Of a stretch of DNA of 64,000 nt, positions 1 to 64,000 are shown piece after piece. This DNA comes from Anaerolineales bacterium (lineage in GTDB: Bacteria > Chloroflexota > Anaerolineae > Anaerolineales > UBA4823): contig DAOQUL010000005.1 in the NCBI GenBank assembly GCA_035341015.1, positions 10,812-74,811 on the forward strand. Reading direction: 5' to 3'. The position numbers and the translations under genes are program-made. The notes under the pieces are model-generated. The model did not search any database and was not told where the DNA came from. It saw nothing but the letters and a program-made list of their open reading frames with translations. Each line of letters begins with the position of its first letter. Positions within the stretch are counted from its first letter, which is position 1.

Positions 1-592
1 AAAAGGCTGGTGATTCATGGCGTTTCCCTTCTGTGGTGAGTCGTTGTGACTCTTGCTCGCTCCAGGTTTGTGCCAGGCTGAGCCGGGCGCGGTGTAGGCG
101 GCTTTTGACTGCACTGACGGTGGTCTCAAGCTGTTGGGCAATTTCTTCATATGAGAAATCGTACCAGTAGTACAACACCACGGCGGCCCGGTCTTGAGGA
201 CCAAGGGCTTTGAGCATAACCTGGATACGGCGCTGGTCTTCTTTGATGTGGAAGGCAGCCTCTGGGCCAGGGTTTGTGTCGGGCGGGTCCAGGTAAGGCA
301 TTGCATCCATAGAAACCAGGGTCAAGCGGCGCTTGCGGAGCTGATCGATGCAGTAGTGGGCGGCAATCGACAGCAGCCAGGTAGAAAAGGCGCGTGTAGG
401 GTCGTAGCCCCTGAGCTTGTTATAAGCCCGCAGGAAGGTTTCTTGAGCAGCGTCTTCGGCTTCATCTGGGTCGCCCAACATGCGGTAACACAGGTTGAAG
501 ACTGGACGTTGGTAAGCCTCCACAATCGTGGTAAAGGCTTCGGAATTGCCTTTTTGAGCCTGAAGAATCAGGTCCGGCTCGATTTGGATCAC
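1..592 (-). CDS. ECF-type RNA polymerase sigma-70 family factor (3' end runs off the left edge of the window)
   Basis: Absent from the ORF track because no stop lies inside the window. Reverse-strand translation from GTG at 592 gives VIQIEPDLILQAQKGNSEAFTTIVEAYQRPVFNLCYRMLGDPDEAEDAAQETFLRAYNKL...WLLSIAAHYCIDQLRKRR (region 2) and YYWYDFSYEEIAQQLETTVSAVKSRLHRARLSL (region 4 HTH). AGGAG lies 7 nt upstream of the GTG. Confidence 0.85.
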   Translation of the reverse strand, partial: MIQIEPDLILQAQKGNSEAFTTIVEAYQRPVFNLCYRMLGDPDEAEDAAQETFLRAYNKLRGYDPTRAFSTWLLSIAAHYCIDQLRKRRLTLVSMDAMPYLDPPDTNPGPEAAFHIKEDQRRIQVMLKALGPQDRAAVVLYYWYDFSYEEIAQQLETTVSAVKSRLHRARLSLAQTWSEQESQRLTTEGKRHESPAF

Positions 593-634
593 GTTTGTGC
601 TCCTGATAATGCTTGCATCATCGTTCTGTTTGTA

Positions 635-662
635 TATACGCCTGAGGTGGCAGAAGGTTGCA
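635..662 (-). promoter_or_regulatory. ECF-type promoter candidate (TGCAAC-N16-CGTATA) upstream of the sigma factor gene
   Basis: The minus strand reads TGCAAC cttctgccacctcagg CGTATA. This is close to the B. subtilis SigW-type consensus TGAAAC-N16-CGTA and sits about 40 nt upstream of the GTG at 592, consistent with autoregulation. Confidence 0.4.
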
Positions 663-744
663 AGGAATTGCTGGTCCTTGTGTTGTGAATTAAACTTTTT
701 GGTGCGGCAAGAAGGCTATGTTGATTGAGCGACTTATGCCACGA

Positions 745-1643
745 TCAGTGGTGTAAAGGTTTGAAACCTTCTCCCAGGGCCTCGTGCGCTTGTCCGATGA
801 CGATGAAAGCATGTGGATCGGCCTCGCGCACCAGGGCTTTCAATTGATTGATCTCTGAGCGGGTGATGACGGTGTAGAGTACGTCGCGTTCTTCGCCGGT
901 GTAGGCACCGCGCCCATTGAGCAAGGTCACGCCGCGCTCCATGTTCTCAAGGATCTGCTGTGTGACGGCAGAGGTGTTTTTGGTGATGATCATGGCCGTG
1001 CGGACCACATTAGAGCCCTCGGCGGCAACTTCGGCGGCAATGCCATTGATGTACAGCATCACAATGGCGTAGAGGGCGTTTTCCCAACTGTAGACCAACC
1101 CACCAGCGAACATGACCAGCGAATCGGTCAGCAGGTAACTTTGCGAGATGGAAATGCCGCGCCAATTATTCAAGATGCGCGCCAGGATATCTGAGCCGCC
1201 GCTGGTGCCCTGGCCGCGGTAGACCAGGCCATAGCCAATGCCGCTGGTGACACCCCCATACAGGGTGTTGAGCACCAGGTCTTGGGTCAGACCATGTTCA
1301 GGCAAAAAGAGCACCAGCAGGTCAGTGAGAACAGAGACGGCAACCACGGCATAGGCCGTGCGCAGGGCAAAACGTCGCCCACCCAGGTAACGCCAGCCTA
1401 ATAAAAAGAGCGGCAGGTTGCCAATGAAGATCATCAAGCCGATCGGGAAGTCTGTATAGTGGCTGATGATCTGTGCGATGCCGCTGATGCCGCCGTTGAC
1501 CAGGCCTGCCGGCACGAGGAATAAGCGGATCGACAGGGCTTGCAAGAGCGCCCCGGCTGTGATCAGGGCGTAATCGCGCGCCATTTCCCAGGTGAAGCGC
1601 ACCGGCTGTGCCAACAGAGATTGAATAAATTTTTGCATACGCA

Positions 1644-1644
<1 letters not shown>
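745..1644 (-). CDS. YitT-family integral membrane protein (C-terminal DUF2179-like module)
   Basis: 299-aa ORF. The N-terminal half is multi-pass membrane (GALLQALSIRLFLVPAGLVNGGISGIAQII). The C-terminal part is soluble (VTLLNGRGAYTGEERDVLYTVITRSEINQLKALVREADPHAFIVI), which is the typical YitT architecture. Confidence 0.8.
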
Positions 1645-2564
<920 letters not shown>

Positions 2565-2616
2565 GGGGAAACTCCTGGGGAAGGATTTGCGCATAGCCAA
2601 CGACCGGCGCAAGGGA

Positions 2617-3756
2617 TTATTGATGTTGTGTGATTTCTGGCCCATTGGGGGTGTCTTTTACATCCCAGCCCAGCGCGGCGATCTGCTGGCGCAGGGCATC
2701 AGATGCGGGCCAATCTTTGCGCTGGCGAGCAGCCTGGCGTTCTTGAACCAGGGCCACAACCTGGGGAGGCGGGCCGGCTGGGGCGCTGGGTGCCTCAGCC
2801 TGGCTGGCTTGCAGGGCGCGCTGCCAGGCTGCTGAAGGCAAGTTGGCCTGGGGATGGTAAGGCCGGAATGGGCCGATCTCACTGAGGGGGAAGCGCTCGC
2901 CATTGTGATAGTAATGAACGTGCCCGTTGCGTTGTTCGGCAATTTCGTCCAGACCGCTGCCAGCCAGGTTGGGGGCGTAGCCAGGATGGTTGTGCCCGGT
3001 GTGCAGCAAGGTCACGCCGCCAAGGCCGCTGACATGGCATTGGCCGTTTTGTGGGTCGATCAGCAGGGCCGTGCTTTCATCCAGCCCTACCACGGTCAGT
3101 TCTGCGGGCAGCATCTGCATCAGGCGGGCAAAGCGCGCCTGGCCCATGAAACAGCGGCTGGTATCTAACTCTGCGCCGCCCTCCGCATTGTTCCAATGGG
3201 GGACAAATACCAACTGCAAACCGTACAGGCCAAACAAGTTCAGGCCTTCTTTCCAGTGCAGGTCATCGCCCACTTTGAAGATTTCGTACACCGGCAGTGC
3301 GCAGCAACTGATGGCGATGGCGGCAGCAGAGGCCAGAGCCAGGGTGGCCCCCAGGCAGTGACGGGCGATGATGTAATGCCAGGCCAGGCTGTCGCGCAGT
3401 TGGCGCACGGCATAGGTGGGGCTGCCTGGCCCCATAAAGATCAGGTCTGCCTGGAGCAGGGGCTCCAAAATAGCTTCTGCATCGGGGCTGAAGGGTGTGC
3501 CACGCTGGCGGGCTGGAACGGTCTCTACCAGGGGGTGGTAATTCTGCAGGCGCTGTTGGAAGAATTCTGCCACCCGGCCTATCACGCGGGCTGAATTCAG
3601 CTCGAAGCCCGCCGGCGTTTCAAGCAAGGCCAGGCGCGGGCTGGGTGGCAGCTTGCTCAACAGGCGGTCGAAGACCTTGCGCCCGCTGGGCGAGGTTTCG
3701 CCTGAGCCGAACAGCACAATAGGGCCAGGAACCGTATGGGTGGAGGATGTGTTCAT
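2617..3756 (-). CDS. Peptidase S51 / class-I glutamine-amidotransferase-like protein with a CysRS-C-terminal-like tail
   Basis: 379 aa. VLFGSGETS, LIFMGPGSPTY and LALASAAAIA resemble cyanophycinase/dipeptidase-E-like folds. The last ~50 aa (VVALVQERQAARQRKDWPASDALRQQIAALGWDVKDTPNGPEI) resemble the extreme C-terminus of cysteinyl-tRNA synthetases. Confidence 0.5.
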   Translation of the reverse strand: MNTSSTHTVPGPIVLFGSGETSPSGRKVFDRLLSKLPPSPRLALLETPAGFELNSARVIGRVAEFFQQRLQNYHPLVETVPARQRGTPFSPDAEAILEPLLQADLIFMGPGSPTYAVRQLRDSLAWHYIIARHCLGATLALASAAAIAISCCALPVYEIFKVGDDLHWKEGLNLFGLYGLQLVFVPHWNNAEGGAELDTSRCFMGQARFARLMQMLPAELTVVGLDESTALLIDPQNGQCHVSGLGGVTLLHTGHNHPGYAPNLAGSGLDEIAEQRNGHVHYYHNGERFPLSEIGPFRPYHPQANLPSAAWQRALQASQAEAPSAPAGPPPQVVALVQERQAARQRKDWPASDALRQQIAALGWDVKDTPNGPEITQHQ

Positions 3757-3813
3757 ATCGACCAGGCAAATCTTACCATACTTGCATATCTTACCATCAA
3801 TAAACGCCGATAA

Positions 3814-3834
3814 ACGCAGATCTGTTATCTGCGT
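3814..3834 (-). terminator. Hairpin downstream of the SDR gene (possible intrinsic terminator)
   Basis: ACGCAGAT-ctgtt-ATCTGCGT forms an 8-bp stem 35 nt past the stop at 3869. On the minus strand it is followed by TTAT. Confidence 0.4.
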
Positions 3835-3868
3835 CTACCGGCGTGTGTTTGTGGTTTCAAAGATCAGG

Positions 3869-4906
3869 CTATTCGATCGTCCTGGGCATCTTTGAGCCCT
3901 GGTAGCGGGCGCGGATATTGGGAACCAGGTATTCTTTGAAGGAGCGCTCAACGCCGTAATCCGGCGACCAGCCCCAATCCTGTTGGGCGGCACTGTCGTC
4001 CAGATCGCCTGGCCAAGAATCGACAATCGCCTGCCGTTTCAGGTCGGGTTGGAAGGTGACCTGGGCATTGGGGAAGAACTTGAGCACCCAATCACGGAAT
4101 TCGACTGCCGAGAGGCTGAAGGCGGTGATATTGTAAACGTGGCGTTTCAGGTTCTCGCGTTTGGCACTGGTGAGCAAGAGCAAGGCCTTGACTGCATCGG
4201 GCATGGCCATGAAGGGGATGCGCACGTCCTCACGTACAAAGCAGGCATAGGGCTTGTTCTGGGCAGCGTGGTGCAGCATTTCGGGGCCGTAATCGCTGGT
4301 GCCGCCGCTGGGCACGGTGAAGGCGCTGATCAGGCCAGGGAAGCGCAGGCTGCGGAAATCGAGCATGACGGATTTTTCGGGGGCCAGTTGGCGGTAGTAA
4401 TCGCTGAAGTAGGTGCCCAACATCTCGCAATACAGTTTATTGCACCCGTACATGGTGCGGGGGGTGTTCCAATCCCATTCGCGCACGTGGGTATCTTTGT
4501 TCTTGGTTTCAAGGTCTGGCAGACCGTAGGCAGCAATTGAGCTTGGGAAGATGAATTTAACCGGCTCGCCGCGCCAGGCAGATTGTTCGGCGGCCAACTG
4601 CAGCAAACCCAGGCTGCCCTCAACATTGACGCGGTGGGCGGTTTCGGGGGTGAACTCGCTGCGGGTAGAGAGCAGGGCTGCCAGGTGGTAGATGGTCTCA
4701 ATCTCGTATTCACTGACCAGGCGTGCCAAGAGGGCTTTATCAAGGATATCCCCTTGCAGGGCGGTGACCATGGCCTGTACTTCGTCGGGCAGGGGGTTCA
4801 GGTCAAGCGTAACAACCGGAAGGTCGGAATTTTCTTTCAGGTTTTTAATGAGGGCCTGGCCGATTTCGCCAGATGCCCCGGTGATCAAGGTGATCTTCTT
4901 ACGCAT
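3869..4906 (-). CDS. SDR-family NAD-dependent epimerase/dehydratase (L-threonine 3-dehydrogenase-like)
   Basis: 345 aa. N-terminal ITLITGASGEIGQAL Rossmann motif, then IYHLAALLS and the extended-SDR layout. Confidence 0.75.
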   Translation of the reverse strand: MRKKITLITGASGEIGQALIKNLKENSDLPVVTLDLNPLPDEVQAMVTALQGDILDKALLARLVSEYEIETIYHLAALLSTRSEFTPETAHRVNVEGSLGLLQLAAEQSAWRGEPVKFIFPSSIAAYGLPDLETKNKDTHVREWDWNTPRTMYGCNKLYCEMLGTYFSDYYRQLAPEKSVMLDFRSLRFPGLISAFTVPSGGTSDYGPEMLHHAAQNKPYACFVREDVRIPFMAMPDAVKALLLLTSAKRENLKRHVYNITAFSLSAVEFRDWVLKFFPNAQVTFQPDLKRQAIVDSWPGDLDDSAAQQDWGWSPDYGVERSFKEYLVPNIRARYQGSKMPRTIE

Positions 4907-4968
4907 AGGCTCTCCTTATGGGTTATCGAATTCAAGATGTGTTTTACATCGGGATGTGCTAGAATGAT

Positions 4969-5802
4969 ATGATTTATTTTACATTAGCTGTCAGGTTGTG
5001 CGAAGTGTCAAGTGTCAAAAAATGTCATGTCAAGTGCCACTTGCTAGCAGGATTGTCCCTTCTGCTGGTTTTGACGGGCTGCCTGCCGGTGACCAGGCCG
5101 GTTGTCGTGCGGCCTTCTGCCACGCCTGTGCCGGCTACCGAAACGCCTGCCCCCACCACTGTTTGGTTCCCAACTACGCCCACATTCACACCGCTGCCGA
5201 CTGTAGAGCTGCTGCCGACCCCGCAGATGCGCCCTGATGTGGGGGAGCTGTTCTTCCAGGATGATTTCAGCGATGAGACGGCCTGGATGCTTTGGCAAAC
5301 TGCCGCCGGCAGCGTGGCGATGGGTAAGGATGACCTGACCATTGTCATCCATGAAGAAAAAGTCTACATGTACAGCGTGCGTTTGCAGCCGGTTTTCACC
5401 GATTTCTACCTTGAGCTAACGGCAAACACCAACTTCTGCCGCGGCAAGGATGAATATGGTTTGCTGCTGCGGGTTTCACCGGATATCGATTACTACCGCT
5501 TCTCGCTGTCTTGCGATGGCAACGTGCGCCTCGACCGGTTGTACCAGGGCCGGACCGTTTCGCCGCAGGCAACCATGCTGAGCGGCGCAGCCCCACAGGG
5601 CGCACCCGGCCAGGTGCGGTTGGGGGTTTGGGCACTTAAGGATGAAATGCGTTTTTTCATCAATGATCTGTATCAATTCACGGTTAAGGATGGGACGCTG
5701 CTGACCGGTGGTGTGGGCGTCTATGCGCTTTCTTCCAGTGCGGAGCTTTTATCAGTGTATTTTTCAGATCTAAAAGTATACCAACTGGTAGATGAGCCGT
5801 AG
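4969..5802 (+). CDS. Putative lipoprotein with a concanavalin/LamG-like domain (function unknown)
   Basis: 277-aa ORF. Signal peptide KKCHVKCHLLAGLSLLLVLTGC with lipobox LTGC, then a Pro/Thr linker and a beta-rich domain. The true start is uncertain (ATG 4969, TTG 4996 or GTG 5005). Confidence 0.6.
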   Translation: MIYFTLAVRLCEVSSVKKCHVKCHLLAGLSLLLVLTGCLPVTRPVVVRPSATPVPATETPAPTTVWFPTTPTFTPLPTVELLPTPQMRPDVGELFFQDDFSDETAWMLWQTAAGSVAMGKDDLTIVIHEEKVYMYSVRLQPVFTDFYLELTANTNFCRGKDEYGLLLRVSPDIDYYRFSLSCDGNVRLDRLYQGRTVSPQATMLSGAAPQGAPGQVRLGVWALKDEMRFFINDLYQFTVKDGTLLTGGVGVYALSSSAELLSVYFSDLKVYQLVDEP

Positions 5803-5845
5803 TACGGAAATATAGCCGAAGAAAACTTCTATTGATGGAGTATGT

Positions 5846-6685
5846 ATGGCGAGAAAGCCGTATGTCAATCGTTTGAACAACCTGGATTCGAAATCTTGGT
5901 TAAAGTTCCAGAAGTCCTGGTTTGTTCACAATCCACCGCCGCGCCAGAAGAACGTGCTGCGCCATCCGGCCAAGTTCCCCGAAACGCTGGCCCAGGAGTT
6001 TATTGAGTTCTTCACCCAACGCGGGCAGGTGGTGTTGGATCCGATGGCGGGCACGGGCAGCACGCTGGTGGCAGCACTGCGCAGCGGGCGGCACAGCTAT
6101 GGGGTTGAGCTGAACCCCGCTTATGCCGAGATTGCCCGGCAGGTGGTGGCAGAGGAAAGCCAGGCTCTGGGGCTAGGGGAAGCGGCACTGACGGCTGAGG
6201 TGATCACGGGGGATGCGGCTGAACTGGCGGCGCTCTTTGCCCAGCATGACCTGCCGCCGGTGGACTATGTACTGACTTCGCCGCCGTATTGGGATATGTT
6301 GCATGCCCGCGGCGCTCAAACGCAGCAAAAACGCCGTACCAGCCCCGGCCTGGACGTGATCTATTCGGATGACCCGCAAGACCTGGGCAACGTGGCTGAT
6401 TATGAGGAGTTCGTCGAACGGCTGGTGGGTATTTATGAAGGCCTGTCGCCACTGCTGAGGGTTGGAGCCTATCTGACCATCATTGTCAAGAACGTTAAAA
6501 AGGGCGGACGCATCTACCCCCTGGCCTGGGACCTGGCGGCACGCCTGGGCCGCAGTTATGTATTGAAAGATGAAAAAATCTGGTGCCAGGATAATCAACG
6601 CCTGGCTCCTTACGGTATGGGCAATGCCTGGGTGAGCAATACCTTCCACCATTACTGTCTTCAATTCCGCAAAGAAGGAAATTGA
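5846..6685 (+). CDS. Site-specific DNA methyltransferase, N4/N6 family, permuted motif order (SPPY, probably N4-cytosine)
   Basis: 279 aa with GGAG upstream of the ATG. HPAKFPETLAQEFIEFF..VVLDPMAGTGSTLVAA (AdoMet motif I) precedes VLTSPPYWDM (motif IV) and DYEEFVERL...RVGAYLTIIV. Confidence 0.8.
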   Translation: MARKPYVNRLNNLDSKSWLKFQKSWFVHNPPPRQKNVLRHPAKFPETLAQEFIEFFTQRGQVVLDPMAGTGSTLVAALRSGRHSYGVELNPAYAEIARQVVAEESQALGLGEAALTAEVITGDAAELAALFAQHDLPPVDYVLTSPPYWDMLHARGAQTQQKRRTSPGLDVIYSDDPQDLGNVADYEEFVERLVGIYEGLSPLLRVGAYLTIIVKNVKKGGRIYPLAWDLAARLGRSYVLKDEKIWCQDNQRLAPYGMGNAWVSNTFHHYCLQFRKEGN

Positions 6686-6733
6686 TCACTTTTGTGCTAG
6701 AATCAGGTTAGATCATCTTATGGAGTGTGTTGT

Positions 6734-7384
6734 ATGGCAGAACGGATCGAATTTACCCGCAACTATAATGATTTGAGCACCAACCAGGGCTTCCAGTTTG
6801 AATTTATCTGCGATCGCTGTGGGACGGGTTACCGCACGCGTTTCCAGGCCAATACCCTGGGCACGGTCAGCACGGCCCTGGGCGCGGCCAGCAACCTGTT
6901 TGGCGGCATCTTGGGGCAAGCGGCCAACCTGAGCGAACAGGTGCGCTCGGCTGCCTGGGAGAGGGCTCACGACTCGGCCTTTACGGAGGCGATGGAAGAG
7001 CTGCGGCCCGATTTCTTGCAGTGCCCGCGCTGTTCTTCTTGGGTCTGTAAGAAGAGCTGTTGGAACGAGCGCAAAGGCCTGTGCAAGGGCTGTGCTCCTG
7101 ATGTGGCGGTGGAGATGGCGGCGGCGCAAGCGGCTAAAACCACCGAGGCGGTTTGGACCAGTGCAGTTGCATCTGATGAAGACCAGGCTCAGGTGAGCAG
7201 CCAGAAGGCCTGGAAAGAGGGGGTGCGGGCATCTTGCCCGAACTGCAACGCGGCGATCGACCAGGGGGCCAAGTTCTGCCCAGAATGCGGCACCAAGATG
7301 CAGGTGGCAGCTTTCTGTAAGGAATGCGGCGCCAAGCTCCAGCCTGGGGTTAAGTTCTGCCCGGAGTGCGGTCATAAAGTATAG
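6734..7384 (+). CDS. Multi-zinc-ribbon domain protein (function unknown)
   Basis: Track ORF trimmed to the ATG at 6734 (GGAG 8 nt upstream). CxxC pairs: CDRCG, CPRC...CKGC, CPNC..CPECG, CKECG..CPECG. The stop lies 3 nt before the next gene. Confidence 0.7.
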   Translation: MAERIEFTRNYNDLSTNQGFQFEFICDRCGTGYRTRFQANTLGTVSTALGAASNLFGGILGQAANLSEQVRSAAWERAHDSAFTEAMEELRPDFLQCPRCSSWVCKKSCWNERKGLCKGCAPDVAVEMAAAQAAKTTEAVWTSAVASDEDQAQVSSQKAWKEGVRASCPNCNAAIDQGAKFCPECGTKMQVAAFCKECGAKLQPGVKFCPECGHKV

Positions 7385-7387
7385 ATA

Positions 7388-8374
7388 ATGATCACCCCAT
7401 CCGACCTGGTCCGGCTGCCTTTTTCTCCTGACCTGACGTTGGGTGGGGTGACCTATGCTTGCCGTTCGCTGCCGCACACCTATGACCGCATGGGCGGCAG
7501 CGATATGCAGCGCCTGCGGCGGATTGTGGCGGGCAAGGCGGCTGAGCTGGCCTTCCGGCGGCACCTGGCGGCGCACCAGGTGCCTTATGATACGCTGGGC
7601 GCTACACCGTTTACCGACCCCGATCAGTACGATGTGGCCCTGGGCGGGCGGCGGTGTGATCTAAAGAGTTTCTTGGTTTACGATAAACAGGTCATTCACC
7701 GCATCAAAGCTGACCCCAGCGAGCTGCTGCGGGCCGATGCCCTGGTGCCCAGCGAGCAGGCCATGTCAGACAGCCTGCATCCCCAAGATTTGTTCATTTT
7801 TGCCTTTACCACGGCTTTGCTTACCCCCCACAGCCAAGACTTGCAGCGCGCCATGGCTGCTGAGCAGCCGGTCTTTTTGCTGCACGCCCTGCCTGAGGCC
7901 TGGCGGCGCCCGGCTTTTTGGGCTTCATTGGGGCGCCTGGCGCTGAAATCAGAGTGTTCGCGGCCGGTGACACTAGAATTGGGCGGGCAGGGCGCTCAAC
8001 GCGAGTTCCGCAGCCAAGAGGTGACCCTTTCTCCGGGCGTCCGCACAGAGGCGGGAGATGACCTGTACGCCCTGTCTTACCTGCGTGCCCCGGCCATTTT
8101 GGATGGGCGGGTGGGGGTTTCGAGCCCGCGCCTGGGCGAGGCGCACATTGTCTGCCCGCAAGATTGGGGCAACATCTGGGTTTACGGCCTGGAGATATTC
8201 TTGTGCGGTTATATGCCTTGCGCAGAATTCCGCCGCAAGGCCAGGCACCTGCCGGCAGGTAGCCGGGTGTGGCAGTACCCGCGCACACGGGTCAAGAACC
8301 TGGCTTTGCCCGTGGCAGAGTTGAGGCCAATGGGCGCGTTATTTGATGCCGCTCAGGCCTGGAGCAAGACTTGA
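7388..8374 (+). CDS. Hypothetical protein with an N-terminal PD-(D/E)XK-like nuclease motif
   Basis: 328 aa. GKAAELAFRRHL...DPDQYDVALGGRRCDLKSF gives E53...D82...D91-x-K93, the spacing typical of the restriction-endonuclease-like fold. I recognise nothing in the remaining ~230 aa. Confidence 0.45.
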   Translation: MITPSDLVRLPFSPDLTLGGVTYACRSLPHTYDRMGGSDMQRLRRIVAGKAAELAFRRHLAAHQVPYDTLGATPFTDPDQYDVALGGRRCDLKSFLVYDKQVIHRIKADPSELLRADALVPSEQAMSDSLHPQDLFIFAFTTALLTPHSQDLQRAMAAEQPVFLLHALPEAWRRPAFWASLGRLALKSECSRPVTLELGGQGAQREFRSQEVTLSPGVRTEAGDDLYALSYLRAPAILDGRVGVSSPRLGEAHIVCPQDWGNIWVYGLEIFLCGYMPCAEFRRKARHLPAGSRVWQYPRTRVKNLALPVAELRPMGALFDAAQAWSKT

Positions 8375-8466
8375 ACCTTTGTCTGCTTGTATGTGGATGA
8401 TCTCGTTTTCACCTTGAGCAGGCATACCAATTTCCTAAATTTACATGTTATAGAAAGGGACCCCAA

Positions 8467-10743
8467 ATGACAGAACTTCAATCGTTGATCGCAAAAATGA
8501 CCCTGGAGGAAAAAGCTGCATTGTGTACCGGTGCCAGCGCATGGACGGCTACCCCGGTGGAGCGCCTGGGCATCCCAGAGCTGACCTGCTCGGATGGCCC
8601 GCACGGTGTGCGGCGCGTGCCAGATGTCAATTCCATCACTGTTGAGAGCCTGCCTGCCACCTGCTTCCCCACCGCTTCTTGCAGTGCTTCGACCTGGGAT
8701 CTGGACCTGGTTCAGAAGATGGGTGAGGCTTTGGCGGAGGAATGTATTGCCTTGAACGTGGATGTGGTGCTTGGTCCCGGGGCGAACATGAAACGTTCTC
8801 CCTTGGGAGGGCGCAACTTCGAATACTACTCAGAAGACCCTTACCTGGCGGGAGAAATGGCCGCCAGCCTGATCCGGGGTGTGCAAGGCAAGGGGGTGGG
8901 AACATCGCTGAAACATTATGCCGCCAACAACCAGGAATTCCAGCGCTTTACCATCAGCGCAGATGTGGATGAGCGCACCTTGCGCGAGATCTACCTGCCT
9001 GCCTTTGAAAAAGCGGTCAAAGAGGCTCGCCCCTGGACGGTGATGTGCTCGTATAACAAGGTCAATGGCACCTTCGCTTCAGAGCACCATTACCTTTTGA
9101 CCGACATCCTCAAAAAGGAATGGGGTTTTGAAGGCCTGGTGGTTTCGGACTGGGGTGCGGTGCGAGATCGCGTGGCGGCGTTGAAAGGTGGATTGGACTG
9201 GGAAATGCCCGGTCCTCAAGACCGGCACGTGCAGGCGGTGGTAGACGCGGTGCGATCTGGCGAGTTGGACGAAAGTGTGCTGGACGAAGCCGTGCGCCGC
9301 ATCTTGCGGATTGTGTTCAAGGCCAAAGAAACGCCCAAGGGCGGCAAGTTTGACGTGGATGCTCACCATGAGCTGGCGCGTAAGGTTGCGGCAGAAGGGA
9401 TGGTTCTGCTCAAGAACAACGGCCTCTTGCCGCTGAAGAACCAACAGCACATTGCCGTGATTGGGCGTTCAGCAGAGACGGCTCATTTCCAGGGCGGGGG
9501 CAGTTCGCACATCAACCCCACCAAAGTGGCTGTGCCGTTCAAGGAGTTGAAAGAGCGGGCCGTGGGTGCCGAGCTGAGCTATGCGGAAGGTTACCCTACT
9601 GATAATTCTTACCGCCCAGGGATGATCGACCAGGCGGTTGGGCTAGCGCGTTCGGCAGACGTGGCGGTGTTATACATCGCTTTGCCTTCTTTTAAAGAGT
9701 CTGAAGGTTATGACCGGAACGACCTGGACTTGACCGGACAGCAGGTGGCGCTGATCAAGGCAGTATCTAAAGTCCAACCCAATACGGTGGTGGTGCTGAA
9801 CAACGGTGCGCCGGTTGCGATGGGTGAGTGGATTGACGGCGTGGCTGCTGTGCTCGAAGGGTGGATGATGGGCCAGGCGGGGGGCGCGGCGATTGCAGAT
9901 GTGCTGTATGGCAAGGTCAATCCCAGCGGTAAGTTGGCTGAAACGTTCCCACATAAGCTGGCGGATACCCCTGCTCATCTCAATTGGCCAGGGGGCGCGG
10001 GCCAGGTGCGCTATGGGGAGGGGTTGTTCATTGGCTACCGGTACTATGATATGAAAGAAATCCCAGTCTTGTTCCCCTTTGGCCACGGGTTGAGTTACAC
10101 CACTTTTGCGTACAGCAACCCCAGGGTATCGGCCAAGACCTTCAAAGACATTGATGGGTTGACCGTGACGGTGGATGTGACGAACACCGGCGGTGTGGGC
10201 GGCAAAGAAATCGTCCAGGTCTACGTCCACGATCAAAAGTCTGGCCTGGTGCGGCCCGAGAAGGAATTGAAGGGCTTTGCAAAGGTGGCGCTTGAACCCG
10301 GCGAGACCAAATCCGTCTCTATCCCGCTGGATTTCCGCGCCTTTGCCTATTACCACCCCAAGTACAAGCAGTGGATCACCGAGGATGGCGAATTCGATAT
10401 CCTGATCGCGGCTTCAGCAGACGATATCCGCCAGGTGCTAACGGTCAATCTTGAATCAACCCTGAGCCTGCCCTGCATTCTCGACAAAGAATCTACGATC
10501 CGAGAATGGATGGATGATCGACGGGGCAAGGTGGTATTTGGGCCTTACTACGAGCAGATCCAAATCCAGAGCAGGCAAACCTTTGGCGGCGGCGAGGGCG
10601 AAGGTTCTATCGGCGTGGATGTCATGGAAATGATGAATGATATGCCATTGGTGAGCGTGCTCATGTTCATGGCGAGCGCGCTGCCGGTTCATCCAGAGGA
10701 TATGGTAGCCGGCCTGTTGAAGCAGGTGCACGGTATGGAGTGA
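8467..10743 (+). CDS. bglX: Glycoside hydrolase family 3 beta-glucosidase
   Basis: 758 aa. Contains PHGVR, GPGANMKRSPLGGRNFEYYSEDP, the nucleophile region GLVVSDWGA and a C-terminal fibronectin-like domain (KELKGFAKVALEPGE). Confidence 0.92.
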   Translation: MTELQSLIAKMTLEEKAALCTGASAWTATPVERLGIPELTCSDGPHGVRRVPDVNSITVESLPATCFPTASCSASTWDLDLVQKMGEALAEECIALNVDVVLGPGANMKRSPLGGRNFEYYSEDPYLAGEMAASLIRGVQGKGVGTSLKHYAANNQEFQRFTISADVDERTLREIYLPAFEKAVKEARPWTVMCSYNKVNGTFASEHHYLLTDILKKEWGFEGLVVSDWGAVRDRVAALKGGLDWEMPGPQDRHVQAVVDAVRSGELDESVLDEAVRRILRIVFKAKETPKGGKFDVDAHHELARKVAAEGMVLLKNNGLLPLKNQQHIAVIGRSAETAHFQGGGSSHINPTKVAVPFKELKERAVGAELSYAEGYPTDNSYRPGMIDQAVGLARSADVAVLYIALPSFKESEGYDRNDLDLTGQQVALIKAVSKVQPNTVVVLNNGAPVAMGEWIDGVAAVLEGWMMGQAGGAAIADVLYGKVNPSGKLAETFPHKLADTPAHLNWPGGAGQVRYGEGLFIGYRYYDMKEIPVLFPFGHGLSYTTFAYSNPRVSAKTFKDIDGLTVTVDVTNTGGVGGKEIVQVYVHDQKSGLVRPEKELKGFAKVALEPGETKSVSIPLDFRAFAYYHPKYKQWITEDGEFDILIAASADDIRQVLTVNLESTLSLPCILDKESTIREWMDDRRGKVVFGPYYEQIQIQSRQTFGGGEGEGSIGVDVMEMMNDMPLVSVLMFMASALPVHPEDMVAGLLKQVHGME

Positions 10744-10749
10744 TGATGT

Positions 10750-10781
10750 GGGGTGCAGTTTGCTGCCCGAAACTGCACCCC
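10750..10781 (+). terminator. Hairpin just after the GH3 stop
   Basis: GGGGTGCAGTTT-gctgcccg-AAACTGCACCCC forms a 12-bp stem. No T-run follows. Confidence 0.4.
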
Positions 10782-10917
10782 CAATTCCCCTCACGAAAAG
10801 CGGGCGAATAGAGTACAATTGTTCTGTAAAGATCGGTGAGTGTAACCAGGGACCTGCCTCCGGGTGGTGGTCACCCGGAACATTCGACAGCCCGCTCACC
10901 GTACAGGAGGATTTCCC

Positions 10918-11334
10918 ATGTACCACACCATTATCATTGTTGGCAATCTGGGCAAGGATCCCGAGATGCGTTATACGCCCTCGGGGCAGGCGGTGACCAA
11001 CTTCAGCCTGGCAACCAACCGCCAATACACCGGCAGCGACGGGCAGATGGTCAAAGAAACCATCTGGTTCCGCGTCTCTACCTGGGGTAAGCAGGCCGAG
11101 ACCTGCAACCAATACCTCAAGCGGGGGAGTAAGGTCTTGGTAGAAGGGCGTCTTGTTCCCGATAAAGAAACCGGTGGGCCGCGCGTTTACTCACGCCAGG
11201 ATGGCACGACCGGCGCTTCTTTTGAAGTGAACGCTCAAACAGTGCGCTTCTTGTCATCCCGCGGCGACGAAGATGGCGGCGCAGGTTATGCGGCCTCTGA
11301 AGCCCCTGCCGACGATGAGCCGATCCCCTTCTAA
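10918..11334 (+). CDS. ssb: Single-stranded DNA-binding protein
   Basis: Trimmed to the ATG at 10918 (AGGAGG at 10905-10910). MYHTIIIVGNLGKDPEMRYTPSGQAVTNFSLATN forms the OB fold, followed by a Gly/Asp-rich tail ending DDEPIPF. Confidence 0.95.
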   Translation: MYHTIIIVGNLGKDPEMRYTPSGQAVTNFSLATNRQYTGSDGQMVKETIWFRVSTWGKQAETCNQYLKRGSKVLVEGRLVPDKETGGPRVYSRQDGTTGASFEVNAQTVRFLSSRGDEDGGAGYAASEAPADDEPIPF

Positions 11335-11358
11335 ATTCAATCTGTGACGTAGGTGTGA

Positions 11359-11394
11359 GCAGGTGGTCGTTGTGTAAGCCTGGCGGCCACCTGC
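11359..11394 (+). terminator. Hairpin downstream of ssb
   Basis: GCAGGTGGTCG...CGGCCACCTGC forms about 11 bp including one G-U pair. No T-run follows. Confidence 0.3.
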
Positions 11395-11413
11395 CGCCTA
11401 TCTGGAGGCATTC

Positions 11414-11758
11414 ATGTCCCTGCCTGCAAACAACCGTCCCCCCGTGCCCACGCACCCTGTTTTGGAGGTGCGCGCTGATCTGGATTCGGTCTATGCTAAC
11501 CTGGTGCGCATCGCTCATTCTCCTTCTGAGCTGGTGTTTGATTTTGCCCATTTACTGCCCGGCTTGCCGCAAGCGCGCGTCAATGCGCGGGTGGTGATGT
11601 CGCCATTGGGGGCCAAGCTGCTTTACCGGGCCTTGGGTGAAAACCTGGCGCGCTATGAGACGGCTTTCGGCGAGATCAAGACCCCCACTGAGTCTACCCT
11701 GGCAGATTTTCTTTTCCGTCCGCCAGCCAAGGATAAAGAGAAGGACAAAGAGGAGTAA
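11414..11758 (+). CDS. DUF3467-family protein
   Basis: 114 aa. VYANLVRIAHSPSELVFDF...ARVVMSPLGAKLLYRALGENLARYETAFGEI matches my memory of the DUF3467 consensus. Confidence 0.7.
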   Translation: MSLPANNRPPVPTHPVLEVRADLDSVYANLVRIAHSPSELVFDFAHLLPGLPQARVNARVVMSPLGAKLLYRALGENLARYETAFGEIKTPTESTLADFLFRPPAKDKEKDKEE

Positions 11759-11762
11759 GCGC

Positions 11763-12413
11763 ATGCCCGAATTAGACGAGATTGCTGAGCGTATCCATGC
11801 GGCCTTTGAGGTACGCACAGCGGCACGCGATCGGGCGCTTTCACAGGCCCGTACCCTCACGCGCCATTGTGCCAATGCCATCCGCGCCATTCATCGCGAC
11901 GAAGAGCCGCTGGCACAGCAGCACCTGGCAGACGCGGCCGGCCTGGCAGCCGCCCTGCGCAGCGACCTGGATGATTTCCCCGACCTGTACCATGCCGGCT
12001 ACACACAGGATGCGCTCAAAGAATACGCCGAAGCGAACCTGGTGTATGCCCTGGTGGGCGCTAAGCCGCTGCCCAGCCCCGAGGAGCTTTCTCTTGAGCC
12101 GGCGACCTATTTGCAGGGCCTATCAGAGGCGGTGGGCGAGCTGCGCCGCCGCAGCCTGGATGCACTGTTAAAAGATCAGCCTGCCGAAGCCGAGCGCTTA
12201 CTGGGTGAAATGGACGATATCTACGCGGTGCTGGTGACCATGGATTATCCCGATGCCATCACGGGTGGGCTGCGCCGCCTGACCGACGTGGCACGGGCCA
12301 TCATTGAGCGCACGCGCGGCGACCTGACCATGAGCCTGCGCCAGGGCCGCCTGGAAAACAGCATGCATCAACTGGAAGAACGCCTGGACCGCCACCAGAA
12401 TTCAAACGGATAA
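11763..12413 (+). CDS. Translin-family (COG2178-like) nucleic-acid-binding protein
   Basis: Trimmed to the ATG at 11763. All-helical 216 aa with YLQGLSEAVGELRR and a C-terminal LRRLTDVARAIIERTRGDL pattern like translin/TRAX. Confidence 0.55.
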   Translation: MPELDEIAERIHAAFEVRTAARDRALSQARTLTRHCANAIRAIHRDEEPLAQQHLADAAGLAAALRSDLDDFPDLYHAGYTQDALKEYAEANLVYALVGAKPLPSPEELSLEPATYLQGLSEAVGELRRRSLDALLKDQPAEAERLLGEMDDIYAVLVTMDYPDAITGGLRRLTDVARAIIERTRGDLTMSLRQGRLENSMHQLEERLDRHQNSNG

Positions 12414-12417
12414 ACCC

Positions 12418-12678
12418 ATGCGCATCGTCCGCGCCTCTGAACTCGGTTCTTACCTCTTCTGCCAGAGGGCCTGGTGGTATGACCGCCAGGGTTATGAGAG
12501 CCAAAACCTGGCTGAATTAGCCGCCGGCAGTGATCTGCACGAGCAGCACGGGCGGATGGCCCTGGCTTCGGGTTGTTTGAAAACCCTGGCTTACGGGCTG
12601 GTGTTGTTGGGCGTGGTGATCTTAAGTGTTGTTGCCGTGCAGGCCCTGTTAGCCAGCCTGGCTGAGCCAGTCTTCTAA
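12418..12678 (+). CDS. Cas4/DUF83-like nuclease, N-terminal piece (Cys motif plus one TM helix)
   Basis: 86 aa. ASELGSYLFCQRAWWY...DLHEQHG resembles the Cas4 N-terminus, including its first Fe-S Cys. A TM helix follows (LAYGLVLLGVVILSVVAV). It ends in a TAA that is in frame with the next ORF. Confidence 0.55.
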   Translation: MRIVRASELGSYLFCQRAWWYDRQGYESQNLAELAAGSDLHEQHGRMALASGCLKTLAYGLVLLGVVILSVVAVQALLASLAEPVF

Positions 12679-12687
12679 AGTGACCTT

Positions 12688-13206
12688 ATGTGGCCTATTG
12701 TTGGGATCTTATGTTTACTGTTGGCGGTGGTTTTATTTGTCCTTTCGGGTTATCAAAAACGCCAGCTTGGTCTGCCGGGTGGGCGAGTGATCTATGCCGA
12801 TACCAGCCGTTGGAACAAAGCCGAGAAACCGCTCTTTGATCCCGACCTGGGTCTGACAGGCAAGCCTGATTACCTGGTCGAGCAAGGCGATGTGATCATC
12901 CCGGTAGAGGTCAAATCAACGCGTGCGGTCGATGCGCCTTATGATGCCCATATTTACCAATTGGGGGCATATTGCTTGCTGGTAGAACGCACGTATGGTA
13001 AGCGCCCGCCTTATGGCATCATCAATTATCCCACGCGCACTTTTGCGGTCGATTATACGCCGGCCCTAGAAGAGGCCGTTTTGAACATCATCGGCGAGCT
13101 GCACGAAAAATCTAACCAGAAGAACCTGCCGCGCTCTCACGATGCCCCAGAGCGCTGTGCGCACTGCGGTTTTCGCAGTGTTTGCGACCAGGTGCTCAGG
13201 ATATAA
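12688..13206 (+). CDS. Cas4/DUF83-like PD-(D/E)XK nuclease core with an N-terminal TM helix
   Basis: 172 aa. TM helix WPIVGILCLLLAVVLFVL, then GKPDYLVE..IIPVEVKS (D..ExK), IYQLGAYCLL (QxxxY) and a C-terminal CAHCGFRSVC tri-Cys. Confidence 0.75.
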   Translation: MWPIVGILCLLLAVVLFVLSGYQKRQLGLPGGRVIYADTSRWNKAEKPLFDPDLGLTGKPDYLVEQGDVIIPVEVKSTRAVDAPYDAHIYQLGAYCLLVERTYGKRPPYGIINYPTRTFAVDYTPALEEAVLNIIGELHEKSNQKNLPRSHDAPERCAHCGFRSVCDQVLRI

Positions 13207-13212
13207 TACGTA

Positions 13213-14088
13213 GTGATGGATCCAAAATCGCCCATTCCTCGCAAGATCGTTATCGTTGCGCATCCCAAGGTGCCCGAAGCCGCCCCTGAGGCCAAAGAGC
13301 TGGCGGCTTACCTGCAAGAACATGATACGCAGACTGTTCATGGCATGTTGTATGACGAAGGACTGCGCAAGCGCGTCAAAGCTGGAGAGTTTGACCTGCT
13401 GATTGCCCTGGGCGGGGATGGAACGATCTTGAGGGCCGGGCATCTTTGCGCGCCGGGGGAGCTGCCTTTGCTGGGGATCAATATGGGACGCCTGGGTTTC
13501 TTGATGGAGATCCATAAGCAAGAATGGCGCAGTTTTATACCGCGCTTATTGGCGGGCGATTATTGGCTGGAAAACCGCATGATGCTGACTGCCGAGCACT
13601 GGCGCGCGGGTGAGAAGCAGGGGAGCTGGGATGTGCTGAACGAGGTGGTGGTCAGCCGCGGGCAGACCATCCGTGCCGTGCACATTGCCACCATGGTAGA
13701 TGGACGCCACCTGACCACCTTTGTGGCCGATGCCCTGATCGCGGCCACGCCCACCGGCTCAACGGCATATGCCCTGGCCGCGGGCGGGCCCATCTTGCCG
13801 CCAGAGCTGCGTAACATCTTGCTGGTGCCGGTTGCGCCGCACCTGTCCCTTGACCGGGCGCTGGTGTTGGCAGAGGGTTCCTCCGTCAGCATGACGGTAG
13901 ATGGCGACAGCCAGGCCGTTTTCAGCGTGGATGGGCAAGCACCGGTGGGGTTGGCAGAGAGTGACCGGGTGGATGTATTTGCTGGGAAACATTCGGTGCA
14001 CTTCATCCGTTTCCAAGATCCGGGCTATTTTTATCGTAATCTTACGCCGCATATGGGCATGAACCAATCCAATTATAAAAATGGTTGA
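13213..14088 (+). CDS. nadK: NAD(+) kinase
   Basis: 291 aa. Contains LLIALGGDGTILRAG, NEVVV and TPTGSTAYALAAGGPI. Confidence 0.93.
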   Translation: MMDPKSPIPRKIVIVAHPKVPEAAPEAKELAAYLQEHDTQTVHGMLYDEGLRKRVKAGEFDLLIALGGDGTILRAGHLCAPGELPLLGINMGRLGFLMEIHKQEWRSFIPRLLAGDYWLENRMMLTAEHWRAGEKQGSWDVLNEVVVSRGQTIRAVHIATMVDGRHLTTFVADALIAATPTGSTAYALAAGGPILPPELRNILLVPVAPHLSLDRALVLAEGSSVSMTVDGDSQAVFSVDGQAPVGLAESDRVDVFAGKHSVHFIRFQDPGYFYRNLTPHMGMNQSNYKNG

Positions 14089-14655
14089 GTGACGATGACA
14101 ACTGTTGATCCTTTACCTTCCGCTCCTTCTTCGCCTTTGTACTGCGCCACGCACCCACAGGTAGAGACCACCCTGCGTTGTAACCGCTGTGAGAAGCTTA
14201 TCTGTCCCAAGTGCGCGGTGTTGACCCCCACCGGCTACCGGTGTAAAGACTGTGTTCGGGGCCAGCAAAAGGTTTTTGAAACCGTGAGGGTGTATGACTA
14301 CCCGGTGGCCTTTGTGCTGGTGGCTTTCTTGTCGTTCCTGGGCAGCCAGGTGGCCTCTGTCATGGGCTTTTTTGTGTTGTTCATTGCCCCAATAGCCGGT
14401 GTGATCATGGCTGAAGCGGTGCGTTTTGTGATCCGCAAGCGCCGCGGCCGTTACCTGACCTGGACGACTACGGCTGCGGCTGTGATTGGGGCTTTGCCGG
14501 TGTTCTTCAGCACTTTGATCGGGGCGATTGCATGGATGAACTACACCGGGGTGGGCGGAGCGGGGGCTTTTGTCTCTTTGTTATGGCCTGGCGTTTATAC
14601 GGTGATGGTTGCTTCGACCGTGTACTACCGCTTATCGGGGATCAAAATTGGTTAG
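14089..14655 (+). CDS. B-box-type zinc-finger membrane protein
   Basis: 188 aa. N-terminal CATHP..RCNRCEKLICPKCAV...YRCKDC, followed by about 4 TM helices. Confidence 0.6.
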   Translation: MTMTTVDPLPSAPSSPLYCATHPQVETTLRCNRCEKLICPKCAVLTPTGYRCKDCVRGQQKVFETVRVYDYPVAFVLVAFLSFLGSQVASVMGFFVLFIAPIAGVIMAEAVRFVIRKRRGRYLTWTTTAAAVIGALPVFFSTLIGAIAWMNYTGVGGAGAFVSLLWPGVYTVMVASTVYYRLSGIKIG

Positions 14656-14667
14656 AGGTTGTGAGCT

Positions 14668-16413
14668 ATGCTAACTGAACTGCGCATTGAAAATTTTGCC
14701 ATCATTGACCACCTGGAGCTGAGTTTTCATCCGGGGTTGAACATTTTCACCGGTGAGACGGGCGCCGGTAAATCCATCATCATCGATGCCGTTGAGGCGA
14801 TCTTGGGCGGGCGCTCAGATGCCACCATGGTGCGGGCGGGGGCAAACCGGGCCAATATCGAAGCCATCTTTGAGTTAAATGGGGCAACCAGGGCGCCGCT
14901 TCAGGAATTGTTGGAGCGCGAAGGGTTATTGGAAGACGATGCGCCCGGCGCGGCGATCAAGTCGCTTGCGATCGGGCGCGAGATCCGCTCCAATGGGCGT
15001 TCGATTGCGCGGGTGAATGGACGCAGCGTGAATGTGGGCTTGCTGGTGCAATTGAGCGCCTACCTGGTCGATGTACACGGTCAATCTGAGCATTTATCAC
15101 TCCTGCAGGTCAGTCATCACCTGGGCCTGTTGGATCGCTTTGCGGGGGTGGAAGAGCCGCTCAATGCATATCACCAGACTTACGTTCAGCTGCAGGCCCT
15201 GCGCCGAGAGCTGGCTGACCTGCGGCTGGCTGAGAGCGAAGCTGCCCGCCGTACCGATATTTTGACCTACCAGATCAATGAAATTGAGGTGGCGCGCTTA
15301 CAGCCTGGCGAAGAAGAAGACCTGCGCACCGAACGCAACCGCCTGGCAAACGCCGAGGGCCTGGCCGCGCTCTCGCAAGAAGCGATCCAGTTATTGGATG
15401 AGGGCATGCCCGAATCTCCGGCAGTGACAGACCTGGTGGGTCAGGTGGTCAGCGCTCTGAGCAACCTGGCTCGCCTGGACCCGGCAAAGGTAGACCTGAG
15501 CGAACAGGCGCAGTTGGTTTCTGAGAATCTGTCGGACCTGTGTGTCAGCCTGCGCGATTATGTGGAAGAGATTGAATTCAACCCCAAGCGCCTGGATCAA
15601 GTGGAAGAACGCCTGAACCTGATCCATAACCTCAAGCGCAAGTATGGTGAGGATATCCGGGCGGTGTTGGCTTTTGCTGAGCAGGCGCGGGCCCAGTTGG
15701 ATGCCATTACCCATGCTTCTGAGCGCATTGTTGAACTGCAGGGCCTGGAAGGGCGGCTGCTACAGACCCTGGGTAAGCAGGGATTGGTCTTGTCTGAGAA
15801 GCGCCATGCGGCGGCTCAAATGCTGGAGGGGGCCATGGAGCACGAGCTGGACAGCCTGAGCATGTCGGGGGCGCATTTCAAGGTTGATTTCCGCCAGCGG
15901 CCCGATTCAGACGGTGTGCTGCTGGAAGATGGACAGCGCCTGGCTTTTGATGCCAGCGGGCTGGAGAAGGTGGAGTTTTTGGTGGCCCCCAACCCGGGTG
16001 AAGGTTTGAAGCCGTTGGTAAAGATCGCCTCAGGAGGCGAAACTTCTCGCTTGATGTTGGCGATCAAAAATGTGTTGGCGCTCGCCGACCAGGTGCCTAC
16101 CTTGATCTTCGATGAGATCGACCAGGGCATTGGTGGGCGGGTGGGGGGTGTGGTGGGGCGCAAGCTGTGGAACCTGGCCCGCCAGCACCAGGTGTTGTGC
16201 GTTACCCACCTGCCGCAGTTGGCCGCCTATGGCGAGCAGCACTTTTGCGTCCAAAAAGACCTCAGAGATGGCCGCACGCTGACCCGGGTGCAGGCTTTGG
16301 AGGGGCAGGTACGCTTGTTAGAATTAGCCCAGATGATGGGCGAAGTGAGTGAAGGCACCCGCCGCTCGGCCCAAGAGCTGCTTGACGCGGCAGGCCAGGC
16401 GCGAGGGGCATGA
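14668..16413 (+). CDS. recN: DNA repair protein RecN
   Basis: 581 aa. LTELRIENFAIID...FTGETGAGKSIIIDA (Walker A), a long coiled coil, then the C-terminal SGGETSRLMLAIK signature and LIFDEIDQGIGG (Walker B). Confidence 0.95.
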   Translation: MLTELRIENFAIIDHLELSFHPGLNIFTGETGAGKSIIIDAVEAILGGRSDATMVRAGANRANIEAIFELNGATRAPLQELLEREGLLEDDAPGAAIKSLAIGREIRSNGRSIARVNGRSVNVGLLVQLSAYLVDVHGQSEHLSLLQVSHHLGLLDRFAGVEEPLNAYHQTYVQLQALRRELADLRLAESEAARRTDILTYQINEIEVARLQPGEEEDLRTERNRLANAEGLAALSQEAIQLLDEGMPESPAVTDLVGQVVSALSNLARLDPAKVDLSEQAQLVSENLSDLCVSLRDYVEEIEFNPKRLDQVEERLNLIHNLKRKYGEDIRAVLAFAEQARAQLDAITHASERIVELQGLEGRLLQTLGKQGLVLSEKRHAAAQMLEGAMEHELDSLSMSGAHFKVDFRQRPDSDGVLLEDGQRLAFDASGLEKVEFLVAPNPGEGLKPLVKIASGGETSRLMLAIKNVLALADQVPTLIFDEIDQGIGGRVGGVVGRKLWNLARQHQVLCVTHLPQLAAYGEQHFCVQKDLRDGRTLTRVQALEGQVRLLELAQMMGEVSEGTRRSAQELLDAAGQARGA

Positions 16414-19304
16414 GCTTCACCGTTTCGCGTGCTGTTCGTTTTCGGAACCGGCGGCGCAGCCGGGCGCAGCGCCAACCGTCTGGACGGTTTGGGCTGGGTT
16501 GCAGCACCCTGTTGAGCTTATCCCTGGCTTTGATCTTCCTGGCAGCCCTGGCGGGTTATACCACTTTGCTGCGTGACCTGCCCTCTTTGGATGAACTGCC
16601 GGTCTTGTTAGACCCCCCAGATGGCTTACTGCTCCAACCTACCCGTATATACGACCGCAGCGGCGAACACCTGATCCTGGAAATGGAGAACCCTGCTGTG
16701 GAAGAGCGCCGCTATTTGCTGGTCAGCGGCGAGAACCTGGGGGATGAGCCCGTGCAGCCTGAGGCGGTCATTGGGGCAACCCTGGCCAGCCTGGACCCTA
16801 CGTTTTGGGAAAATCCTGGTTACCGCCTGGAAGGCTGGAACACGGGTACGCACCCCACCCTGGCACAACGCCTGGTGATTGACATGCTGTTGTGGGATGA
16901 GCCGCCCTCGGTGCTGCGGAACCTGCGCGAGCGCCTGCTGGCGGCCCAATTGGTCAGCCGGTTTGGACGCGCCAGGGTGCTGGAATGGTACCTGAACAGC
17001 GCCTGCTACGGCGAGTGGATCTATGGGGTTGAGAACGCTGCCCAGGTATATTTTGGCAAATCTGCGGCGCATCTCACCCCGGCAGAGGCCGCCACCCTGG
17101 CGGCAGTGGCTGAAGCGCCCGATATCAACCCTTGGGCTGCGTCTGAGGTGGTGCGCCAACGCCAGAAGCAGATCTTGCAGACGATGATGCTGTCTGGCTG
17201 GCTGAGCGTGGATGAGGTGCTGGCGGCTGATGAAAAAGCCGTTACCTACCAGCCAGCCCAAGCGGCAGAAAACCTGGCGCCGGCTTTTGTGGAGCTGCTG
17301 CTGGCGCAGTTGCAGCCAGAAGCCCCAGAGCAGGTGATCCAGCGCGGCGGTTTGCGCATCGTGACCACGCTGGATTACGATTTGCAATTGCAGGTGACAT
17401 GTGCCACGGTGGCTCACCTGAGCCTGATAACAGGCCAGGGCACGGTCGATGAGACTGCCGGCGAAAGCGCGTGCGATGCGGCGCGTTTGCTGCCCACCTT
17501 GCAATTGGATGCCAACGCAGCGCAGCTTGATTTGAATGCCAGCGTGGTCGTTTATGACCCGCATACCGGGCAAGTGCTGGCATTGGCCAGTGACCCAGCG
17601 GACGAGGCGACGGCTCTGCGCTCACCCGGACGCCCGGCTGGGACTTTACTTTCTCCCTTTGTGTACCTGACTGGCTTCACGCGTGGGCTGAGCCCGGCCT
17701 CTTTGCTGTGGGATTTGCCACCCGAAGATGAGGCCGAACCCACCCCAGATGCAGATTACCATGGCCCGCTGCGCTTGCGGACTGCCCTGGCTAACGATTA
17801 CCTGCCGCCGGCCTTGCAAGTGTTAGAGCAGGTGGGGGTTGAGAATGCCTGGCGCACAGCCCGCCAGTTCGGCCTGGCTTCGCTGACGCGTCCGGCCCTG
17901 CAAACCGGCAGTGCGGCTTTCTTAGATGGGCCGGCGACCTTGTTGGAGAGCGCCCAGGCTTATGGCGTGTTGGCGTACCAGGGCCTGTTGGTGGGGCAGG
18001 CAGAACAGGCTGCGGGAGAGGATGGCGCGGCTTTGCAACCTCAACTGGCATTAAGGGTCGAAGATGCCAATGGCAGCCTGTGGCTGGGCTGGCCTGAGGC
18101 GCAGTCGCGGGCGATTGTGACCCCACAACTGGCTTATCTATTGACGCATGTGCTCAGCGATGAGACGGCCCGCTGGCCCAGCCTGGGGCATCCCAATGCG
18201 CTGGAGATTGGCCGTCCGGCAGGGGCCAAGCTGGGCCGCTCGTTGGACGGCATGGATGTTTGGACGGTGGGCTATACGCCCCAATTGGTGGTCAGTGTGT
18301 GGGTGGGCCGTTCGAGCAGCGTAGAGACTTCTGCCGGGCTGCGGCCGTTGGATCCAGAACTGGCAGCGGCCTTGTGGCATGCTGTGCTGCAATTTGCGCT
18401 GCGCGGCCAGCCGGCAGAAGCCTGGAAGGCCCCGGTGGGTGTGAGCCAGGTGATGGTGTGCGATCCATCCGGCTTGCTGCCCACCGCCGACTGCCCCAGC
18501 GTGGTCAGCGAGGTGTTTTTGACGGGCAGTGAACCTGTTCAGGCCGATTATCTCTACCAGCGCGTGCAGGTTAACCGTGAGACTGGCCGACTGGCAACCG
18601 TATTCACGCCGGCCGATTTGATTGAGGAACGCCTATACTTGCGCCTGCCGCCTCAAGCCTATGCTTGGGCAGCGCGGGCAGGGCTTGCGGTGCCGCCGGA
18701 TGATTATGATGTTTTGTATGAGCCGCCGCTGCTGGAGGGGGTGCGGATCAGCGCGCCTGAAATGTTTGCCCATGTGAGCGGAGAGGTTACTTTTCGCGGC
18801 ACGGCCAGCGGCGCTGATTTTGCGTATTACCGTTTGCAAGTGGGGCAGGGTCTGAATCCTCAAACCTGGACCCTGGTTGGAGAAGATGTGCACAAGCCTG
18901 TGAAAGATGGCATTTTGGGCACCTGGGATACAAGCGCCTTGAGTGGGCTATATGCTGTGCAACTGCTGGTTGTTGAAGGTAGCCAACGCGTGCAAACAGC
19001 CATCTTGCAGGTGACGGTGGACAACCAGGCTCCAGAAGTAACGATCCTATACCCGCAGGCTGGGGACTCGCTTGCATTTGGCGATGATGGGGATGGTGTG
19101 CTGCTGCAGGCCCAGGCCTCTGACGACCTGGAATTGGCCCAGGTGGTCTTTTATATTGATGAGAAACCCGTGGTAACGCTTTCTCAGCCGCCCTTTACCG
19201 TGTTGTGGGCGCCGAGCCTGGGTGAACATACGCTGCGTGTGGCGGCAACTGACCTGGCAGGCAATACCAGCCAGGAAGAAATTACCTTCACGATCCAGCG
19301 ATAA
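16410..19304 (+). CDS. Class A penicillin-binding-protein-like protein (GT51 plus transpeptidase folds, catalytic motifs degenerate) with C-terminal Ig-like domains
   Basis: 964 aa; the ATG overlaps the recN stop (ATGA). N-terminal TM helix. The GT51 region is recognisable (RNLRERLLAAQL...LEWYLNSACYGEWIYGVENAAQVYFGKSAAHLTPAEAATLAAV). Expected catalytic motifs read SLDPTFW (not ED), TLLS (not SxxK) and KLG (not KTG). Confidence 0.75.
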   Translation: MSFTVSRAVRFRNRRRSRAQRQPSGRFGLGCSTLLSLSLALIFLAALAGYTTLLRDLPSLDELPVLLDPPDGLLLQPTRIYDRSGEHLILEMENPAVEERRYLLVSGENLGDEPVQPEAVIGATLASLDPTFWENPGYRLEGWNTGTHPTLAQRLVIDMLLWDEPPSVLRNLRERLLAAQLVSRFGRARVLEWYLNSACYGEWIYGVENAAQVYFGKSAAHLTPAEAATLAAVAEAPDINPWAASEVVRQRQKQILQTMMLSGWLSVDEVLAADEKAVTYQPAQAAENLAPAFVELLLAQLQPEAPEQVIQRGGLRIVTTLDYDLQLQVTCATVAHLSLITGQGTVDETAGESACDAARLLPTLQLDANAAQLDLNASVVVYDPHTGQVLALASDPADEATALRSPGRPAGTLLSPFVYLTGFTRGLSPASLLWDLPPEDEAEPTPDADYHGPLRLRTALANDYLPPALQVLEQVGVENAWRTARQFGLASLTRPALQTGSAAFLDGPATLLESAQAYGVLAYQGLLVGQAEQAAGEDGAALQPQLALRVEDANGSLWLGWPEAQSRAIVTPQLAYLLTHVLSDETARWPSLGHPNALEIGRPAGAKLGRSLDGMDVWTVGYTPQLVVSVWVGRSSSVETSAGLRPLDPELAAALWHAVLQFALRGQPAEAWKAPVGVSQVMVCDPSGLLPTADCPSVVSEVFLTGSEPVQADYLYQRVQVNRETGRLATVFTPADLIEERLYLRLPPQAYAWAARAGLAVPPDDYDVLYEPPLLEGVRISAPEMFAHVSGEVTFRGTASGADFAYYRLQVGQGLNPQTWTLVGEDVHKPVKDGILGTWDTSALSGLYAVQLLVVEGSQRVQTAILQVTVDNQAPEVTILYPQAGDSLAFGDDGDGVLLQAQASDDLELAQVVFYIDEKPVVTLSQPPFTVLWAPSLGEHTLRVAATDLAGNTSQEEITFTIQR

Positions 19305-19338
19305 AAAATCTGCGGGCCACCAGGCCCGCAGATTTTTT
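19303..19338. terminator. Bidirectional intrinsic terminator between convergent genes
   Basis: AAAAAATCTGCGGGCC-acca-GGCCCGCAGATTTTTT, with A/T runs on both sides. Confidence 0.85.
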
Positions 19339-19353
19339 ATATCACCAGTGTGT

Positions 19354-21036
19354 TTATAGATCGCCCACCAGGAAGGTGTTCCAGATGGTGTCTACAATTG
19401 TGGTCTCGCCCTTGGGCACCTGGACGATGACCAGGATGATGGCGGCGGTGGGGGTATCAATCGGCACAGCCGAGAGTACGTAGGTATCAAAGCCACCAGT
19501 ACCGCCGCAGTTATAGAACGCATCGTACTTGCCGCGGTAGATGCCGTCGTTGTAATCATAACGCCCACTGTACTTACAGCCATCGAGGTACGTGCCGTTG
19601 TAGTAGTCCAGGAACTGCACGTAGCCGCCGATCTGGGCAAAGGTGGCTGATGCGCCGAAGAACACACCGGGGGCATCATAGTAATCGAAGAAGTCAGCAT
19701 TACTGGGCGCCGCCGAGATCGCTACGCCAATCTCGTCCCCATCCCAGGTCCAAGAGCCGCCGTTAACGTCCCACCATTCCAGGGGCACATCGACCATAAT
19801 GGAGTAAGAGTCATCCAGGCAAGACATGTAACCGTAGTTGTCTTCTGATTCGAGGCAGTTGGCAGGCAGTGAAGCGGTATCGCCGCCGGTGTCACCACCG
19901 GTGTCGCCGCCGGTGCCGCCGCCAGCGAAGTAGCCGGTCAGCTCGATCTCGTCTCCATTGAGCTGGCCTTCCCACAGCGAAAGATCAGACCAGCGGATAA
20001 CCGTGACCGACATGGTATCGCCTGAGTTACGGCTGCGCAGCACATCACAGTAATCGGCCATGGTGCCATCCAGGCCCAGTACCTCATTCTCGATCATGTA
20101 GATGATATCGCCCGGCAGGATGCCGGCATTGTCAGCCGGCGAGCCAGAGGCCACAGAACGCACCCACACGCCCGAGATGGGATCTTCGTTGATCGTGCCG
20201 TAAACCGCACCACCGTTCACGCCGATGGATTCGATGTTTTTGCCCAGGCGGAGCTGGTCGATGATGGGTAGGGCTTCGTCACGGCTGATGGCAAAGTTCT
20301 GGTCGGTTTCAGAGACGATGGCGTAATTGATCCCTACCAGGGCGCCGTTGGCATCCACCAGGGGGCCTCCCGAGTTACCGGGGTTGATCTTGGCGGTGTG
20401 TTCAATGACCGAGTCAACCGATGCCCAGCTTGTTTCGCCATCGGCTGAGGCCTTGGACACGATGCCATCGGTCAGCGTGAAGCGTGGATCACCCAGGGGG
20501 AAGCCGGCAGCATAAACTTGCTGCCCGACGTTGATCGTGCCATCTACCCATTGCATATAGGGGAATCCGTCGCCATCGATGTCGATTACAGCCAGGTCTG
20601 AACATTCTGAGACACCTAAAACCTTGGCGTTGTAGGTTTTGCTGGTGTCGCCGCCAACCCACACGCGCAGAATGGCGGCCCCGGTGACAACATGGTTGTT
20701 GGTGATGGCAATGCCAGACGGATCGATGATCACGCCTGAGCCACGTTTGCCTACATTAACATTCCAGCCAACCTCTGGGTCAATGAAGGTGCCTTCAGCC
20801 TCGATCTGAATGACAGCTCTTTCGACATCTCCCAGGCTGGATATCAGCAGGGGAGAGACGGTGGGAGCTGGGGGCTCGGTGGGGGGTGGAGGCTCAGTGG
20901 GTTGGGGCACATCTGTGGGGGGTGGGGGCTGCGTGGGGGAGGGGGCTGCCGTGGGGGTGCTGCCGCCACAAGCCAAGCTGACGATGATCACAATGTTCAT
21001 GAGCCACAATAAGGGCTTAAGCGGGTGTTTCTTCAT
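19354..21036 (-). CDS. Secreted trypsin-like (S1C/HtrA-like) serine protease with a PDZ domain and an unknown C-terminal domain
   Basis: 560 aa with AGGAG upstream. Lipoprotein-like signal (IVSLACGG), a PPPT-rich linker, TNNHVV (His), GNSGGPLVDANGALVGIN (Ser) and PDZ (GVWVRSVASGSPADNAGILPGDII). The last ~170 aa are Tyr/Gly/Asp/Cys-rich and unrecognised. Confidence 0.88.
   Translation of the reverse strand: MKKHPLKPLLWLMNIVIIVSLACGGSTPTAAPSPTQPPPPTDVPQPTEPPPPTEPPAPTVSPLLISSLGDVERAVIQIEAEGTFIDPEVGWNVNVGKRGSGVIIDPSGIAITNNHVVTGAAILRVWVGGDTSKTYNAKVLGVSECSDLAVIDIDGDGFPYMQWVDGTINVGQQVYAAGFPLGDPRFTLTDGIVSKASADGETSWASVDSVIEHTAKINPGNSGGPLVDANGALVGINYAIVSETDQNFAISRDEALPIIDQLRLGKNIESIGVNGGAVYGTINEDPISGVWVRSVASGSPADNAGILPGDIIYMIENEVLGLDGTMADYCDVLRSRNSGDTMSVTVIRWSDLSLWEGQLNGDEIELTGYFAGGGTGGDTGGDTGGDTASLPANCLESEDNYGYMSCLDDSYSIMVDVPLEWWDVNGGSWTWDGDEIGVAISAAPSNADFFDYYDAPGVFFGASATFAQIGGYVQFLDYYNGTYLDGCKYSGRYDYNDGIYRGKYDAFYNCGGTGGFDTYVLSAVPIDTPTAAIILVIVQVPKGETTIVDTIWNTFLVGDL
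19876..19923 (-). repeat. Four tandem 12-nt units inside the protease gene (encode GGGT-GGDT-GGDT-GGDT)
   Basis: The plus strand reads ggtatcgccgcc ggtgtcaccacc ggtgtcgccgcc ggtgccgccgcc. Confidence 0.8.
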
Positions 21037-21145
21037 CTCATTCTCCTTTTATTTGAGGGTCTGGGAAAATAGGAAACCTTGGAGCAATATTAACATAACC
21101 TTAGTTTACCATATAATTTTCAAAATGGGATAGGTTTGGGGGTAT

Positions 21146-21367
21146 TTACTCGGGCAGCCTCCAACAGCCGCGGTGGGGCTCATTGGCGCGCGGTACCAAT
21201 AAAACTTCACCCGCCTGGTTGGTCAGCACAGCCGCGGCAGCCACCTGGGGGTCAGGAAAGAAAACCCAGCCGCAGGCTGGGGAAATTGGACGCAAGCGGC
21301 CAAAGCGTTGTTCTTGGCTTAAGGGGGTTCTACAGCAGGGGCAGAAGTGCACCTGCTGTGCGATCAT
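21146..21367 (-). pseudogene. Truncated NUDIX hydrolase remnant (zinc-ribbon N-terminus only)
   Basis: 73 aa: CPCC...SPACGWVFFPDPQVAAAAVL..GEVLLVPRANEPHRGCWRLPE, then a stop. It ends just where the NUDIX box (GG..E...RE..EE.G) should begin. Only promoter-like AT-rich DNA follows. Confidence 0.5.
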
Positions 21368-22455
21368 GCCCGGCTTCCGCGCCGCAAAAGGAAGGCTGCC
21401 AGGCCAGTCACGACTGCCAGTGCACCCAGGACGATCTCAATTGTGAGCAGTGTGCCTGAGCGGCCAGTTGAAACTAGCGCGTCCCCTTCTCTTTCAGGTT
21501 GGGAGGTGGGCTGGTTTTCGATGGCGGTGGCTGGCTCTCCATCATCGGTGTCAACGGTGGGGGTTGGGGGGGGCGAGGTAGCGGTGGATTCGGGGGTGGC
21601 CGTATCCAAAAGGATAGCCAGGGCGGCGGCTTCGGCCGTCTCAGTAAAGGTGGGCATGGCCACGGTTGGGGTAAGTATGGTGGGGGTGGCTGTCGCTTCG
21701 GGGGTCATGGTGGGCGTGGCCGTGGCGGGCAGGGCGCGCGAAGTGGTGGCATCTTGGGTGGCGGCAATGGTGGGGGTAATTGGCTCTATGGGAAGGCTGG
21801 CAGAGATGCCAACGATGTCAACCGGGGCAGGTGAGGGCTCTACTGGTAACTCGATCGGTTCGTTAATGACCTCAGTGGGCACGATTTTTGCGCTTGGCTC
21901 TTCGCTGGGCAGGGCGCCACCCATTGCCAGGTTATCTGCCTCAGAGGCGGTGGGTAGTATCTGGGCGAAGGCAACGTCTGCCGTTTCTGTGACCAGCATT
22001 GTTTCTGCCACCACAGCAGCTTCTTGGGCCATTCCGGCATCGTTGACAGCGGCCTCTGGTTGAGGCGCCTCGAGCGCCACGGGCTGAGCATGCTCTGGCA
22101 TTGCATACTGTACAGCGCGGGGGGCTAACCCCAAGAAATCTCCCAACATCACCAATACCAAAAGCAAACTACTGACGGCTGATGCCAGGCTGAAAGCAGG
22201 GAAAAGCGGCCTGGGCTTAGGCTGCCGGGTGGTGACCATCTGCGGCGTCAAGACAAAACTGCGCGGGCGGCGCGGCCGGGGCAGGCTGCGCAGCAGTGAG
22301 CGGGTCTTTTGCAGGTCATCCAGGGTGGTCTGTAAGGCGGGGGTGGTGATCAGGCGCGCTTCCAGGCGGGCACGTTCTTTGCTGTTTAGCTGCCCGTCCA
22401 GGTAGGCTGAAAGTACTTCATAGTCGCGCGCGGATAATTGGGTTTTGATCATCAC
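21364..22455 (-). CDS. Anti-sigma factor (single-pass membrane, Thr/Pro/Ala-rich extracytoplasmic region)
   Basis: 363 aa; its start overlaps the sigma factor stop (GTGA). LSAYLDGQLNSKERARLEARL is the typical anti-sigma N-terminal helix. TM helix near residue 100. Confidence 0.8.
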   Translation of the reverse strand: MMIKTQLSARDYEVLSAYLDGQLNSKERARLEARLITTPALQTTLDDLQKTRSLLRSLPRPRRPRSFVLTPQMVTTRQPKPRPLFPAFSLASAVSSLLLVLVMLGDFLGLAPRAVQYAMPEHAQPVALEAPQPEAAVNDAGMAQEAAVVAETMLVTETADVAFAQILPTASEADNLAMGGALPSEEPSAKIVPTEVINEPIELPVEPSPAPVDIVGISASLPIEPITPTIAATQDATTSRALPATATPTMTPEATATPTILTPTVAMPTFTETAEAAALAILLDTATPESTATSPPPTPTVDTDDGEPATAIENQPTSQPEREGDALVSTGRSGTLLTIEIVLGALAVVTGLAAFLLRRGSRA

Positions 22456-23063
22456 ATCTCTCGGTTCTCATCATCATGACGAAATACCGCAGGTAAAAGT
22501 TCCCAGAAGCCTTTCAGGCAGTCGCGCATGCGCAGGCGGGCGCGCGCCAGCCTGCTCTTGACCGTGCCTAACGGTTTGCCCAAGGCCTGGGCGGCTTCGG
22601 TGTAATCCATGCCCTGGATATCTACCATTAATACGGCGGCGCGGAAGTCATCCGGAAGATGTTGCAGGCAGTGTTCAATCGCCTGGCGCAGTTCGCTGCG
22701 GTCCAGGGATTCTTCTGGCGAATCTTGCGGATCGACCATCCAGCGCGGGGATTCGATCTCTTCACCGCTGTCATCCAATGGCTCAAGGGGGGTGGTGGGC
22801 CGGCGTTGGCGCCTGCGCAGCTCATCATAGCAGGCATTGGTCACAATGCGCAGCAGCCAGGCGCGGAAAGAACCGCCGCGGTACGAGCGGATATGGTGAA
22901 AAGCCGAGATAAAGGCCTCTTGAGACGCGTCAGCAGCCGCGGCCTCATCCCCCATCATGCGATAGGCCTGGTGATACACCTGGTCTTGGTAGACTAAAAC
23001 CAGGTGATTGAATGAATCCAGATCACCCTGGCAGGCGGCCTGGATCAGAGCGGGCTCGTCCAT
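22452..23063 (-). CDS. ECF RNA polymerase sigma factor
   Basis: 203 aa. Region 2 (FNHLVLVYQDQVYHQAYRMMGDEAAAADASQEAFISAF...WLLRIVTNACYDELRRR) and region 4 (MDYTEAAQALGKPLGTVKSRLARAR). Confidence 0.93.
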   Translation of the reverse strand: MDEPALIQAACQGDLDSFNHLVLVYQDQVYHQAYRMMGDEAAAADASQEAFISAFHHIRSYRGGSFRAWLLRIVTNACYDELRRRQRRPTTPLEPLDDSGEEIESPRWMVDPQDSPEESLDRSELRQAIEHCLQHLPDDFRAAVLMVDIQGMDYTEAAQALGKPLGTVKSRLARARLRMRDCLKGFWELLPAVFRHDDENREM

Positions 23064-23166
23064 ACCGCATAATTGTAACCGAGAATTTTCTATGACAAGG
23101 GTTGATTCTGCCTTTTCTATTGCCCTTCTTGGTAAAGGCGATTACAATGCGACCCTGGAGAAGCCC

Positions 23167-23292
23167 ATGTCTGAGAGAAGCCGGAATATTTACCTATCTT
23201 GCCTGGTTCTGCTAATCGTAGTTTGCCTGTGCTCGAGCCTGTTGGTGGGGGGGCTGGCGGTACTGATGGCATTCCCTTCAATTGGCCTGTGA
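23167..23292 (+). CDS. Possible 41-aa single-TM membrane peptide
   Basis: GGAGAAG lies 5 nt upstream of the ATG at 23167. Sequence MSERSRNIYLSCLVLLIVVCLCSSLLVGGLAVLMAFPSIGL. I recognise no homology. Confidence 0.3.
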   Translation: MSERSRNIYLSCLVLLIVVCLCSSLLVGGLAVLMAFPSIGL

Positions 23293-23311
23293 GGTTGAGG
23301 AATTACCCGTT

Positions 23312-24004
23312 ATGCCACTTGATCTAAGCCGCATACAGGGGTTGTGTTTCGATGTCGATGGCACGCTCAGCGATACCGATGACCAGTTCGTACGGAAGCT
23401 GGTGCACTGGTTATCGCCTCTGCGCTTTGTCTTTCCTCAGCGTGACCCGCTGCCCTTTGCCAGGCGGGTGGTCATGGTCACTGAGAACCCGGCCAACTTC
23501 ATGGCAGGCGTGCCCGACCGGCTGGGCATTGACGGCGCCATTGCCGCGATGGGTGACTTTTTCTACCGCCAGGGGCTGGGCAAATCGGAGTCGCCTTTCT
23601 TGTTGATCGATGGGGTACGGGGCATGCTGGAGTGCCTGCTGCCACATTATCCGATGAGCGTGGTTACGGCGCGCGGCTTGCGCAGCACAGAGCGGTTCTT
23701 GGATCAGTTTGGGTTGAGGCCCTTTTTCCGCTGCGTGGCGGCTGCTCAAACCTGCAAACATACCAAGCCTTATCCCGACCCGATCTTGTGGGCGGCTGAG
23801 CAAATGGGGCTGCCCCCACAGGCTTGCCTGATGATCGGCGATACCACGGTGGATATGCGCGCCGGTAAGGCGGCTGGGGCTCAAACCGTGGGTGTGTTGT
23901 GCGGCTTTGGCGAAGAGGCAGAATTGAACTCGACCGGAGCAGACCTGATCCTGCCGAGCACATCTGCGCTCTCGGAAATCCTGTTAAACGTAAGTTCGCG
24001 ATAA
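23312..24004 (+). CDS. HAD-family hydrolase (phosphoglycolate-phosphatase-like)
   Basis: Trimmed to the ATG at 23312. Contains CFDVDGTLSDTDD (motif I), VVTARG, KPYPDP and IGDTTVDMRAG. Confidence 0.85.
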   Translation: MPLDLSRIQGLCFDVDGTLSDTDDQFVRKLVHWLSPLRFVFPQRDPLPFARRVVMVTENPANFMAGVPDRLGIDGAIAAMGDFFYRQGLGKSESPFLLIDGVRGMLECLLPHYPMSVVTARGLRSTERFLDQFGLRPFFRCVAAAQTCKHTKPYPDPILWAAEQMGLPPQACLMIGDTTVDMRAGKAAGAQTVGVLCGFGEEAELNSTGADLILPSTSALSEILLNVSSR

Positions 24005-24076
24005 AGTAACGATTTTGCATCATTTTTGGGCCTGTTGGGTATTGTATCTAAACCAAGGATTGGCTATAATCTATTT

Positions 24077-25024
24077 ATGAAGAAGTGGGGCTTATTGACC
24101 CTTACCCTGCTGGTGGGCCTGATGCTGCCCGGGCTGCTGACTTTGGCCCAGGGAGAAGATGCGCGTTACTTCCCTGAAACCGGCCACTGGGTGACTGGGG
24201 ATTTCCTGGCGATGTACAACAGCGTCCCAAACCCGCAGATGGTATTTGGCTACCCGATCACCGATGCATTTGTCGACCAGAATGGGATGCAAATCCAATA
24301 CTTCCAGCGGGCGCGTTTCGAGCTGCATCCTGAGATGCCCTTTGAGCCGCGGGTGATGTTGACGCTGTTGGGAGAGTACCTTTACCAGGTGGATGGACCG
24401 GGGGCTGTGGTACCCACTGCTTCAAACATGACGGCCTGTCGCCGCATCCCTGAAGATGGGCTGCCGGTCTGCTATGCCTTCTTGGAATTCTTTAACACCA
24501 ACGGTGGGATTGCCCAGTTTGGGTACCCAATCTCTGAGATCGAGATCCACGATGGTGTGATGGTGCAGTATTTCCAGCGGGCGCGTTTTGAATGGAAGCC
24601 TGATCTGCCCTCGGGCCAGCGTGTGGTGTTGACAGACCTGGGTGCTCGTTACTTCGATCTTTACGAGGATCCGATCCGTTTGCTGCCCAGCCAGGAGGGC
24701 GACAATATCCCCTACACGGTGATCAGCCTGAATGCACATGCTTTTGTGCGCCGGCCCAGCCTGGCATCCAGTGGTCATCAATTCGTGGATGTTGTGGTGC
24801 AAGATCAAAACTTGCGCCCGGCAGAAAATGTGACGGTCCAGGTCATTGTCCGCTTGCCAAACGGCGAGGGGTTGCGTTACGTGGCCTTGACCAATGAACA
24901 CGGGATGGCGACGCAGGATTTTCTGTTCAACGGACAGCCTGATGGAATCGCCGAGATCTTCATTATTGCTACCAGCTACGAACTGGAAGACCGGACCGTC
25001 ACATCTTTCAGCATCTGGCGGTAA
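24077..25024 (+). CDS. Secreted repeat protein (function unknown)
   Basis: Trimmed to MKKWGLLTLTLLVGLMLPGLLTLAQG. Two copies of a GYPI(T/S)...QYFQRARFE(L/W) module. Confidence 0.55.
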   Translation: MKKWGLLTLTLLVGLMLPGLLTLAQGEDARYFPETGHWVTGDFLAMYNSVPNPQMVFGYPITDAFVDQNGMQIQYFQRARFELHPEMPFEPRVMLTLLGEYLYQVDGPGAVVPTASNMTACRRIPEDGLPVCYAFLEFFNTNGGIAQFGYPISEIEIHDGVMVQYFQRARFEWKPDLPSGQRVVLTDLGARYFDLYEDPIRLLPSQEGDNIPYTVISLNAHAFVRRPSLASSGHQFVDVVVQDQNLRPAENVTVQVIVRLPNGEGLRYVALTNEHGMATQDFLFNGQPDGIAEIFIIATSYELEDRTVTSFSIWR

Positions 25025-25043
25025 GTTCCTTTTGATGGATGAG

Positions 25044-25087
25044 AAAGCGCTTGGGGCGGTCCATATTGGCACCGCCCCAAGCGCTTT
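25044..25087. terminator. Bidirectional terminator between convergent genes
   Basis: AAAGCGCTTGGGGCGGT-ccatattggc-ACCGCCCCAAGCGCTTT forms a 17-bp stem followed by TTT. Confidence 0.8.
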
Positions 25088-25110
25088 TTAGGCCAAATTT
25101 CTCTGGTGGT

Positions 25111-27435
25111 TTACTTCTGCTGCAGCTTAGCCAACATCTGTTGATAATCGGCAGGGTTGGCAGGGTTAAGGGCCAGGATGGCCATGACGGTTTCGGCGGC
25201 TGCGGCGCGATTGCCAGATTGTAAGAATAGATTGATCGCAGCGTCAAGCTGCTCGATCGCGTCATCGGTGCGCCCCACCTGGCGGTAGAATTCTCCCAGG
25301 CGGCGGTGCATGGCAGGCTGCTTGGGATTCTCTTGTACCAGGGTGGTCAAAAATTCCAGCGCCTTCGGATTTTGCCCGCTGTTCAGCAGATGGGCAATGT
25401 AGTTATCGACCTCAGCCAGGGCCTGGGCAGTTTGCCCAAGGCGCAAATTGAGATCAATCAACATGCCGCGGGCCTTGGCGTCATCTGGCTCGAGGGTGCG
25501 CACCTGGTCAAAGACGCGCAATGCCTGGCGCCAATCGAGGCTTTGCATGTCGATATCTGCCATGCGGTGCAGCAGGTTGACCTTGGTGGCGCGGTCTACA
25601 TTGGCCTGTTGGGCATAGCGTAGGGCGCGGGTATAGGTTTTGCGGGCCATGCTTAAATCGGCCTGGCTGTAGTACACCTCAGCCAGCTTCAGGAATTCGC
25701 GCACCGTCTCTTCAACCTGGCCGCGCTCCATCATCAAGTCGATCAAGTGATTGCGGGGCTCCATATCCATGGGGGCCAGCTCGCTGACGCGCTTCAGCAG
25801 TGCAATCGCGCGGTTGGCTTCGCCGCGCACACTGTAGCTTTCAGCTACTACGGTGTATTTGTGCACGGCCTCGGCGATGTGGTTATCTTGCAAGAGCAGG
25901 TCGCCAATGCATATGTGCAGGGGCAGGTAGGTAGGGGCAAACTTCAATGCGTAGTAGGCCTCTTCCATGGCGGTGCGAAGGTGACCCTTGCGGGCCAGGT
26001 TATTGACCTTGGAGAGGGATTCAACCACCTGGCTGCTGCTGGCCTCGGTGAGCATTTCGGCCAATGGGATGGGCGGGGTGCCTTCTGACTGGGCGGGGAG
26101 CTGCTGTCGGGCGCGCTTGATGTGCGTGCGCCAGTCGGCACGGACAAGCATGGCGTTGATGTTGTCGCAAATGCGGAGCTGGAATTGAGGATCATCCTTC
26201 TGACCAAAGGCTTCGATGATCGGTTCGTAGAGTTGGCTTAATTCTTCGGCATACTCGGCTGAGACATTCTCAGAGTCGGCAATTTTGAGGGCTTCGAGAT
26301 ACTCGATGGCGGCCTCTTTGTTGCGTTCCATCTTGCGGTAGGTTTGGCCGAGCAGCAGGCGGGCGCCCAGCGCAAAGCTGGTGTGTTTGACGGCTCGCTG
26401 CAGGTTGCGCACGGCGCTTTCCATGCGCTCGCCTTTGGCCAGCAGCATGCCCAGGTTGAAATGGGCTGCCGGGCTTTCGATCAGGCCGGCTTCCATAGCG
26501 CGCTCCAGTTCGTTGATGGCATCGGCATCTTTGCCGTGCGACTGTAGATCGATGGCCTGGCTGATGTGCAGGGTCATCTTCGTATAGTCAATGTGCTGTC
26601 CAAGGATGGCAGTGCCTTTGACGATCGAGGTCAGCCCTCTGGCCTGTTGTTGGGCGGGCTGGGTTTCAGCCGATTGCTCAAAGAGCATACCGGCCAGGGC
26701 GGTCAGGGCTGCCTGGCGGGCCTCTTGGATTGGATCAATGCTGGCGCGTTCTCTGGCATCCGTCTTGGTTGTGTCGAGCTGTTTGACCTGGGCCATGGTG
26801 AGGGGGCCGGTCGAGCCGCGCGGGCGGCGCGGCTTGGGCAGCGGCTTGCCGGTCTGGATCATAGACAGGGCCTGTGTGGCCTCGTTGCTGTCGGGATATA
26901 CTTGCAGCAAGTGGTTGATGGTCTGGACGGCTTTTTGTACCTCGCCGCTGTGCTGCATCAGGCTGGCGACAGCCACGTATTCCATGATCGCCTGTTGTTT
27001 ACGGTTCAGGCGTTCGTAAACCAGGGCCAGGCGCGAGTGCGCCACCACATTTTCGGGATTAAGGCTTACCACGCTGGTCCAGTTTTCGATCGCCTTTTCG
27101 ATATCCTTGTTGCGGGCATACTTTTCAGCGACTTCCAGATAGGTCTTGCAAGCCTGATCCACGTTGCCGGTGCGTTCTAACAATTCGGCGACTTTTTCGT
27201 GTGGCAGGGGGTCATTGGGAGAAACGTTGGCGGCGCGCTGGTAGGTTTTTAGTGCATTATCAAAGTCTTGCACTTCATAGAGCGCCAAAGCCAGGTTGGT
27301 GAGGGCTTTCGGCTCATCCGGAAACTCTGCCAGTGCCTGGCGGTAATAGCCGGCTGCTTTGTCCCAGGCCTGGTCCCAGGCGGCTGAATGGCCCTGGTTC
27401 ATTGCTTGTTGAAAGCGTTCTTGATTTCCTGCCAT
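25111..27435 (-). CDS. Tetratricopeptide (TPR) repeat protein
   Basis: 774 aa, all helical, with many W/A-Y-G-A-Y-A-P style 34-aa repeats (e.g. AAGYYRQALAEFPDEPKALTNLALALY). GGAG upstream. Starts 9 nt after polA. Confidence 0.85.
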   Translation of the reverse strand: MAGNQERFQQAMNQGHSAAWDQAWDKAAGYYRQALAEFPDEPKALTNLALALYEVQDFDNALKTYQRAANVSPNDPLPHEKVAELLERTGNVDQACKTYLEVAEKYARNKDIEKAIENWTSVVSLNPENVVAHSRLALVYERLNRKQQAIMEYVAVASLMQHSGEVQKAVQTINHLLQVYPDSNEATQALSMIQTGKPLPKPRRPRGSTGPLTMAQVKQLDTTKTDARERASIDPIQEARQAALTALAGMLFEQSAETQPAQQQARGLTSIVKGTAILGQHIDYTKMTLHISQAIDLQSHGKDADAINELERAMEAGLIESPAAHFNLGMLLAKGERMESAVRNLQRAVKHTSFALGARLLLGQTYRKMERNKEAAIEYLEALKIADSENVSAEYAEELSQLYEPIIEAFGQKDDPQFQLRICDNINAMLVRADWRTHIKRARQQLPAQSEGTPPIPLAEMLTEASSSQVVESLSKVNNLARKGHLRTAMEEAYYALKFAPTYLPLHICIGDLLLQDNHIAEAVHKYTVVAESYSVRGEANRAIALLKRVSELAPMDMEPRNHLIDLMMERGQVEETVREFLKLAEVYYSQADLSMARKTYTRALRYAQQANVDRATKVNLLHRMADIDMQSLDWRQALRVFDQVRTLEPDDAKARGMLIDLNLRLGQTAQALAEVDNYIAHLLNSGQNPKALEFLTTLVQENPKQPAMHRRLGEFYRQVGRTDDAIEQLDAAINLFLQSGNRAAAAETVMAILALNPANPADYQQMLAKLQQK

Positions 27436-27444
27436 ACGATCTCC

Positions 27445-30261
27445 CTAAAGTTCCAGTGGCATCAACTCACCCCAATTCTGCCCACTGCGGGTTTCGGCAC
27501 GCAGCGGGGCCTTGAGTGAGTAGGCTTTTTCCATTACAGTGCGCACCAACTCGGCGGTTGGGCGTAACTGGTCTGAAGGACATTCTAACACTAATTCATC
27601 ATGAACTTGAAGTAAAATCCGCGCCGACAGGCCGGCTTCTTTCAGCGCTGGCGGCAGATGCAGCATGGCGATCTTCATAATATCCGCCGCGGTACCCTGG
27701 ATGGGTGCATTGATGGCTTCGCGTTCTTCGCGATTGCGGATGGCCTGGTTTTGCTGAGTTTTTAAGCCTGGGAAGAGCCGCCGCCGCCCCAAGAGCGTCT
27801 CAACATAGCCCTGTTGGGCAGCCAAGAGGCGAATGCCATCCAGGTAGCTTTTGATGCCGGGGAACTGCTTGAAATAGGCATCGATGAAATCTTCTGCTTC
27901 TGCCAGGGTCAGCTCGCTGCTGCGGGTCAGGCCGAAGGCGCTCATCCCGTAGATCAGGCCAAAGTTGACCGCTTTGGCATGCCGGCGCTGGGTTTTATTG
28001 ACCTGCTCGAGTGGAATGCCGAAAATGGCGGCGGCCGTGGCGGCGTGGATATCTTGCCCAAGGCGGAAGGCGTTGAGCATGGCCTGGTCATCGGCCATAT
28101 GGGCGGCAATGCGCAGCTCTACTTGTGAGTAATCGACCGAGAGCAATTGCCAACCCGGTGCGGCAACGAAGGCGCGCCGCACCTGCCTGCCTAGGTCGGT
28201 GCGAATGGGGATGTTTTGGAGATTGGGATCAGACGAGGCAATGCGCCCGGTGACCGAGCCGGTCTGATTATAAGATGTATGCACGCGCCCGGTATTGGGG
28301 TTCACCTGCAAGGGCAGTGCATCCAGGTAGGTGGATTTAAGCTTCGAGAGCTCGCGCTGCTCTAAGACCAGGTCTACCACCGGGTGTTTGCCGCTCAGCG
28401 CTTCAAGCACGTCAGCCGAGGTGGAATAGTGCCCCCGCTCGGTACGGCGGGTACGATCGGGCGGAGAAAGCTTCAGGCGCTCAAAGAGAGCTTGTGAGAG
28501 TTGTTGGGTAGAATTGATGTTGAATGGTTGGCCGACCAGCTCGTACACCTGGGTCTCGATTTCTGCCAGGCGGGTGGCCAACTCGGCCGACATTTGGGCC
28601 AGGAAGCTTGTATCCAGGCTGATGCCGGTCATTTCCATATCGGCCAGTACGCTGACCAGGGGCATCTCGATCTCTTCGAGCAGGCGCAGCCCGGGCCCGG
28701 CTTCTAACTCGGCGCGCAAGTGGGGGATCAACTGCATCACAGCCGCGGCATCGGCGGCGGCGTAGGCGGCCGCGTCGACAACGGGCACTTCGGCCATGCT
28801 GCGCTGGTTCTTCCCTGAACCAATCAATGCCTGGATCTCGGTCATCGAGAGATTCAGGCGCACCCAGGCCAGGTTCTTTAGGCCCAGGTTGTGCGAGGCC
28901 GGGTTGGTCAGCCATTCGGCGATCATGGTGTCAAACGATAGGGGGGCAGTGCGCAATCCCTGGCGGGCGAGCATAATGAAATCGTACTTCAGGTTGTGGC
29001 CGGCCTTCTGGATACGCGGGTCAGTCAATGGGCCGCGCAGGGCCTCCAGAACGTCTTTCAGGGGTAACTGCTTGCCCATGCCGGGGTTGTGCCCCACGGG
29101 GATGTAATACCCCTGGCTGCCTTCCACCGCCAGCGAGATGCCCACCAGGTCGGCCCGCATGGGATCGGTGGAGGTGGTTTCGGTGTCAAAGGCGATCAGG
29201 CTGGCTTTTTGCAAGCGCTCGGCCAGGCTCTTTAGGGCCGCGGGCGTATCGATTACCTGGTAATCGATTGGGCCTGGGGCGGCAGACAGGGCAGGGGCGG
29301 GGGCTTCTGCGGGGGGCGGCGCGGCGGTCTCGAACAGCGAGAGTTGTTGGCCTTTGTGCGCGGGTTGGGCTTTGCCATATAACGGGTAGAGATCGGTCAG
29401 CTTTTTGAGCAAAGTGCGAAATTCAAGCTCGCGGAAGATGGCTTCTACTTGTTCCGGGTCGAAATGCTCGGTGCGGGCTTTGTCCAGGTCCATCTTGAGC
29501 GGCAGGTCGGTGACAATGGTGGCCAAGCGCCGGCTGAGATCGGCGTTGGCGCGCCCGGCTTCTAGCTTCTTGCGCACCCCATCGGCCAGCTCATCCAGGT
29601 GGGCATAAATGCCTTCTAGGGTTTCGTACTTTGCCAACAGGTTGACGGCAGTTTTCTCACCAATGCCTGTCACACCGGGGATGTTATCAGATGTGTCGCC
29701 CACCAGGGCTTTATAGTCGATCACCTGGTCGGGGCGTACGCCCAGGTACTCCAACACGTCTTGGGCAAAATAATCCTTTGATTCAGCGCCGCCTTTGCCA
29801 GGCAGGTTAACCAGGATACGTTCGTTGACCAATTGCAAGAGGTCACGATCGCCGGTGATGATCTTGACCCCGTAGCCTTGTGCTGAGAGCTGGCAGGCCA
29901 GGCTGCCGAGCACATCATCAGCCTCGTAACCTTCCAGCTCCAGGCGAGGAATGTTGAAAGCATCCACAAGCTGGCGGATGCGCTTCATCTGCGGGCGTAA
30001 ATCATCGGGCATCTTGGCGCGGGTGGCTTTGTATTCGGGGAACATTTCGTCGCGAAACGTTTTGCCTGTGTCAAAGGTAACAGCCAGGTAATCGGGCCGG
30101 TCTTGTTCTAAAATGCGCAGCAAGATGCTGGTGAAGCCATACACACCGGCAGTCGGTTCTCCGGCATGGGTGGTGAAGGCCGCGGGTGAACCGCGTGTCA
30201 GGGCGTAGTAAGCGCGATAAGCTAGTGCGTGACCGTCAAGCAGATATATGGTGGGAGGCAT
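27445..30261 (-). CDS. polA: DNA polymerase I (5'-3' exo, 3'-5' exo and polymerase domains)
   Basis: 938 aa. Contains LLDGHALAYRAYYA, FDTETTS (ExoI), RRHAKAVNFGLIYG (motif B) and LQVHDELVLE (motif C). Confidence 0.97.
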   Translation of the reverse strand: MPPTIYLLDGHALAYRAYYALTRGSPAAFTTHAGEPTAGVYGFTSILLRILEQDRPDYLAVTFDTGKTFRDEMFPEYKATRAKMPDDLRPQMKRIRQLVDAFNIPRLELEGYEADDVLGSLACQLSAQGYGVKIITGDRDLLQLVNERILVNLPGKGGAESKDYFAQDVLEYLGVRPDQVIDYKALVGDTSDNIPGVTGIGEKTAVNLLAKYETLEGIYAHLDELADGVRKKLEAGRANADLSRRLATIVTDLPLKMDLDKARTEHFDPEQVEAIFRELEFRTLLKKLTDLYPLYGKAQPAHKGQQLSLFETAAPPPAEAPAPALSAAPGPIDYQVIDTPAALKSLAERLQKASLIAFDTETTSTDPMRADLVGISLAVEGSQGYYIPVGHNPGMGKQLPLKDVLEALRGPLTDPRIQKAGHNLKYDFIMLARQGLRTAPLSFDTMIAEWLTNPASHNLGLKNLAWVRLNLSMTEIQALIGSGKNQRSMAEVPVVDAAAYAAADAAAVMQLIPHLRAELEAGPGLRLLEEIEMPLVSVLADMEMTGISLDTSFLAQMSAELATRLAEIETQVYELVGQPFNINSTQQLSQALFERLKLSPPDRTRRTERGHYSTSADVLEALSGKHPVVDLVLEQRELSKLKSTYLDALPLQVNPNTGRVHTSYNQTGSVTGRIASSDPNLQNIPIRTDLGRQVRRAFVAAPGWQLLSVDYSQVELRIAAHMADDQAMLNAFRLGQDIHAATAAAIFGIPLEQVNKTQRRHAKAVNFGLIYGMSAFGLTRSSELTLAEAEDFIDAYFKQFPGIKSYLDGIRLLAAQQGYVETLLGRRRLFPGLKTQQNQAIRNREEREAINAPIQGTAADIMKIAMLHLPPALKEAGLSARILLQVHDELVLECPSDQLRPTAELVRTVMEKAYSLKAPLRAETRSGQNWGELMPLEL

Positions 30262-30267
30262 TGCGAT

Positions 30268-31863
30268 TTAAAGGCGAGGCAGGTCTGGTGGCCGAGAGGC
30301 ACCCTGGTGGTGGCGGGTCTGTTGGATGAACTCGCGGATCACATGTGCGGGAGGCGGCTGGGGGCTGCTCATGATCAGGTAACCCGGGGCCCAAAAGTCA
30401 CCGGAGGGGTTCTCGCGACCGAGGTTTGGGAAGTCAGCAAAGATGCGCTGTGAAGTTTGTTGGCGCAAGACGCGCATCAGGTAGCTGGGAGACGTGGTTG
30501 GTGCCACGCCAGCCACCCATTCAATATAGTCAGGACGTACGGCGATGTGATCCAATCGCCAACCATAAGCCAGGCAAAGCTGGGGGATCCATTCGCCCAG
30601 GCGGGCGCCCAGGTCACCCGTCAGGTAATGTTGGGGCAGGCGAGGGATCAGCACACAGGCGTAAACCAGGTTGTGCAGCCCAGGCGAGATGGGGCGCAGT
30701 TCAAGGCTCTCGTCTTGGGCTTCGACAGGCGCCGGCGAGGCGGCTGGCTGGGGTTGGGGCAGGGCTGAGGCAGGCAGCATATCGACTGCAACCTGGTTTT
30801 TGGGGGGGAGGGCTGGTGCTGGGGCAATGACCGGCGCGGCGGCTTCGGTGCTGGGAAATATCTTGGCCTGGGCACTGACCTGCGGGCTGGCAGATAATTG
30901 GATATTAAGATCTGGGCGCGGGCGGCTGATAGGCTCTTGAACCCGCCTGGAGGGGGAGGGCGGCGGAACATCTTCCAATAGCGGCTTGATGTTGGGCGGC
31001 GGTGGAAGCTGTGAAAGCGGGATGGCCAAATCGGGGCGAGGCTGGACGGGGTGCGCGCCGGGCGGTGAAGCCAGGGCGCGTGCCAATTGGCTGGCTTGGG
31101 TGCGGATCTTGCTGAAGGGGGTTTCGGCATTAAAGGCCAGCGCCAACACCATACCCTTGCCCAAGGCGGTGGCATACAACATGTATTCGGCGGCAGTGAT
31201 ATCCAGGCGCACCAGGCGCACCATATCTCCTGAGGGGCCACCCGGCCGCGAAGCGGCATCGTTGGCCCAGAAGCTGGTCACCACAGCGGCCATTTCTTGG
31301 GCGGCAGGCTGGGCTAACTGCCCGGCGTAGGCCCACAACTGACCGTCGCGTACGATCAGGGCGGCTTGGGCAGATGATTCTAATGAAAGGCGAGTGAGGT
31401 GCTGGGCGGCGCGGCTGACATCTTGCAGCCAATCCAACCCTTGTGTGTGGTTGAGCGGCGCAAATTGGGGCGGCGTTTGAGTCTCTGCACTTGAGCCCTG
31501 GTGCAAGGCCTCAGAAACGGTATCAAGCAGGTCGGGCAGGTAAAATGGCTTTGTGAGGAAGCCGTGCACGCCAGCCTGTACCAACTCAGGGTCTGAGGGG
31601 TCGTTATTGGGTGGAATGACCACCAGGTGAATTGCAGGGGATATCTTTTTGAACTCAGAGATCAGTTGGGGCAGGGTAACATCGGGTAAAAAACTATCCA
31701 GGATGGCTAAGGAAAAAGGCATGCTCTGCATGCAGTCAAGCGCTTCACTGCCGCTATCTATCAGCAGCACCTTATACAGCCCGGTTTCTTCGAGTGTTTG
31801 CTGGATCAACTCCCCAAAGCCGGGTGTTGCACTGGCAACCAGAACGGAAATCACCTCAGCCAT
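30268..31863 (-). CDS. Fusion protein: receiver-like domain, Roadblock/LC7-like region, Pro-rich linker and an IS200/IS605 TnpA (Y1)-like domain lacking the HUH histidines
   Basis: 531 aa. N-terminus VLVASATPG...AILDSFLPD...LTKPF (the receiver acidic pair is missing). Middle AALIVRDGQLWAYAG...MVLALAF. C-terminus LVYACVLIPRLPQHYLTG...HIAVRPDYIEWVAGVAPTTSPSYLMRVLRQQTSQRIF...DFWAPGYLIMS aligns to TnpA_IS200, with DHVHLL replaced by DYIEWV. Confidence 0.7.
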   Translation of the reverse strand: MAEVISVLVASATPGFGELIQQTLEETGLYKVLLIDSGSEALDCMQSMPFSLAILDSFLPDVTLPQLISEFKKISPAIHLVVIPPNNDPSDPELVQAGVHGFLTKPFYLPDLLDTVSEALHQGSSAETQTPPQFAPLNHTQGLDWLQDVSRAAQHLTRLSLESSAQAALIVRDGQLWAYAGQLAQPAAQEMAAVVTSFWANDAASRPGGPSGDMVRLVRLDITAAEYMLYATALGKGMVLALAFNAETPFSKIRTQASQLARALASPPGAHPVQPRPDLAIPLSQLPPPPNIKPLLEDVPPPSPSRRVQEPISRPRPDLNIQLSASPQVSAQAKIFPSTEAAAPVIAPAPALPPKNQVAVDMLPASALPQPQPAASPAPVEAQDESLELRPISPGLHNLVYACVLIPRLPQHYLTGDLGARLGEWIPQLCLAYGWRLDHIAVRPDYIEWVAGVAPTTSPSYLMRVLRQQTSQRIFADFPNLGRENPSGDFWAPGYLIMSSPQPPPAHVIREFIQQTRHHQGASRPPDLPRL

Positions 31864-31923
31864 GCTTAGAGTTTATCATGGGCTGGCCCTCCTCGCAAGT
31901 CACAAAACTGAAACCCGACAACA

Positions 31924-31952
31924 TTGACAAGCTTGGGTGAACATGATATCTT
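31924..31952 (+). promoter_or_regulatory. Sigma-70-like promoter (TTGACA-N17-TATCTT) giving a leaderless or near-leaderless transcript
   Basis: TTGACA at 31924-31929 and TATCTT at 31947-31952. The ATG at 31961 is 8 nt downstream with no SD. Confidence 0.4.
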
Positions 31953-31960
31953 TTATCGTG

Positions 31961-33601
31961 ATGAATAAGCCGGCTCGCTTCGTCAGGGTACTGCTAGCAA
32001 GCTTGTTCCTCGCGTCTATATTTGTGAGGACAGAGCCGGGCTGGGCTGCGGGCGGAACGGGGGATGAGCCAGAGCCGGGTGTGCGCCAAGAATCGATCGT
32101 TGTTAACTACACACGTTATGAATGGTGGCTGCTGCGCTGGTATGACAGCAGTCTGATGTGCCAGGTGTTCATCGACCACGAAGGTTGGCCGACGAATGAT
32201 GAGATCTTCGTCGATTGTGGCGGGACGATCTACAATCAATGGATCAATACCCCGGCATGCGGGGAGTTGGAAGCTATTGACGGCAACACGGCATACTGCC
32301 AGGGATTGTATCTCTATGCAGTCAGCAATGCCCCCGCAGAGAGAACCATCCTGGTGGATTTGCCCTCGCCCTCGGTGGCTGTTACGTTGACGGGCTGCGA
32401 CCCGACATCGATAGATAATTTCTGCGCAGAAATCCCTTCTTTGTTGTTGACGGGCGTGGAACCGCTGCCAAACGAGCAGATCACGGCGATCAATGTGCTG
32501 ATCAACGGTGTGCCTTATGGGTGCACTGCCCCAACCTGCGAGGTGCCGCTCTCACCCACGGCATACGTGGGGACAACTTTCGAATTCTGGGCTGATTCTA
32601 GCTACGGTGATTCCAGTGAGCATTATTCAGCCCAGGTGCGTGTGATTGACAGCGGGGTGAGCGCTTCTCCTACTGGAAGCGGCTGGTATGTGGATGTGTT
32701 GAGCAGCCAGTGGCAGGGCCGTGAAACAGCCAGTTGCGCCCAGGTGTGGCAGGCCTTCCCGCCGGTGGGAGGTCCCCCAAACTGGCTGCGCACGCCTGAG
32801 GCAACTGAGCTGCTTGCGACCAATATGCCTTACAATTACCTGGCTGGACGTTTGATTGCCCAGGGCCTGGTAGATGCTTCGGCTTGTGCGGGGGGCGGGC
32901 TGCTTTTGAATGGCTATTCAGATGCCTGCGGCTTAGAAGCTGCTCTGCCGTTGGTAGAAGAATGGCAGAACCGTTTTGATGCCAGGATGGTTGAGGTTGC
33001 CAATGAAACCGGGGTACCGGCGCAGTTGATGAAGAATATCTTTGCCCAAGAAAGCCAATTCTGGCCGGGCATGTTTCGGGTGCCGTATGAATTTGGCTTG
33101 GGTCAACTGACCGATAATGGGGCAGAAGCTGTGTTATTATGGAATCCTGATTTCTTCAACCAATTTTGCCCCCTGGTACTAGATGAAAACGCCTGTGCGC
33201 GCGGTTACGTGTACCTGGATACAGAAAGCCGGGCAATCTTGCGCGGCGCCCTGGCATTAGAAGCCAAGGTGGACTGCCCAGACTGCCCGGCCGGTATTGA
33301 CCTGGCGCATGCTGATTTCAGCATCAATTTGTTTGCGCACACCCTGTTGGCCAACTGCGAACAGGTGGCGCAGATCGTTTACAATGCTACCAATAAGATC
33401 CCCGGTTCAGTAGTCAGCTATGAGGATTTGTGGCGACTGACGGTGGCCAATTACCACAGCGGGCCAGGCTGTATTTCTTACGCCATGTACACGTCTTGGG
33501 CCGCCAGGGCCACTATGGATTGGGAGCACATCTCAGATTACCTGACTGAGGCTTGCGAACCGGCGATTGATTACGTGGATAAGGTGACGAGTTCGCCTTA
33601 G
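31961..33601 (+). CDS. Secreted protein with a C-terminal lytic-transglycosylase (SLT)-like domain
   Basis: Track ORF 31937..33601 trimmed to MNKPARFVRVLLASLFLASIFV (signal peptide). The C-terminus has NIFAQESQFWPG...FGLGQLT...ANYHSGPG, resembling family-1 lytic transglycosylases. Confidence 0.6.
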   Translation: MNKPARFVRVLLASLFLASIFVRTEPGWAAGGTGDEPEPGVRQESIVVNYTRYEWWLLRWYDSSLMCQVFIDHEGWPTNDEIFVDCGGTIYNQWINTPACGELEAIDGNTAYCQGLYLYAVSNAPAERTILVDLPSPSVAVTLTGCDPTSIDNFCAEIPSLLLTGVEPLPNEQITAINVLINGVPYGCTAPTCEVPLSPTAYVGTTFEFWADSSYGDSSEHYSAQVRVIDSGVSASPTGSGWYVDVLSSQWQGRETASCAQVWQAFPPVGGPPNWLRTPEATELLATNMPYNYLAGRLIAQGLVDASACAGGGLLLNGYSDACGLEAALPLVEEWQNRFDARMVEVANETGVPAQLMKNIFAQESQFWPGMFRVPYEFGLGQLTDNGAEAVLLWNPDFFNQFCPLVLDENACARGYVYLDTESRAILRGALALEAKVDCPDCPAGIDLAHADFSINLFAHTLLANCEQVAQIVYNATNKIPGSVVSYEDLWRLTVANYHSGPGCISYAMYTSWAARATMDWEHISDYLTEACEPAIDYVDKVTSSP

Positions 33602-33787
33602 TTACTTGAAAATTGTGCGCACCAGTTTTTGAAATTCACGCCACTCTTCTTCAAAGAAATGTAACGTAATGTTGTTCAGCTCGATGTGATAGGTAGTTTC
33701 GCCATCGGGCTCGCTGGCGCTCCAGGCCATGTAATTATCGGTTTCGGCCAGGGTCTGGGTGGTGGGTTCAGGATCGGCTTTGGTCAT
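33602..33787 (-). CDS. Small acidic hypothetical protein (61 aa)
   Basis: ORF with AAGGAA upstream, 37 nt downstream of the M23 peptidase gene. Its stop abuts the stop of the convergent gene (33601/33602). Confidence 0.4.
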   Translation of the reverse strand: MTKADPEPTTQTLAETDNYMAWSASEPDGETTYHIELNNITLHFFEEEWREFQKLVRTIFK

Positions 33788-33824
33788 TGTAAGTTCCTTT
33801 TCTCTGATTTCTCAGGGGTAGATT

Positions 33825-34940
33825 CTATGGGGCTGGGAGAACGAACCAGGGGTTGATGAAACCTCCCATGAAGCGTACTTCATAATGGAGGTGGGGGCCG
33901 GTGGAATTGCCTGTACTGCCCATCCCACCGATATAGGTGCCGGTGTAAACGCTTTGCCCACAGGCCGCGCTGACCGAGCTGAGGTGGGCATAGAGGGTCT
34001 GGTAGCCAGTGCCGTGGTCGATCATCACCATGTAGCCGTAGCCATTCAGGGCCCAACCTGCAAAGACCACCACACCAGCATCGGAGGCAAAGATCCCATC
34101 GCCGGTGCTGCCAGCAATGTCAATCCCCAGGTGACCAGACCAGTAATCATTGCCAGAGAGAACATGGCTGGCTGTGGGCCAGGCAAATGCTCCTGAGCCA
34201 TAGGCGCCATCGTAACTGCCGGTGCAAGCACCAGGCCCAAGCACTGATGCGTTGACACCTGAATTATCGCGGGCGATGGTGGGCACGATCCACTGCTGGA
34301 ACTCGCGTTCGCCATCTGGAATCATGATCCACTGCCCGGCTTCGAACTTGGGGTTTGTCAGATCGACTTGGTTGCCGGGCCAGCTTAAGATATCTTCGGC
34401 CTCAGCCTTGAATTGTGTGGCAATGGCCTCAACCGTATCGCCCTCTTGCCATTGGTAATAAACCCCGTTTACGGGTGGGATGTTCAATTCCATGCCCAGG
34501 CTGAGCATGTCTGGATCGTCGTTCAATTGATCGTAATTAGCCCACAACACGGTCTCTGGGTCGATGCCGTAAGCCGATGCAATGCCAAAAATCGAATCGC
34601 CACTGCTGACCACGTACGATACAGCTTGTTGGCGTGGCCGGGTGGGAATGATCGTATGGAGAGCGGCTTGCCTGGCAATGGCCCGCGTGGCAGGGCGCCC
34701 GGGCAAGGCCGGAAGCCCTACATCCTCAGCCAGGGGGTTGGGCGTGAGCGTTGGTTGGATGGTTGATGCTGTATCGGATGGTTCTATGGCCGCGGCGGCC
34801 TGGTTGGTGCGTGAGCGCCAACCCAGGTAGACGGCCAGCAGGACCAGGGTGGCGGCAATTACCCAGGCGCCCGCGGTAAGAACGCGATCTGAACGGCGGG
34901 GAGCCGCCGGAGGTGTTACAGCAGAAACTTGCTCGTCCAT
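33825..34940 (-). CDS. LysM-domain M23 family metallopeptidase
   Basis: 371 aa with a TM anchor. Two LysM repeats (YVVSSGDSIFGIASAYGI; YQWQEGDTVEAIATQF). M23 motifs HLGIDIAG and GSTGNSTGPHLHYEV. Confidence 0.93.
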   Translation of the reverse strand: MDEQVSAVTPPAAPRRSDRVLTAGAWVIAATLVLLAVYLGWRSRTNQAAAAIEPSDTASTIQPTLTPNPLAEDVGLPALPGRPATRAIARQAALHTIIPTRPRQQAVSYVVSSGDSIFGIASAYGIDPETVLWANYDQLNDDPDMLSLGMELNIPPVNGVYYQWQEGDTVEAIATQFKAEAEDILSWPGNQVDLTNPKFEAGQWIMIPDGEREFQQWIVPTIARDNSGVNASVLGPGACTGSYDGAYGSGAFAWPTASHVLSGNDYWSGHLGIDIAGSTGDGIFASDAGVVVFAGWALNGYGYMVMIDHGTGYQTLYAHLSSVSAACGQSVYTGTYIGGMGSTGNSTGPHLHYEVRFMGGFINPWFVLPAP

Positions 34941-34945
34941 GATAA

Positions 34946-36226
34946 CTAGTTGGAGTCCTCGTGCAGGGTCTCTAAGAAGCGCTGGTTATCTTCTGTGCGC
35001 GAGAGACGCTGCAAGATCGCCTCGGTGGCGGTGGATGGGTCCAGACCTGCACCATAGGGCGGAGAGGCGATCATCTGGTCATACATACGGCGCATGAGCC
35101 ACACACGCGGCGTGATGTCGGGGCCGAGCAAAAGCTCTTCGCGGCGGGTAGATGAACGCTCAATATCGATAGCCGGGAAGACGCGCCGTTCTTGAAGGCG
35201 GCGTGAGAGGTGAAGCTCCATATTGCCGGTGCCCTTGAACTCTTCGTATACAACATCATCCATGCGTGAGCCAGTATCCACCAGGCAGGTGGCGATGATG
35301 GTGAGCGAACCGCCCTCTTCAATGTTACGGGCAGCGCCGAAAAAGCGCTTGGGCGGGTAGAGTGCAGAGGGGTCAATACCGCCGGAGAGGGTGCGGCCAG
35401 AGGGGTTGACCACCAGGTTATAGGCACGTGCCAGGCGGGTGATCGAGTCCATCAGGATCACCACGTGGCGGCCGGTTTCGGTCAGGCGCTTGGCGCGCTC
35501 CAGGGCCATCTCGGCCACGCGAACGTGCGAGGTAACCGGCTCATCAAATGTAGAGGAGATCACTTCGGCGTCCACCGAGCGATCCATATCCGTCACTTCT
35601 TCAGGACGCTCGCCGATCAACGCTACCATCAGGTATACATCGGGATGGTTGGTGGAGATGGCGTTTGCAAGCTGTTTCAAGATGGTGGTCTTACCAGCCT
35701 TGGGGGGAGATACGATCAGGCCGCGCTGGCCGCGCCCGATGGGGGTGACCAGGTTAATGAGACGCGTCGCCAGGGTATGGCGGTCAGTCTCTAAGTTGAA
35801 GCGCATATCTGGGAAGATGGGGGTCAGTGTTTCGAAGGTGGGCCGGTACTTGGCCTCTTCAGGGTCGACACCGTTAATGGATTCAACTTTAAGCAAGCCG
35901 TAATGCTTTTCAGATTCGCGCGGCGGGCGCACGTGACCGATCACCAGGTCACCATCGCGCAGGCTGTAGCGGCGGATCTGCGATTGCGAGACATAAACGT
36001 CGTATGCGCCAGGCTGGTAATGGCCTGACCGCAAGAAGCCGATGCCATCGCTCATGATTTCGAGGATGCCGCCGCGCAATTCGATGCCTTCTTTCTCGGC
36101 CTCTGACTGCTGGATGCGCAGGATCAGGTCATCCTTTTTTAAACGGTTTGCGCCAGAAATGTCTAATTCCCTGGCCATCTGACGCAAGGTAGCCAAGGGG
36201 GCACTTTGTAGTTCAATAACTTTCAT
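34946..36226 (-). CDS. rho: Transcription termination factor Rho
   Basis: 426 aa. N-terminal [22 protein letters not shown], the RNA-binding CSD-like domain, Walker A PPKAGKTT and FDEP.... Confidence 0.97.
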
Positions 36227-36376
36227 TGTTCAGTTGTCTCACAAATGTAATAGGGTATCAATAGGTTTGGATTGGGTTAAAAACGCCAACTCTCGCAGTT
36301 ACCCCGCGCAACGCAGCTAAGAATTGGGAATCATTTGGTAAAACGCACACCTGGGGGGGGAGTTTAATACTTCCGC

Positions 36377-36404
36377 ATTATAGCATGGATAAAGGGTGTG
36401 TCAA
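36377..36404 (-). promoter_or_regulatory. Near-consensus sigma-70 promoter for rho (TTGACA-N16-TATAAT)
   Basis: The minus strand reads TTGACA caccctttatccatgc TATAAT. This implies a ~140-nt leader that includes a C8 run (G8 on plus, 36352-36359). Confidence 0.6.
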
Positions 36405-36426
36405 GTGTTGGACACAGCCGGTTACT

Positions 36427-36472
36427 AAAAACGATGGTAGAGCGCTGTTGGGTGAGCGCTCTACCATCGTTT
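36427..36472 (-). terminator. Intrinsic terminator after the OsmC-family gene
   Basis: AAAACGATGGTAGAGCGCT-gttgggtg-AGCGCTCTACCATCGTTTT forms a 19-bp stem 4 nt past the stop, with a U-run on the minus strand. Confidence 0.85.
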
Positions 36473-36476
36473 TGGA

Positions 36477-36896
36477 TCATTCGATCTCGACGATCGTGTA
36501 ATGGTGGGTGATGGAGCTGGCTTTTGCCAGCATAGCCTGGGCTGGGCAGTATTTGTTCTCTGAAAGCTCAATGGCGCGTTCCACTGCTTCAGGATCGATG
36601 CTGCGGCCTGTGATGACGTACTCCAACTCGATTTGGGTGAAAACTTTGGGATGCTCAGATGCTCGCTCTGCATGCACCTTGACCTCAAAATCGGTCACAT
36701 CCTGGCGTTTTTTCTGCAGGATTGAGATCACATCCATGCCGGTGCAGCCAGCTAACCCTATGGCGATCAGCTCCATGGGGCGCGGGCCATCATTATCGCC
36801 GCCCACGGCAGGGTCAGTGCCCAAGCGGACACTGAAGCCAGAATCGGCCTCGCCGCTAAAACTCATCCGGCCTTTCCAGGTAACTTTTGCGTTCAA
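36477..36896 (-). CDS. OsmC/Ohr-family peroxiredoxin-like protein
   Basis: 139 aa. GPRPMELIAIGLAGCTGMDV and ENKYCPA supply the two conserved Cys. Confidence 0.88.
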   Translation of the reverse strand: MNAKVTWKGRMSFSGEADSGFSVRLGTDPAVGGDNDGPRPMELIAIGLAGCTGMDVISILQKKRQDVTDFEVKVHAERASEHPKVFTQIELEYVITGRSIDPEAVERAIELSENKYCPAQAMLAKASSITHHYTIVEIE

Positions 36897-36909
36897 CTGT
36901 ACCTCCCGT

Positions 36910-37578
36910 TCAATTCAAAATCTTTTGGATCTCAGCTAACAGGTGGTCTTCGGGCACTGCCCCCACCACATGATTGGCCCCGTCATTGATGGTGGTCTGC
37001 GGCACACCACTGACATTGTGCCGGTCTGCCAGGTCGGGGAATTCCATTGCCTCGACCATCTCGGCCTGCACCAGGGGGTTCTCAACAGCAAGCTGATGAG
37101 CGAGCACCACGGCTCGCGGGCAGTAGGGTCAGGTAGGGGTGACGAAAACTTGTAAGAGGACAGGCTTTTTTAGCTCTTTTAGGGCCTGGCGAGTTGCGGG
37201 GGCCAGCCCTGAGTCGCGGCCCGAAACCAGGATCAGCCCCTGGATGAGCGAGCTGAATTCATAGCCGGAGGGGATGCCGGCAAAACGAACGCCGTAATCG
37301 GTCACCTGGTCGCCCTCGCGCCCGGCAACTACGATGGTGGGGGCCATGCTGACATGGTACTGGCTGGCCAGGCTTTTGTTTTCGTCCAGGTCATACACTG
37401 TTAAATGAAGCTTATCTGAGAGCGCCGTAACCTCTCCGAGCAGTTTGTGGGTTTCGTCGCACATCTCGCAGTTATCTTTTGAGCCAAAAAACAAGATTTC
37501 TACCGGGTGTTTGAGCTGGTTTGAGAAAACGTCCTTTACCTGGCCTGCAACCTCGTCGTTGAGCAATGGATTGGTCAT
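36910..37578 (-). CDS. Two-thioredoxin-fold protein disulfide oxidoreductase (PDO/glutaredoxin-like) with an in-frame TGA at the first Cys of CPYC (Sec candidate or pseudogene)
   Basis: Track ORFs 37129..37578 and 36910..37110 are in the same frame. The joined reading is ...KDNCEMCDETHKLL...LLQVFVTPT-TGA-PYCPRAVVLAHQLAVEN...MVEAMEFPDLADRHNVSGVP. This parallels Pyrococcus PDO (...VFVTPTCPYCPLAV...MVEAIEYPEWADQYNVMAVP, from memory). AAAGGAG lies upstream of the ATG at 37578. Confidence 0.7.
37100..37117 (-). promoter_or_regulatory. SECIS-like hairpin candidate 11 nt downstream of the in-frame UGA
   Basis: The mRNA reads UGA-CCCUACUGCCC-GCGAGC-CGUGGU-GCUCGC: a 6-bp stem and a 6-nt loop containing GGU. 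Flanking CUG/CAG could extend the helix. Confidence 0.3.
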
Positions 37579-37638
37579 GAATACTCCTTTTTCTATTTGA
37601 ATTCAGTCTGTGGCCCACCCGGGGCTCCGATGTCCTTA

Positions 37639-37863
37639 TCAGGTGCAGCCGCCGCCGTCGCCAAAAACCTGTCCACAGGCCGGGCAGGATAAGTTCAGCA
37701 GGCCATCGTAATCCAGGCTGCCCTGGCGGCAGATCGGACAGGGGTCGCCTGCGCGCGGCAGGCTGACTGCCTGGGCTGCTGTGTCAATGATACGGGCCGG
37801 CAGGGCGGTAGTGAGTCGGGTCTGAGCAGGTGGGTGATGGTTGGTCACAAATATTAGATGCAA
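37639..37863 (-). CDS. Small zinc-ribbon protein (hypothetical)
   Basis: 74 aa. CPICRQGSLDYDGLLNLSCPACG has two CxxC pairs, and the C-terminus is GDGGGCT. It lies 60 nt upstream of the PDO gene. Confidence 0.4.
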   Translation of the reverse strand: MHLIFVTNHHPPAQTRLTTALPARIIDTAAQAVSLPRAGDPCPICRQGSLDYDGLLNLSCPACGQVFGDGGGCT

Positions 37864-37916
37864 AGCGGGCTCAAAAGTTGCAAAGAGTTATCCCTCGAAA
37901 TGATATAATAGCTTTC

Positions 37917-39590
37917 ATGAATATGCAAGAGTCAGGCAGATCAGGTTCTCCCAGGCTTTCATGGAAAAAGCTGTTTTTTTGGACCCTGTTGGCTGTATTG
38001 GCAGGCGTTTTTCTGTTCTATCCTTTTGTGGCCAGCCGTGCCAGCGCGCCGCAGCATGCAGGCGCGGCGCCAAACGCCCCCAATGATATGTTCTTGCCCA
38101 TTATCTTTAAGCTGCTTCCGGCTGAGCTGACACCAACCCCCACGCCTACTGCAACCTCTACCGATACGGCTACGCCCACGCTGACGGTCACGCCGACCCC
38201 CACGGGCACCTCAACCAATACTCAAACGCCCACGGTGACGCGCACTGGCACGCAGGCTACCCCAACCCGCACGCCGACCGTGACGGTTACGGGCACTTTG
38301 GTGTCAAACCCTGCGATGTCGGTGAAGGTTACCCCCACCGAAGCTAAGATCGGCGAACGGTTCACCTTTACAATTGTCGTAGAAAACAACGGCACTGGCC
38401 CGATCTACGGTGCCCTGGTGGCAGATTCCTTCCCCTCCTACATTGACGTAGAAACGGTGACCTCTGGACGCGGTGTGGTCAGCAAATCGGCGCACTCCTT
38501 AACGGTCAGCCTGGGTGACATTATTGGCGGTGATGAGGTTTCGATCACGGTGGTGGTCAAGGTCAATAGCGGTCTTACGAAGACAGAGACGCTGACCAAC
38601 CTGGTGACGCTGACCTATGATCAGAACAAGACGAAGACTGCCACGGTGAACTACAAGGTGGTTATCACGGGATTGCCCGGTACGGGTGAGTTGCCGTTGG
38701 ATTGGAAAGAGCGGGCGGCGGCCCAAGCGGCAGCCCAGGCCGAGCGTACGATGTTGGTCCAGGCCCTGCTGGCTGGTGTGTTAGGCTGCTTGTTGGTGCT
38801 GTACGGTTGGTGGGCGCGTAACCAGAAACAGCAAGGTGCCACATGGATCTTGGGTGTGGGCGTGCTGCTGCTGGTGGTGGGTGTGGTTTCGGGGATGGCT
38901 GCGGCGGGGGTCTTCCTTCCCAGCCCAGAAACCCCGCAGGCGTATGCCCCCGGCACGGCAACCGCCACGCAACTGACCCAGGCTGATGGCACTAACGTTC
39001 CGCCGATAGATCACCAGCCGGCCTACATTTATTCTACGCCTGAAGCAACCCCGATCGTAACGCTGCCTTCCTTCCCCATTCCCACGCCAGAGGTCTTGGT
39101 CACGCCCCAGGCGGGCGAACCCATGCCCGATACCAGCCCGGTCACGCGCATCATCATCCCGGCCCTGATGTTGGATACGGTGGTCAAGTATGTGCCATAT
39201 GATGGGCAGAGTTGGTTCATCGCTGGCTTGCGCCAGGAAGTGGCCTGGATGGGCGATACCTCTTGGCCGGGCCTGGGCAGCAACACAGGCCTGGCAGGGC
39301 ATGTCACCATCCGGGGTGGCGGCGATGGGCCGTTCCGCTACCTGGAGGAATTGCCTCCGGGCGAGTTTGTGATCCTCTATACCGAGCAGAATATGTACAC
39401 GTACCAGGTGCGCGATAAAGCGGTTGTGTCAGAGGATGACCTTTCTGTGGTTGCCGCGACCGATAAATCGCAGATCACACTCGTCACCTGCACCGAATGG
39501 GATGATGAGCGCGAAGTCTATCTATCGCGCCTGGTTGTCTTTGCTGAGCTGGTGCGCGTGGAAGAGATTGCCCGCAGCGGCAGTCGCTAA
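37917..39590 (+). CDS. Fusion of a DUF11-type surface domain carrying an LPGTG sorting signal with a C-terminal sortase domain
   Basis: Trimmed to the ATG at 37917. Signal/anchor helix, Thr/Pro linker and a DUF11-like repeat (FTFTIVVENNGTGPIYGALVADSFP). Then LPGTG, a hydrophobic helix and RNQK, then a second TM helix. The sortase domain has TGLAGH (His), ITLVTC (Cys) and SRLVV (Arg). Confidence 0.8.
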   Translation: MNMQESGRSGSPRLSWKKLFFWTLLAVLAGVFLFYPFVASRASAPQHAGAAPNAPNDMFLPIIFKLLPAELTPTPTPTATSTDTATPTLTVTPTPTGTSTNTQTPTVTRTGTQATPTRTPTVTVTGTLVSNPAMSVKVTPTEAKIGERFTFTIVVENNGTGPIYGALVADSFPSYIDVETVTSGRGVVSKSAHSLTVSLGDIIGGDEVSITVVVKVNSGLTKTETLTNLVTLTYDQNKTKTATVNYKVVITGLPGTGELPLDWKERAAAQAAAQAERTMLVQALLAGVLGCLLVLYGWWARNQKQQGATWILGVGVLLLVVGVVSGMAAAGVFLPSPETPQAYAPGTATATQLTQADGTNVPPIDHQPAYIYSTPEATPIVTLPSFPIPTPEVLVTPQAGEPMPDTSPVTRIIIPALMLDTVVKYVPYDGQSWFIAGLRQEVAWMGDTSWPGLGSNTGLAGHVTIRGGGDGPFRYLEELPPGEFVILYTEQNMYTYQVRDKAVVSEDDLSVVAATDKSQITLVTCTEWDDEREVYLSRLVVFAELVRVEEIARSGSR

Positions 39591-39612
39591 ATTACACCCT
39601 CTAAGTCAGAAT

Positions 39613-39644
39613 AAAAAAAACGGCGCCGCCAGCGCCGTTTTTTT
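39613..39644. terminator. Bidirectional terminator between convergent genes
   Basis: AAAAAAAACGGCGC-cgcca-GCGCCGTTTTTTT. It overlaps the TAA of the amidohydrolase gene. Confidence 0.85.
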
Positions 39645-41232
39645 ATGACTGGTAAACCCACTTGCCGGCTACCATCGTGGCAGAGGGGTGCAGCTTGTAA
39701 AGCTGATCTGGCGGGCAGGTGAAGGGGTCGACTGCTAAGAGCAGCAAATCGGCCCAAAAGCCAGATGCCAGGCGGCCGAGGCGGTCTTCCATGCCGGCTG
39801 CATATGCCGGGCCCGTGGTGAAACCGTGCAGGGCCTCTTCGATTGACAGGCACTGTTCGGCATGCCAGCCGGCTGGGGTGGGGTGCCCTTCTCGGCGCAT
39901 GCGGGTCACTGCGGCATGCAGGCCCCAAAACGGGTTGGGCGATTCTACGGGCGCATCTGAGCCAAAAGCCAGGTGTGCCTGGTGTTGGAGCTGGGTGCGC
40001 CAGGCATAAGCCAGGGCAGATCGCTGGCCCCAAAAGTGATCGGCGATGAACATATCGGATGTGGCGTGGATGGGCTGCATGGATGCAATGACACCCAGGC
40101 TGGCCAAGCGATGGGTATCTTGGGCGTGCAGCAGTTGGAGGTGCTCAACGCGGTGGCGCAATGGCGGCTGGCTGCCTGGAAGGCTGCGTTCAATCTCGCG
40201 CAGGCGCGCGTAGGCCTCAAGCACCTCGTGGTTGGCACGGTCACCGATGGCATGCACAGCCAGGCTGAGGCCATTTGCCACTGCTGGGCGGGTCAATTCG
40301 CACATCTCTTCAGCATCCATGAACAACATGCCGCGTTGATCGGTGCTGCCCTCGTATGGCGAGAGCATGGCGGCGGTCTGTGGGCCTAAAGCGCCATCTG
40401 CAAAACATTTGACTGAGCCAATGCGCAGCCAATCGTCGCCAAAGCCGCTGCGTAAGCCCAATGCAACCGCATGCGGCAGGTCTTCCAGCGGGATGCTCTT
40501 GACGGTGCGCAAACCAAGCTCGCCGTTGGCGTGCAGAAGCTGTAGGGCGCTGAAACAGCGCCTGCGGTCAAAATCGTGCACGCCTGTGATCCCCATCTGC
40601 CACAAGATTGGCTGGGCCAGGCGAATTGCCTGGCGCACTTCTTCGACCTGTGGATCGGGTATGGCACGTTGAACTTCGTTGGCGGCAGATTCAAACAAAA
40701 TCCCATCTGGGCTGCCATCTGCCAGGCGTCCGAAGCGCCCTCCGGCGGGGTCTGGCGTGCTGGCAGTGATATTGGCAATTTGGAGGGCGCGCGTGTTGGC
40801 CCAGGCCGCATGCAGAGACTTGGCGGTTAAAAAAACAGGATGGTGCGGGGCCACGGCGTCCAGGTCGGCTGCACTGCCAAAGCCCTCAGGCCACAGGTTT
40901 TGGTTCCAGCCGTGCCCCTGGATCCATGTGCCTTCGGGGGTGTTCTGGACGCGCTCAGCCACCCGCTGCAGGCATTCCTGGCGGGTGGGGGTTTCGCAGT
41001 CGATCTTTTGCAGGCTGAAGGCGTAATATTCCAGGTGCAGGTGGGCATCTGTCAGGCCGGGAATCACAGCCTGGCCCTGGACATCGATGGCATCTTGTTT
41101 GCCATAGGCGTCTATGAGTGCATCATCTGAGCCAACGGCTGCGATGCGGCCATCTTGGATTGCCAGGGCAGTTGCCTGCGGCTGGAGCGGATCCAGCGTA
41201 TGAATACGAGCATTGTACAGCAGCGTGGCTAT
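39643..41232 (-). CDS. Amidohydrolase-3 family metal-dependent hydrolase (YtcJ-like); start codon unresolved
   Basis: The track ORF starts at GTG 41067 (IPGLTDAHLH). The same frame stays open upstream and encodes the expected N-terminal beta-sandwich ([36 protein letters not shown]...), with no ATG/GTG/TTG. Candidate starts are ATA 41232 (GGAG 7 nt upstream) or CTG 41223/41220. Confidence 0.8.
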   Translation of the reverse strand: MATLLYNARIHTLDPLQPQATALAIQDGRIAAVGSDDALIDAYGKQDAIDVQGQAVIPGLTDAHLHLEYYAFSLQKIDCETPTRQECLQRVAERVQNTPEGTWIQGHGWNQNLWPEGFGSAADLDAVAPHHPVFLTAKSLHAAWANTRALQIANITASTPDPAGGRFGRLADGSPDGILFESAANEVQRAIPDPQVEEVRQAIRLAQPILWQMGITGVHDFDRRRCFSALQLLHANGELGLRTVKSIPLEDLPHAVALGLRSGFGDDWLRIGSVKCFADGALGPQTAAMLSPYEGSTDQRGMLFMDAEEMCELTRPAVANGLSLAVHAIGDRANHEVLEAYARLREIERSLPGSQPPLRHRVEHLQLLHAQDTHRLASLGVIASMQPIHATSDMFIADHFWGQRSALAYAWRTQLQHQAHLAFGSDAPVESPNPFWGLHAAVTRMRREGHPTPAGWHAEQCLSIEEALHGFTTGPAYAAGMEDRLGRLASGFWADLLLLAVDPFTCPPDQLYKLHPSATMVAGKWVYQS

Positions 41233-42122
41233 TTTTCTTCTCCGAGCAGGTGGGTTACGATTGCATCCAACTCTTCATTAGAGTAGTAATGAATAACCAC
41301 CGTGCCGCCTTTTTTACGCGGGTTAAGGGTAACGCGCGTGCCCAGGCGTTGGCGCAAGCGATCTTCCAGGGCGTTCACCTCGGGAGCAGGGGCAGGCTTG
41401 GGCAGGGGTTCGGGTTTTTGCCCGCTCAGCTTGCGCACCAACTCTTCGGTTTGGCGCACGTTGAGATCGTGCTTGAGGATGGTTTGCAGGGCAGCAGACT
41501 GGGCCTGTGCGCTGGAAAGAGAGAGCAGGGCGCGGGCGTGGCCTTCGCTGATCTGGTCTTGAGCCAGGGCTTGCTGAACAGCCGCTGGGAGTTTTAGCAG
41601 GCGCAGGGTGTTGGTGATCGTGACGCGCGACTTGCCCACGCGCGTGGCAATCTCATCATGCGAGAGCTTGAAATCTTCTGCCAGGTGGCGGTAAGCCTCG
41701 GCAGCTTCGAGCGGGCTGAGATCGGAACGCTGAACGTTCTCGATCAAGGCCAATTCCAGGCGCTGCTGTTCGGTTGCTTCGCGCAGGATGATGGGCACAT
41801 TGGCCAAGCCGGCCTGGCGGGCCGCCATAAGGCGTCGTTCGCCAGCGATCAGAATATATTGGTCCGGCTGAGGGGCGCGCGTCACGATCAACGGCTGGAT
41901 GATGCCATTTTGACGGATAGAAGCCGCCAGGTCAGCCAATTCGGCAGGATCAAAATGCGTGCGCGGCTGGCGCGGGTTGGGGATGATGCTGGTAACCGAA
42001 GCCAGCACAGCACCACTTGCCGTCGCAGGTTGGCTGGGGGGAGGGGGGAGGAATTCTCCACTAGGGATCAGGGCATCAAGCCCTTTACCAAGGCCAGATT
42101 TTTTTGTCATAGGGTTGCTCAA
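41229..42122 (-). CDS. parB: Chromosome partitioning protein ParB/Spo0J
   Basis: 297 aa. Contains [24 protein letters not shown] and the [26 protein letters not shown]. Confidence 0.96.
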
Positions 42123-42922
42123 GCTGGGGTTTGGCTTTCAGGTAGCGGAATATGGATGCCGTCGCCCTGCAAGACCTCGCGCGCCAGGTCGGCATAGGCC
42201 TGGGCGCCGCTGGATGCAGGGGCAAAGACAGAAATTGGCTGTCCAAACGATGGCGCTTCGGCCAGGCGCACGGTGCGCGGGATGACCGTTTTGAAGATCT
42301 GCTCAGGGAAGTGGCGGTGGACTTCAGCCACCACATCGCTGCTGAGCTTGGTGCGTCCATCGAACATGGTCATCACCACCCCGCGCAGGCGCAGGTCGGG
42401 GAACAGTGCGGCGCGGATGCGGGCGATGGTTTGGGTTAGCTGTCCAATGCCTTCCAGGGCCAGGTATTCACACTGTACCGGGATGATGATCCCATCTTGT
42501 GCAGCAACAATCCCGTTAAGCGTCAGCAGGCCCAAAGAGGGCGGGCAATCGATGATGATGTAATCATAGCGTTCAACGATCGGCTTGAGCGCTTCTTTGA
42601 GGCGGTTTTCGCGCGCCAACTCAGAGACCAATTCGACCTCGGCCCCTGCCAGGGCAGGGGAGGATGGCATCAAAGAAAGCTTCAGGCGAGGGTTGTGCAG
42701 GATGGTGGGGAGGGCGGGGGTAGAACCAATGATGACGTCATACGTGCCGGTTTTGACCGTCTGCTTATCGACGCCCAGGCAAGAGGTGGCATTGGCTTGC
42801 GGATCAAGGTCAACCAGCAGGACGCGCTGGCCGTAGTATGCCAGGTAGGCACTCAGGTTAATGGCGGTGGTGGTTTTACCAACCCCACCTTTTTGGTTGG
42901 CAAGGGTATAAACGCGGCCCAT
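42119..42922 (-). CDS. parA: Chromosome partitioning ATPase ParA/Soj
   Basis: 267 aa. Deviant Walker [12 protein letters not shown], and [10 protein letters not shown]. Overlaps parB by 4 nt. Confidence 0.96.
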
Positions 42923-43771
42923 CTAGAGCACCTCCATCAGGCATTCTTGCACTTCGGCCGGGGTTGGAATGCCATCCAGTCCGGGACGGGTGACTGAGAT
43001 GGATGCAATCTGCGTGGCAAAGCGGGCGGCCTCCCAGGGGTCACGCGTGGTATACAGGCGGGTGAAAAAGGCAGCCGCAAAAATATCGCCGGCGCCGGTG
43101 GCATCGATTTCAGGCACGCTGGGGGCGCGGAAGCGGCGCACATCACCATTCCAGTACAGGCGGGCGCCGTTCAGGCCCTCAGTAACTGCCAGCACACGGC
43201 AAGATGCGGCCATTTCTTCAATGCGGTGTTCATCGCCCTCGACGTCATCCTGGCTGATTACCGCTGCCCCGGTTTGTTCCAAAGCAAAGGCCGCTTCGGG
43301 CCATTCGCTGGGGTAAACATGCCCCTGGGCATCCCAGGCGCGCAGCCAGCCTTGGGGCGTAAGCCCAACCAGGGCATTGGGGAAGCGGCGCACCAGGTCT
43401 GGCGCTACTTCTTGCGCCACGGGGCCCAGGTGAACGATGCCCGCCTGCCGCCAGGGTTCGGGGATCATATAATAATCCAGGTTGGGGGCCACCTCGTGGA
43501 TCACCTGGGCGCGCACGCCATTGTGGTAAATGTTTTCGAAGGTGGTGCTGTGATCGGCAGGGTAATTGGCGATCGGAATGTGCTGCAGCGGGCCAAGCGG
43601 CACCTCGCCGCCCCAGGCTGTCACAATGCCCACGCGCAGCCCCAAAGCCCTGGCTGTCAATGCAGAATAGGCCACAGTGCCGCCCAGGTGTGGCCCAGCA
43701 GGGCCGAGGTCGCGGCAAAGATGGCCGATCACCAGGTAATCGATCGCCTCTAGTGGGGCCAGGTTGAACAT
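42923..43771 (-). CDS. PfkB-family carbohydrate kinase
   Basis: 282 aa. Contains GGTVAYSA and the C-terminal DATGAGDIFAAAF signature. Confidence 0.8.
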   Translation of the reverse strand: MFNLAPLEAIDYLVIGHLCRDLGPAGPHLGGTVAYSALTARALGLRVGIVTAWGGEVPLGPLQHIPIANYPADHSTTFENIYHNGVRAQVIHEVAPNLDYYMIPEPWRQAGIVHLGPVAQEVAPDLVRRFPNALVGLTPQGWLRAWDAQGHVYPSEWPEAAFALEQTGAAVISQDDVEGDEHRIEEMAASCRVLAVTEGLNGARLYWNGDVRRFRAPSVPEIDATGAGDIFAAAFFTRLYTTRDPWEAARFATQIASISVTRPGLDGIPTPAEVQECLMEVL

Positions 43772-43802
43772 AAGTGAATTATACCTGACCTTTCAAGGGC
43801 GA

Positions 43803-44582
43803 TCAGTCTTTGGGGATGATATTGACTTTGCGGTGCGGTTCGTCGCCAGAGCTTTCTGTAATAACCTGTGGATGCTCGCGCAGTTCCATGTGGATGATGC
43901 GGCGCTCGTTGGGCGGCATGGGTTCAAGCACCTGGCGGCGGCCGGTTTTAATGGCCTGGTCGGCCATGCGGCGGGCAAGCAGGCGGAGCTGCTTATCGCG
44001 GCGGTTGCGGTAGCCTTCGACATCTAACACCAGGGTCACCATGCGATCCAGCTCTTTGCTGAGGATCAGGCGGGCGATATACTGCAGGGCGTTCAGGGTC
44101 TCAGAGCGTTTTCCGATCAACACGCTCAGGTCGTCGCCGCGAATATCGACCAGGATGGGCAGGTCACTGCGATCATCATCTGCATTGCCATAGCTGGCAT
44201 CTACTTCGGCCCGGATGCCCATGCGTTCCAGCAGTTCAGCAACCACGGTATGCGCCATTTCGAGGGTGTCGTCGGTCGCTGTCTTGGCAGGCTGGGGCTC
44301 GGCAGGCCGGGTGGTGACGGCTGGCTGCTCAGCAGGCTCTTCTACAACCATCTCTGCTGCGGGCAAGGCATTTTCGGCAGGCACGGGCTTTATCTCTTCG
44401 CCTAAGACTGTCAGGCGGATGCGTGCATGGCGAGTGCCCAGGCCAAACAGCCCACGGCTGCCTTCATCTAATACTTCTACTTCCACAGCTTCGCGGGTTA
44501 AACCCAGCTCAGCCAGGCCCTTTTCCACTGCTTCTTCAACAGTGGGGGCGATTGATTCAAGCGTTGCGCGTTGTGTGTTCAT
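43803..44582 (-). CDS. jag: Jag/SpoIIIJ-associated RNA-binding protein (Jag_N, KH, R3H)
   Basis: 259 aa. Contains VEEAVEKGLAELGLTREAVEVEVLDEG, then EGYRNRR...LEPMPPNERRIIH (R3H). Confidence 0.9.
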   Translation of the reverse strand: MNTQRATLESIAPTVEEAVEKGLAELGLTREAVEVEVLDEGSRGLFGLGTRHARIRLTVLGEEIKPVPAENALPAAEMVVEEPAEQPAVTTRPAEPQPAKTATDDTLEMAHTVVAELLERMGIRAEVDASYGNADDDRSDLPILVDIRGDDLSVLIGKRSETLNALQYIARLILSKELDRMVTLVLDVEGYRNRRDKQLRLLARRMADQAIKTGRRQVLEPMPPNERRIIHMELREHPQVITESSGDEPHRKVNIIPKD

Positions 44583-44601
44583 ATACGTTTTCCCACATTG
44601 T

Positions 44602-45378
44602 TTACTTGGTTGTTGGTTTTCGGCCGGGGAACAAGTTGCTCCAATTCAGCCGCCCCATGGCCGCATATTGGATCACGCCCACCAGGTTGCTGACCAAGAA
44701 ATACAGCGCCAGGCCAGAAGACAGGGTGTAAGACATCCAACCCATCAATAACGGCATGTAGAGGTTCATCATTTTTGTCATCTGCGCAGACTGGTCATTG
44801 GGGTTGGCAGGCGGCGGGGTCATCAATTTCGATTGGAAGAATGTGGTGACCACCACCAGGATGGTGATAATGGGCAACCCAATGGAACCAATCATCACAC
44901 CGTAGCTCTGTTCAGGCAGGCTCAGGTTCAGCCACAAGAATTTGCTGTTGAGCGGGATGAGGTTGGAGGCATTGATCCAGGGATAGATATGGCTGGAGAA
45001 ATCCAAGAGCTGCAGCGGGGTGACCGCCAGAGCACGGGTGACAGCCTGGTAGAGACCGATGATGATCGGGAATTGGATCACCAGGGGCAAGCAAGAGCCA
45101 AACGGGTTAATGCCCAGCTCTTGGTAGAGCTTCATCTGTTCTTGCGCCAGGGCCTCTTTGTTATCTTTGTATTTCTTTTGGATTTCGAGCCACTTTTTCG
45201 ACTGCTGCATATCTTGCATGGCCTTGGCGCTTTTCATCTGCTGGACTGTCAGCGGATGGGTGAGCAGGCGGATCAGCACGGTGAAGATGATGATTGCCAG
45301 GCCGAAGTTTTGTCCAACCACGCTATAGATCCACAGCAGCAGGTTGATCATGGGTTGGATAATAAGGGTATCCCACAT
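44602..45378 (-). CDS. yidC: Membrane protein insertase YidC (short, monoderm type)
   Basis: 258 aa. Contains NFGLAIIIFTVLIRLLTHPL, KLYQELGINPFGSCLPLVIQFPI and SGLALYFLVSN. Confidence 0.95.
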   Translation of the reverse strand: MWDTLIIQPMINLLLWIYSVVGQNFGLAIIIFTVLIRLLTHPLTVQQMKSAKAMQDMQQSKKWLEIQKKYKDNKEALAQEQMKLYQELGINPFGSCLPLVIQFPIIIGLYQAVTRALAVTPLQLLDFSSHIYPWINASNLIPLNSKFLWLNLSLPEQSYGVMIGSIGLPIITILVVVTTFFQSKLMTPPPANPNDQSAQMTKMMNLYMPLLMGWMSYTLSSGLALYFLVSNLVGVIQYAAMGRLNWSNLFPGRKPTTK

Positions 45379-45419
45379 AACGTTTTCTCCGTAAAAGTCA
45401 GCACACCATGAAAGGCGTG

Positions 45420-46499
45420 TTATTTCTCAGGGATGAAATTCCAGGCCTGTGCACCACTCTGCTGCAAGGCAATCAACAATGCGTCGTTATCCAGGGGCGC
45501 AGCCAGGATCAGGTTGCCTGCCAGCACGGGGCTGGCATACATCAGGCCGCTGATGGGTTGGGTCAGGGTGATGCCGCCCTGGTCATTGACCGTGTAGATG
45601 TTGGTGGCGGCGGAGAAATGGATCTTATCTTCTACCACCAGGGGTGTGGTAACAATGGGGGTATCGGGCTGAGGTTGGATGCGCCATAAGGCTGCGTGGG
45701 TGCTCACATCAACGGCGTAGAAATTGCCCTGCTGGTCACCAAAGTATAAGACGCCATCTGAAACCGCAGGCGCAGACCAGACCCAGGCCTGGGTGGCAAA
45801 GCGCCACTGAACCTGCCCGTTCGAGGCATCCAGGGCCAAGAGCTCGTTGTTGAATGTGCCGATGTAGAGCATATCATTGCTCTCGCTGTAAGCCGGAGCG
45901 CCGACCAATGCCCCGTTGAGGTCTTCACTTTGCCAAATCTGTTGGCCGGTCTTCAGGTCTAAGGCGTAAACGTGATGGTCCAGCGAAGAGACAAACAGGC
46001 GCTCAGCACCGTCTGTGGCCGGTTGTGACCAGATGGCGTTGCCGGTTTCGAAACTCCACACAGAGCGCCCGTTGAAGTCCAGGGCATATACGAAGCCATC
46101 GGTGGAGGTGAGGAAAATGCCATTTTCGGTAACCAGAGGGCTGGCAACCAGGCGGTTCTTAGACCCCTCAAAGACCCAGTTTTGGGCGGCGGTGACGGGG
46201 TCTATGCTGTACAAGAAATGGTTGTAGCTGGCAGCCAGTAATTGGCCATCAGGGGTCAGCACCGGGTCTGAGAAGAAGGTCATCTTGGCGTCGGCCTTTT
46301 CAGGGAAGCGCCACTTTTCGGCCCCGGTGTTCAGGTCAACTGCGTAGACGAAGGTGTTGTAGGCTACATAGGCCGTGTTTTCATCTGCTGTTACACCGGG
46401 CCAGTTGGTGGGGGTGTAATAGCGAGAGTTGCCGCAGGCACTCAACAAAACAGCGGCAAGGAGAACAATGGGGAGCAGGGTGAAAAATTTCAGTTTCAT
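45420..46499 (-). CDS. PQQ-like beta-propeller repeat lipoprotein
   Basis: 359 aa. Signal peptide with LLSACG lipobox, then repeated YAVD..TG...W blades. Confidence 0.75.
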   Translation of the reverse strand: MKLKFFTLLPIVLLAAVLLSACGNSRYYTPTNWPGVTADENTAYVAYNTFVYAVDLNTGAEKWRFPEKADAKMTFFSDPVLTPDGQLLAASYNHFLYSIDPVTAAQNWVFEGSKNRLVASPLVTENGIFLTSTDGFVYALDFNGRSVWSFETGNAIWSQPATDGAERLFVSSLDHHVYALDLKTGQQIWQSEDLNGALVGAPAYSESNDMLYIGTFNNELLALDASNGQVQWRFATQAWVWSAPAVSDGVLYFGDQQGNFYAVDVSTHAALWRIQPQPDTPIVTTPLVVEDKIHFSAATNIYTVNDQGGITLTQPISGLMYASPVLAGNLILAAPLDNDALLIALQQSGAQAWNFIPEK

Positions 46500-46546
46500 C
46501 GGTAGGTCAGTCGCTTTCGATAAACATCCAGCGGCCAGAGGGTGCC

Positions 46547-46840
46547 TTAGGGCACCGGGTCGAGGCCTCCGGGATTGAACGGGTTGCAGCGAATCACGCG
46601 CCAGGCGGCCATGAAACCGCCTTTGAGCAGCCCGTATTTATAGATTGCCTGGTAACCATAATGCGAGCAGGTGGGATAGAAGCGGCAGGTGCCCTCGGGG
46701 ATGCCGCGCGCAATGGTCATCTGGTACAGGCGGATCAAAGCCAACGCAGGCCAACGCGCCAGGGTCCAAAAGTTGACCGGCAGGTCACGCAGGTTCGGAT
46801 CTGGTTGGACATCCACTTCAGGCTGCAATTCGCTTCCCAT
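46547..46840 (-). CDS. yidD: Membrane protein insertion efficiency factor YidD
   Basis: Contains [10 protein letters not shown]...[33 protein letters not shown]. Confidence 0.92.
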
Positions 46841-46846
46841 GTGCGC

Positions 46847-47179
46847 TTATAGCAAACCAGCCCGACGAAGAAGCTGCTGTAGGGCAGACTGGATCTCGGG
46901 CAATTGAGCTTGTGCCAACGGCCGGCGGGAAAGCAAAAGCAGATCCCAGCCAGGCCGAATCACGGTCATTAAAGGACGCATGGCCTCGCGCAGCATGCGC
47001 TTGGCCCGGTTGCGCTGTACGGCTCCACCTAAAGAACGCCCAGCCGCCACCCCACAACGGCTGTCTGTGCCCGGGTTGGGCAGTGTAACCAACACAACAA
47101 GCGGGTGGGCGTAAGATTTTCCAAATTGCCGCACCCGCTTGAAGTCGGTTGATCTTGTTAGGCGGAAACTGCGTTTCAC
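46847..47179 (-). CDS. rnpA: Ribonuclease P protein component
   Basis: 110 aa. LTRSTDFKRVRQFGKSY...AVQRNRAKRMLREA carries the RNR motif. Sits in the conserved rpmH-rnpA-yidD order. Confidence 0.92.
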   Translation of the reverse strand: MKRSFRLTRSTDFKRVRQFGKSYAHPLVVLVTLPNPGTDSRCGVAAGRSLGGAVQRNRAKRMLREAMRPLMTVIRPGWDLLLLSRRPLAQAQLPEIQSALQQLLRRAGLL

Positions 47180-47261
47180 CCACGGAAGCTCTTTGCCTGC
47201 TGGTTAGCTGAGCAGGTCATTGGTCTTGGGGAGTTGCTTGCCCGCCAGCGCCACCGGCCTA

Positions 47262-47439
47262 TCAGCTGTTCCAGTTGGTGTGCTTGACGTGGTTGTTTTT
47301 GACAACGGTCAGGCGATAGCGACCCTTCAGGCGGCGGCTTTTGAGCACCTTGCGACCGTCAGCGGTCGCCATGCGGGAGCGGAAACCATGCACGCGCAGG
47401 CGGCGGCGGATTTTGGGTTGATAAGTTCGCTTTGGCATT
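47262..47439 (-). CDS. rpmH: 50S ribosomal protein L34, interrupted by an apparent 1-nt insertion (+1 frame shift needed)
   Basis: Below the track size cut-off. ATG at 47439 (AGGAAAG upstream) gives [13 protein letters not shown]. After an extra C in CGCCGCCGCC-C the L34 sequence continues in the next frame: [32 protein letters not shown]..., stopping at 47262-47264. ATG-to-stop distance is 178 nt, which is not a multiple of 3. Confidence 0.8.
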
Positions 47440-47490
47440 CTACTTTCCTATATAGATTATTATTTGCTGTTTCTCAGCAAACGAATCCCG

Positions 47491-47519
47491 ATTATACCCG
47501 AAGGATGGGGATTGGTCAA
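47491..47519 (-). promoter_or_regulatory. Near-consensus sigma-70 promoter for rpmH (TTGACC-N17-TATAAT)
   Basis: The minus strand reads TTGACC aatccccatccttcggg TATAAT. The -35 box overlaps the trkA stop codon. Confidence 0.6.
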
Positions 47520-48199
47520 AGGCCATTTTTCTTTTCGGGTGCAGAAAAAATGGCTGCCATTTGTTCTGCACCGCTGCGGTCGGTGATGGCAAGGACTTCA
47601 TCGCCTGGCTCGAAGATGGTGGCGCCGCGCGGCAAGATCAAATTGCCGTGACGGATGATGCCGGCGATGACACATTCGGCCGGCAAGGCCAGATCTTTGA
47701 TGGCTTTTCCGATCGCTTGTGCATTGGCGGGAATCTTCTCCTCGATCAACGAGTAGGCGCCACGCCGCAGCTTGAGCAGGGTCATCATATCGCCGAGTGA
47801 CATTTCCTCTTCGATCAGGCTAGACATGATATCGGCCTGGTTGAGGGATACATCGACATGGAACTTGCTGTCGAACAGCCAGGCATTGCGTGGGTTGTTG
47901 ATGCGCGCAATGGTGCGGGGAACCTGGTAACGGGCGCGAGCCAGGAAGCAAGTGACCAGGTTGTCCGAGTCGTTGGTGGTGGTCGCCGCGACAACATTGG
48001 CGTCTCGAACATCAGCCTGTTCGAGGATAGCTGGATCGGTGGCGTGACCCTGGAAGATCACTTCGGTGGGCAGCTCGCGGTGCAAACGCGCCAAAACATC
48101 TTCGCGATGCTCAATCAGGCGAACCGTATGCCCCTGGTTCAAGATCAGCGTGGCGAGTTGGGTTCCGGTGCGCCCGCCGCCGGCAATGAGAACAAACAT
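47516..48199 (-). CDS. trkA: Trk-system potassium uptake protein TrkA (TrkA-N plus TrkA-C)
   Basis: 227 aa. MFVLIAGGGRTGTQLA Rossmann motif and a C-terminal RCK_C (PAECVIAGIIRHGNLILPRGATIFEPGDEVLA). Confidence 0.9.
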   Translation of the reverse strand: MFVLIAGGGRTGTQLATLILNQGHTVRLIEHREDVLARLHRELPTEVIFQGHATDPAILEQADVRDANVVAATTTNDSDNLVTCFLARARYQVPRTIARINNPRNAWLFDSKFHVDVSLNQADIMSSLIEEEMSLGDMMTLLKLRRGAYSLIEEKIPANAQAIGKAIKDLALPAECVIAGIIRHGNLILPRGATIFEPGDEVLAITDRSGAEQMAAIFSAPEKKNGL

Positions 48200-48200
48200 A

Positions 48201-48860
48201 TCAGGCCTCCTTCTCGCTGTCTAGCTGGCTGCGTAGGGCTTTGATGCCGTCAAAGGTGGCACTCACCAAAACGACGTCGTTTTCATCTAAGGCCGTCTCG
48301 CAAGATGGCAAGATCGCCCGCCCGGCGCGTGTCAGTCCCACGGGGCTGCATTCGCTGCCAGTGATGATCTCTCCCAGGGTATGCCCAGCCCAGGCTTTGG
48401 GGATGGTAAATTCGTAGATCTCTACCTCGCCATTGCCCGCTGAGAATACGGTGCGCATCTGGGTGTTATAGAGCAGTTCTTCCACACGCTGCGCTCCCCA
48501 ACTCGAGGAGCTGACCACTTGCAGGTTGAAAGCTTCAAACATTGGGCGCCAGGCGGGGTCGTAGTTGCGGGCAATGATGTTTTGGATATTAAATGCACTG
48601 CGCACTGCATGGGCCACGACCACATTGGTAGAATCAGAGTTTGTTACAACCGCCACGCCGTCAGCTTGTTCGATGTTGGCGCGGCGCAGCACGCTCTGGT
48701 CGAGGGCTTCTCCCTCTAACGTGCGGCCCAAAAAGTCGGGCGGCAGGTTATTGAAGGCCTTGCTGGCCTGGTCAATAATGGTAACCTGGTGGCCTCTTTG
48801 GAATAAGCGGTAGGCCAGCTCGGCGCCCACCCGTCCACAACCAATTACGGTATAGTTCAT
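48201..48860 (-). CDS. trkA: TrkA-family potassium uptake regulatory protein (second paralogue)
   Basis: 219 aa. YTVIGCGRVGAELA Rossmann motif and a C-terminal RCK_C. Confidence 0.88.
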   Translation of the reverse strand: MNYTVIGCGRVGAELAYRLFQRGHQVTIIDQASKAFNNLPPDFLGRTLEGEALDQSVLRRANIEQADGVAVVTNSDSTNVVVAHAVRSAFNIQNIIARNYDPAWRPMFEAFNLQVVSSSSWGAQRVEELLYNTQMRTVFSAGNGEVEIYEFTIPKAWAGHTLGEIITGSECSPVGLTRAGRAILPSCETALDENDVVLVSATFDGIKALRSQLDSEKEA

Positions 48861-48873
48861 AAGATACTGCTCC

Positions 48874-50844
48874 TTAATCTACCTGGTAAGGTACATCGGT
48901 GATGACGATGCCAGGTTTGAAAATCAACGCCATCCGGAGCCAGAATGCTGTGTTGGTGTGCAGCAGGCTGCTATACCAGCGGCGTGAAACGAACTGCGGT
49001 ACGACAATGGTGATGATCTCGTTGGGTTGGCGTTTCTCGGCTACATCTTCAATGTATTCTAGAAGCGGCTCTGCCAACAGGCGGTAAGGAGAATCCAGCA
49101 TCACCAGGCGTAAGCCATCGCCCCAGGTCTCCCACTTTTGCTTCACCTTTTCGGCTTCGGCCGGATCCATGGAAACGTGGACGGCAGTGATGTCGTCTGA
49201 CAGGGTGAGGGCGTAGCGTAAGGCGGCTAAGGTGCCGCGGTGCACACTGCTGACCAGCAGGATGACCCGATGGCGAGCGATGCGGGCGGGTGCGCCGTAG
49301 TTTTCCAGCGATAGGCGGCGGGCCAGGTTCTTGTAGTGGGTATGGATAAAGGTGAAGACTGCCACCAATATCGGGATCAAGATCAGCACCACCCAGGCGC
49401 CGGCGGCGAACTTGGTGACCGCGAAGACGAGCACTACCACCAGGGTGCAGAGCGCGCCAAAGCCGTTGATCACCATCTTTAGTTTCCACAGGCGGTCATG
49501 CTGCAGGGTAGAGCCGCGCTGGACCACCTTTTCGCCGGGCTTGAGATGGCCTGCCTTCCACCAACGGCGCGCCATGCCCGATTGTGAGAGGGTGAATGAT
49601 AAAAACACTCCAACGGCATACAGCGGGATCAGCCGGGTGACGCTGGCCTGGAAGATGATGATCAGAGCGCAGGCTACTGCCGCCAATGCCACGATGCCAG
49701 TTGAATAGACCAGGCGGCTGCCGCGAAAAGCAAACTGGCGCGGCAGGTAGCTGTCCATGGCCAAGAATGCGCTCAGGCGGGGAAAATCTGCATACGAGGT
49801 GTTGGTCGCCATGATCAGGATGACGGTGGTACCGGCGATCAGGGCCAGATAAAAAGGCCCTTGCCCGCCGTAGATCGTGCGGGCCAACTGTGAAATGACC
49901 GTTTCCTCTTCAGACGGCACTGCCCCAATTTGCGAAGCCAGGAAGGAGATCGCCAGGAAGAAGGCCGCCAGGATGCTTGCCATCCAGACCAGGGTGATGC
50001 CTGCGTTGCGGCTGCGCGGTTCTTTGAAGGCCTGGATGCCATCCGAGATGGCCTCGATGCCCGTCAGGGCAGCGGTGCCGCTGGAGAAGGCATGCAAGAT
50101 CAAGAAGGGGGTGACTGCCACGGCACTTTCAATGGCGTGCATGGTGGGGGGATCCATCACCTGGCCTAAAGACCCAGTCAGGTAGCGTATTATGCCGACC
50201 ATTACCGTGATGGCCATGATGCCAATAAAATAATAGGTGGGGATGGCAAAGGTAACGCCCGATTCTTTGACCCCACGCAGGTTGATGAGCATGATGAAGA
50301 TCACCAACCCAATCGAGATCATGACCCGGTAATCGAATAAGGTAGGGAAAGCTGAGACGATCTGGGCGACGCCAGACGAGATGGAAACCGCAACGGTGAG
50401 AATGTAATCGGTCAGCAGCGCGGCGCCGGCAATTTGAGCCGGCAGTTGGCCCAGGTTATCGCGAACGACGATGTAGGCGCCACCGCCGTTTGGATAGGCG
50501 TGAACCGTCTGTTCGTAAGAGATGGCCACGATGGCCAACAGGATGGCAATGGCGATGGCGATGGGGAAGACATAGCCAAAAGCAATGGTGCCTGCTGCAG
50601 CCAGGATAACCATGATTTCTTGGGTGGCATAAGCCGTGGATGACAATGCGTCTGATGCAAAGACAGCCAGGCCAACTGCTTTTCCAATTGTTTGGTGGGG
50701 GGCGTCAGCGGTGGGGAGGGGGCGCCCTAAAAACCAGGTGCGCAGCGACCTGGGTGGTTTGTACTCGGTGGCACGGTGGAGAACGCCCGGATCGTGTTCA
50801 TCTTGATCGTAGTTATTCATATGATACTTCTTTTCTACCAGCAA
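48874..50844 (-). CDS. APC-superfamily permease with a large C-terminal cytoplasmic domain (candidate partner of the TrkA pair)
   Basis: 656 aa; TTG start at 50844, alternative ATG at 50820. About 12 TM helices (GLAVFASDALSSTAYATQEI...) followed by a ~170-aa soluble tail. Confidence 0.75.
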   Translation of the reverse strand: MLVEKKYHMNNYDQDEHDPGVLHRATEYKPPRSLRTWFLGRPLPTADAPHQTIGKAVGLAVFASDALSSTAYATQEIMVILAAAGTIAFGYVFPIAIAIAILLAIVAISYEQTVHAYPNGGGAYIVVRDNLGQLPAQIAGAALLTDYILTVAVSISSGVAQIVSAFPTLFDYRVMISIGLVIFIMLINLRGVKESGVTFAIPTYYFIGIMAITVMVGIIRYLTGSLGQVMDPPTMHAIESAVAVTPFLILHAFSSGTAALTGIEAISDGIQAFKEPRSRNAGITLVWMASILAAFFLAISFLASQIGAVPSEEETVISQLARTIYGGQGPFYLALIAGTTVILIMATNTSYADFPRLSAFLAMDSYLPRQFAFRGSRLVYSTGIVALAAVACALIIIFQASVTRLIPLYAVGVFLSFTLSQSGMARRWWKAGHLKPGEKVVQRGSTLQHDRLWKLKMVINGFGALCTLVVVLVFAVTKFAAGAWVVLILIPILVAVFTFIHTHYKNLARRLSLENYGAPARIARHRVILLVSSVHRGTLAALRYALTLSDDITAVHVSMDPAEAEKVKQKWETWGDGLRLVMLDSPYRLLAEPLLEYIEDVAEKRQPNEIITIVVPQFVSRRWYSSLLHTNTAFWLRMALIFKPGIVITDVPYQVD

Positions 50845-50860
50845 TATCCATCGGGATAAG

Positions 50861-50893
50861 AAAGCCCACCTGGCATGTAGCCTGGCAGGCTTT
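50861..50893 (-). terminator. Imperfect hairpin downstream of the flippase-like gene
   Basis: AAAGCC..CC.GGC-atgta-GCC.GG..GGCTTT lies 35 nt past the stop at 50928. Confidence 0.35.
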
Positions 50894-50927
50894 AGCGGTC
50901 AGATTCTAAATTGAGATGGGTTGGGAG

Positions 50928-51959
50928 TCAATACTTCTCGGGCGATTTTTCACCACTTTGCCGGCTAAGTAGGCGAAAAGCGATCATCCCCACCAGCAGC
51001 GGCAGCCAGAAGGTGATGCCGCGATAGGCCAGCGTGATCAGGGCGGCGGCTTCAAGTGGGATATACATGGAGGTTAATGACAGCGTCAGGGCGCCTTCCA
51101 CGATTCCAATCCCGGCGGGCGTGGGTGAGACAATGACGAAGAGGTAAGCAATGCTGTAACCGGCAATCACTGTGCCTACCGAGACAGGCACCCGAAAAGC
51201 CAGGAAACATAAAAGCAGGATCAGCACCAAGAAGCCTTTGCTGGTCAACGCCATGCTGATGGGGGTGATCATGGAATGCGGCCGGTTGTGGAGTTCGAGC
51301 AATCCTTCGGCGGCGTCGTTGGCAAACTCTGTGGAGCGCTGTTCGGATAAGGTCTCACGGTGGGTGAAGGGACGAGAGACCCGGTTGACCACGCGCACGC
51401 CCCAGGCCAAGACACGCCCCAGGGCTTGCCCCGAGCGTGTGCCCAGGTAAAGCAGCAGGGCCAGCACTGTTGCCACTGTAACCAGGACCGCCGAAGCCAC
51501 AATTTCGCCTGTGTTCAGGTTATTACGCCGGATGAGCACGATCAGGCCGAGTGCCAGTACAGATAAGAAGCCAATGTAATCGAAGAGCACATACAGCGCC
51601 CCGGCGACCATGGCGCGGGCAGGCGAGTAATTGCGACGGCGGGCTTCAGCAACGAATATGGTGATGCCTCCGACACCGCCCGAAGGCGCAATCACATTTA
51701 CAAAGTTAGCCGAAGCTACCAGCAAAAGCATGGAGGCGATGCTTTCTTGGATACCTAAGCCGCGGTAAATGCCGCGAAAGCAGGCGGCAACGCTGACCAG
51801 CCAGGCAAGCCACAAAACCAATGCCGCCACCAAAAAACGCCAATCGCCCTGTTGAATGGTTGCAACGATCGATTCGAGCTCAGCCGCCCGCCCAATGACG
51901 AACAGGATGCCCAGCATGAGAATGATGGCAATGAGGAACTTACGTACGCTGGCAACCAT
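50928..51959 (-). CDS. Flippase-like / lysylphosphatidylglycerol-synthase TM-domain family (UPF0104) membrane protein
   Basis: 343 aa with ~8 TM helices. P-x-G-x-G motifs (APSGGVGG; PTPAGIGIVEG) are typical of the LPG_synthase_TM family. Confidence 0.7.
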   Translation of the reverse strand: MVASVRKFLIAIILMLGILFVIGRAAELESIVATIQQGDWRFLVAALVLWLAWLVSVAACFRGIYRGLGIQESIASMLLLVASANFVNVIAPSGGVGGITIFVAEARRRNYSPARAMVAGALYVLFDYIGFLSVLALGLIVLIRRNNLNTGEIVASAVLVTVATVLALLLYLGTRSGQALGRVLAWGVRVVNRVSRPFTHRETLSEQRSTEFANDAAEGLLELHNRPHSMITPISMALTSKGFLVLILLLCFLAFRVPVSVGTVIAGYSIAYLFVIVSPTPAGIGIVEGALTLSLTSMYIPLEAAALITLAYRGITFWLPLLVGMIAFRLLSRQSGEKSPEKY

Positions 51960-51969
51960 GCGGGGGGCG

Positions 51970-52665
51970 TTAATCCTCTCGCCGGCCTATGCCGCCCGCA
52001 AGGCCAGTAAAATACAAGAGTTGCATCACAGCGCTGAAAAGGCTGGCAACATAGGTCAGGGCGGCAGCAGTCAGCACGCTGTTAACGCCGCGAGCTTCAT
52101 CTTCTCCGGCCACAATGCCAGTATCGGCCAGCAGGCGGCGAGCGCGAGCAGATGCATCTAGCTCAACGGGCAGGGTGGCCAGTGCAAAGAGTGCTCCGCC
52201 TGAGAATACCAATACCCCCAGCCAGGCCAGGTTTGCCATCTGGAGCATCAAGCCCAAGACGATCAAGATCCAGCCCAGGTAAGAGCCAATGTTCACCGCT
52301 GGCACCAGGGCTGCTCTCAGGCGCAGCAGGAAGTACCCTTCTTGGTCTTGCATGGCATGGCCCAACTCGTGGGCGGCAATCGCCAGGGCGGCCACCGAGG
52401 GGCTGTTGTAGACGCCCTCTGAAAGCCGCAGCACCTTGGTGGAGGGATCGTAATGGTCGGTTAGGTTTCCGCGGATGCCTTCAATGCGGATGTGGTACAG
52501 GCCGGCAGCCATCATCAGTCGTTGGGCAGCCTGGGCACCCGTCAGGCGGCTGCGGGCTGGCACCTGGCTCCAGCGGCGGTAAGCCATCGAAACATATGCT
52601 TGGGCCAGCATCATCAGCAAAAATGCCGGCAGCATGTACATCAGGTAGCGTGAATCGAAAAACAT
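51970..52665 (-). CDS. Membrane zinc metallopeptidase (Zn_peptidase_2 / YugP-like)
   Basis: 231 aa. Contains AIAAHELGHAMQ (HExxH) plus TM helices. Confidence 0.85.
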   Translation of the reverse strand: MFFDSRYLMYMLPAFLLMMLAQAYVSMAYRRWSQVPARSRLTGAQAAQRLMMAAGLYHIRIEGIRGNLTDHYDPSTKVLRLSEGVYNSPSVAALAIAAHELGHAMQDQEGYFLLRLRAALVPAVNIGSYLGWILIVLGLMLQMANLAWLGVLVFSGGALFALATLPVELDASARARRLLADTGIVAGEDEARGVNSVLTAAALTYVASLFSAVMQLLYFTGLAGGIGRRED

Positions 52666-52718
52666 GGCTAATTGTCCTGAGGTGATGGCCTTTCCGGGCC
52701 ATCACCTCACAGGAATCC

Positions 52719-53951
52719 TTACTTCAGCAGTTCGAGTGCTTTCTGTAGTTGAGGGTCAACATCATTCTCGATGTCTGCGTCGGTGCGCTCAACCACATAG
52801 TCGGGCGTGAGCCCAATCTCGTGGATCCAGCGTTGATCAGGTGTCAGCCAACGCGCAATGGTCACGCGAACGGCACCCTGTTCGTCTGAAAGCGGGATCC
52901 AGGTTTGCACAGAGCCTTTGCCGAAGGTGGTCACACCCACCAGGGCAGCCCGGCCGCGGTCTTGCAGGGCGCCAGCCACCAGCTCAGAGGCCGATGCCGA
53001 CCATTCGTTGACCAAGACGACCATGGGGATATCGTAGGCAACGCCCTGGCCGCTGGCGGTGTATGTATCGCGAGCGCCATCGCCATACTCTTCGTAGGCG
53101 ATCACGCCGTCTTGAATGAATTCGGAGCCAATTTCAACGGCCGCGTTGAGGTAGCCGCCGCCGTTATTGCGCAGGTCAAGGATCAGGCCTTTGGGTTCTT
53201 GTGCCATCAGGGCTTCTAGCGCGGCGTGCAGATCATCGGGGCTGGTTTCGCTGAACTGGTTCAGCCGGATGTAGGCGATATTTCCTTCCAGGATCTCATA
53301 TTCGACGCTTTGAACGACGATATGCGCCCGCGTGACGGTTACATCAAACGGCTCTTCCACACCTTCGCGGCGGATGGTGAGGATGACGCTGGTGCCGGCC
53401 TCGCCCAACACCCGCAGGCGGGCATTTTCGGGCAGGGTGCCGGTCATGTCTTCGCCATCGATGGCGATCACCTGGTCACCGGCCTGCAGCCCGGCGGCCT
53501 CAGCCGGTGAGTCGTTCATCGGTTCAACGATGGTCAGATAGTCGCCCTCGGTATTCACCCATGCGCCAATGCCATCGTAGCCCACCAGGTCGGCATTGGC
53601 ATCTTTGAATTCTTGGGGATCCATGTAACTGGTGTGCTGGTCGCCCAGGGCTTCGAGCATACCGCGGATGGCACCTTGCATGAGCAGCGTATCATCCACA
53701 GGCTGATCAAAATAATAATCGTGCACGAAGCGCCAGGCTTCCCAGAAAGGCGTGAACAGGGCCTGGGTATCTTCAGACGGGCCGGTTGTGGTACCCTCTA
53801 TGAATGGGGCCGGGTCGCTGGCTGTGCTGGGGCTTTCTTGCCGGCCAGGGGCGAGCACCATGCCACCGATAAAGCCAGCCGAGCAGGACCCGACGAGCAA
53901 GATAATGGCAGCGACGATCCCAATGACGATGTAAAGCGGTTTCGAATTCAT
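52719..53951 (-). CDS. S41-family C-terminal processing peptidase with PDZ domain
   Basis: 410 aa with a TM anchor. PDZ region (SPAEAAGLQAGDQVIAIDG), then LDLRNNGGG, SASASE (Ser) and TFGKGSVQ (Lys). Confidence 0.93.
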   Translation of the reverse strand: MNSKPLYIVIGIVAAIILLVGSCSAGFIGGMVLAPGRQESPSTASDPAPFIEGTTTGPSEDTQALFTPFWEAWRFVHDYYFDQPVDDTLLMQGAIRGMLEALGDQHTSYMDPQEFKDANADLVGYDGIGAWVNTEGDYLTIVEPMNDSPAEAAGLQAGDQVIAIDGEDMTGTLPENARLRVLGEAGTSVILTIRREGVEEPFDVTVTRAHIVVQSVEYEILEGNIAYIRLNQFSETSPDDLHAALEALMAQEPKGLILDLRNNGGGYLNAAVEIGSEFIQDGVIAYEEYGDGARDTYTASGQGVAYDIPMVVLVNEWSASASELVAGALQDRGRAALVGVTTFGKGSVQTWIPLSDEQGAVRVTIARWLTPDQRWIHEIGLTPDYVVERTDADIENDVDPQLQKALELLK

Positions 53952-54060
53952 ACGGTTTTCTCCTCATACCCTTAAACCACAAACATGGCTTCTGGCCTGC
54001 ATGCAGGTTGAGTATAGCGTATAGATTACCACACTAGTGTTAGAAAATGATAAACGTCCA

Positions 54061-54858
54061 TCACTCACCCAGCATCTGCTGGAGATAAACTTCCAGCGAA
54101 GCCGGGTCGCTGACCTGCTCAGTGTAAGCCAAGATCGCTTCGCCATCCAATGGGTACAAAGGGTGGCAAGAGCTGGGCGCCGCGCCGCGCGGCGTGTGTA
54201 CCACCGCTTCGACAAAGGGGGCCACCAATGCCGCCCGTTCTAACTCAGGGACGATCTCTTCGGCGGTGACGATGACGGTGCCCGAAGCAATGGCCAATTC
54301 TTCATCAATGGCTTTATTGATACCGATCTCAGCATTGCCGTGTGGATCGGCGCGCAGGGCATGGATGACAGCAAAATCGGGCCGGATGGCAGGAAAAGCC
54401 ATCAGCGTTTCGCCATGATAAGGATCGCGGATGGTTTGCACGTCGGGGCGCAGGCGCGGCAGGTCTGTACCGATCCAGGCGCGCCCAGGCATAAAGCCCA
54501 CCCCCGCCATTTGAGCGCGCAGCCCCATGGCCAGGCTGGTTTCGGTCTCTTCAATGATCTCAACTTCGCCGTGCCCGGCGCGGTAGGTGAACATGGGCGC
54601 CAGGCCGAAGATTTCTAACCCAAAATAACAACTGCGCACAACCTGCACCAGGCCAGCGCCTACCAGCCAATCGCTTTCTAGGCCGGCCGTGAATGATAAC
54701 AGGGTTAGCCCGCTGGGCTGGCTGTTGCGGCGGTAGCGGCGGAGCAGCGCCTGCACAAAGGCCACCGGCCTGCGGTAGAGCGTCATCCCGCCCAGGGCCA
54801 GCATACTACCAGGGGTAATACAGGCCGCCGCTTCCTCAATAGAAATTAGCTTGTTCAC
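54061..54858 (-). CDS. CoA-transferase family I, subunit-A-like protein
   Basis: Trimmed to the GTG at 54858, which overlaps the upstream stop (GTGA). VNKLISIEEAAACITPGSMLALGG is the typical N-terminus. No subunit B gene is adjacent. Confidence 0.6.
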   Translation of the reverse strand: MNKLISIEEAAACITPGSMLALGGMTLYRRPVAFVQALLRRYRRNSQPSGLTLLSFTAGLESDWLVGAGLVQVVRSCYFGLEIFGLAPMFTYRAGHGEVEIIEETETSLAMGLRAQMAGVGFMPGRAWIGTDLPRLRPDVQTIRDPYHGETLMAFPAIRPDFAVIHALRADPHGNAEIGINKAIDEELAIASGTVIVTAEEIVPELERAALVAPFVEAVVHTPRGAAPSSCHPLYPLDGEAILAYTEQVSDPASLEVYLQQMLGE

Positions 54859-55547
54859 CGGGCGATCTCCACCCCTGAGCCGCGCATGGCGTTGGGCAGG
54901 CTGCTGCCGTTCCACAGTTCGGGCAGGGCAGCCGGCAGTTGGTGCAGGTTATGGATGATGTGTTGGGCGGCTGGGGTGGCAGGGCGGTCGCCTACCAGGA
55001 TGGTCAAAAAGCCCATCTGTCGGGCAGGTGCCAGGTTATGGGCAGAATCCTCAAACAACACACAATGGCTTGGGTCTGGCTCGTCGGCCAGCTCTAAGGC
55101 GCGCCAGTAGGCCGCGGGATCTGGCTTGCTGATAAATTGCAAAGCTTCGATATCGATAATGCCGTCAAAGCAATCCGTTACACCAATCACATCCATCACC
55201 CGCCGGGCATGGTTGGTATCGGCATTGGTGAATATGAAGCGCCGCTGGGGCAAGCTGAGCAGCAGGTCATGCAGGTTGGGGTCGGGCCCAATGTAACTGC
55301 GCAAGGGCAGGTCATGAACATAAGCCAGGTATTCTTCAGTATCGACATGGTAATGGGCTTGAAGGCCGCGCAGCGTGGTGCCATATTGGGCCATGTATTC
55401 CTCGCGCAGCCTGCTGATATCCGCCGAGGGCAGGCCCAATAAAGCCTGCATGTAGTCATGGATGCGCTGCCGGATGCCCTCCCATAATCCGCTGTTGGGT
55501 GGGTACAGTGTTTCGTCAAGGTCAAAGAAGAGGGTCGTGTATTGCAT
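54855..55547 (-). CDS. HAD-family hydrolase (pyrimidine 5'-nucleotidase-like)
   Basis: 230 aa. Contains LFFDLDETLY (motif I), IFTNAD, KPDP and FEDSAHN. Confidence 0.85.
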   Translation of the reverse strand: MQYTTLFFDLDETLYPPNSGLWEGIRQRIHDYMQALLGLPSADISRLREEYMAQYGTTLRGLQAHYHVDTEEYLAYVHDLPLRSYIGPDPNLHDLLLSLPQRRFIFTNADTNHARRVMDVIGVTDCFDGIIDIEALQFISKPDPAAYWRALELADEPDPSHCVLFEDSAHNLAPARQMGFLTILVGDRPATPAAQHIIHNLHQLPAALPELWNGSSLPNAMRGSGVEIAR

Positions 55548-55579
55548 GGGGAGTATTATACGAGATATTCAGCATTCGG

Positions 55580-55593
55580 TATAATATAGATCT
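55580..55593 (+). promoter_or_regulatory. TATAAT box 8 nt upstream of the mutL ATG (leaderless-type start)
   Basis: cggTATAATatagatctATG with no SD. The -35 region is weak. Confidence 0.4.
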
Positions 55594-57357
55594 ATGCCTA
55601 TTCATCTTTTACCCTCTGAGGTTGCCTCGCAGATTGCTGCCGGCGAGGTGGTAGAACGCCCGGCCTCTGTGATCAAAGAATTGTTGGAAAATGCCCTGGA
55701 CGCCAAAGCCAGCCAGGTCAGCATTCATGTGGAGGGGGCTGGCAAACGCCTGGTTGAGATTGCCGATAATGGCTGCGGCATCCCGGCTGCTGAGCTGGCT
55801 TTGGCGCTTGAGCGGCATGCCACGAGCAAGTTGGAGCGGGCGGATGACCTTTTTCGCATTGCTACACTGGGCTTCCGCGGTGAAGCCCTGGCTTCAATTG
55901 GTTCGGTGGCGCGCCTGACCCTCACCTCTCGCCCGGCGGCAGCCGAGGGGGGGGCTCGCCTGCGGGTGGAGGGGGGCCACGTGGGCCAATTGGAGCTGGT
56001 GGGCGCGCCAGTGGGAACGGTGGTGCGGGTGGAAGACCTTTTCTATAACGTGCCTGCCCGCCTGAAGTTCCTCAAGCAAGATGCTACCGAACGCCGCCAT
56101 ATTGATGAATTGGTCACGCGCTATGCCCTGGCTTATCCACATGTGCGTTTTCATTTGCATCAAGATGGCCGTCCAGCGCTGATGACCAGTGGAAATGGCG
56201 ACCGGCGTGAGGTTTTGGCAACCCTGTACGGCGTTGATATTGCCCGCCAGATGTTGGAAGTGATCTCAGAAGAAGATGGCCTGCGGGTGACTGGTTTTAT
56301 CAGCCCCACCAGTCTGACGCGTTCAAACCGGCGCGAGATCATTTTCTTTGTGAATGGGCGCCCGGTGCAAGATGCCTCCCTTTCGGCGGCGCTGATGCAG
56401 GCTTATCACACCCTGCTCATGGTGGGCCGCTACCCACTGGCGGCTATGTTCTTAGAGATTGACCCTGAGGCGGTGGATGTGAATGTGCACCCCACCAAGG
56501 CTGAGGTGCGCTTCCGTTCTGGCGACCAGGTGTTCCGGGGCGTGCAGCGGGCTGTGCGGCGGGCATTATTGGCCCACAACCCCTTGCCTGAGGTCAGCCC
56601 GGGTTTTGCATGGAGCAGTGCGGCGGCCTCAACCCGCCCCTCGCCTCAGCCGGGCCTGGATTGGGGCATGGTTTCTGCTGAGCAGCAAGCTACTTCCTCT
56701 ATGCCAGAGCTCCCTCCGCCACAGGGTCCGATCCAGCCTGTTCAACCTGCCTTGCCCGGCACCCGCATGCCTTTGCTAAGGCTGGTGGGGCAGGTGGCTT
56801 CGGCTTACCTGGTGGCTGAAGGGCCAGATGGGTTGTACCTGATCGACCAGCATGCAGCCCATGAGCGTATCTTGTTCGAGCGCTTCATGGCGCTGCGGGC
56901 CCAATCTCCAAACGGCATCCCGGCGCAAAGCCTGTTGGAGCCCCAGGCAGTCGAACTGCCGCCGGCGAGCGCCCGGCTGGTTGAAGATCAAATGGAGGCG
57001 TTGAATGACCTGGGCTTCAAGGTCGAGCCGTTTGGGCGCGGTACCTTTTTGGTGCGCGCCATCCCGGCATTGTTGGCAGGGATGAACCCTGCAGCGGCCC
57101 TGGCAGTGCTGGTAGAAGATTTTGAAGAGGATGAGACGCCTTTGCAAGCAGAGGTGGAAGCCCGCATTGTGGCGCGCGTGTGTAAGCGCGCCGCGGTCAA
57201 GGCGGGCAAGATCCTTTCAGGAGAAGAGCAGCGTACGCTGCTGGCAGACCTGGAAGCTTGTCAATCACCGCGCACCTGTCCGCATGGGCGCCCGACCATG
57301 ATCCTGCTGTCTGTGGATCTGTTGGAACGCCAGTTTGGCCGTCGTGGGGCGCGCTAA
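55594..57357 (+). CDS. mutL: DNA mismatch repair protein MutL (endonuclease type)
   Basis: 587 aa. Contains IAAGEVVERPASVIKELLENALDA and the C-terminal DQHAAHERILFE endonuclease motif. Confidence 0.96.
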   Translation: MPIHLLPSEVASQIAAGEVVERPASVIKELLENALDAKASQVSIHVEGAGKRLVEIADNGCGIPAAELALALERHATSKLERADDLFRIATLGFRGEALASIGSVARLTLTSRPAAAEGGARLRVEGGHVGQLELVGAPVGTVVRVEDLFYNVPARLKFLKQDATERRHIDELVTRYALAYPHVRFHLHQDGRPALMTSGNGDRREVLATLYGVDIARQMLEVISEEDGLRVTGFISPTSLTRSNRREIIFFVNGRPVQDASLSAALMQAYHTLLMVGRYPLAAMFLEIDPEAVDVNVHPTKAEVRFRSGDQVFRGVQRAVRRALLAHNPLPEVSPGFAWSSAAASTRPSPQPGLDWGMVSAEQQATSSMPELPPPQGPIQPVQPALPGTRMPLLRLVGQVASAYLVAEGPDGLYLIDQHAAHERILFERFMALRAQSPNGIPAQSLLEPQAVELPPASARLVEDQMEALNDLGFKVEPFGRGTFLVRAIPALLAGMNPAAALAVLVEDFEEDETPLQAEVEARIVARVCKRAAVKAGKILSGEEQRTLLADLEACQSPRTCPHGRPTMILLSVDLLERQFGRRGAR

Positions 57358-57372
57358 GAGGAAAGGTTTTTT

Positions 57373-58338
57373 GTGCAATCGCTTTGGGTAGAGAACAATA
57401 TCTTATCGGTGCGTAATGATTTGCCCATACCGGCTTTAGAAGCTGGGCAGGCTTTGATACGCGTGCGCCTGGCAGGGGTTTGCAGTACAGACCTGGCGGT
57501 GTTAGGCGGCTATTCGCCTTTTGTTGGCGTGCCTGGGCACGAGTTTGTTGGGCAGGTGGTGGCTGCGCCCGATGCGCCCGAGTGGGTGGGGCAGCGCGTG
57601 GTGGGCGAAATCAACATTACCTGCGGGGTTTGCGCTGCCTGCCGGGCCGGGCGCAAGACCCACTGTGAGAAGCGGTCTGCTCTGGGGATCCATTCTTGGA
57701 ATGGGGCTTTTGCCGAATACCTCAAGCTGCCCCTGGCCAACCTGTATCGCGTTCCGGATACGCTCTCGGATGAGGGGGCTGTCTTTACCGAGCCGTTGGC
57801 GGCGGCCTTGGAGATCCAAGAGCAACTGCCTGGCCTGGGTTCTGAGCGCATCCTGGTGGTGGGCGCTGGGAGGTTAGGCCAACTGGTGGCCCAGACCCTG
57901 GCCCTCACCGGCTGTGACTTGCAGGTGATTGCCCGCTATCCCCGCCAGCGCCAACTGCTGGAGCGGCGGCAGATTGCCTGGCTGCCTGAAGAGGCATTGC
58001 CCATGGGTTGTATGGATGTGGTGGTCGAGGCCACTGGCTCGCCAGCTGGTTTTGAGATGGCGCGCAAGGCGCTGAGAGCGCGCGGCACCCTGGTGCTCAA
58101 AAGCACTTACAAGGGCGATGTAACGCTCAATTTATCGTCACTGGTAGTGGACGAGATCACCTTGATCGGTTCGCGCTGCGGCCCGTTTGAGCCGGCTTTG
58201 GCGTTGTTGGCCAACGGGCAGGTTGACCCCCGGGATCAAATTGAGGCCTGCTACCCATTGGCCCAGGCGCAACAAGCGTATGAAGAGGCGGGCCAGCATG
58301 GGCGGATCAAGGTTCTTTTGGCGCCTTCTTCTGGCTAA
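57373..58338 (+). CDS. Zinc-binding medium-chain alcohol dehydrogenase family protein
   Basis: 321 aa. Contains GVCSTDL, VPGHEFVG, CGVCAAC and VVGAGRLG. Confidence 0.85.
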   Translation: MQSLWVENNILSVRNDLPIPALEAGQALIRVRLAGVCSTDLAVLGGYSPFVGVPGHEFVGQVVAAPDAPEWVGQRVVGEINITCGVCAACRAGRKTHCEKRSALGIHSWNGAFAEYLKLPLANLYRVPDTLSDEGAVFTEPLAAALEIQEQLPGLGSERILVVGAGRLGQLVAQTLALTGCDLQVIARYPRQRQLLERRQIAWLPEEALPMGCMDVVVEATGSPAGFEMARKALRARGTLVLKSTYKGDVTLNLSSLVVDEITLIGSRCGPFEPALALLANGQVDPRDQIEACYPLAQAQQAYEEAGQHGRIKVLLAPSSG

Positions 58339-58342
58339 AGCT

Positions 58343-59527
58343 TCATTTGATCGGTAAATGCACCGAAAAAGTCGTGCCTTTGCCGACCGTGCTTTGTACC
58401 TCGATGCTGCCGTTGTGGGCTTCTACGATGCGTTTGCAGATCGATAGCCCTAAACCGGTTCCGGATGACATATTTTCTAACCCCGGCACGCGGAAGAATT
58501 TTTGGAACAAGTTCGGCAAGCTTTCGGGCGGAATGCCCGGCCCCATATCGCGCACTGAAATTACAAAATCTTTGTCTGCATCGGCCTTGACCCAGATGCT
58601 GCCAGCCGGGCTGTTGTATTTGATGGCGTTGCTGACCAGGTTAAGTATCACCTGTTTGATCTTATCTTGATCGGCGTATACAGGCGGCAGTTCGGGCGAG
58701 GACTCAAGGTATAAGGTGAGCCCTTTTTCGGTGGCCCGGCTGTGCATCATCTCACGGCAGTCTTCCAGCAGCTTACCCAGGTCAAAATGGCTGGGGTGGA
58801 ATTGGGCACGCCCCGATTCCAGGCGTGCCAGGTCGAGGAACGAAGTGGTCATCTCTGAAAGACGGAAGATCTCATCTCGGATGATCTCTGATATGCGGCT
58901 GCGTTGTTCGTCGGGCACGTCGGTACGCAGCAGCAGGTGCACAGCCGTGTTCAACGAAGCCAGGGGGGTGCGCAGCTCGTGCACCAGGTCGGCGATCAGG
59001 TCAGATTGTTGGAAGAGACGGGCATTTTCGATGGCTACTGCTGCCTGGGCGCCCAGGGTGATCAGGATCTCTTGGTCTTCAGTGGTAAATTCGCCGTTGC
59101 GCTTGTTGATGGCTTCCAAGGCGCCCACCACCTTGTCTTTGGTGATCAGAGGCGCACCCAGCAGCGAGCGGGTGTTGGTGTTGGTTACTTTGGCGACATT
59201 CGAGAAGTGACGCTTATCCTGGCTGGTATCTGAGATGATGATGGGCTGGCGGTGCGTAACGATCCAGCCGGCAATGCTCGAGTCGACCGGTACGCTCAGG
59301 CCGCTCATCATGGGTTGTTCGATATTGGTAGCAGCCTCGAAATACAACTCGCCTTTAACGTGGTCGTACAGAAGGATGGATGCCTGTTCTGATTCGCACA
59401 ATTCGGCGGCCACGTGGACGATGCGCCGCAGGAGGGTATCCAGGTCAAGCGTGGAAGCCAGATCGCGCGATAACTCTATCAACCGCTGATAGCGGTTGAC
59501 GATGGGGGGGATTTTACGCTTGGGCAT
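58343..59527 (-). CDS. GAF-domain sensor histidine kinase
   Basis: 394 aa. GAF domain, then H-box LVHELRTPLASL, N-box NLVSNAIKY and G-boxes DMGPGI, GTGLGLSI. Confidence 0.93.
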   Translation of the reverse strand: MPKRKIPPIVNRYQRLIELSRDLASTLDLDTLLRRIVHVAAELCESEQASILLYDHVKGELYFEAATNIEQPMMSGLSVPVDSSIAGWIVTHRQPIIISDTSQDKRHFSNVAKVTNTNTRSLLGAPLITKDKVVGALEAINKRNGEFTTEDQEILITLGAQAAVAIENARLFQQSDLIADLVHELRTPLASLNTAVHLLLRTDVPDEQRSRISEIIRDEIFRLSEMTTSFLDLARLESGRAQFHPSHFDLGKLLEDCREMMHSRATEKGLTLYLESSPELPPVYADQDKIKQVILNLVSNAIKYNSPAGSIWVKADADKDFVISVRDMGPGIPPESLPNLFQKFFRVPGLENMSSGTGLGLSICKRIVEAHNGSIEVQSTVGKGTTFSVHLPIK

Positions 59528-59611
59528 TCAATACCTCTCTGGCAAGCGGGCTGGCCTGGCTGCGTTGAGCGGCTCGCGGAAACTTCTACCGGCAGTGAAC
59601 GAAGAGCCAGT

Positions 59612-60787
59612 TTATTCTTTCGTCCGCACGCGTTTGGCAATGCTATCTGCCAGCTTGAAGAACTGCTGCGAAGTCAGGTTATCGGGGTGCTGTGTAACCA
59701 GGGCAACATTGGCCCGCGCCGCCTGGTAAACCAGCTCTGGCGCTGCGGTGAACACGATCCCGATGGTATGTTTGAATTCTTTCTGCACCTGAGCCAGCGA
59801 GAACTGCATTTCAGAGCGCTGGCGGTTATACAGCACCGAGTTCACCCGGCCCTCGCCAAAACCGCGCCCGGCCAATTCTTCCAACAGCAGTTGAGAACGG
59901 GTGATTGTGGTGGGGATTGGTTCCAGGGCCAGGATCAATTCGTCACAAACCGCCAGGGCTTTATCGGTGATCGGCGAAATGGCCGGGCCAAGATCCAACA
60001 CAATGTAATTGGCCAGGTACGAAAGGTGGCGGGTGATCATCTCGAAGTGGGCGTCGGAGGCCTGGTATTTGGCATCCGCGGGATTGTATGAGGCCAGCAG
60101 CAGCCGTGTCTCCGATTTGTGGGTCAATAGCTCAGACTCAACGTCCTTTAAGCCGATCTCGGCGGGATTCTTTTGCAGCAGGCGGTTCATCCCTTCGGGA
60201 TTCAGGTAGCCCAACTCGAGAGCCAGGCTGCCCTCACCGGGGCGCAGCTCAGCCACAGCCACATCCTTGCGGGTGCGCGTGCGCAGGCTGATGCCCAGGT
60301 TGATGGCGATCGTCGATACGCCCAAGCCACCTTTGGCGGCAATGACACCAATCACATAGCCGCGTTCGCGGGCCGGGGCAGCCGGGGCAGCCGGTCCGCT
60401 GGTTTTACGTCCGCGCGCCAGCACCGCTTTGACGTGTGCAAACAACTCGCGCGGCTGCGTGGGCTTGGTCAGGTAATCATCTACGCCTGCCTCAAAGCCC
60501 ATGACCTTGTCATCTACCTGAGATTTGGCCGTGAACATGATGATGGGGGTCGAGGCCGTGGAGGCATTGGCGCGCAGGCGCCGGGTGACCTCGTAGCCAT
60601 CCATGTCTGGCATCATGACATCCAACAAGATCAATTCGGGCTTCTCAGCCATTGCCATGGCCAGTGCTTGCTGGCCGTTGCTGGCGGCTACGATCTGGTA
60701 ACCCTGGCGCTGCAACATCAAACCAACCAGGCGTAGGGTATCGACATCATCGTCTACTACTAAGATTTTCTCAGGCATGGAGGCCAC
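59612..60787 (-). CDS. Response-regulator receiver fused to a CpaE/TadZ-like ParA/MinD-family domain with an atypical Walker A
   Basis: 391 aa. Canonical receiver (ILVVDDD...LLDVMMPDMDG...LTKP), then VIAAKGGLGVSTIAINLG, i.e. KGGxGVS instead of KGGxGKT. Confidence 0.8.
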   Translation of the reverse strand: MASMPEKILVVDDDVDTLRLVGLMLQRQGYQIVAASNGQQALAMAMAEKPELILLDVMMPDMDGYEVTRRLRANASTASTPIIMFTAKSQVDDKVMGFEAGVDDYLTKPTQPRELFAHVKAVLARGRKTSGPAAPAAPARERGYVIGVIAAKGGLGVSTIAINLGISLRTRTRKDVAVAELRPGEGSLALELGYLNPEGMNRLLQKNPAEIGLKDVESELLTHKSETRLLLASYNPADAKYQASDAHFEMITRHLSYLANYIVLDLGPAISPITDKALAVCDELILALEPIPTTITRSQLLLEELAGRGFGEGRVNSVLYNRQRSEMQFSLAQVQKEFKHTIGIVFTAAPELVYQAARANVALVTQHPDNLTSQQFFKLADSIAKRVRTKE

Positions 60788-60872
60788 TCCTCACTAAGAT
60801 GACAGTCTTATTTGTATTGTCAGTCTAGCATAAACATTCAATCCCGGCAAGAGTATTGAGGGGAATTTAAGC

Positions 60873-60887
60873 TATAATGACAGTAAG
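60873..60887 (+). promoter_or_regulatory. TATAAT box 9 nt upstream of the tilS ATG (leaderless-type start)
   Basis: aagcTATAATgacagtaagATG with no SD. Confidence 0.4.
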
Positions 60888-62327
60888 ATGCTAAAAGTTG
60901 TGCGCCAGGTCTTGCAAAACGAATGCGCTCTTGATGCTGGCCGGCCGCTGGTGGTGGGAGTTTCGGGCGGGCCAGACAGCCTGTGCCTTTTGGACCTCTT
61001 GCGGCGCGCCGGTTACCAGCCGGTGGTGGCACATTTGAACCACGGGCTGCGGGCCGAAGCTGCCCAGGATGCCGACAGCGTGGCTGGTGTGGCGGCGCGG
61101 CTGGGCCTGCCTTACGTCCAGGCCCAGGTGGATACGCCCGCTTATGCTGAGGCGAATGCCCTTTCAATTGAAGAGGCGGCGCGCATCTTGCGCTACCAAT
61201 TTTTGTTTGAGCAGGCTCACCAGCACCATGCCCAGGCTGTGGCAGTGGGGCATACGGCCGATGACCAGGTCGAAACGGTTTTGATGCACCTGCTGCGCGG
61301 CGCTGGTCTGGCGGGCTTAAAGGGCATGGTGTACCGTCTGCTGCCCAATCCCTGGAGCGCCGATATTGCCTTGCTACGCCCACTGCTGGGTATCTGGCGC
61401 TCGCAGATTGTGGAGTACTGCGAAGATCACGATTTACAGCCGGTCTTGGACCGCAGTAACCTGGATACTACTTATTTTCGCAACCGCCTGCGCCACGAAT
61501 TGATCCCATACCTGGAAGGATACCAGCCGCGCTTGCGTTCAAGCCTGGCGCGCATGGCCGAGGTGTTGGCCGGAGAAGAGCAGGTCTTGCAAAGCGTGGT
61601 GGAAACGGCCTGGCAGCAGTGCGTCTTGCGCCAGGGGGCAGGCTACGTGGTCTTTGACCGGCAAATCCTGGCGGGCTTTGGGCCGGGTGTACAGCGGCGC
61701 TTGCTGCGAAAAGCCATTGAGGTTCACCGGCCCGGGCTGCGCGATATCGATTTTGAGGATGTTGAGCGCGGCCTGGCCTTCTTGGCGGCGCCCCCGCAGA
61801 CGAACCAGGTGGACCTGGTGGCGGGGCTGGGCCTGTTCTTAGAGCAGGGCTGCCTTTGGCTGGCAGCCTGGGAGGCGGACCTGCCCAACGGGCATTGGCC
61901 GGCCTTGGAGCCGGGGCAGACCCTGGCCTTTGAAGTGCCTGGGGTGCTGGCACTTCCGGGGGGATGGTCGCTTCAATCTGAGTTGGTGGAAAATACTGCG
62001 CTTGCGTACCGCCAGGCGTTGGAAAACGGGGACCCATTCCAGGCCTGGATGGACGCTGACGCTTTGGAACTGCCGCTGATCCTGCGTTCCAGGCAGCGAG
62101 GCGATCGTTTCCAGCCCCTCGGTATGGCTGGACGGGTTGCCAAATTGTCAGACATAATGATAAACTTAAAGCTCCCGCGCCGGGCTCGCCGCACCTGGCC
62201 TTTGATGTGTTCGGGCCAGGATATTGCCTGGTTGCCGGGTTACCGCCTGGGGCATGGGGCGCGTGTTCAACCCACAACGCGCCGGATTGCACATTTGCAT
62301 TTATATCGAGGAGAGATGATGAGATGA
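60888..62327 (+). CDS. tilS: tRNA(Ile)-lysidine synthetase
   Basis: 479 aa. Contains VVGVSGGPDSLCLL (PP-loop), AHLNHGLR and the C-terminal RQRGDRFQPLGM. Confidence 0.94.
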   Translation: MLKVVRQVLQNECALDAGRPLVVGVSGGPDSLCLLDLLRRAGYQPVVAHLNHGLRAEAAQDADSVAGVAARLGLPYVQAQVDTPAYAEANALSIEEAARILRYQFLFEQAHQHHAQAVAVGHTADDQVETVLMHLLRGAGLAGLKGMVYRLLPNPWSADIALLRPLLGIWRSQIVEYCEDHDLQPVLDRSNLDTTYFRNRLRHELIPYLEGYQPRLRSSLARMAEVLAGEEQVLQSVVETAWQQCVLRQGAGYVVFDRQILAGFGPGVQRRLLRKAIEVHRPGLRDIDFEDVERGLAFLAAPPQTNQVDLVAGLGLFLEQGCLWLAAWEADLPNGHWPALEPGQTLAFEVPGVLALPGGWSLQSELVENTALAYRQALENGDPFQAWMDADALELPLILRSRQRGDRFQPLGMAGRVAKLSDIMINLKLPRRARRTWPLMCSGQDIAWLPGYRLGHGARVQPTTRRIAHLHLYRGEMMR

Positions 62328-62950
62328 AGTGGTTCAATCGAAAAAGCAAGAAGCCCAACCGGTTTTTGGATCTACTGGTGCAGCAAGCTGAATTGACGGT
62401 CAAAGGAATGGAGATCTTGAAGCAGTACATGGCGGAGCCGGACGAAGGCTTGCGTGAACAATTGGACAAAGTTGAAAAGGAAGCGGATGAAGTGCGGCGC
62501 ATCTTGATCGATGATCTGAACCATACCTTCGTCACGCCTTTTGACCGGGAAGACATCTTCTCGCTTTCTCTGGCGATCGATGACATGGTCGATTATGCCA
62601 ATTCGACCCTGGATGAGATGGTGATGCTCAAGGTTAAGCCTAACCAGTACCTGGCCAGGATCGCTTCACTGCTATCCGATGCGGCGGTAGAGATCAACCG
62701 CTCGGTGCTGCGCCTGGAAGATCATCCCAACGTGGCGAACGACCATGCCGTGCGCGCCAAAGCCCTGGAAAACCGGGTGGAATATGTGTACCGCGAGTCG
62801 TTGGTGGATCTGTTCTCGGCGCCAAAAGACCTGGATGGGGTGATGAAGATCCTTAAACTGCGCGAGATCTATCGCCACCTGTCGAATGCCGCCGATCGCG
62901 GCGACCAGGCTGCTAACGTGATTGGTGATATTGTGGTGAAGTGGATGTGA
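62324..62950 (+). CDS. DUF47 (PhoU-like, TIGR00153) family protein
   Basis: Trimmed to the ATG at 62324, which overlaps the tilS stop (ATGA). Contains FLDLLVQQAELTVKGMEIL...EKEADEVRR...FVTPFDREDI. Confidence 0.85.
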   Translation: MKWFNRKSKKPNRFLDLLVQQAELTVKGMEILKQYMAEPDEGLREQLDKVEKEADEVRRILIDDLNHTFVTPFDREDIFSLSLAIDDMVDYANSTLDEMVMLKVKPNQYLARIASLLSDAAVEINRSVLRLEDHPNVANDHAVRAKALENRVEYVYRESLVDLFSAPKDLDGVMKILKLREIYRHLSNAADRGDQAANVIGDIVVKWM

Positions 62951-62956
62951 GCTATC

Positions 62957-63004
62957 TTTCTTAAGCAGAAGGCGGGCCATTCGGCCCGCTTTCTGCTTAA
63001 GAAA
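62957..63004. terminator. Long bidirectional terminator hairpin between convergent genes
   Basis: TTTCTTAAGCAGAAGGCGGGCC-attc-GGCCCGCTTTCTGCTTAAGAAA forms 22 bp with one G-U pair. It contains the stop codon of the recombinase-like gene. Confidence 0.85.
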
Positions 63005-63899
63005 CTGATAACCTTTCCAATTTCATTTTTACTTCACGCCATTGGATCTTCGAGATGCCTAGTTTTTGGCGCACTTTATTGGGGTCTACATCTGACTGCC
63101 AATCGCTCAGGGCGCAGGTCCAGCGGCACATATCGAAAGAGAGATGCTTGCTCAGGCCGGCAGCTTCGCCCAGGTCTTCCAATAGATATTCCAGGCGGCG
63201 CGGCGACCAGGGGAACAGGCGGTCGCTGATGGGGTATTGGCCTTTGTATTCATTGTAGATTTCGGCCCAGTTTTCAGGCAGCGTGATCTTGCGTTCTTTA
63301 TAACGGTGTTGGGGGCTGGCGTAGCGTACAAAGAGGATGGGGCCCTCTGGAGCCTCAAAGTCAATGTGATTGGGGCTGATAGCCAGGCACTCACTCTTTT
63401 TGATGCCGGTGTTTAACAGCAGGGTTACCAATGCCAGCGGGCGGGCATCTGACGGCTGGGCGCGGCGGCTTTTCTCGGCCGCGGCCAACACCGCCTCGAC
63501 CTCATCGGCAGTGAGCACCTGGGGAAGGGGGCTGACCACAGAATGCTGTACCACCCGTTCAGCCGGGTCGACCAGGATCACGCCGTATTGGTGCAGCCAG
63601 CGGAAGAATGCTTTGAGCGAGGTGATGCGGCGAGCGAAGGTTTTTGGGCTGCAGGGCACATCACGGGTATTCTGCATCCATTGTAAGAATAAATTCAGCT
63701 CATTGGTGCTGATCTCGCCCAGTGGGCGGTCGGGGGCCAAGAAGCCCGCCAGCAGCAAGACATCAGCGGTAAAGGCTTTGACGGTGTGCGGAGATTTGCC
63801 CTGGTCATTCAGGTAGATGCGCCAGGCGTTCACCGCCGGGAGGATGGGGGCCTGGGCGGTGATGTGGGTGAGGGGATTGTTTTCAGGAGACATGGACAC
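62997..63899 (-). CDS. Tyrosine-recombinase (XerC/D, phage-integrase) family protein with degenerate catalytic residues
   Basis: 300 aa. N-terminal SAM-like core-binding domain (TVKAFTADVLLLAGFL...ARRITSLKAFFRWLHQYGVI). In the C-terminal domain NTGIKKSE replaces TGLRxSE, FDMCRWTCA replaces HxLRHxxA, and LGISKIQWREV replaces LGHxxxxxTxxY. Confidence 0.7.
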   Translation of the reverse strand: MSMSPENNPLTHITAQAPILPAVNAWRIYLNDQGKSPHTVKAFTADVLLLAGFLAPDRPLGEISTNELNLFLQWMQNTRDVPCSPKTFARRITSLKAFFRWLHQYGVILVDPAERVVQHSVVSPLPQVLTADEVEAVLAAAEKSRRAQPSDARPLALVTLLLNTGIKKSECLAISPNHIDFEAPEGPILFVRYASPQHRYKERKITLPENWAEIYNEYKGQYPISDRLFPWSPRRLEYLLEDLGEAAGLSKHLSFDMCRWTCALSDWQSDVDPNKVRQKLGISKIQWREVKMKLERLSVS

Positions 63900-63931
63900 C
63901 TCTCTTTCGCATAGACTTTTCGTATAGTCTT

Positions 63932-63961
63932 AGTTTAGCAGAAACGAAGCCTGCTTGTCAA
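63932..63961 (-). promoter_or_regulatory. Sigma-70-like promoter upstream of the recombinase-like gene (TTGACA-N18-TAAACT)
   Basis: The minus strand reads TTGACA agcaggcttcgtttctgc TAAACT, about 30 nt upstream of the ATG at 63899. Confidence 0.4.
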
Positions 63962-64000
63962 GCGAAAAGGCAGATCCTTATCAGAGCCCCAAGTCGGGGG

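Follow-up and report, generated by a model that had tools for sequence, protein, structure and literature searches.

The gene and its operon

The window considered here, by which we mean the whole 64-kb stretch of DNA that was analysed, carries on its minus strand a gene for a 531-aa protein in which a receiver is followed by a Roadblock/LC7 domain, then by a Pro/Glu-rich linker that varies between members, and finally by the TnpA fold of IS200/IS605 elements. Databases call members of this family "transposase", and no account of a receiver–Roadblock–Y1 protein or of a dead TnpA domain was found in the literature searched. The locus had earlier been described from its letters alone, and much of that sequence-only reading has stood, including the 531-aa frame, the architecture, the intergenic gaps, the loss of the HUH histidines and the missing insertion sequence context, while its claim of a retained tyrosine has not. 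The gene heads a group of three:

31870..31898, minus strand: promoter of conserved architecture, with a -35 element TTGCGA and an extended -10 element TGATAAACT, 6 nt from the ATG
30268..31863, minus strand: gene for the 531-aa protein (receiver-like domain, Roadblock domain, Pro/Glu-rich linker, dead IS200-type TnpA domain)
27445..30261, minus strand: polA, second gene, DNA polymerase I of 938 aa (NCBIfam PRK05755, 1091 bits, cutoff 720)
25111..27435, minus strand: third gene, TPR-repeat protein of 774 aa
25044..25087, no strand assigned: perfect hairpin of 17 bp with a 10-nt loop, between convergent genes

Between the stop codon of the first gene and the polA start there are 6 nt, and a gap of 9 nt, containing a GGAG, separates the polA stop from the TPR gene; both distances are those first reported. 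The proposal that the three genes form one operon has gained support from the conserved promoter, from the hairpin after the TPR gene, which is likely a bidirectional terminator closing the operon, and from RNA contigs over both junctions (30111–30308 for gene and polA, 27297–27505 for polA and the TPR gene), these being low-depth assembled metatranscriptome contigs that may contain DNA. In the window the promoter spacer measures 17 nt to the TAAACT hexamer and 14 nt to the TG, and among related loci the promoter reads CTTGCC-17-(C)GTGATA(C/A)ACT in 63 of 79. The conserved form can be summarised as TTGnnn-17-TGnTAnACT and lies 5–11 nt (mostly 6–10) ahead of the start codon, which would make the mRNA leaderless or nearly so. 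Promoters of this type also occur at other genes in the window, and we therefore regard it as generic and not as an operator. An operon-specific operator or hairpin for the dead domain was considered and rejected, as only this generic promoter is conserved upstream. Rfam revealed no RNA family in the window. Within the three-gene unit, our gene is the cistron next to the promoter, leaderless or almost so, with polA and the TPR gene behind it.

Members of the family are present in at least 493 species genomes, virtually all of which are Anaerolineae-type MAGs; no cultured or named host was found, the sources being MAGs and metagenomes only. All residue counts given below were taken over 190 aligned members. 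In 78 of 80 species-level loci polA lies directly downstream on the same strand, which extends the adjacency seen in the window to related genomes, and wherever a locus extends far enough, the TPR gene comes after polA. This order persists at about 40% protein identity while the other surroundings change, and such persistence speaks for selection to keep the genes linked. In one locus (L082) the gene occurs but polA does not. The sequence-only reading had allowed for an assembly chimera, and this is ruled out by three independent metagenome assemblies (2016, 2021 and 2025), in each of which one contig spans 29800–32300 with zero differences; full-length homologues also number in the hundreds. 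Natural truncated variants were rejected, one candidate (L017) having an N run inside the gene and another (P0004) a truncated gene call. A search for a link to defence systems (PADLOC) gave nothing except a generic TPR match.

Signalling-type modules and the linker behind them

The first three parts of the protein, each encoded on the minus strand, are:

31504..31863: receiver (REC) domain, aa 1–120, degenerate (Pfam, comparison with NtrC1 receiver 1zy2, counts of key residues over 190 members)
31066..31443: Roadblock/LC7 (MglB-like) domain, aa 141–266 (AF2, Foldseek, PDB profile search, conservation)
30688..31065: variable, acidic Pro/Glu-rich linker, aa 267–392 (family alignment, conservation, composition)
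30952..30981: linker motif LLEDVPPPSP, family consensus Φ-Φ-x-D-V-P-P-P-x-P

Membership of the receiver in the REC family is supported by a PF00072 match over aa 8–116 (Pfam, 43.3 bits, cutoff 30.2) and by NtrC1 receiver 1zy2, which matches aa 7–122 at E 2.2e-7. Alignment with the latter places A12/T13 at the Mg2+-ligand acidic pair and P84 at the Thr/Ser switch position, with D56 and K105 present, just as had been read from the sequence: acidic pair lost, Asp and Lys kept. The phospho-acceptor Asp and the conserved Lys are found in 188/190 and 180/190 family members, respectively. To judge by its residues, the receiver in this lineage is without Mg2+/phosphoryl chemistry, and the earlier label of pseudo-receiver fits the window protein. 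It is unfit for the whole family, because 43 of 190 relatives (~23%) keep D13, D56, S84 and K105 together and with them a plausible phospho-site. As D56 and K105 are nearly invariant and about a quarter of members keep D13 and S84, this is a receiver family in transition and not uniformly a pseudo-receiver. It shares the CheY-like fold with other pseudo- and atypical receivers, and the window lineage is, like them, partly without the residues of phospho-chemistry. Neither the window nor the annotated loci place a cognate histidine kinase beside the gene, which decides little because orphan regulators are common. One locus (L084) has an unrelated GAF–HATPase gene about 10 kb away.

For the middle segment, in which an MglB-like Roadblock/LC7 pattern had been noticed, the evidence from sequence is weak, with a Pfam Robl_LC7 score of 12.7 bits (E 0.11) below the cutoff of 23, and with MglB providing the eight best matches in a profile search against the PDB at E 0.011–0.11. 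The AF2 model (pLDDT 80.5, pTM 0.72) has the topology a-bb-a-bbb-a of the fold and gave 111 Foldseek matches at E<=1e-3. The 50 that were listed are all of Roadblock/longin type with probability 1.0 and include MglB, Roadblock/LC7, MP1-p14/Ragulator/LAMTOR, EGOC and Gtr1p-Gtr2p, those to MglB, Roadblock, MP1-p14 and LAMTOR having E 2e-7 to 1e-5 and TM about 0.65 (0.60–0.66). On the strength of the model, the Roadblock/LC7 fold of the middle segment is genuine. Its conservation is 0.43–0.79 per 20-aa block, lowest in the variable-loop block 201–220, and it is among the best conserved parts of the protein, level with the TnpA-like domain.

As a rule, Roadblock/LC7 domains form dimers and serve small GTPases as platforms or GAPs. 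The window domain shares its fold, at about 20–25% identity, with MglB and Roadblock proteins (6izw, 6hjm, 3t1s; Streptomyces 3kye; MP1-p14/LAMTOR). Unlike MglB, it falls below the Pfam threshold and is flanked by a receiver and a linker in the same chain. When an approximate MglA sequence was used as tblastn query, no MglA-type GTPase turned up in the window or within about 10 kb around 86 loci (1.42 Mb), a negative that can serve only as a lead. A precedent for a receiver fused to a Roadblock-related output exists in thaumarchaeal response regulators (NitrOD3, PMC5847659), although that family is unrelated to the window protein.

The linker spans 80–198 aa across the aligned family and is far longer in some members; in those of 659–776 aa, extra domains or a fusion to polA were considered and rejected, longer linkers being all that was found. 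Between strains it has collected 8 synonymous and 7 nonsynonymous SNPs. Its motif retains P300 in 181/190 members, P304 in 177/190 and D298 in 143/190, the full pattern being matched in 140/190; it may be a docking site. A comparable layout is known from RomR of Myxococcus, which consists of a receiver, a Pro-rich linker and an acidic tail; both proteins have a long, Pro-rich disordered region after the receiver, and the C-terminal module of the window protein is unrelated to RomR. It is conceivable that the protein is a scaffold or a polarity or cell-organisation factor, an analogue of RomR and MglB combined, in which the dead TnpA domain would be a dimerisation or interaction module only and the link to polA historical hitch-hiking. 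Such a role would suit a Roadblock fold nearest to MglB among the listed Foldseek matches, a long, acidic, Pro-rich linker with one conserved candidate docking motif, a large TPR protein as partner, and the filamentous habit of Anaerolineae. The approximate query, however, found no MglA-like GTPase in the window or near the 86 loci, which is a lead only, and a gene order kept at about 40% identity speaks for selection and against hitch-hiking. We consider this role unlikely.

A transposase fold without its catalytic residues

The C-terminal domain and the positions corresponding to its active site, again on the minus strand, are:

30298..30681: catalytically dead IS200/IS605 TnpA (Y1/HUH) fold, aa 395–522 (Pfam, NCBIfam, PDB profile, AF2, Foldseek)
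30520..30528: HUH-equivalent triplet Y446-I447-E448, both His replaced
30316..30330: F512 (position of the nucleophilic Tyr) and T516 (position of the Gln ligand) in the C-terminal helix FIQQT, from alignment

That the last ~130 aa align with IS200/IS605 TnpA was the starting point of the sequence-only reading, and profile and structure searches agree with a Y1-transposase fold. Pfam PF01797 scores 51.9–55.6 bits (cutoff 23), NCBIfam transpos_IS200 (NF033573) exactly reaches its cutoff of 55 with the whole protein (55.0 bits) and gives 58.5 bits with the domain alone, and a profile search against the PDB matched 2ec2 at E 2.8e-14. The AF2 model has a pLDDT of 90.1 and its top 29 Foldseek matches are all TnpA.

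The replacement of the HUH histidines, as first noted, is real and family-wide. The first position is Y in 160 members and H in 21, the third is Q in 132, E in 22, H in 12 and L in 12, and H-x-H occurs in only 5/190. The statement that the Tyr region is retained holds for the helix only, as the nucleophile itself is replaced by F512, which aligns with the mutant Phe of ISDra2 Y132F (2xo6), and the Gln ligand by T516. Among the 190 members the nucleophile position is F in 141 and Y in 49 and the Gln-ligand position T in 165 and I in 17, while R517 and Q520, which follow, are invariant. With Y446/E448, F512 and T516 all four catalytic residues are gone from the window protein; no member combines H-x-H with Tyr, and the complete catalytic set is found in 0/190. 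The reading as a domesticated, catalytically dead transposase fold is thereby stronger than when first stated, because Tyr and Gln are lost besides HUH, and across the family.

The domain has nevertheless not been left to decay. Its invariant residues comprise P407, R408, W435, R467, S471, N485-P486, F490-W491-A492, G494, R517 and Q520, its block conservation is 0.68–0.83, and the strain SNPs within it are 3 synonymous and 0 nonsynonymous (15:2 for the three folded domains together). A TnpA fold that lacks every catalytic residue is still under purifying selection.

IS200/IS605 elements have subterminal imperfect hairpins, frequently carry tnpB and occupy multiple or variable genomic positions. 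Compared with their transposases (ISHp608 2a6m/2vhg, ISDra2 2xm3/2xma, Sulfolobus 2ec2/2f4f), the window domain has the same fold and order of secondary structure, aligns end to end (Foldseek E 1e-8, TM about 0.68–0.71) and possesses the helix that normally bears the Tyr. It differs in having Y-I-E, F and T at the catalytic positions, in being fused behind about 390 aa of other modules, and in family-specific invariant motifs (ENPSGDFWAPGY and FIQQTRxxQG), and its gene is single-copy and syntenic without subterminal hairpins or tnpB. RAYT (TnpA-REP) proteins are likewise host-retained, single-copy descendants of the Y1 transposase fold. They keep HUH and Tyr, are catalytically active and adjoin REP/BIME repeats, unlike the present family, which has no catalytic residues, and the window, which has no REP-like hairpin family. 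The RAYT structure 4er8 is matched by Foldseek at E 5.5e-3 only, so that the domain is much nearer to IS200 TnpA. JGI pipelines label the family "RayT" via COG1943.

The absence of IS ends, tnpB and flanking hairpins, first noted by eye, was confirmed: no IS-end hairpins, tnpB or REP-like repeats are present, no repeated hairpin family exists in the 64 kb, all hairpin sequences there being different, and no full-length copy was found on plasmids. Several of the window's hairpins sit just past gene ends and resemble terminators. The neighbours of the gene are polA and an unrelated divergent gene, which is not the context of an insertion sequence. That the protein is a transposase of IS200/IS605 or RAYT type, still active or in decay, and fused by chance to a response regulator, can draw on a Pfam Y1_Tnp score above the cutoff, on the NCBIfam cutoff being just reached, and on the names "transposase" and "RayT" given by NCBI and JGI. 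It is refuted, and to our minds very improbable indeed, by the loss of HUH, Tyr and Gln, the missing IS ends, tnpB and REP repeats, a syntenic position fixed in at least 78 species, purifying selection with no decay, the failure to find it as a unit on plasmids, and the far poorer match to RAYT. The gene is not a mobile element but a vertically inherited, single-locus housekeeping gene of Anaerolineae.

The TnpA-like domain is the only basic part of the protein, with a median pI of 8.8 vs 4.4–5.5 for the other parts, and its net charge is only about +2. From the fold, this mild basicity and the purifying selection, we infer a DNA- or ssDNA-binding output. One use of such an output would be in a transcription factor of response-regulator type, the dead domain binding DNA of the polA–TPR operon itself (autoregulation) or of a dispersed regulon. 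A receiver followed by an output is the standard layout of response regulators, the basic part is confined to the C-terminal domain, the gene is at the operon head, and the 43 relatives with D13, D56, S84 and K105 could be phosphorylated. Against this, the sole conserved upstream DNA is the generic promoter shared with other window genes, no operator-like palindrome or hairpin was found, no histidine kinase is nearby, and transcription factors do not usually have a disordered linker of ~130 aa or a Roadblock domain in addition; we would give this use little weight.

A possible accessory of DNA polymerase I

With a degenerate receiver, a Roadblock domain and a dead transposase at the head of a polA operon, this conserved Anaerolineae protein is apparently a transposase tamed into a housekeeping role, and that role is probably DNA-related. 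It may be a non-catalytic partner of Pol I, probably one that binds ssDNA or hairpins or acts as a scaffold. The best explanation, to which we assign a probability of about 0.4, is that the dead TnpA protein targets the ssDNA intermediates used by Pol I, with its receiver and Roadblock domains as switches.

IS200/IS605 TnpA dimers bind ssDNA hairpins, and the elements make use of the ssDNA of lagging strands and of repair, on which Pol I acts as well. On the explanation we favour, the dead domain would keep the ancestral dimerisation and the grip on single-stranded or hairpin DNA without cutting it, and this grip would send the protein to ssDNA intermediates (the lagging-strand template, repair gaps) that are Pol I substrates. 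Both the receiver and the Roadblock domain belong to module types that typically dimerise and work as switches or platforms, and together they would decide which state the protein adopts. Phosphorylation would do this in the ~23% of relatives whose site is intact, whereas in the window protein it would fall to contacts with other proteins. A partner, most plausibly Pol I or the co-encoded TPR protein, would dock at the linker motif. Several observations count against this explanation: the net charge of about +2 is small, the surroundings of the operon yielded no conserved hairpin or operator, conserved gene order alone does not prove physical or functional coupling to Pol I, a locus has the gene without polA, and the Roadblock domain suggests a GTPase-linked role apart from DNA. 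The broader proposition, that a captured Y1/HUH transposase, which had once made its living on lagging-strand and repair ssDNA and was then stripped of catalysis and wired to signalling, serves class-wide as a dedicated ssDNA- or hairpin-recognition accessory of Pol I, is a good deal more doubtful.

Domesticated transposases are known, and the bacterial HUH/Y1 examples, the RAYTs, keep their chemistry. The present family is a class-wide, strongly constrained case in which the fold has been kept and the chemistry discarded, the dead fold being fused to two signalling or platform modules and locked in an operon with Pol I. For annotation, the hundreds of entries named "IS200/IS605 family transposase" inflate the counts of mobile elements in Anaerolineae MAGs. 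If the accessory reading is true, this would be the first instance of core replication or repair recruiting a HUH domain that is catalytically dead, and a new type of response-regulator output. Should the dead domain still read ssDNA hairpins, it would constitute a new non-catalytic nucleic-acid-binding module and a new output domain for two-component-type proteins, and it might reveal an accessory factor of Okazaki-fragment processing or gap repair in the Chloroflexota, a phylum with, to our knowledge, almost no replication genetics.

Domain anatomy of the 531-aa protein

The gene under study is the first of three closely spaced genes on the reverse strand:

30268-31863 (-), ORF call of the 531-aa protein
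27445-30261 (-), polA, 938 aa, 6 nt beyond the ORF of the 531-aa protein (NCBIfam PRK05755, 1091 bits against a cutoff of 720)
25111-27435 (-), TPR-repeat protein, 774 aa, 9 nt beyond the polA ORF

The second ORF can be taken as a bona fide DNA polymerase I, and the third encodes generic TPR repeats that fall below all NCBIfam equivalog cutoffs.

The sequence-only reading had assigned the C-terminus of the 531-aa protein to the Y1-transposase fold, and this is supported by Pfam (Y1_Tnp at aa 397-515, 51.9 bits, cutoff 23), by NCBIfam (transpos_IS200, 55.0 bits for the whole protein, exactly the cutoff, and 58.5 bits for the domain alone) and by an AlphaFold2 model of aa 388-531 (pLDDT 90.1), whose top 29 Foldseek matches are IS200/IS605 TnpA structures (E 1e-8 to 4e-6), whereas the RAYT structure 4er8 is a far weaker match (E 5.5e-3). 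In the profile-to-PDB alignment the family's 'rpdYlQwiv' lies opposite 'mPDHiHLfv' and 'keFiqqT' opposite 'kkYIeeQ'. The HUH-equivalent triplet of the window protein is Y446-I-E448, in agreement with the proposed loss of the HUH histidines, but of the Tyr region, thought earlier to be retained, only the helix is kept, with F512 at the nucleophile position and T516 at that of the Gln ligand. The family Phe shares its column with the Phe of the engineered ISDra2 mutant Y132F (2xo6), where the wild-type (2xm3) has Tyr.

Residues at catalytic positions, counted over 190 non-identical family members
HUH position 1: Y 160, H 21
HUH position 3: Q 132, E 22, H 12, L 12
Nucleophile Tyr position: F 141, Y 49
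Gln ligand position: T 165, I 17

H-x-H occurs in five of the 190, all with Phe at the nucleophile position, and a complete catalytic set in none. Judged by these residues the domain is catalytically dead, more thoroughly than first supposed. Despite this loss it is among the best-conserved parts of the protein (block conservation 0.68-0.83), its invariant residues including P407, R408, W435, R467, S471, N485-P486, F490-W491-A492, G494, R517 and Q520. A Deinococcus structure, DR_0177 (2fyx, solved as a 'putative transposase'), reads PDYVHLL in the alignments; it shares the family's His-to-Tyr change at the first HUH position and keeps the second His and the Tyr.

The N-terminus is a receiver (Pfam Response_reg at aa 8-116, 43.3 bits against a cutoff of 30.2), with which the NtrC1 receiver 1zy2 aligns at E 2.2e-7. 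This alignment places D56 at the phospho-acceptor position, K105 at that of the conserved Lys, A12/T13 at the acidic pair and P84 at the Thr/Ser switch. D56 is found in 188/190 and K105 in 180/190 members, and a further subset (43/190) additionally carries Asp13 and Ser84 and plausibly owns a phosphorylatable site, whereas the window protein's sub-lineage has T13 and P84. The family probably descends from a real response regulator, of which the window protein is a derived pseudo-receiver; the earlier pseudo-receiver claim holds for this protein, which has lost the acidic pair and the Thr/Ser, but not family-wide, given the 43 members with D13 and S84.

At the sequence level the middle region has a marginal Roadblock signal (Pfam, 12.7 bits, E 0.11), and the eight best PDB matches of a 28-sequence profile are MglB (E 0.011-0.11). 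The AlphaFold2 model of aa 136-272 is confident (pLDDT 80.5, pTM 0.72; order a-bb-a-bbb-a) and has 111 PDB matches at E<=1e-3 in Foldseek, led by MglB, a Streptomyces Roadblock/LC7 protein, MP1-p14 and LAMTOR (probability 1.0, TM 0.60-0.66). Because of this model and its matches to MglB/LAMTOR-type structures, the original Roadblock guess is right as a fold. The protein could on this basis be a RomR/MglB-like scaffold with the TnpA fold as an interaction module only, which we consider unlikely; an approximate MglA query found no GTPase in the window or within about 10 kb of 86 loci, which is a lead only.

The linker spans 80-198 aa among the aligned members and exceeds 300 aa in some of the family, where extra domains were excluded and the linker alone is lengthened. 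Pro (16%) and Glu (10.5%) are abundant in it and its median net charge is -12; over its coding part GC rises to 0.62-0.64, being otherwise unremarkable. Its single conserved island, Φ-Φ-x-D-V-P-P-P-x-P (LLEDVPPPSP at aa 295-304 of the window protein; P300 in 181/190 and P304 in 177/190), looks like a typical short docking motif. Among the domains the TnpA-like one alone is basic (median pI 8.8), the receiver and the Roadblock being acidic.

Authenticity and immobility

Three metagenome assemblies of independent origin (activated sludge 2016, anaerobic digester 2021, wastewater 2025) each have one contig that covers 29800-32300 with zero differences, so the gene is genuine and not an assembly chimera. 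Against a divergent strain found in a manure metagenome, 33 differing sites are listed inside the gene.

Strain differences within the gene
Receiver: 7 synonymous, 0 nonsynonymous
Receiver-Roadblock interdomain stretch: 1 listed site, synonymous
Roadblock: 5 synonymous, 2 nonsynonymous, both in a variable loop
Linker: 8 synonymous, 7 nonsynonymous
TnpA-like domain: 3 synonymous, 0 nonsynonymous

As had been claimed for IS ends and hairpins, no inverted repeats or hairpins were found flanking the gene; the 64-kb window holds no REP-like hairpin family and no Rfam match, and in no plasmid record does over a third of the protein match at a single site. This is a real gene, and not a mobile one. 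Members are publicly annotated as 'transposase', 'IS200/IS605 family transposase', 'response regulator' or 'RayT/CheY-like', and the database reading as a transposase, rejected by the evidence, is highly improbable.

Three further perfect hairpins lie in the window, at 36428-36473 (19 bp, ~200 nt upstream of the rho start), 19301-19340 (18 bp) and 39614-39644 (13 bp); they differ in sequence and therefore are not a repeat family. The last two stand just beyond gene ends with T-runs after them, and are probably intrinsic terminators.

A conserved unit with polA

A word-indexed protein search gave >2,700 matches, many of which are likely to be ordinary receivers or IS200 transposases. Of the top 120 nearly all are full-length (~490-620 aa; 40-70% identity in full-length alignments); all have PF01797 except P0004, a truncated gene call of 434 aa, and about half have PF00072 as well. 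Relatives occur in at least 493 genomes (one genome per GTDB species), and nearly without exception the best 80 are MAGs of Anaerolineae or Chloroflexota. Searched exhaustively by HMM, the family Roadblock profile gave 785 clusters (50% identity) at E<=1e-10; the domain nearly always occupies residues ~135-290 of a ~500-600-aa protein.

Conservation beside polA, set earlier as a check, is clear: polA lies directly downstream on the same strand in 78/80 loci (median gap ~71 nt), followed by the TPR gene in every sufficiently long locus (median gap ~52 nt). Of the two exceptions, one contig (L043) ends 250 nt past the gene. Synteny is clearly broken only in the other (L006 = L082, 10001-14589), present on two independent contigs, where the gene for a 936-aa NPCBM-domain protein and then relA lie downstream in place of polA and the TPR gene. 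The upstream side is conserved among close relatives only (L084, for example, has glutamate synthase), and the conserved unit is therefore exactly gene-polA-TPR.

The nearest species-level relative (L017) has 84-94% protein identity over the neighbourhood; an apparent linker deletion in it was rejected, a run of N inside the gene (10400-10560) marking an assembly gap. Typical Anaerolineae-type gene-polA loci on a 3-kb contig binned as Syntrophothermus (Firmicutes; L055) and on a contig labelled Candidatus Aquidulcis (class Limnocylindria; L008) are probably mis-binned or mislabelled. MAG H6_556 holds two different copies (L012 and L025), each followed by polA, which reflects either mixed strains in the bin or a duplicated unit. 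Wider neighbours, including 34946-36226 (-), 33825-34940 (-) and 22452-23063 (-), comprise rho, a LysM-M23 peptidase, a HAD hydrolase and an ECF-type sigma factor. This neighbourhood is syntenic in relatives down to ~45% identity (L081, L085), and the window is therefore stable chromosomal core of an Anaerolineaceae organism from sludge, digesters and manure.

The proposed operon gains support from the 6-nt and 9-nt gaps, which contain no terminators, from a perfect 17-bp hairpin after the TPR stop (25044-25087), and from assembled sludge metatranscriptome contigs (30111-30308 and 27297-27505) that span both junctions at low depth, with possible DNA carry-over. Upstream regions of 79 loci, anchored on the start codon, share CTTGCC (TTG 98-100%), a 17-nt spacer and (C)GTGATA(C/A)ACT, an extended -10, ending 5-11 nt ahead of the start codon in 63/79. 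The promoter of the gene in the window is TTGCGA-17-TGATAAACT, then 6 nt to ATG, a distance implying an mRNA that would be leaderless or nearly so; predictions for some Chloroflexi genomes include leaderless genes with a TAtaaT signal (PMC3160421). Other window genes, the divergent neighbour included, carry the same form, so the element is a strong promoter of a generic kind, not an operator. That the protein is a transcription factor of the response-regulator type, with the TnpA fold as a novel output domain, is unlikely, no operator having been found.

For the divergent 554-aa ORF the call begins at GTG 31937 (+), and a good promoter, TTGACA-17-TGATATCTT (31924-31952), lies within that call; GTG 31958 or ATG 31961 (MNKPARF...) is the more likely true start, which would make it nearly leaderless too. 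Its product matches nothing in Pfam or NCBIfam, and conservation is confined to the closest relatives.

A possible role beside DNA polymerase I

We classify the family as one in which a domesticated transposase-derived domain serves as an atypical response-regulator output, and hold its domain anatomy and synteny with high confidence. No description of the receiver-Roadblock-Y1 architecture, nor of a dead TnpA domain, was found in the literature; thaumarchaeal response regulators, an unrelated family, offer a precedent for joining a Roadblock-related output to a receiver (PMC5847659).

For the function of the family we tentatively propose, at a probability of roughly 0.4, an ssDNA-directed accessory to Pol I, the most economical model in view of the domain's fold and basic charge, the selection that purifies it and the gene's partner in the operon. 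It builds on the established binding of ssDNA hairpins by dimers of TnpA and on the exploitation of lagging-strand and repair ssDNA by IS200/IS605 elements. The dead TnpA domain would be a non-catalytic dimeric module, still recognising single-stranded or hairpin DNA, that recruits the protein to ssDNA intermediates used by Pol I or keeps it there, while the receiver and Roadblock domains would form a switch or dimerisation platform and the linker motif may dock the TPR protein or Pol I.

Follow-up and report, generated by a model that had tools for sequence, protein, structure and literature searches.

Whether a TGA codon that interrupts an otherwise continuous reading frame terminates translation or specifies selenocysteine (Sec) is the question raised by a locus on the minus strand of the window, the 64-kb stretch of Anaerolineales DNA analysed here. 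The open reading frames 37129..37578 and 36910..37110 lie in a common frame, the sole interruption being the TGA at 37131..37129, and public gene calls split the gene at this point into products of 149 aa and 65-66 aa. Read through, the frame comprises 222 codons including UGA-150, with a TGA as the terminal stop (36910-36912), and its C-unit reads ...VFVTPT-[TGA]-PYCPRAVVLAHQLAVEN. The original prediction had taken the two frames for a single two-domain protein disulfide oxidoreductase (PDO) with an intact CEMC motif, and all of these elements are present in the sequence. As argued below, the locus is very probably one intact gene for a selenocysteine-containing PDO, in which UGA-150 is the Sec codon. 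The coordinates of all features are collected in Table 1.

Table 1. Features of the PDO locus and its flanks, in window coordinates.
Feature	Position	Strand	Details
Predicted selenoprotein gene, two-thioredoxin-fold protein disulfide oxidoreductase (PDO)	36910..37578	-	reading frame, TIGR02187.2, 1A8L
Predicted C-unit active site U-P-Y-C	37120..37131	-	putative Sec codon UGA 37129-37131; resolving Cys codon 37120-37122
N-unit CxxC (C-E-M-C), intact	37459..37470	-	aligned with CQYC of 1A8L
Shine-Dalgarno-like AGGAG	37584..37588	-	5 nt 5' of ATG 37578, read from sequence
Putative bacterial SECIS core hairpin GCGAGC-CGUGGU-GCUCGC	37100..37117	-	stem 11 nt, loop 17 nt after UGA
OsmC-family thiol peroxidase gene	36477..36896	-	Pfam PF02566; 13 nt downstream of PDO stop
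Terminator-like hairpin	36428..36473	-	19-bp stem, 8-nt loop, U-run end; -32.3 kcal/mol, z=-9.8
Small zinc-ribbon ORF, candidate C-terminal-Sec selenoprotein	37639..37863	-	start TTG 37863 or GTG 37848
Putative Sec codon and true stop of small ORF	37636..37641	-	TGA 37639-37641, TAA 37636-37638
Candidate 3'-located SECIS GCCC-CGGGU-GGGC	37613..37625	-	non-coding spacer, loop 17 nt after small-ORF TGA

Comparison with protein families and structures identified the product as a PDO. With U written as C, it matched the NCBIfam model TIGR02187.2 'PDO_seleno_TRX' at 275.1 bits (E=2.9e-82), exceeding the family cutoff of 185, with profile positions 2-208 of 209 aligned. Among solved structures, that of the Pyrococcus furiosus PDO (PDB 1A8L; E=1.1e-43, PDO residues 6-217) is closest, and its segment VFVTPTCPYCP falls exactly on the TGA site, with CPYC on [U]PYC and CEMC on CQYC. 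The original prediction had placed the TGA at the first Cys of the C-unit CPYC, and this is borne out both by 1A8L and by 120 full-length homologues, which carry Cys at the TGA-aligned column; U therefore stands on the redox Cys of Cys-form homologues in a UxxC arrangement. Two Cys residues of the N-unit CxxC, C37 and C40, are invariant in the homologue alignment, and Thioredoxin_3 matches the product at positions 142-217 and at one second stretch. As judged from its sequence, the protein should thus be built from a tandem of thioredoxin folds, the N-unit bearing CxxC and the C-unit UPYC. A published review (PMC13188914, Table 1) includes TIGR02187, with the motif UxxC, among the known selenoprotein families, and in a survey of 2006 (PMC1794560) the TIGR02187 selenoprotein family was recorded only in Carboxydothermus and Symbiobacterium. 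The PDO is therefore a member of an already catalogued selenoprotein family, and the finding is correct and ordinary.

The codon at this position was scored in 80 Anaerolineae species genomes, where it is TGA in 41, TGC in 29 and TGT in 10, and in none of them TAA or TAG. The alignment with relatives thus yields a Sec/Cys pair, and the C-terminal fold is intact after each TGA in all 41 species, down to approximately 55% protein identity. One TGA-type orthologue lies in the complete genome CP070639.1. All 85 truncated homologue gene calls (58-91% identity) stop at ...TPT, just before the TGA site, and the Anaerolineae PDO copies in public records are truncated and named "hypothetical protein". 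A scan of the whole window found the PDO to be its only TGA-interrupted coding region. Of the window's 23 long ORFs, 6 end in an ordinary TGA stop, which means that recoding at the PDO must be site-specific.

Such specificity could be provided by a hairpin that starts 11 nt 3' of the UGA and whose 6-bp stem and CGUGGU loop were found at 37100-37117, just as had been proposed. The published consensus bSECIS model specifies a stem of 4-16 bp, a loop of 3-9 nt that starts 16-37 nt from the UGA and has G at one of its first two positions, and a minimum free energy of at most -7.5 kcal/mol. With a 6-nt loop, a 6-bp stem, a spacing of 17 nt and an energy of -9.1 kcal/mol, the PDO hairpin lies within all four size, spacing and energy limits, and its loop carries G at position 2, followed by U, in agreement with the SECIS-like spacing and loop originally described. 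The hairpin is the minimum-free-energy fold of a 37-nt segment (-10.5 kcal/mol), and taken alone it is thermodynamically not unusual (z=-1.26 for the 37-nt segment and z=-0.41 for 76 nt); its significance therefore comes from the comparative data rather than from thermodynamics. All six stem pairs form in 41/42 TGA genes and in only 4/39 Cys genes (Fisher p=2.7e-17), the mean hairpin energy being -8.8 and -3.3 kcal/mol, respectively. A purine (A or G) occupies the third position of the Arg codon in 42/42 TGA genes versus 15/39 Cys genes, and the loop sequence CGUG is fixed at synonymous sites in TGA genes only. Stem pairing amounts to 99.6% in place versus 15-57% when the pairing is slid. Pair 17-30 covaries (G-C, A-U, C-G, G-U), this being the only one of the six pairs with compensatory change, and most of the support for the stem is the contrast with Cys-type genes. 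A scan of the whole window against Rfam at the gathering threshold, and a permissive scan of 36900-37300, returned nothing relevant; Rfam holds no general bacterial SECIS model. A "fossil" hairpin survives in four of the Cys-form genes and illustrates how Sec has repeatedly been converted to Cys.

The genes for Sec synthesis and insertion were sought in the window and in the loci of relatives. No selA, selB, selD or tRNA-Sec was detected within the window or 10 kb of either end. No tRNA of any kind was found in the 64 kb, and about 1 Mb of fetched relative loci contained three tRNAs only (Phe, Gly and Cys, all in the same locus) and no tRNA-Sec. Searches with approximate E. coli query sequences recovered no selB or selD in the window or in any fetched locus, and neither gene is adjacent to selA in the inspected selA neighbourhood. 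The selA gene, whose query match was confirmed with TIGR00474 (551 bits), is widespread in Anaerolineae; it was located 3.3 kb from a TGA-type PDO orthologue and adjoins the PDO in four relatives. Two SelA clusters that were examined came from samples other than those with the TGA-type PDO and showed no link to the species of the window. Judging by these relatives, the source organism presumably possesses the Sec machinery.

Several other explanations of the interrupted frame have to be weighed against these data. That the TGA arose in the window through faulty sequencing or assembly, a possibility raised only a priori, is vanishingly unlikely: of 16 contigs that carry the PDO ORF, 10 were examined, and all 10 had an identical codon. 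These ten stem from different metagenome assemblies (JGI, ENA and Logan), cover ten samples and three pipelines and include a strain with 13 other differences. This diverged strain bears equally on the proposal that a TGC/TGT-to-TGA nonsense mutation has inactivated the PDO and left its downstream part to decay. The proposal draws on the single substitution that separates TGA from TGC/TGT, on the Cys codons of 39/80 related species and on the division of the gene into two fragments by gene callers. All 13 substitutions of the strain are synonymous in the read-through frame, however, including the 6/6 that follow the TGA, and conservation is complete over the 72 codons downstream, so that the frame beyond the UGA is under purifying selection, as in selenoprotein genes. 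Together with the retention of the TGA in 41 species and with a hairpin upheld at synonymous sites in TGA genes only, this makes a pseudogene very improbable. The base-call error and the nonsense mutation, both of which the original prediction had kept as alternatives, can thus be set aside.

A full-length product could in principle also arise, at least conditionally, if a near-cognate tRNA (Cys/Trp) or some SECIS-independent means allowed read-through of the UGA, in which case it would be selenium-free. In 42/42 genes the UGA is followed by C, a leaky termination context in E. coli, and of the Sec machinery presumed for the source genome, only selA was recovered, in relatives. Such read-through is nevertheless improbable, since it would be inefficient for an active-site residue and leaves unexplained both the restriction of a SECIS-model hairpin to TGA genes and the occurrence of selA in the clade and beside the PDO. 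The locus could, finally, be a split gene, from which the 149-aa product and a 66-aa product initiated at GTG 37110 are made separately and then assemble, as might be suggested by an in-frame GTG 6 codons after the TGA and by the fact that both pieces are called. The 66-aa piece would begin after PYCPRA and so be devoid of the entire redox motif, P-Y-C-P-R-A between TGA and GTG is conserved as protein in 41/41 TGA genes, and no ribosome-binding site precedes the GTG; separate translation is accordingly scarcely credible.

In the preferred reading as a selenoprotein gene, the UGA at codon 150 would not be read as a stop. The hairpin 11 nt downstream would act as a bacterial SECIS and recruit SelB with GTP and Sec-tRNA(Sec), and selenocysteine would be inserted. 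The predicted product would have 222 residues and two thioredoxin folds, with CEMC in the N-unit and UPYC in the C-unit; Sec would take the position of the attacking nucleophile and may form a selenenylsulfide with Cys153.

The redox character of the neighbours, an OsmC gene on one side and a small ORF with a CxxC...CxxC pattern on the other, was correctly recognized in the original prediction. The OsmC gene scored 130 bits against NF008009, just under the cutoff of 138, and is probably co-transcribed with the PDO. In 77/80 species the PDO is followed within 2.5 kb by a co-oriented OsmC and/or Redoxin-family gene. Directly after OsmC, a terminator-like hairpin likely marks the end of the operon; it was left unflagged by a consensus terminator scan because its U run sits inside the stem. 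A consensus promoter scan found no promoter. In one relative, a 95-aa AhpC-TSA call beside the PDO was considered as a second truncated selenoprotein and rejected, the call being cut by an N run.

The small ORF upstream of the PDO is a candidate for a second selenoprotein gene. It is conserved immediately upstream of the PDO in 50/80 Anaerolineae species, and its conserved C-terminal part of about 40 aa follows the pattern G-D-x-CPxC-x2-G-x-LDY[DN]G-LL-x-L-x-C-x2-CG-...-GGGC-T. The small ORF and the PDO often stand behind an ECF sigma / zinc anti-sigma pair. The family comprises 276 cluster representatives; among the best 150 of these, 148 share the T/S endpoint. The ORF could not be assigned to any Pfam or NCBIfam family; ten diverse copies, with U written as C, gave only sub-cutoff matches to generic zinc ribbons in these collections and none, even at E<=10, to NF041197, NF033934, NF041114, NF041211, NF040734 or TIGR02605. 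The codon that ends the ORF is TGA in 53/53 copies and is followed by an in-frame stop in 53/53, compared with a background of 37% TGA and 3% tandem stops among 329 long ORFs of the same loci.

A hairpin is also found in the spacer beyond the true stop. Its consensus is a 5-bp helix in which 5/5 pairs covary and 94% of cells pair, versus 27-52% when slid, and the observed level of covariation was reached by 0/500 shuffles. The loop opens with G[G/U] or NG[G/U] in 44/50 copies, and in most copies it starts 15-23 nt 3' of the UGA. In the window itself the hairpin is weak, with 4 bp, -5.1 kcal/mol and z=+0.5. The small ORF thus combines a conserved UGA, a SECIS-like hairpin and a real stop. When 100 TGA+stop tandems were scanned, 3 had a hairpin, and among these only the tandem of the small ORF ends a conserved ORF. 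Cys-form homologues were absent from the best 150 of the 276 cluster representatives, and no alternative form of the ORF precedes the PDO in the other 30 species. The lack of a Cys form weakens the case for Sec in the small ORF and still leaves it possible; some accepted selenoprotein families are likewise without Cys forms. The evidence is about evenly poised on whether the operon encodes two selenoproteins, with the small ORF founding an undescribed, always-Sec family whose SECIS lies past the true stop. The product would consist of a Zn ribbon and a Gly-rich tail ending in C-T-U or C-F-T-U. By analogy, it could serve as a mobile selenenylsulfide redox tail partnering the PDO; comparable tails occur in large thioredoxin reductases (GCUG) and in class II ribonucleotide reductases (Zn-finger Cys tail).

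As regards the PDO, these results matter mainly for annotation, the gene being mis-annotated as two fragments and its relatives carried as hypothetical proteins, while the Sec form occurs in about half of the surveyed Anaerolineae species. The interleaving of Sec and Cys orthologues in one clade also constitutes a natural experiment, in which the SECIS appears as a synonymous-site constraint in the Sec forms only. The small ORF, if confirmed, would enlarge the bacterial selenoproteome by one family and exemplify a redox operon that encodes two selenoproteins and has a SECIS beyond a true stop codon. Standard gene callers would miss it because its product and the annotated one differ in the terminal residue alone, and selenoprotein searches based on Cys homologues would miss it because it has no Cys form.

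Known C-terminal-Sec families, namely KCU-star/DUF466 (NF033934), UXX-star (NF041114/NF041211) and SaoC 'Cys-Cys-COOH' (NF040734), are small and carry Sec at or beside the C-terminus, like the predicted small-ORF product. With Sec in this position, gene calls end at the TGA and a SECIS must lie past the true stop. The 'Dual CXXC motif small protein' NF041197 shares with the small ORF the presence of two CxxC motifs. The last residues of the small-ORF product, C-T-U or C-F-T-U, differ from the known C-terminal-Sec motifs CU, RxU and GxU.

The PDO itself resembles the known TIGR02187 selenoproteins in its two predicted thioredoxin folds, its UxxC in the C-unit and its one Sec per protein, but, unlike the members recorded in 2006, it comes from the Anaerolineae (Chloroflexota). 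It likewise shares the N-unit CxxC and the C-unit VFVTPT-CPYC-P architecture of the Pyrococcus furiosus PDO 1A8L (also 1J08, 2AYT and 2HLS); archaeal PDO has Cys at both sites, whereas the PDO of the window has a UGA and a putative SECIS at the first C-unit position. As in SECIS elements of the E. coli fdhF type, the hairpin is part of the coding sequence immediately 3' of the UGA and has a small apical loop with G and then U early in it, the PDO loop being 17 nt from the UGA. In E. coli, 11 nt reportedly separate the UGA from the minimal upper stem-loop. Unlike the fdhF-type element, the PDO stem is short (6 bp) and shows neither an obvious lower helix nor a bulged U, and its binding of SelB is putative. 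The N-terminal domain of AhpF (PDB 1ZYN, 1HYU) is, like the PDO, a tandem thioredoxin-fold unit with its redox CxxC in the second fold, and AhpF works with a peroxidase partner, just as the PDO adjoins OsmC/Redoxin genes. The PDO differs in standing alone, with no fused flavoprotein reductase, and the similarity is weak (E about 1e-12). By analogy with this domain, the PDO most likely delivers reducing equivalents to partners of the OsmC and Redoxin type, in defence against thiol-oxidative stress.

Reading through a lone in-frame TGA, the only one interrupting a coding region within the window, yields a protein disulfide oxidoreductase (PDO) of 222 aa with two thioredoxin folds, whose first unit carries CEMC and whose second unit reads VFVTPT-(TGA)-PYCPRAVVLAHQ. 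The original prediction had taken this TGA for a candidate selenocysteine (Sec) codon at the first Cys of a CPYC motif, and every element that it described, from the two-part frame, the TGA and the motifs to the 6-bp hairpin beyond the codon, was found at the coordinates given (see table). The closest solved structure, the Pyrococcus furiosus protein disulfide oxidoreductase (1A8L, E=1.1e-43), places VFVTPTCPYCP on the TGA site and CQYC on CEMC. Its translation with Cys at the TGA position matched the NCBIfam equivalog TIGR02187.2 "PDO_seleno_TRX" (275 bits vs a cutoff of 185), as well as Pfam thioredoxin-fold models. Elsewhere TGA serves as a normal stop, terminating 6 of the 23 long ORFs of the window, including OsmC and PDO itself. 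The PDO relatives are named "hypothetical protein" at NCBI, and the window PDO is a mis-annotated new addition to an already known family of selenoproteins.

Features of the PDO locus and of the surrounding window
Feature	Position	Strand	Description
PDO two-part frame	37129..37578 and 36910..37110	minus	lone TGA (37131..37129) between the two ORFs
PDO hairpin	37100-37117	minus	GCGAGC-CGUGGU-GCUCGC, 6 bp, starting 11 nt after the TGA
Small zinc-ribbon ORF	37639-37863	minus	upstream of PDO; TGA 37639-37641, TAA 37636-37638, hairpin 37613-37625
Terminator-like hairpin	36428-36473	minus	perfect 19-bp inverted repeat, 8-nt loop, U-run end, directly after OsmC
Receiver-Y1 transposase fusion	30268-31863	minus	531-aa ORF
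Sortase-domain gene	37917-39590	plus	divergent from the small ORF
Cas4-like nuclease gene	12688-13206	plus	3' of SSB and DUF3467 genes

Searches with the full-length PDO retrieved full-length Cys-form homologues from Anaerolineales (62-73% identity), while the N-terminal 149 aa retrieved mostly calls of 147-149 aa (85, at 58-91% identity), all ending in ...V[FY][VT]TPT; in the 120 full-length proteins, CPYC stands at the position right after TPT. To avoid a bias towards Cys codons, one genome per species was scanned by alignment of the N-terminal unit alone. The 80 best loci all belong to Chloroflexota, mainly Anaerolineales, and every one has TGA or a Cys codon at the active site (TGA 41, TGC 29, TGT 10), with neither TAA nor TAG among them. 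After every TGA the frame runs on through the conserved P-[YH]-C-P...GVP...thioredoxin fold. As judged from these codons, this is the pattern expected of Sec/Cys orthologues.

Coding constraints on the hairpin were controlled for by comparing TGA and Cys genes per base pair, which is feasible because no indels occur after the codon. All six stem pairs are formed in 41/42 TGA genes vs 4/39 Cys genes (Fisher p=2.7e-17), and the mean energy of the fixed hairpin is -8.8 vs -3.3 kcal/mol, respectively. The same division is seen for A/G at the third base of the Arg codon (42/42 vs 15/39), C at loop base 21 (41/42 vs 15/39), G at loop base 24 (41/42 vs 18/39) and G at base 27 (42/42 vs 21/39), whereas outside the hairpin variation is equal in both classes. 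Pair 17-30 of the TGA genes changes in a compensatory manner (G-C 36, A-U 3, C-G 2, G-U 1), its partner base following even where Arg is replaced by Gln or Pro. Overall, 99.6% of cells are paired vs 15-57% with slid partners, and covariation as high as that observed was reached in 0/500 shuffles. The published consensus for bacterial SECIS elements comprises a loop of 3-9 nt, a stem of 4-16 bp, a UGA-to-loop distance of 16-37 nt, a G among the first two loop nucleotides, with G/U usually next, and a minimum free energy ≤ -7.5 kcal/mol. The window hairpin falls within these limits (6-nt loop CGUGGU, 6-bp stem, 17-nt spacing, -9.1 kcal/mol), and by sequence comparison it is a SECIS.

A base-call error and a nonsense mutation had been named as alternatives to Sec. 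The former is ruled out by the presence of the same TGA in all 10 contigs examined, from ten different samples (JGI, ENA, Logan); the identical truncated 149-aa ORF was found on 16 contigs. A pseudogene is ruled out by the diverged strain L006, in which all 13 differing positions of the 669-nt gene are synonymous in the read-through frame, 6 of them 3' of the TGA. Taken with the TGA/TGY orthologues, the TGA-specific hairpin and the family match, the PDO codon very probably specifies Sec, in support of the original prediction.

A rough neighbour-joining tree intermingles the Sec forms with the Cys forms and shows at least about 18 changes of state; the SECIS is common to all Sec forms. The simplest history would be an ancestral Sec form followed by repeated TGA-to-TGY conversions, in agreement with the dynamics given in a 2006 survey (PMC1794560). 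The four Cys-codon orthologues that keep all six stem pairs (L020, L031, L060 and L075) look like recent conversions with a fossil SECIS; over the 48 nt that follow the active-site codon, L060 retains the exact Sec-type sequence.

The window is an origin-proximal housekeeping region (rpmH-rnpA-yidC-jag-parAB...rho-polA); it contains no tRNA genes, and no selA, selB or selD lies in it or within 10 kb past either end. Among the 80 species loci, four gave hits to a rough E. coli SelA probe ~3.3-5 kb upstream of PDO, and these homologues match the selA equivalog (551 bits vs a cutoff of 268); three of the four loci carry a Cys-type PDO, and locus L084 unites selA and a TGA-type PDO on one contig. 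SelA is widespread in Anaerolineae, cultured Levilinea saccharolytica included, and the order selA - M24 peptidase - tsaD is conserved there (L084/L095, L075, L082, L092, L098-L109). In several lineages this block leads directly into ECF sigma - zf-HC2 anti-sigma - PDO - OsmC, which places selA in physical linkage with the redox cluster. Elsewhere in the window, an unusual ORF fuses a receiver domain of the response-regulator type (PF00072) to a transposase domain of the Y1 type (PF01797), the fusion being conserved in synteny in a relative with 68% PDO identity, and a stand-alone Cas4-like PD-(D/E)XK nuclease gene (PF01930/PF12705) has no CRISPR/cas context visible in the gene list.

The small ORF, a second candidate selenoprotein, is conserved upstream of PDO in 50/80 species, with the pattern G-D-x-CPxC-x2-G-x-LDY[DN]G-LL-x-L-x-C-x2-CG-...-GGGC-T or ...GC-F-T. 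Its terminal codon is TGA and is immediately followed by a second stop in 53/53 members (the window, all 50 species and two divergent members from metagenomes), vs 37% and 3%, respectively, among 329 long ORFs of the same loci; PDO itself ends in TGA in 22/80 and in a tandem in 2/80. A hairpin follows in non-coding sequence 3' of the second stop, its loop starting 15-23 nt from the TGA in most copies and opening with G[G/U] or NG[G/U] in 44/50. All five pairs of the consensus helix covary, 94% of cells are paired vs 27-52% when slid, and double changes number 41 cells vs 9 ± 3 in shuffles, the observed score being reached by 0/500. Such a hairpin accompanies only 3 of the window's 100 TGA+stop tandems, and only the tandem of the small ORF ends a conserved ORF.

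An exhaustive search for the small ORF gave 276 cluster representatives, and 148 of the best 150 share the same terminal T or S. Several observations weaken the case for Sec: in these 150 the site of the putative Sec is never occupied by Cys, and about a fifth of the family misses the tail Cys. The window's own hairpin has 4 bp only (-5.1 kcal/mol, z=+0.5), and one contig of 1.2 kb from the same species as the window (L110, JGI 3300026149, 1124-1168) has AGA (Arg) instead of TGA, with TAA and the same hairpin still present, perhaps as a rare allele or through a sequencing error. On balance, the TGA is likely a real codon for Sec as last residue, with precedents for C-terminal Sec in KCU-star, UXX-star and SaoC. 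The small ORF matches none of the Pfam and NCBIfam models, those for known C-terminal-Sec and dual-CXXC selenoproteins included, and its motif was not found in the searchable literature; that it is both real and an undescribed selenoprotein we consider an evenly balanced proposition. This ORF adds to the value of the locus. The divergent sortase-domain gene (PF04203 + CLIPPER PF01345), with a long Thr/Pro-rich low-complexity stretch (TPTPTPTATSTDTATPTLTVTPTPTG...), starts ~68 nt away; a consensus scan found no sigma-70-like promoter.

An OsmC and/or membrane-anchored Redoxin-family (WCPPC) gene lies ≤2.5 kb 3' of PDO on the same strand in 77/80 species, alike for Sec- and Cys-type PDO. The window's OsmC gene begins 13 nt past the PDO stop, and the hairpin behind it (-32.3 kcal/mol, z=-9.8), though not flagged by a consensus terminator scan, is likely the operon terminator. 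Together with the ECF sigma and zf-HC2 anti-sigma factors preceding the cluster in several lineages, these neighbours point to a thiol-oxidative-stress module, in which PDO would hand electrons to peroxidase-type partners. The N-terminal domain of AhpF, to which PDO shows weaker matches and with which it has the tandem thioredoxin-fold architecture in common, passes electrons to AhpC, and by analogy may serve as a model for electron transfer from PDO to its peroxidase partners.
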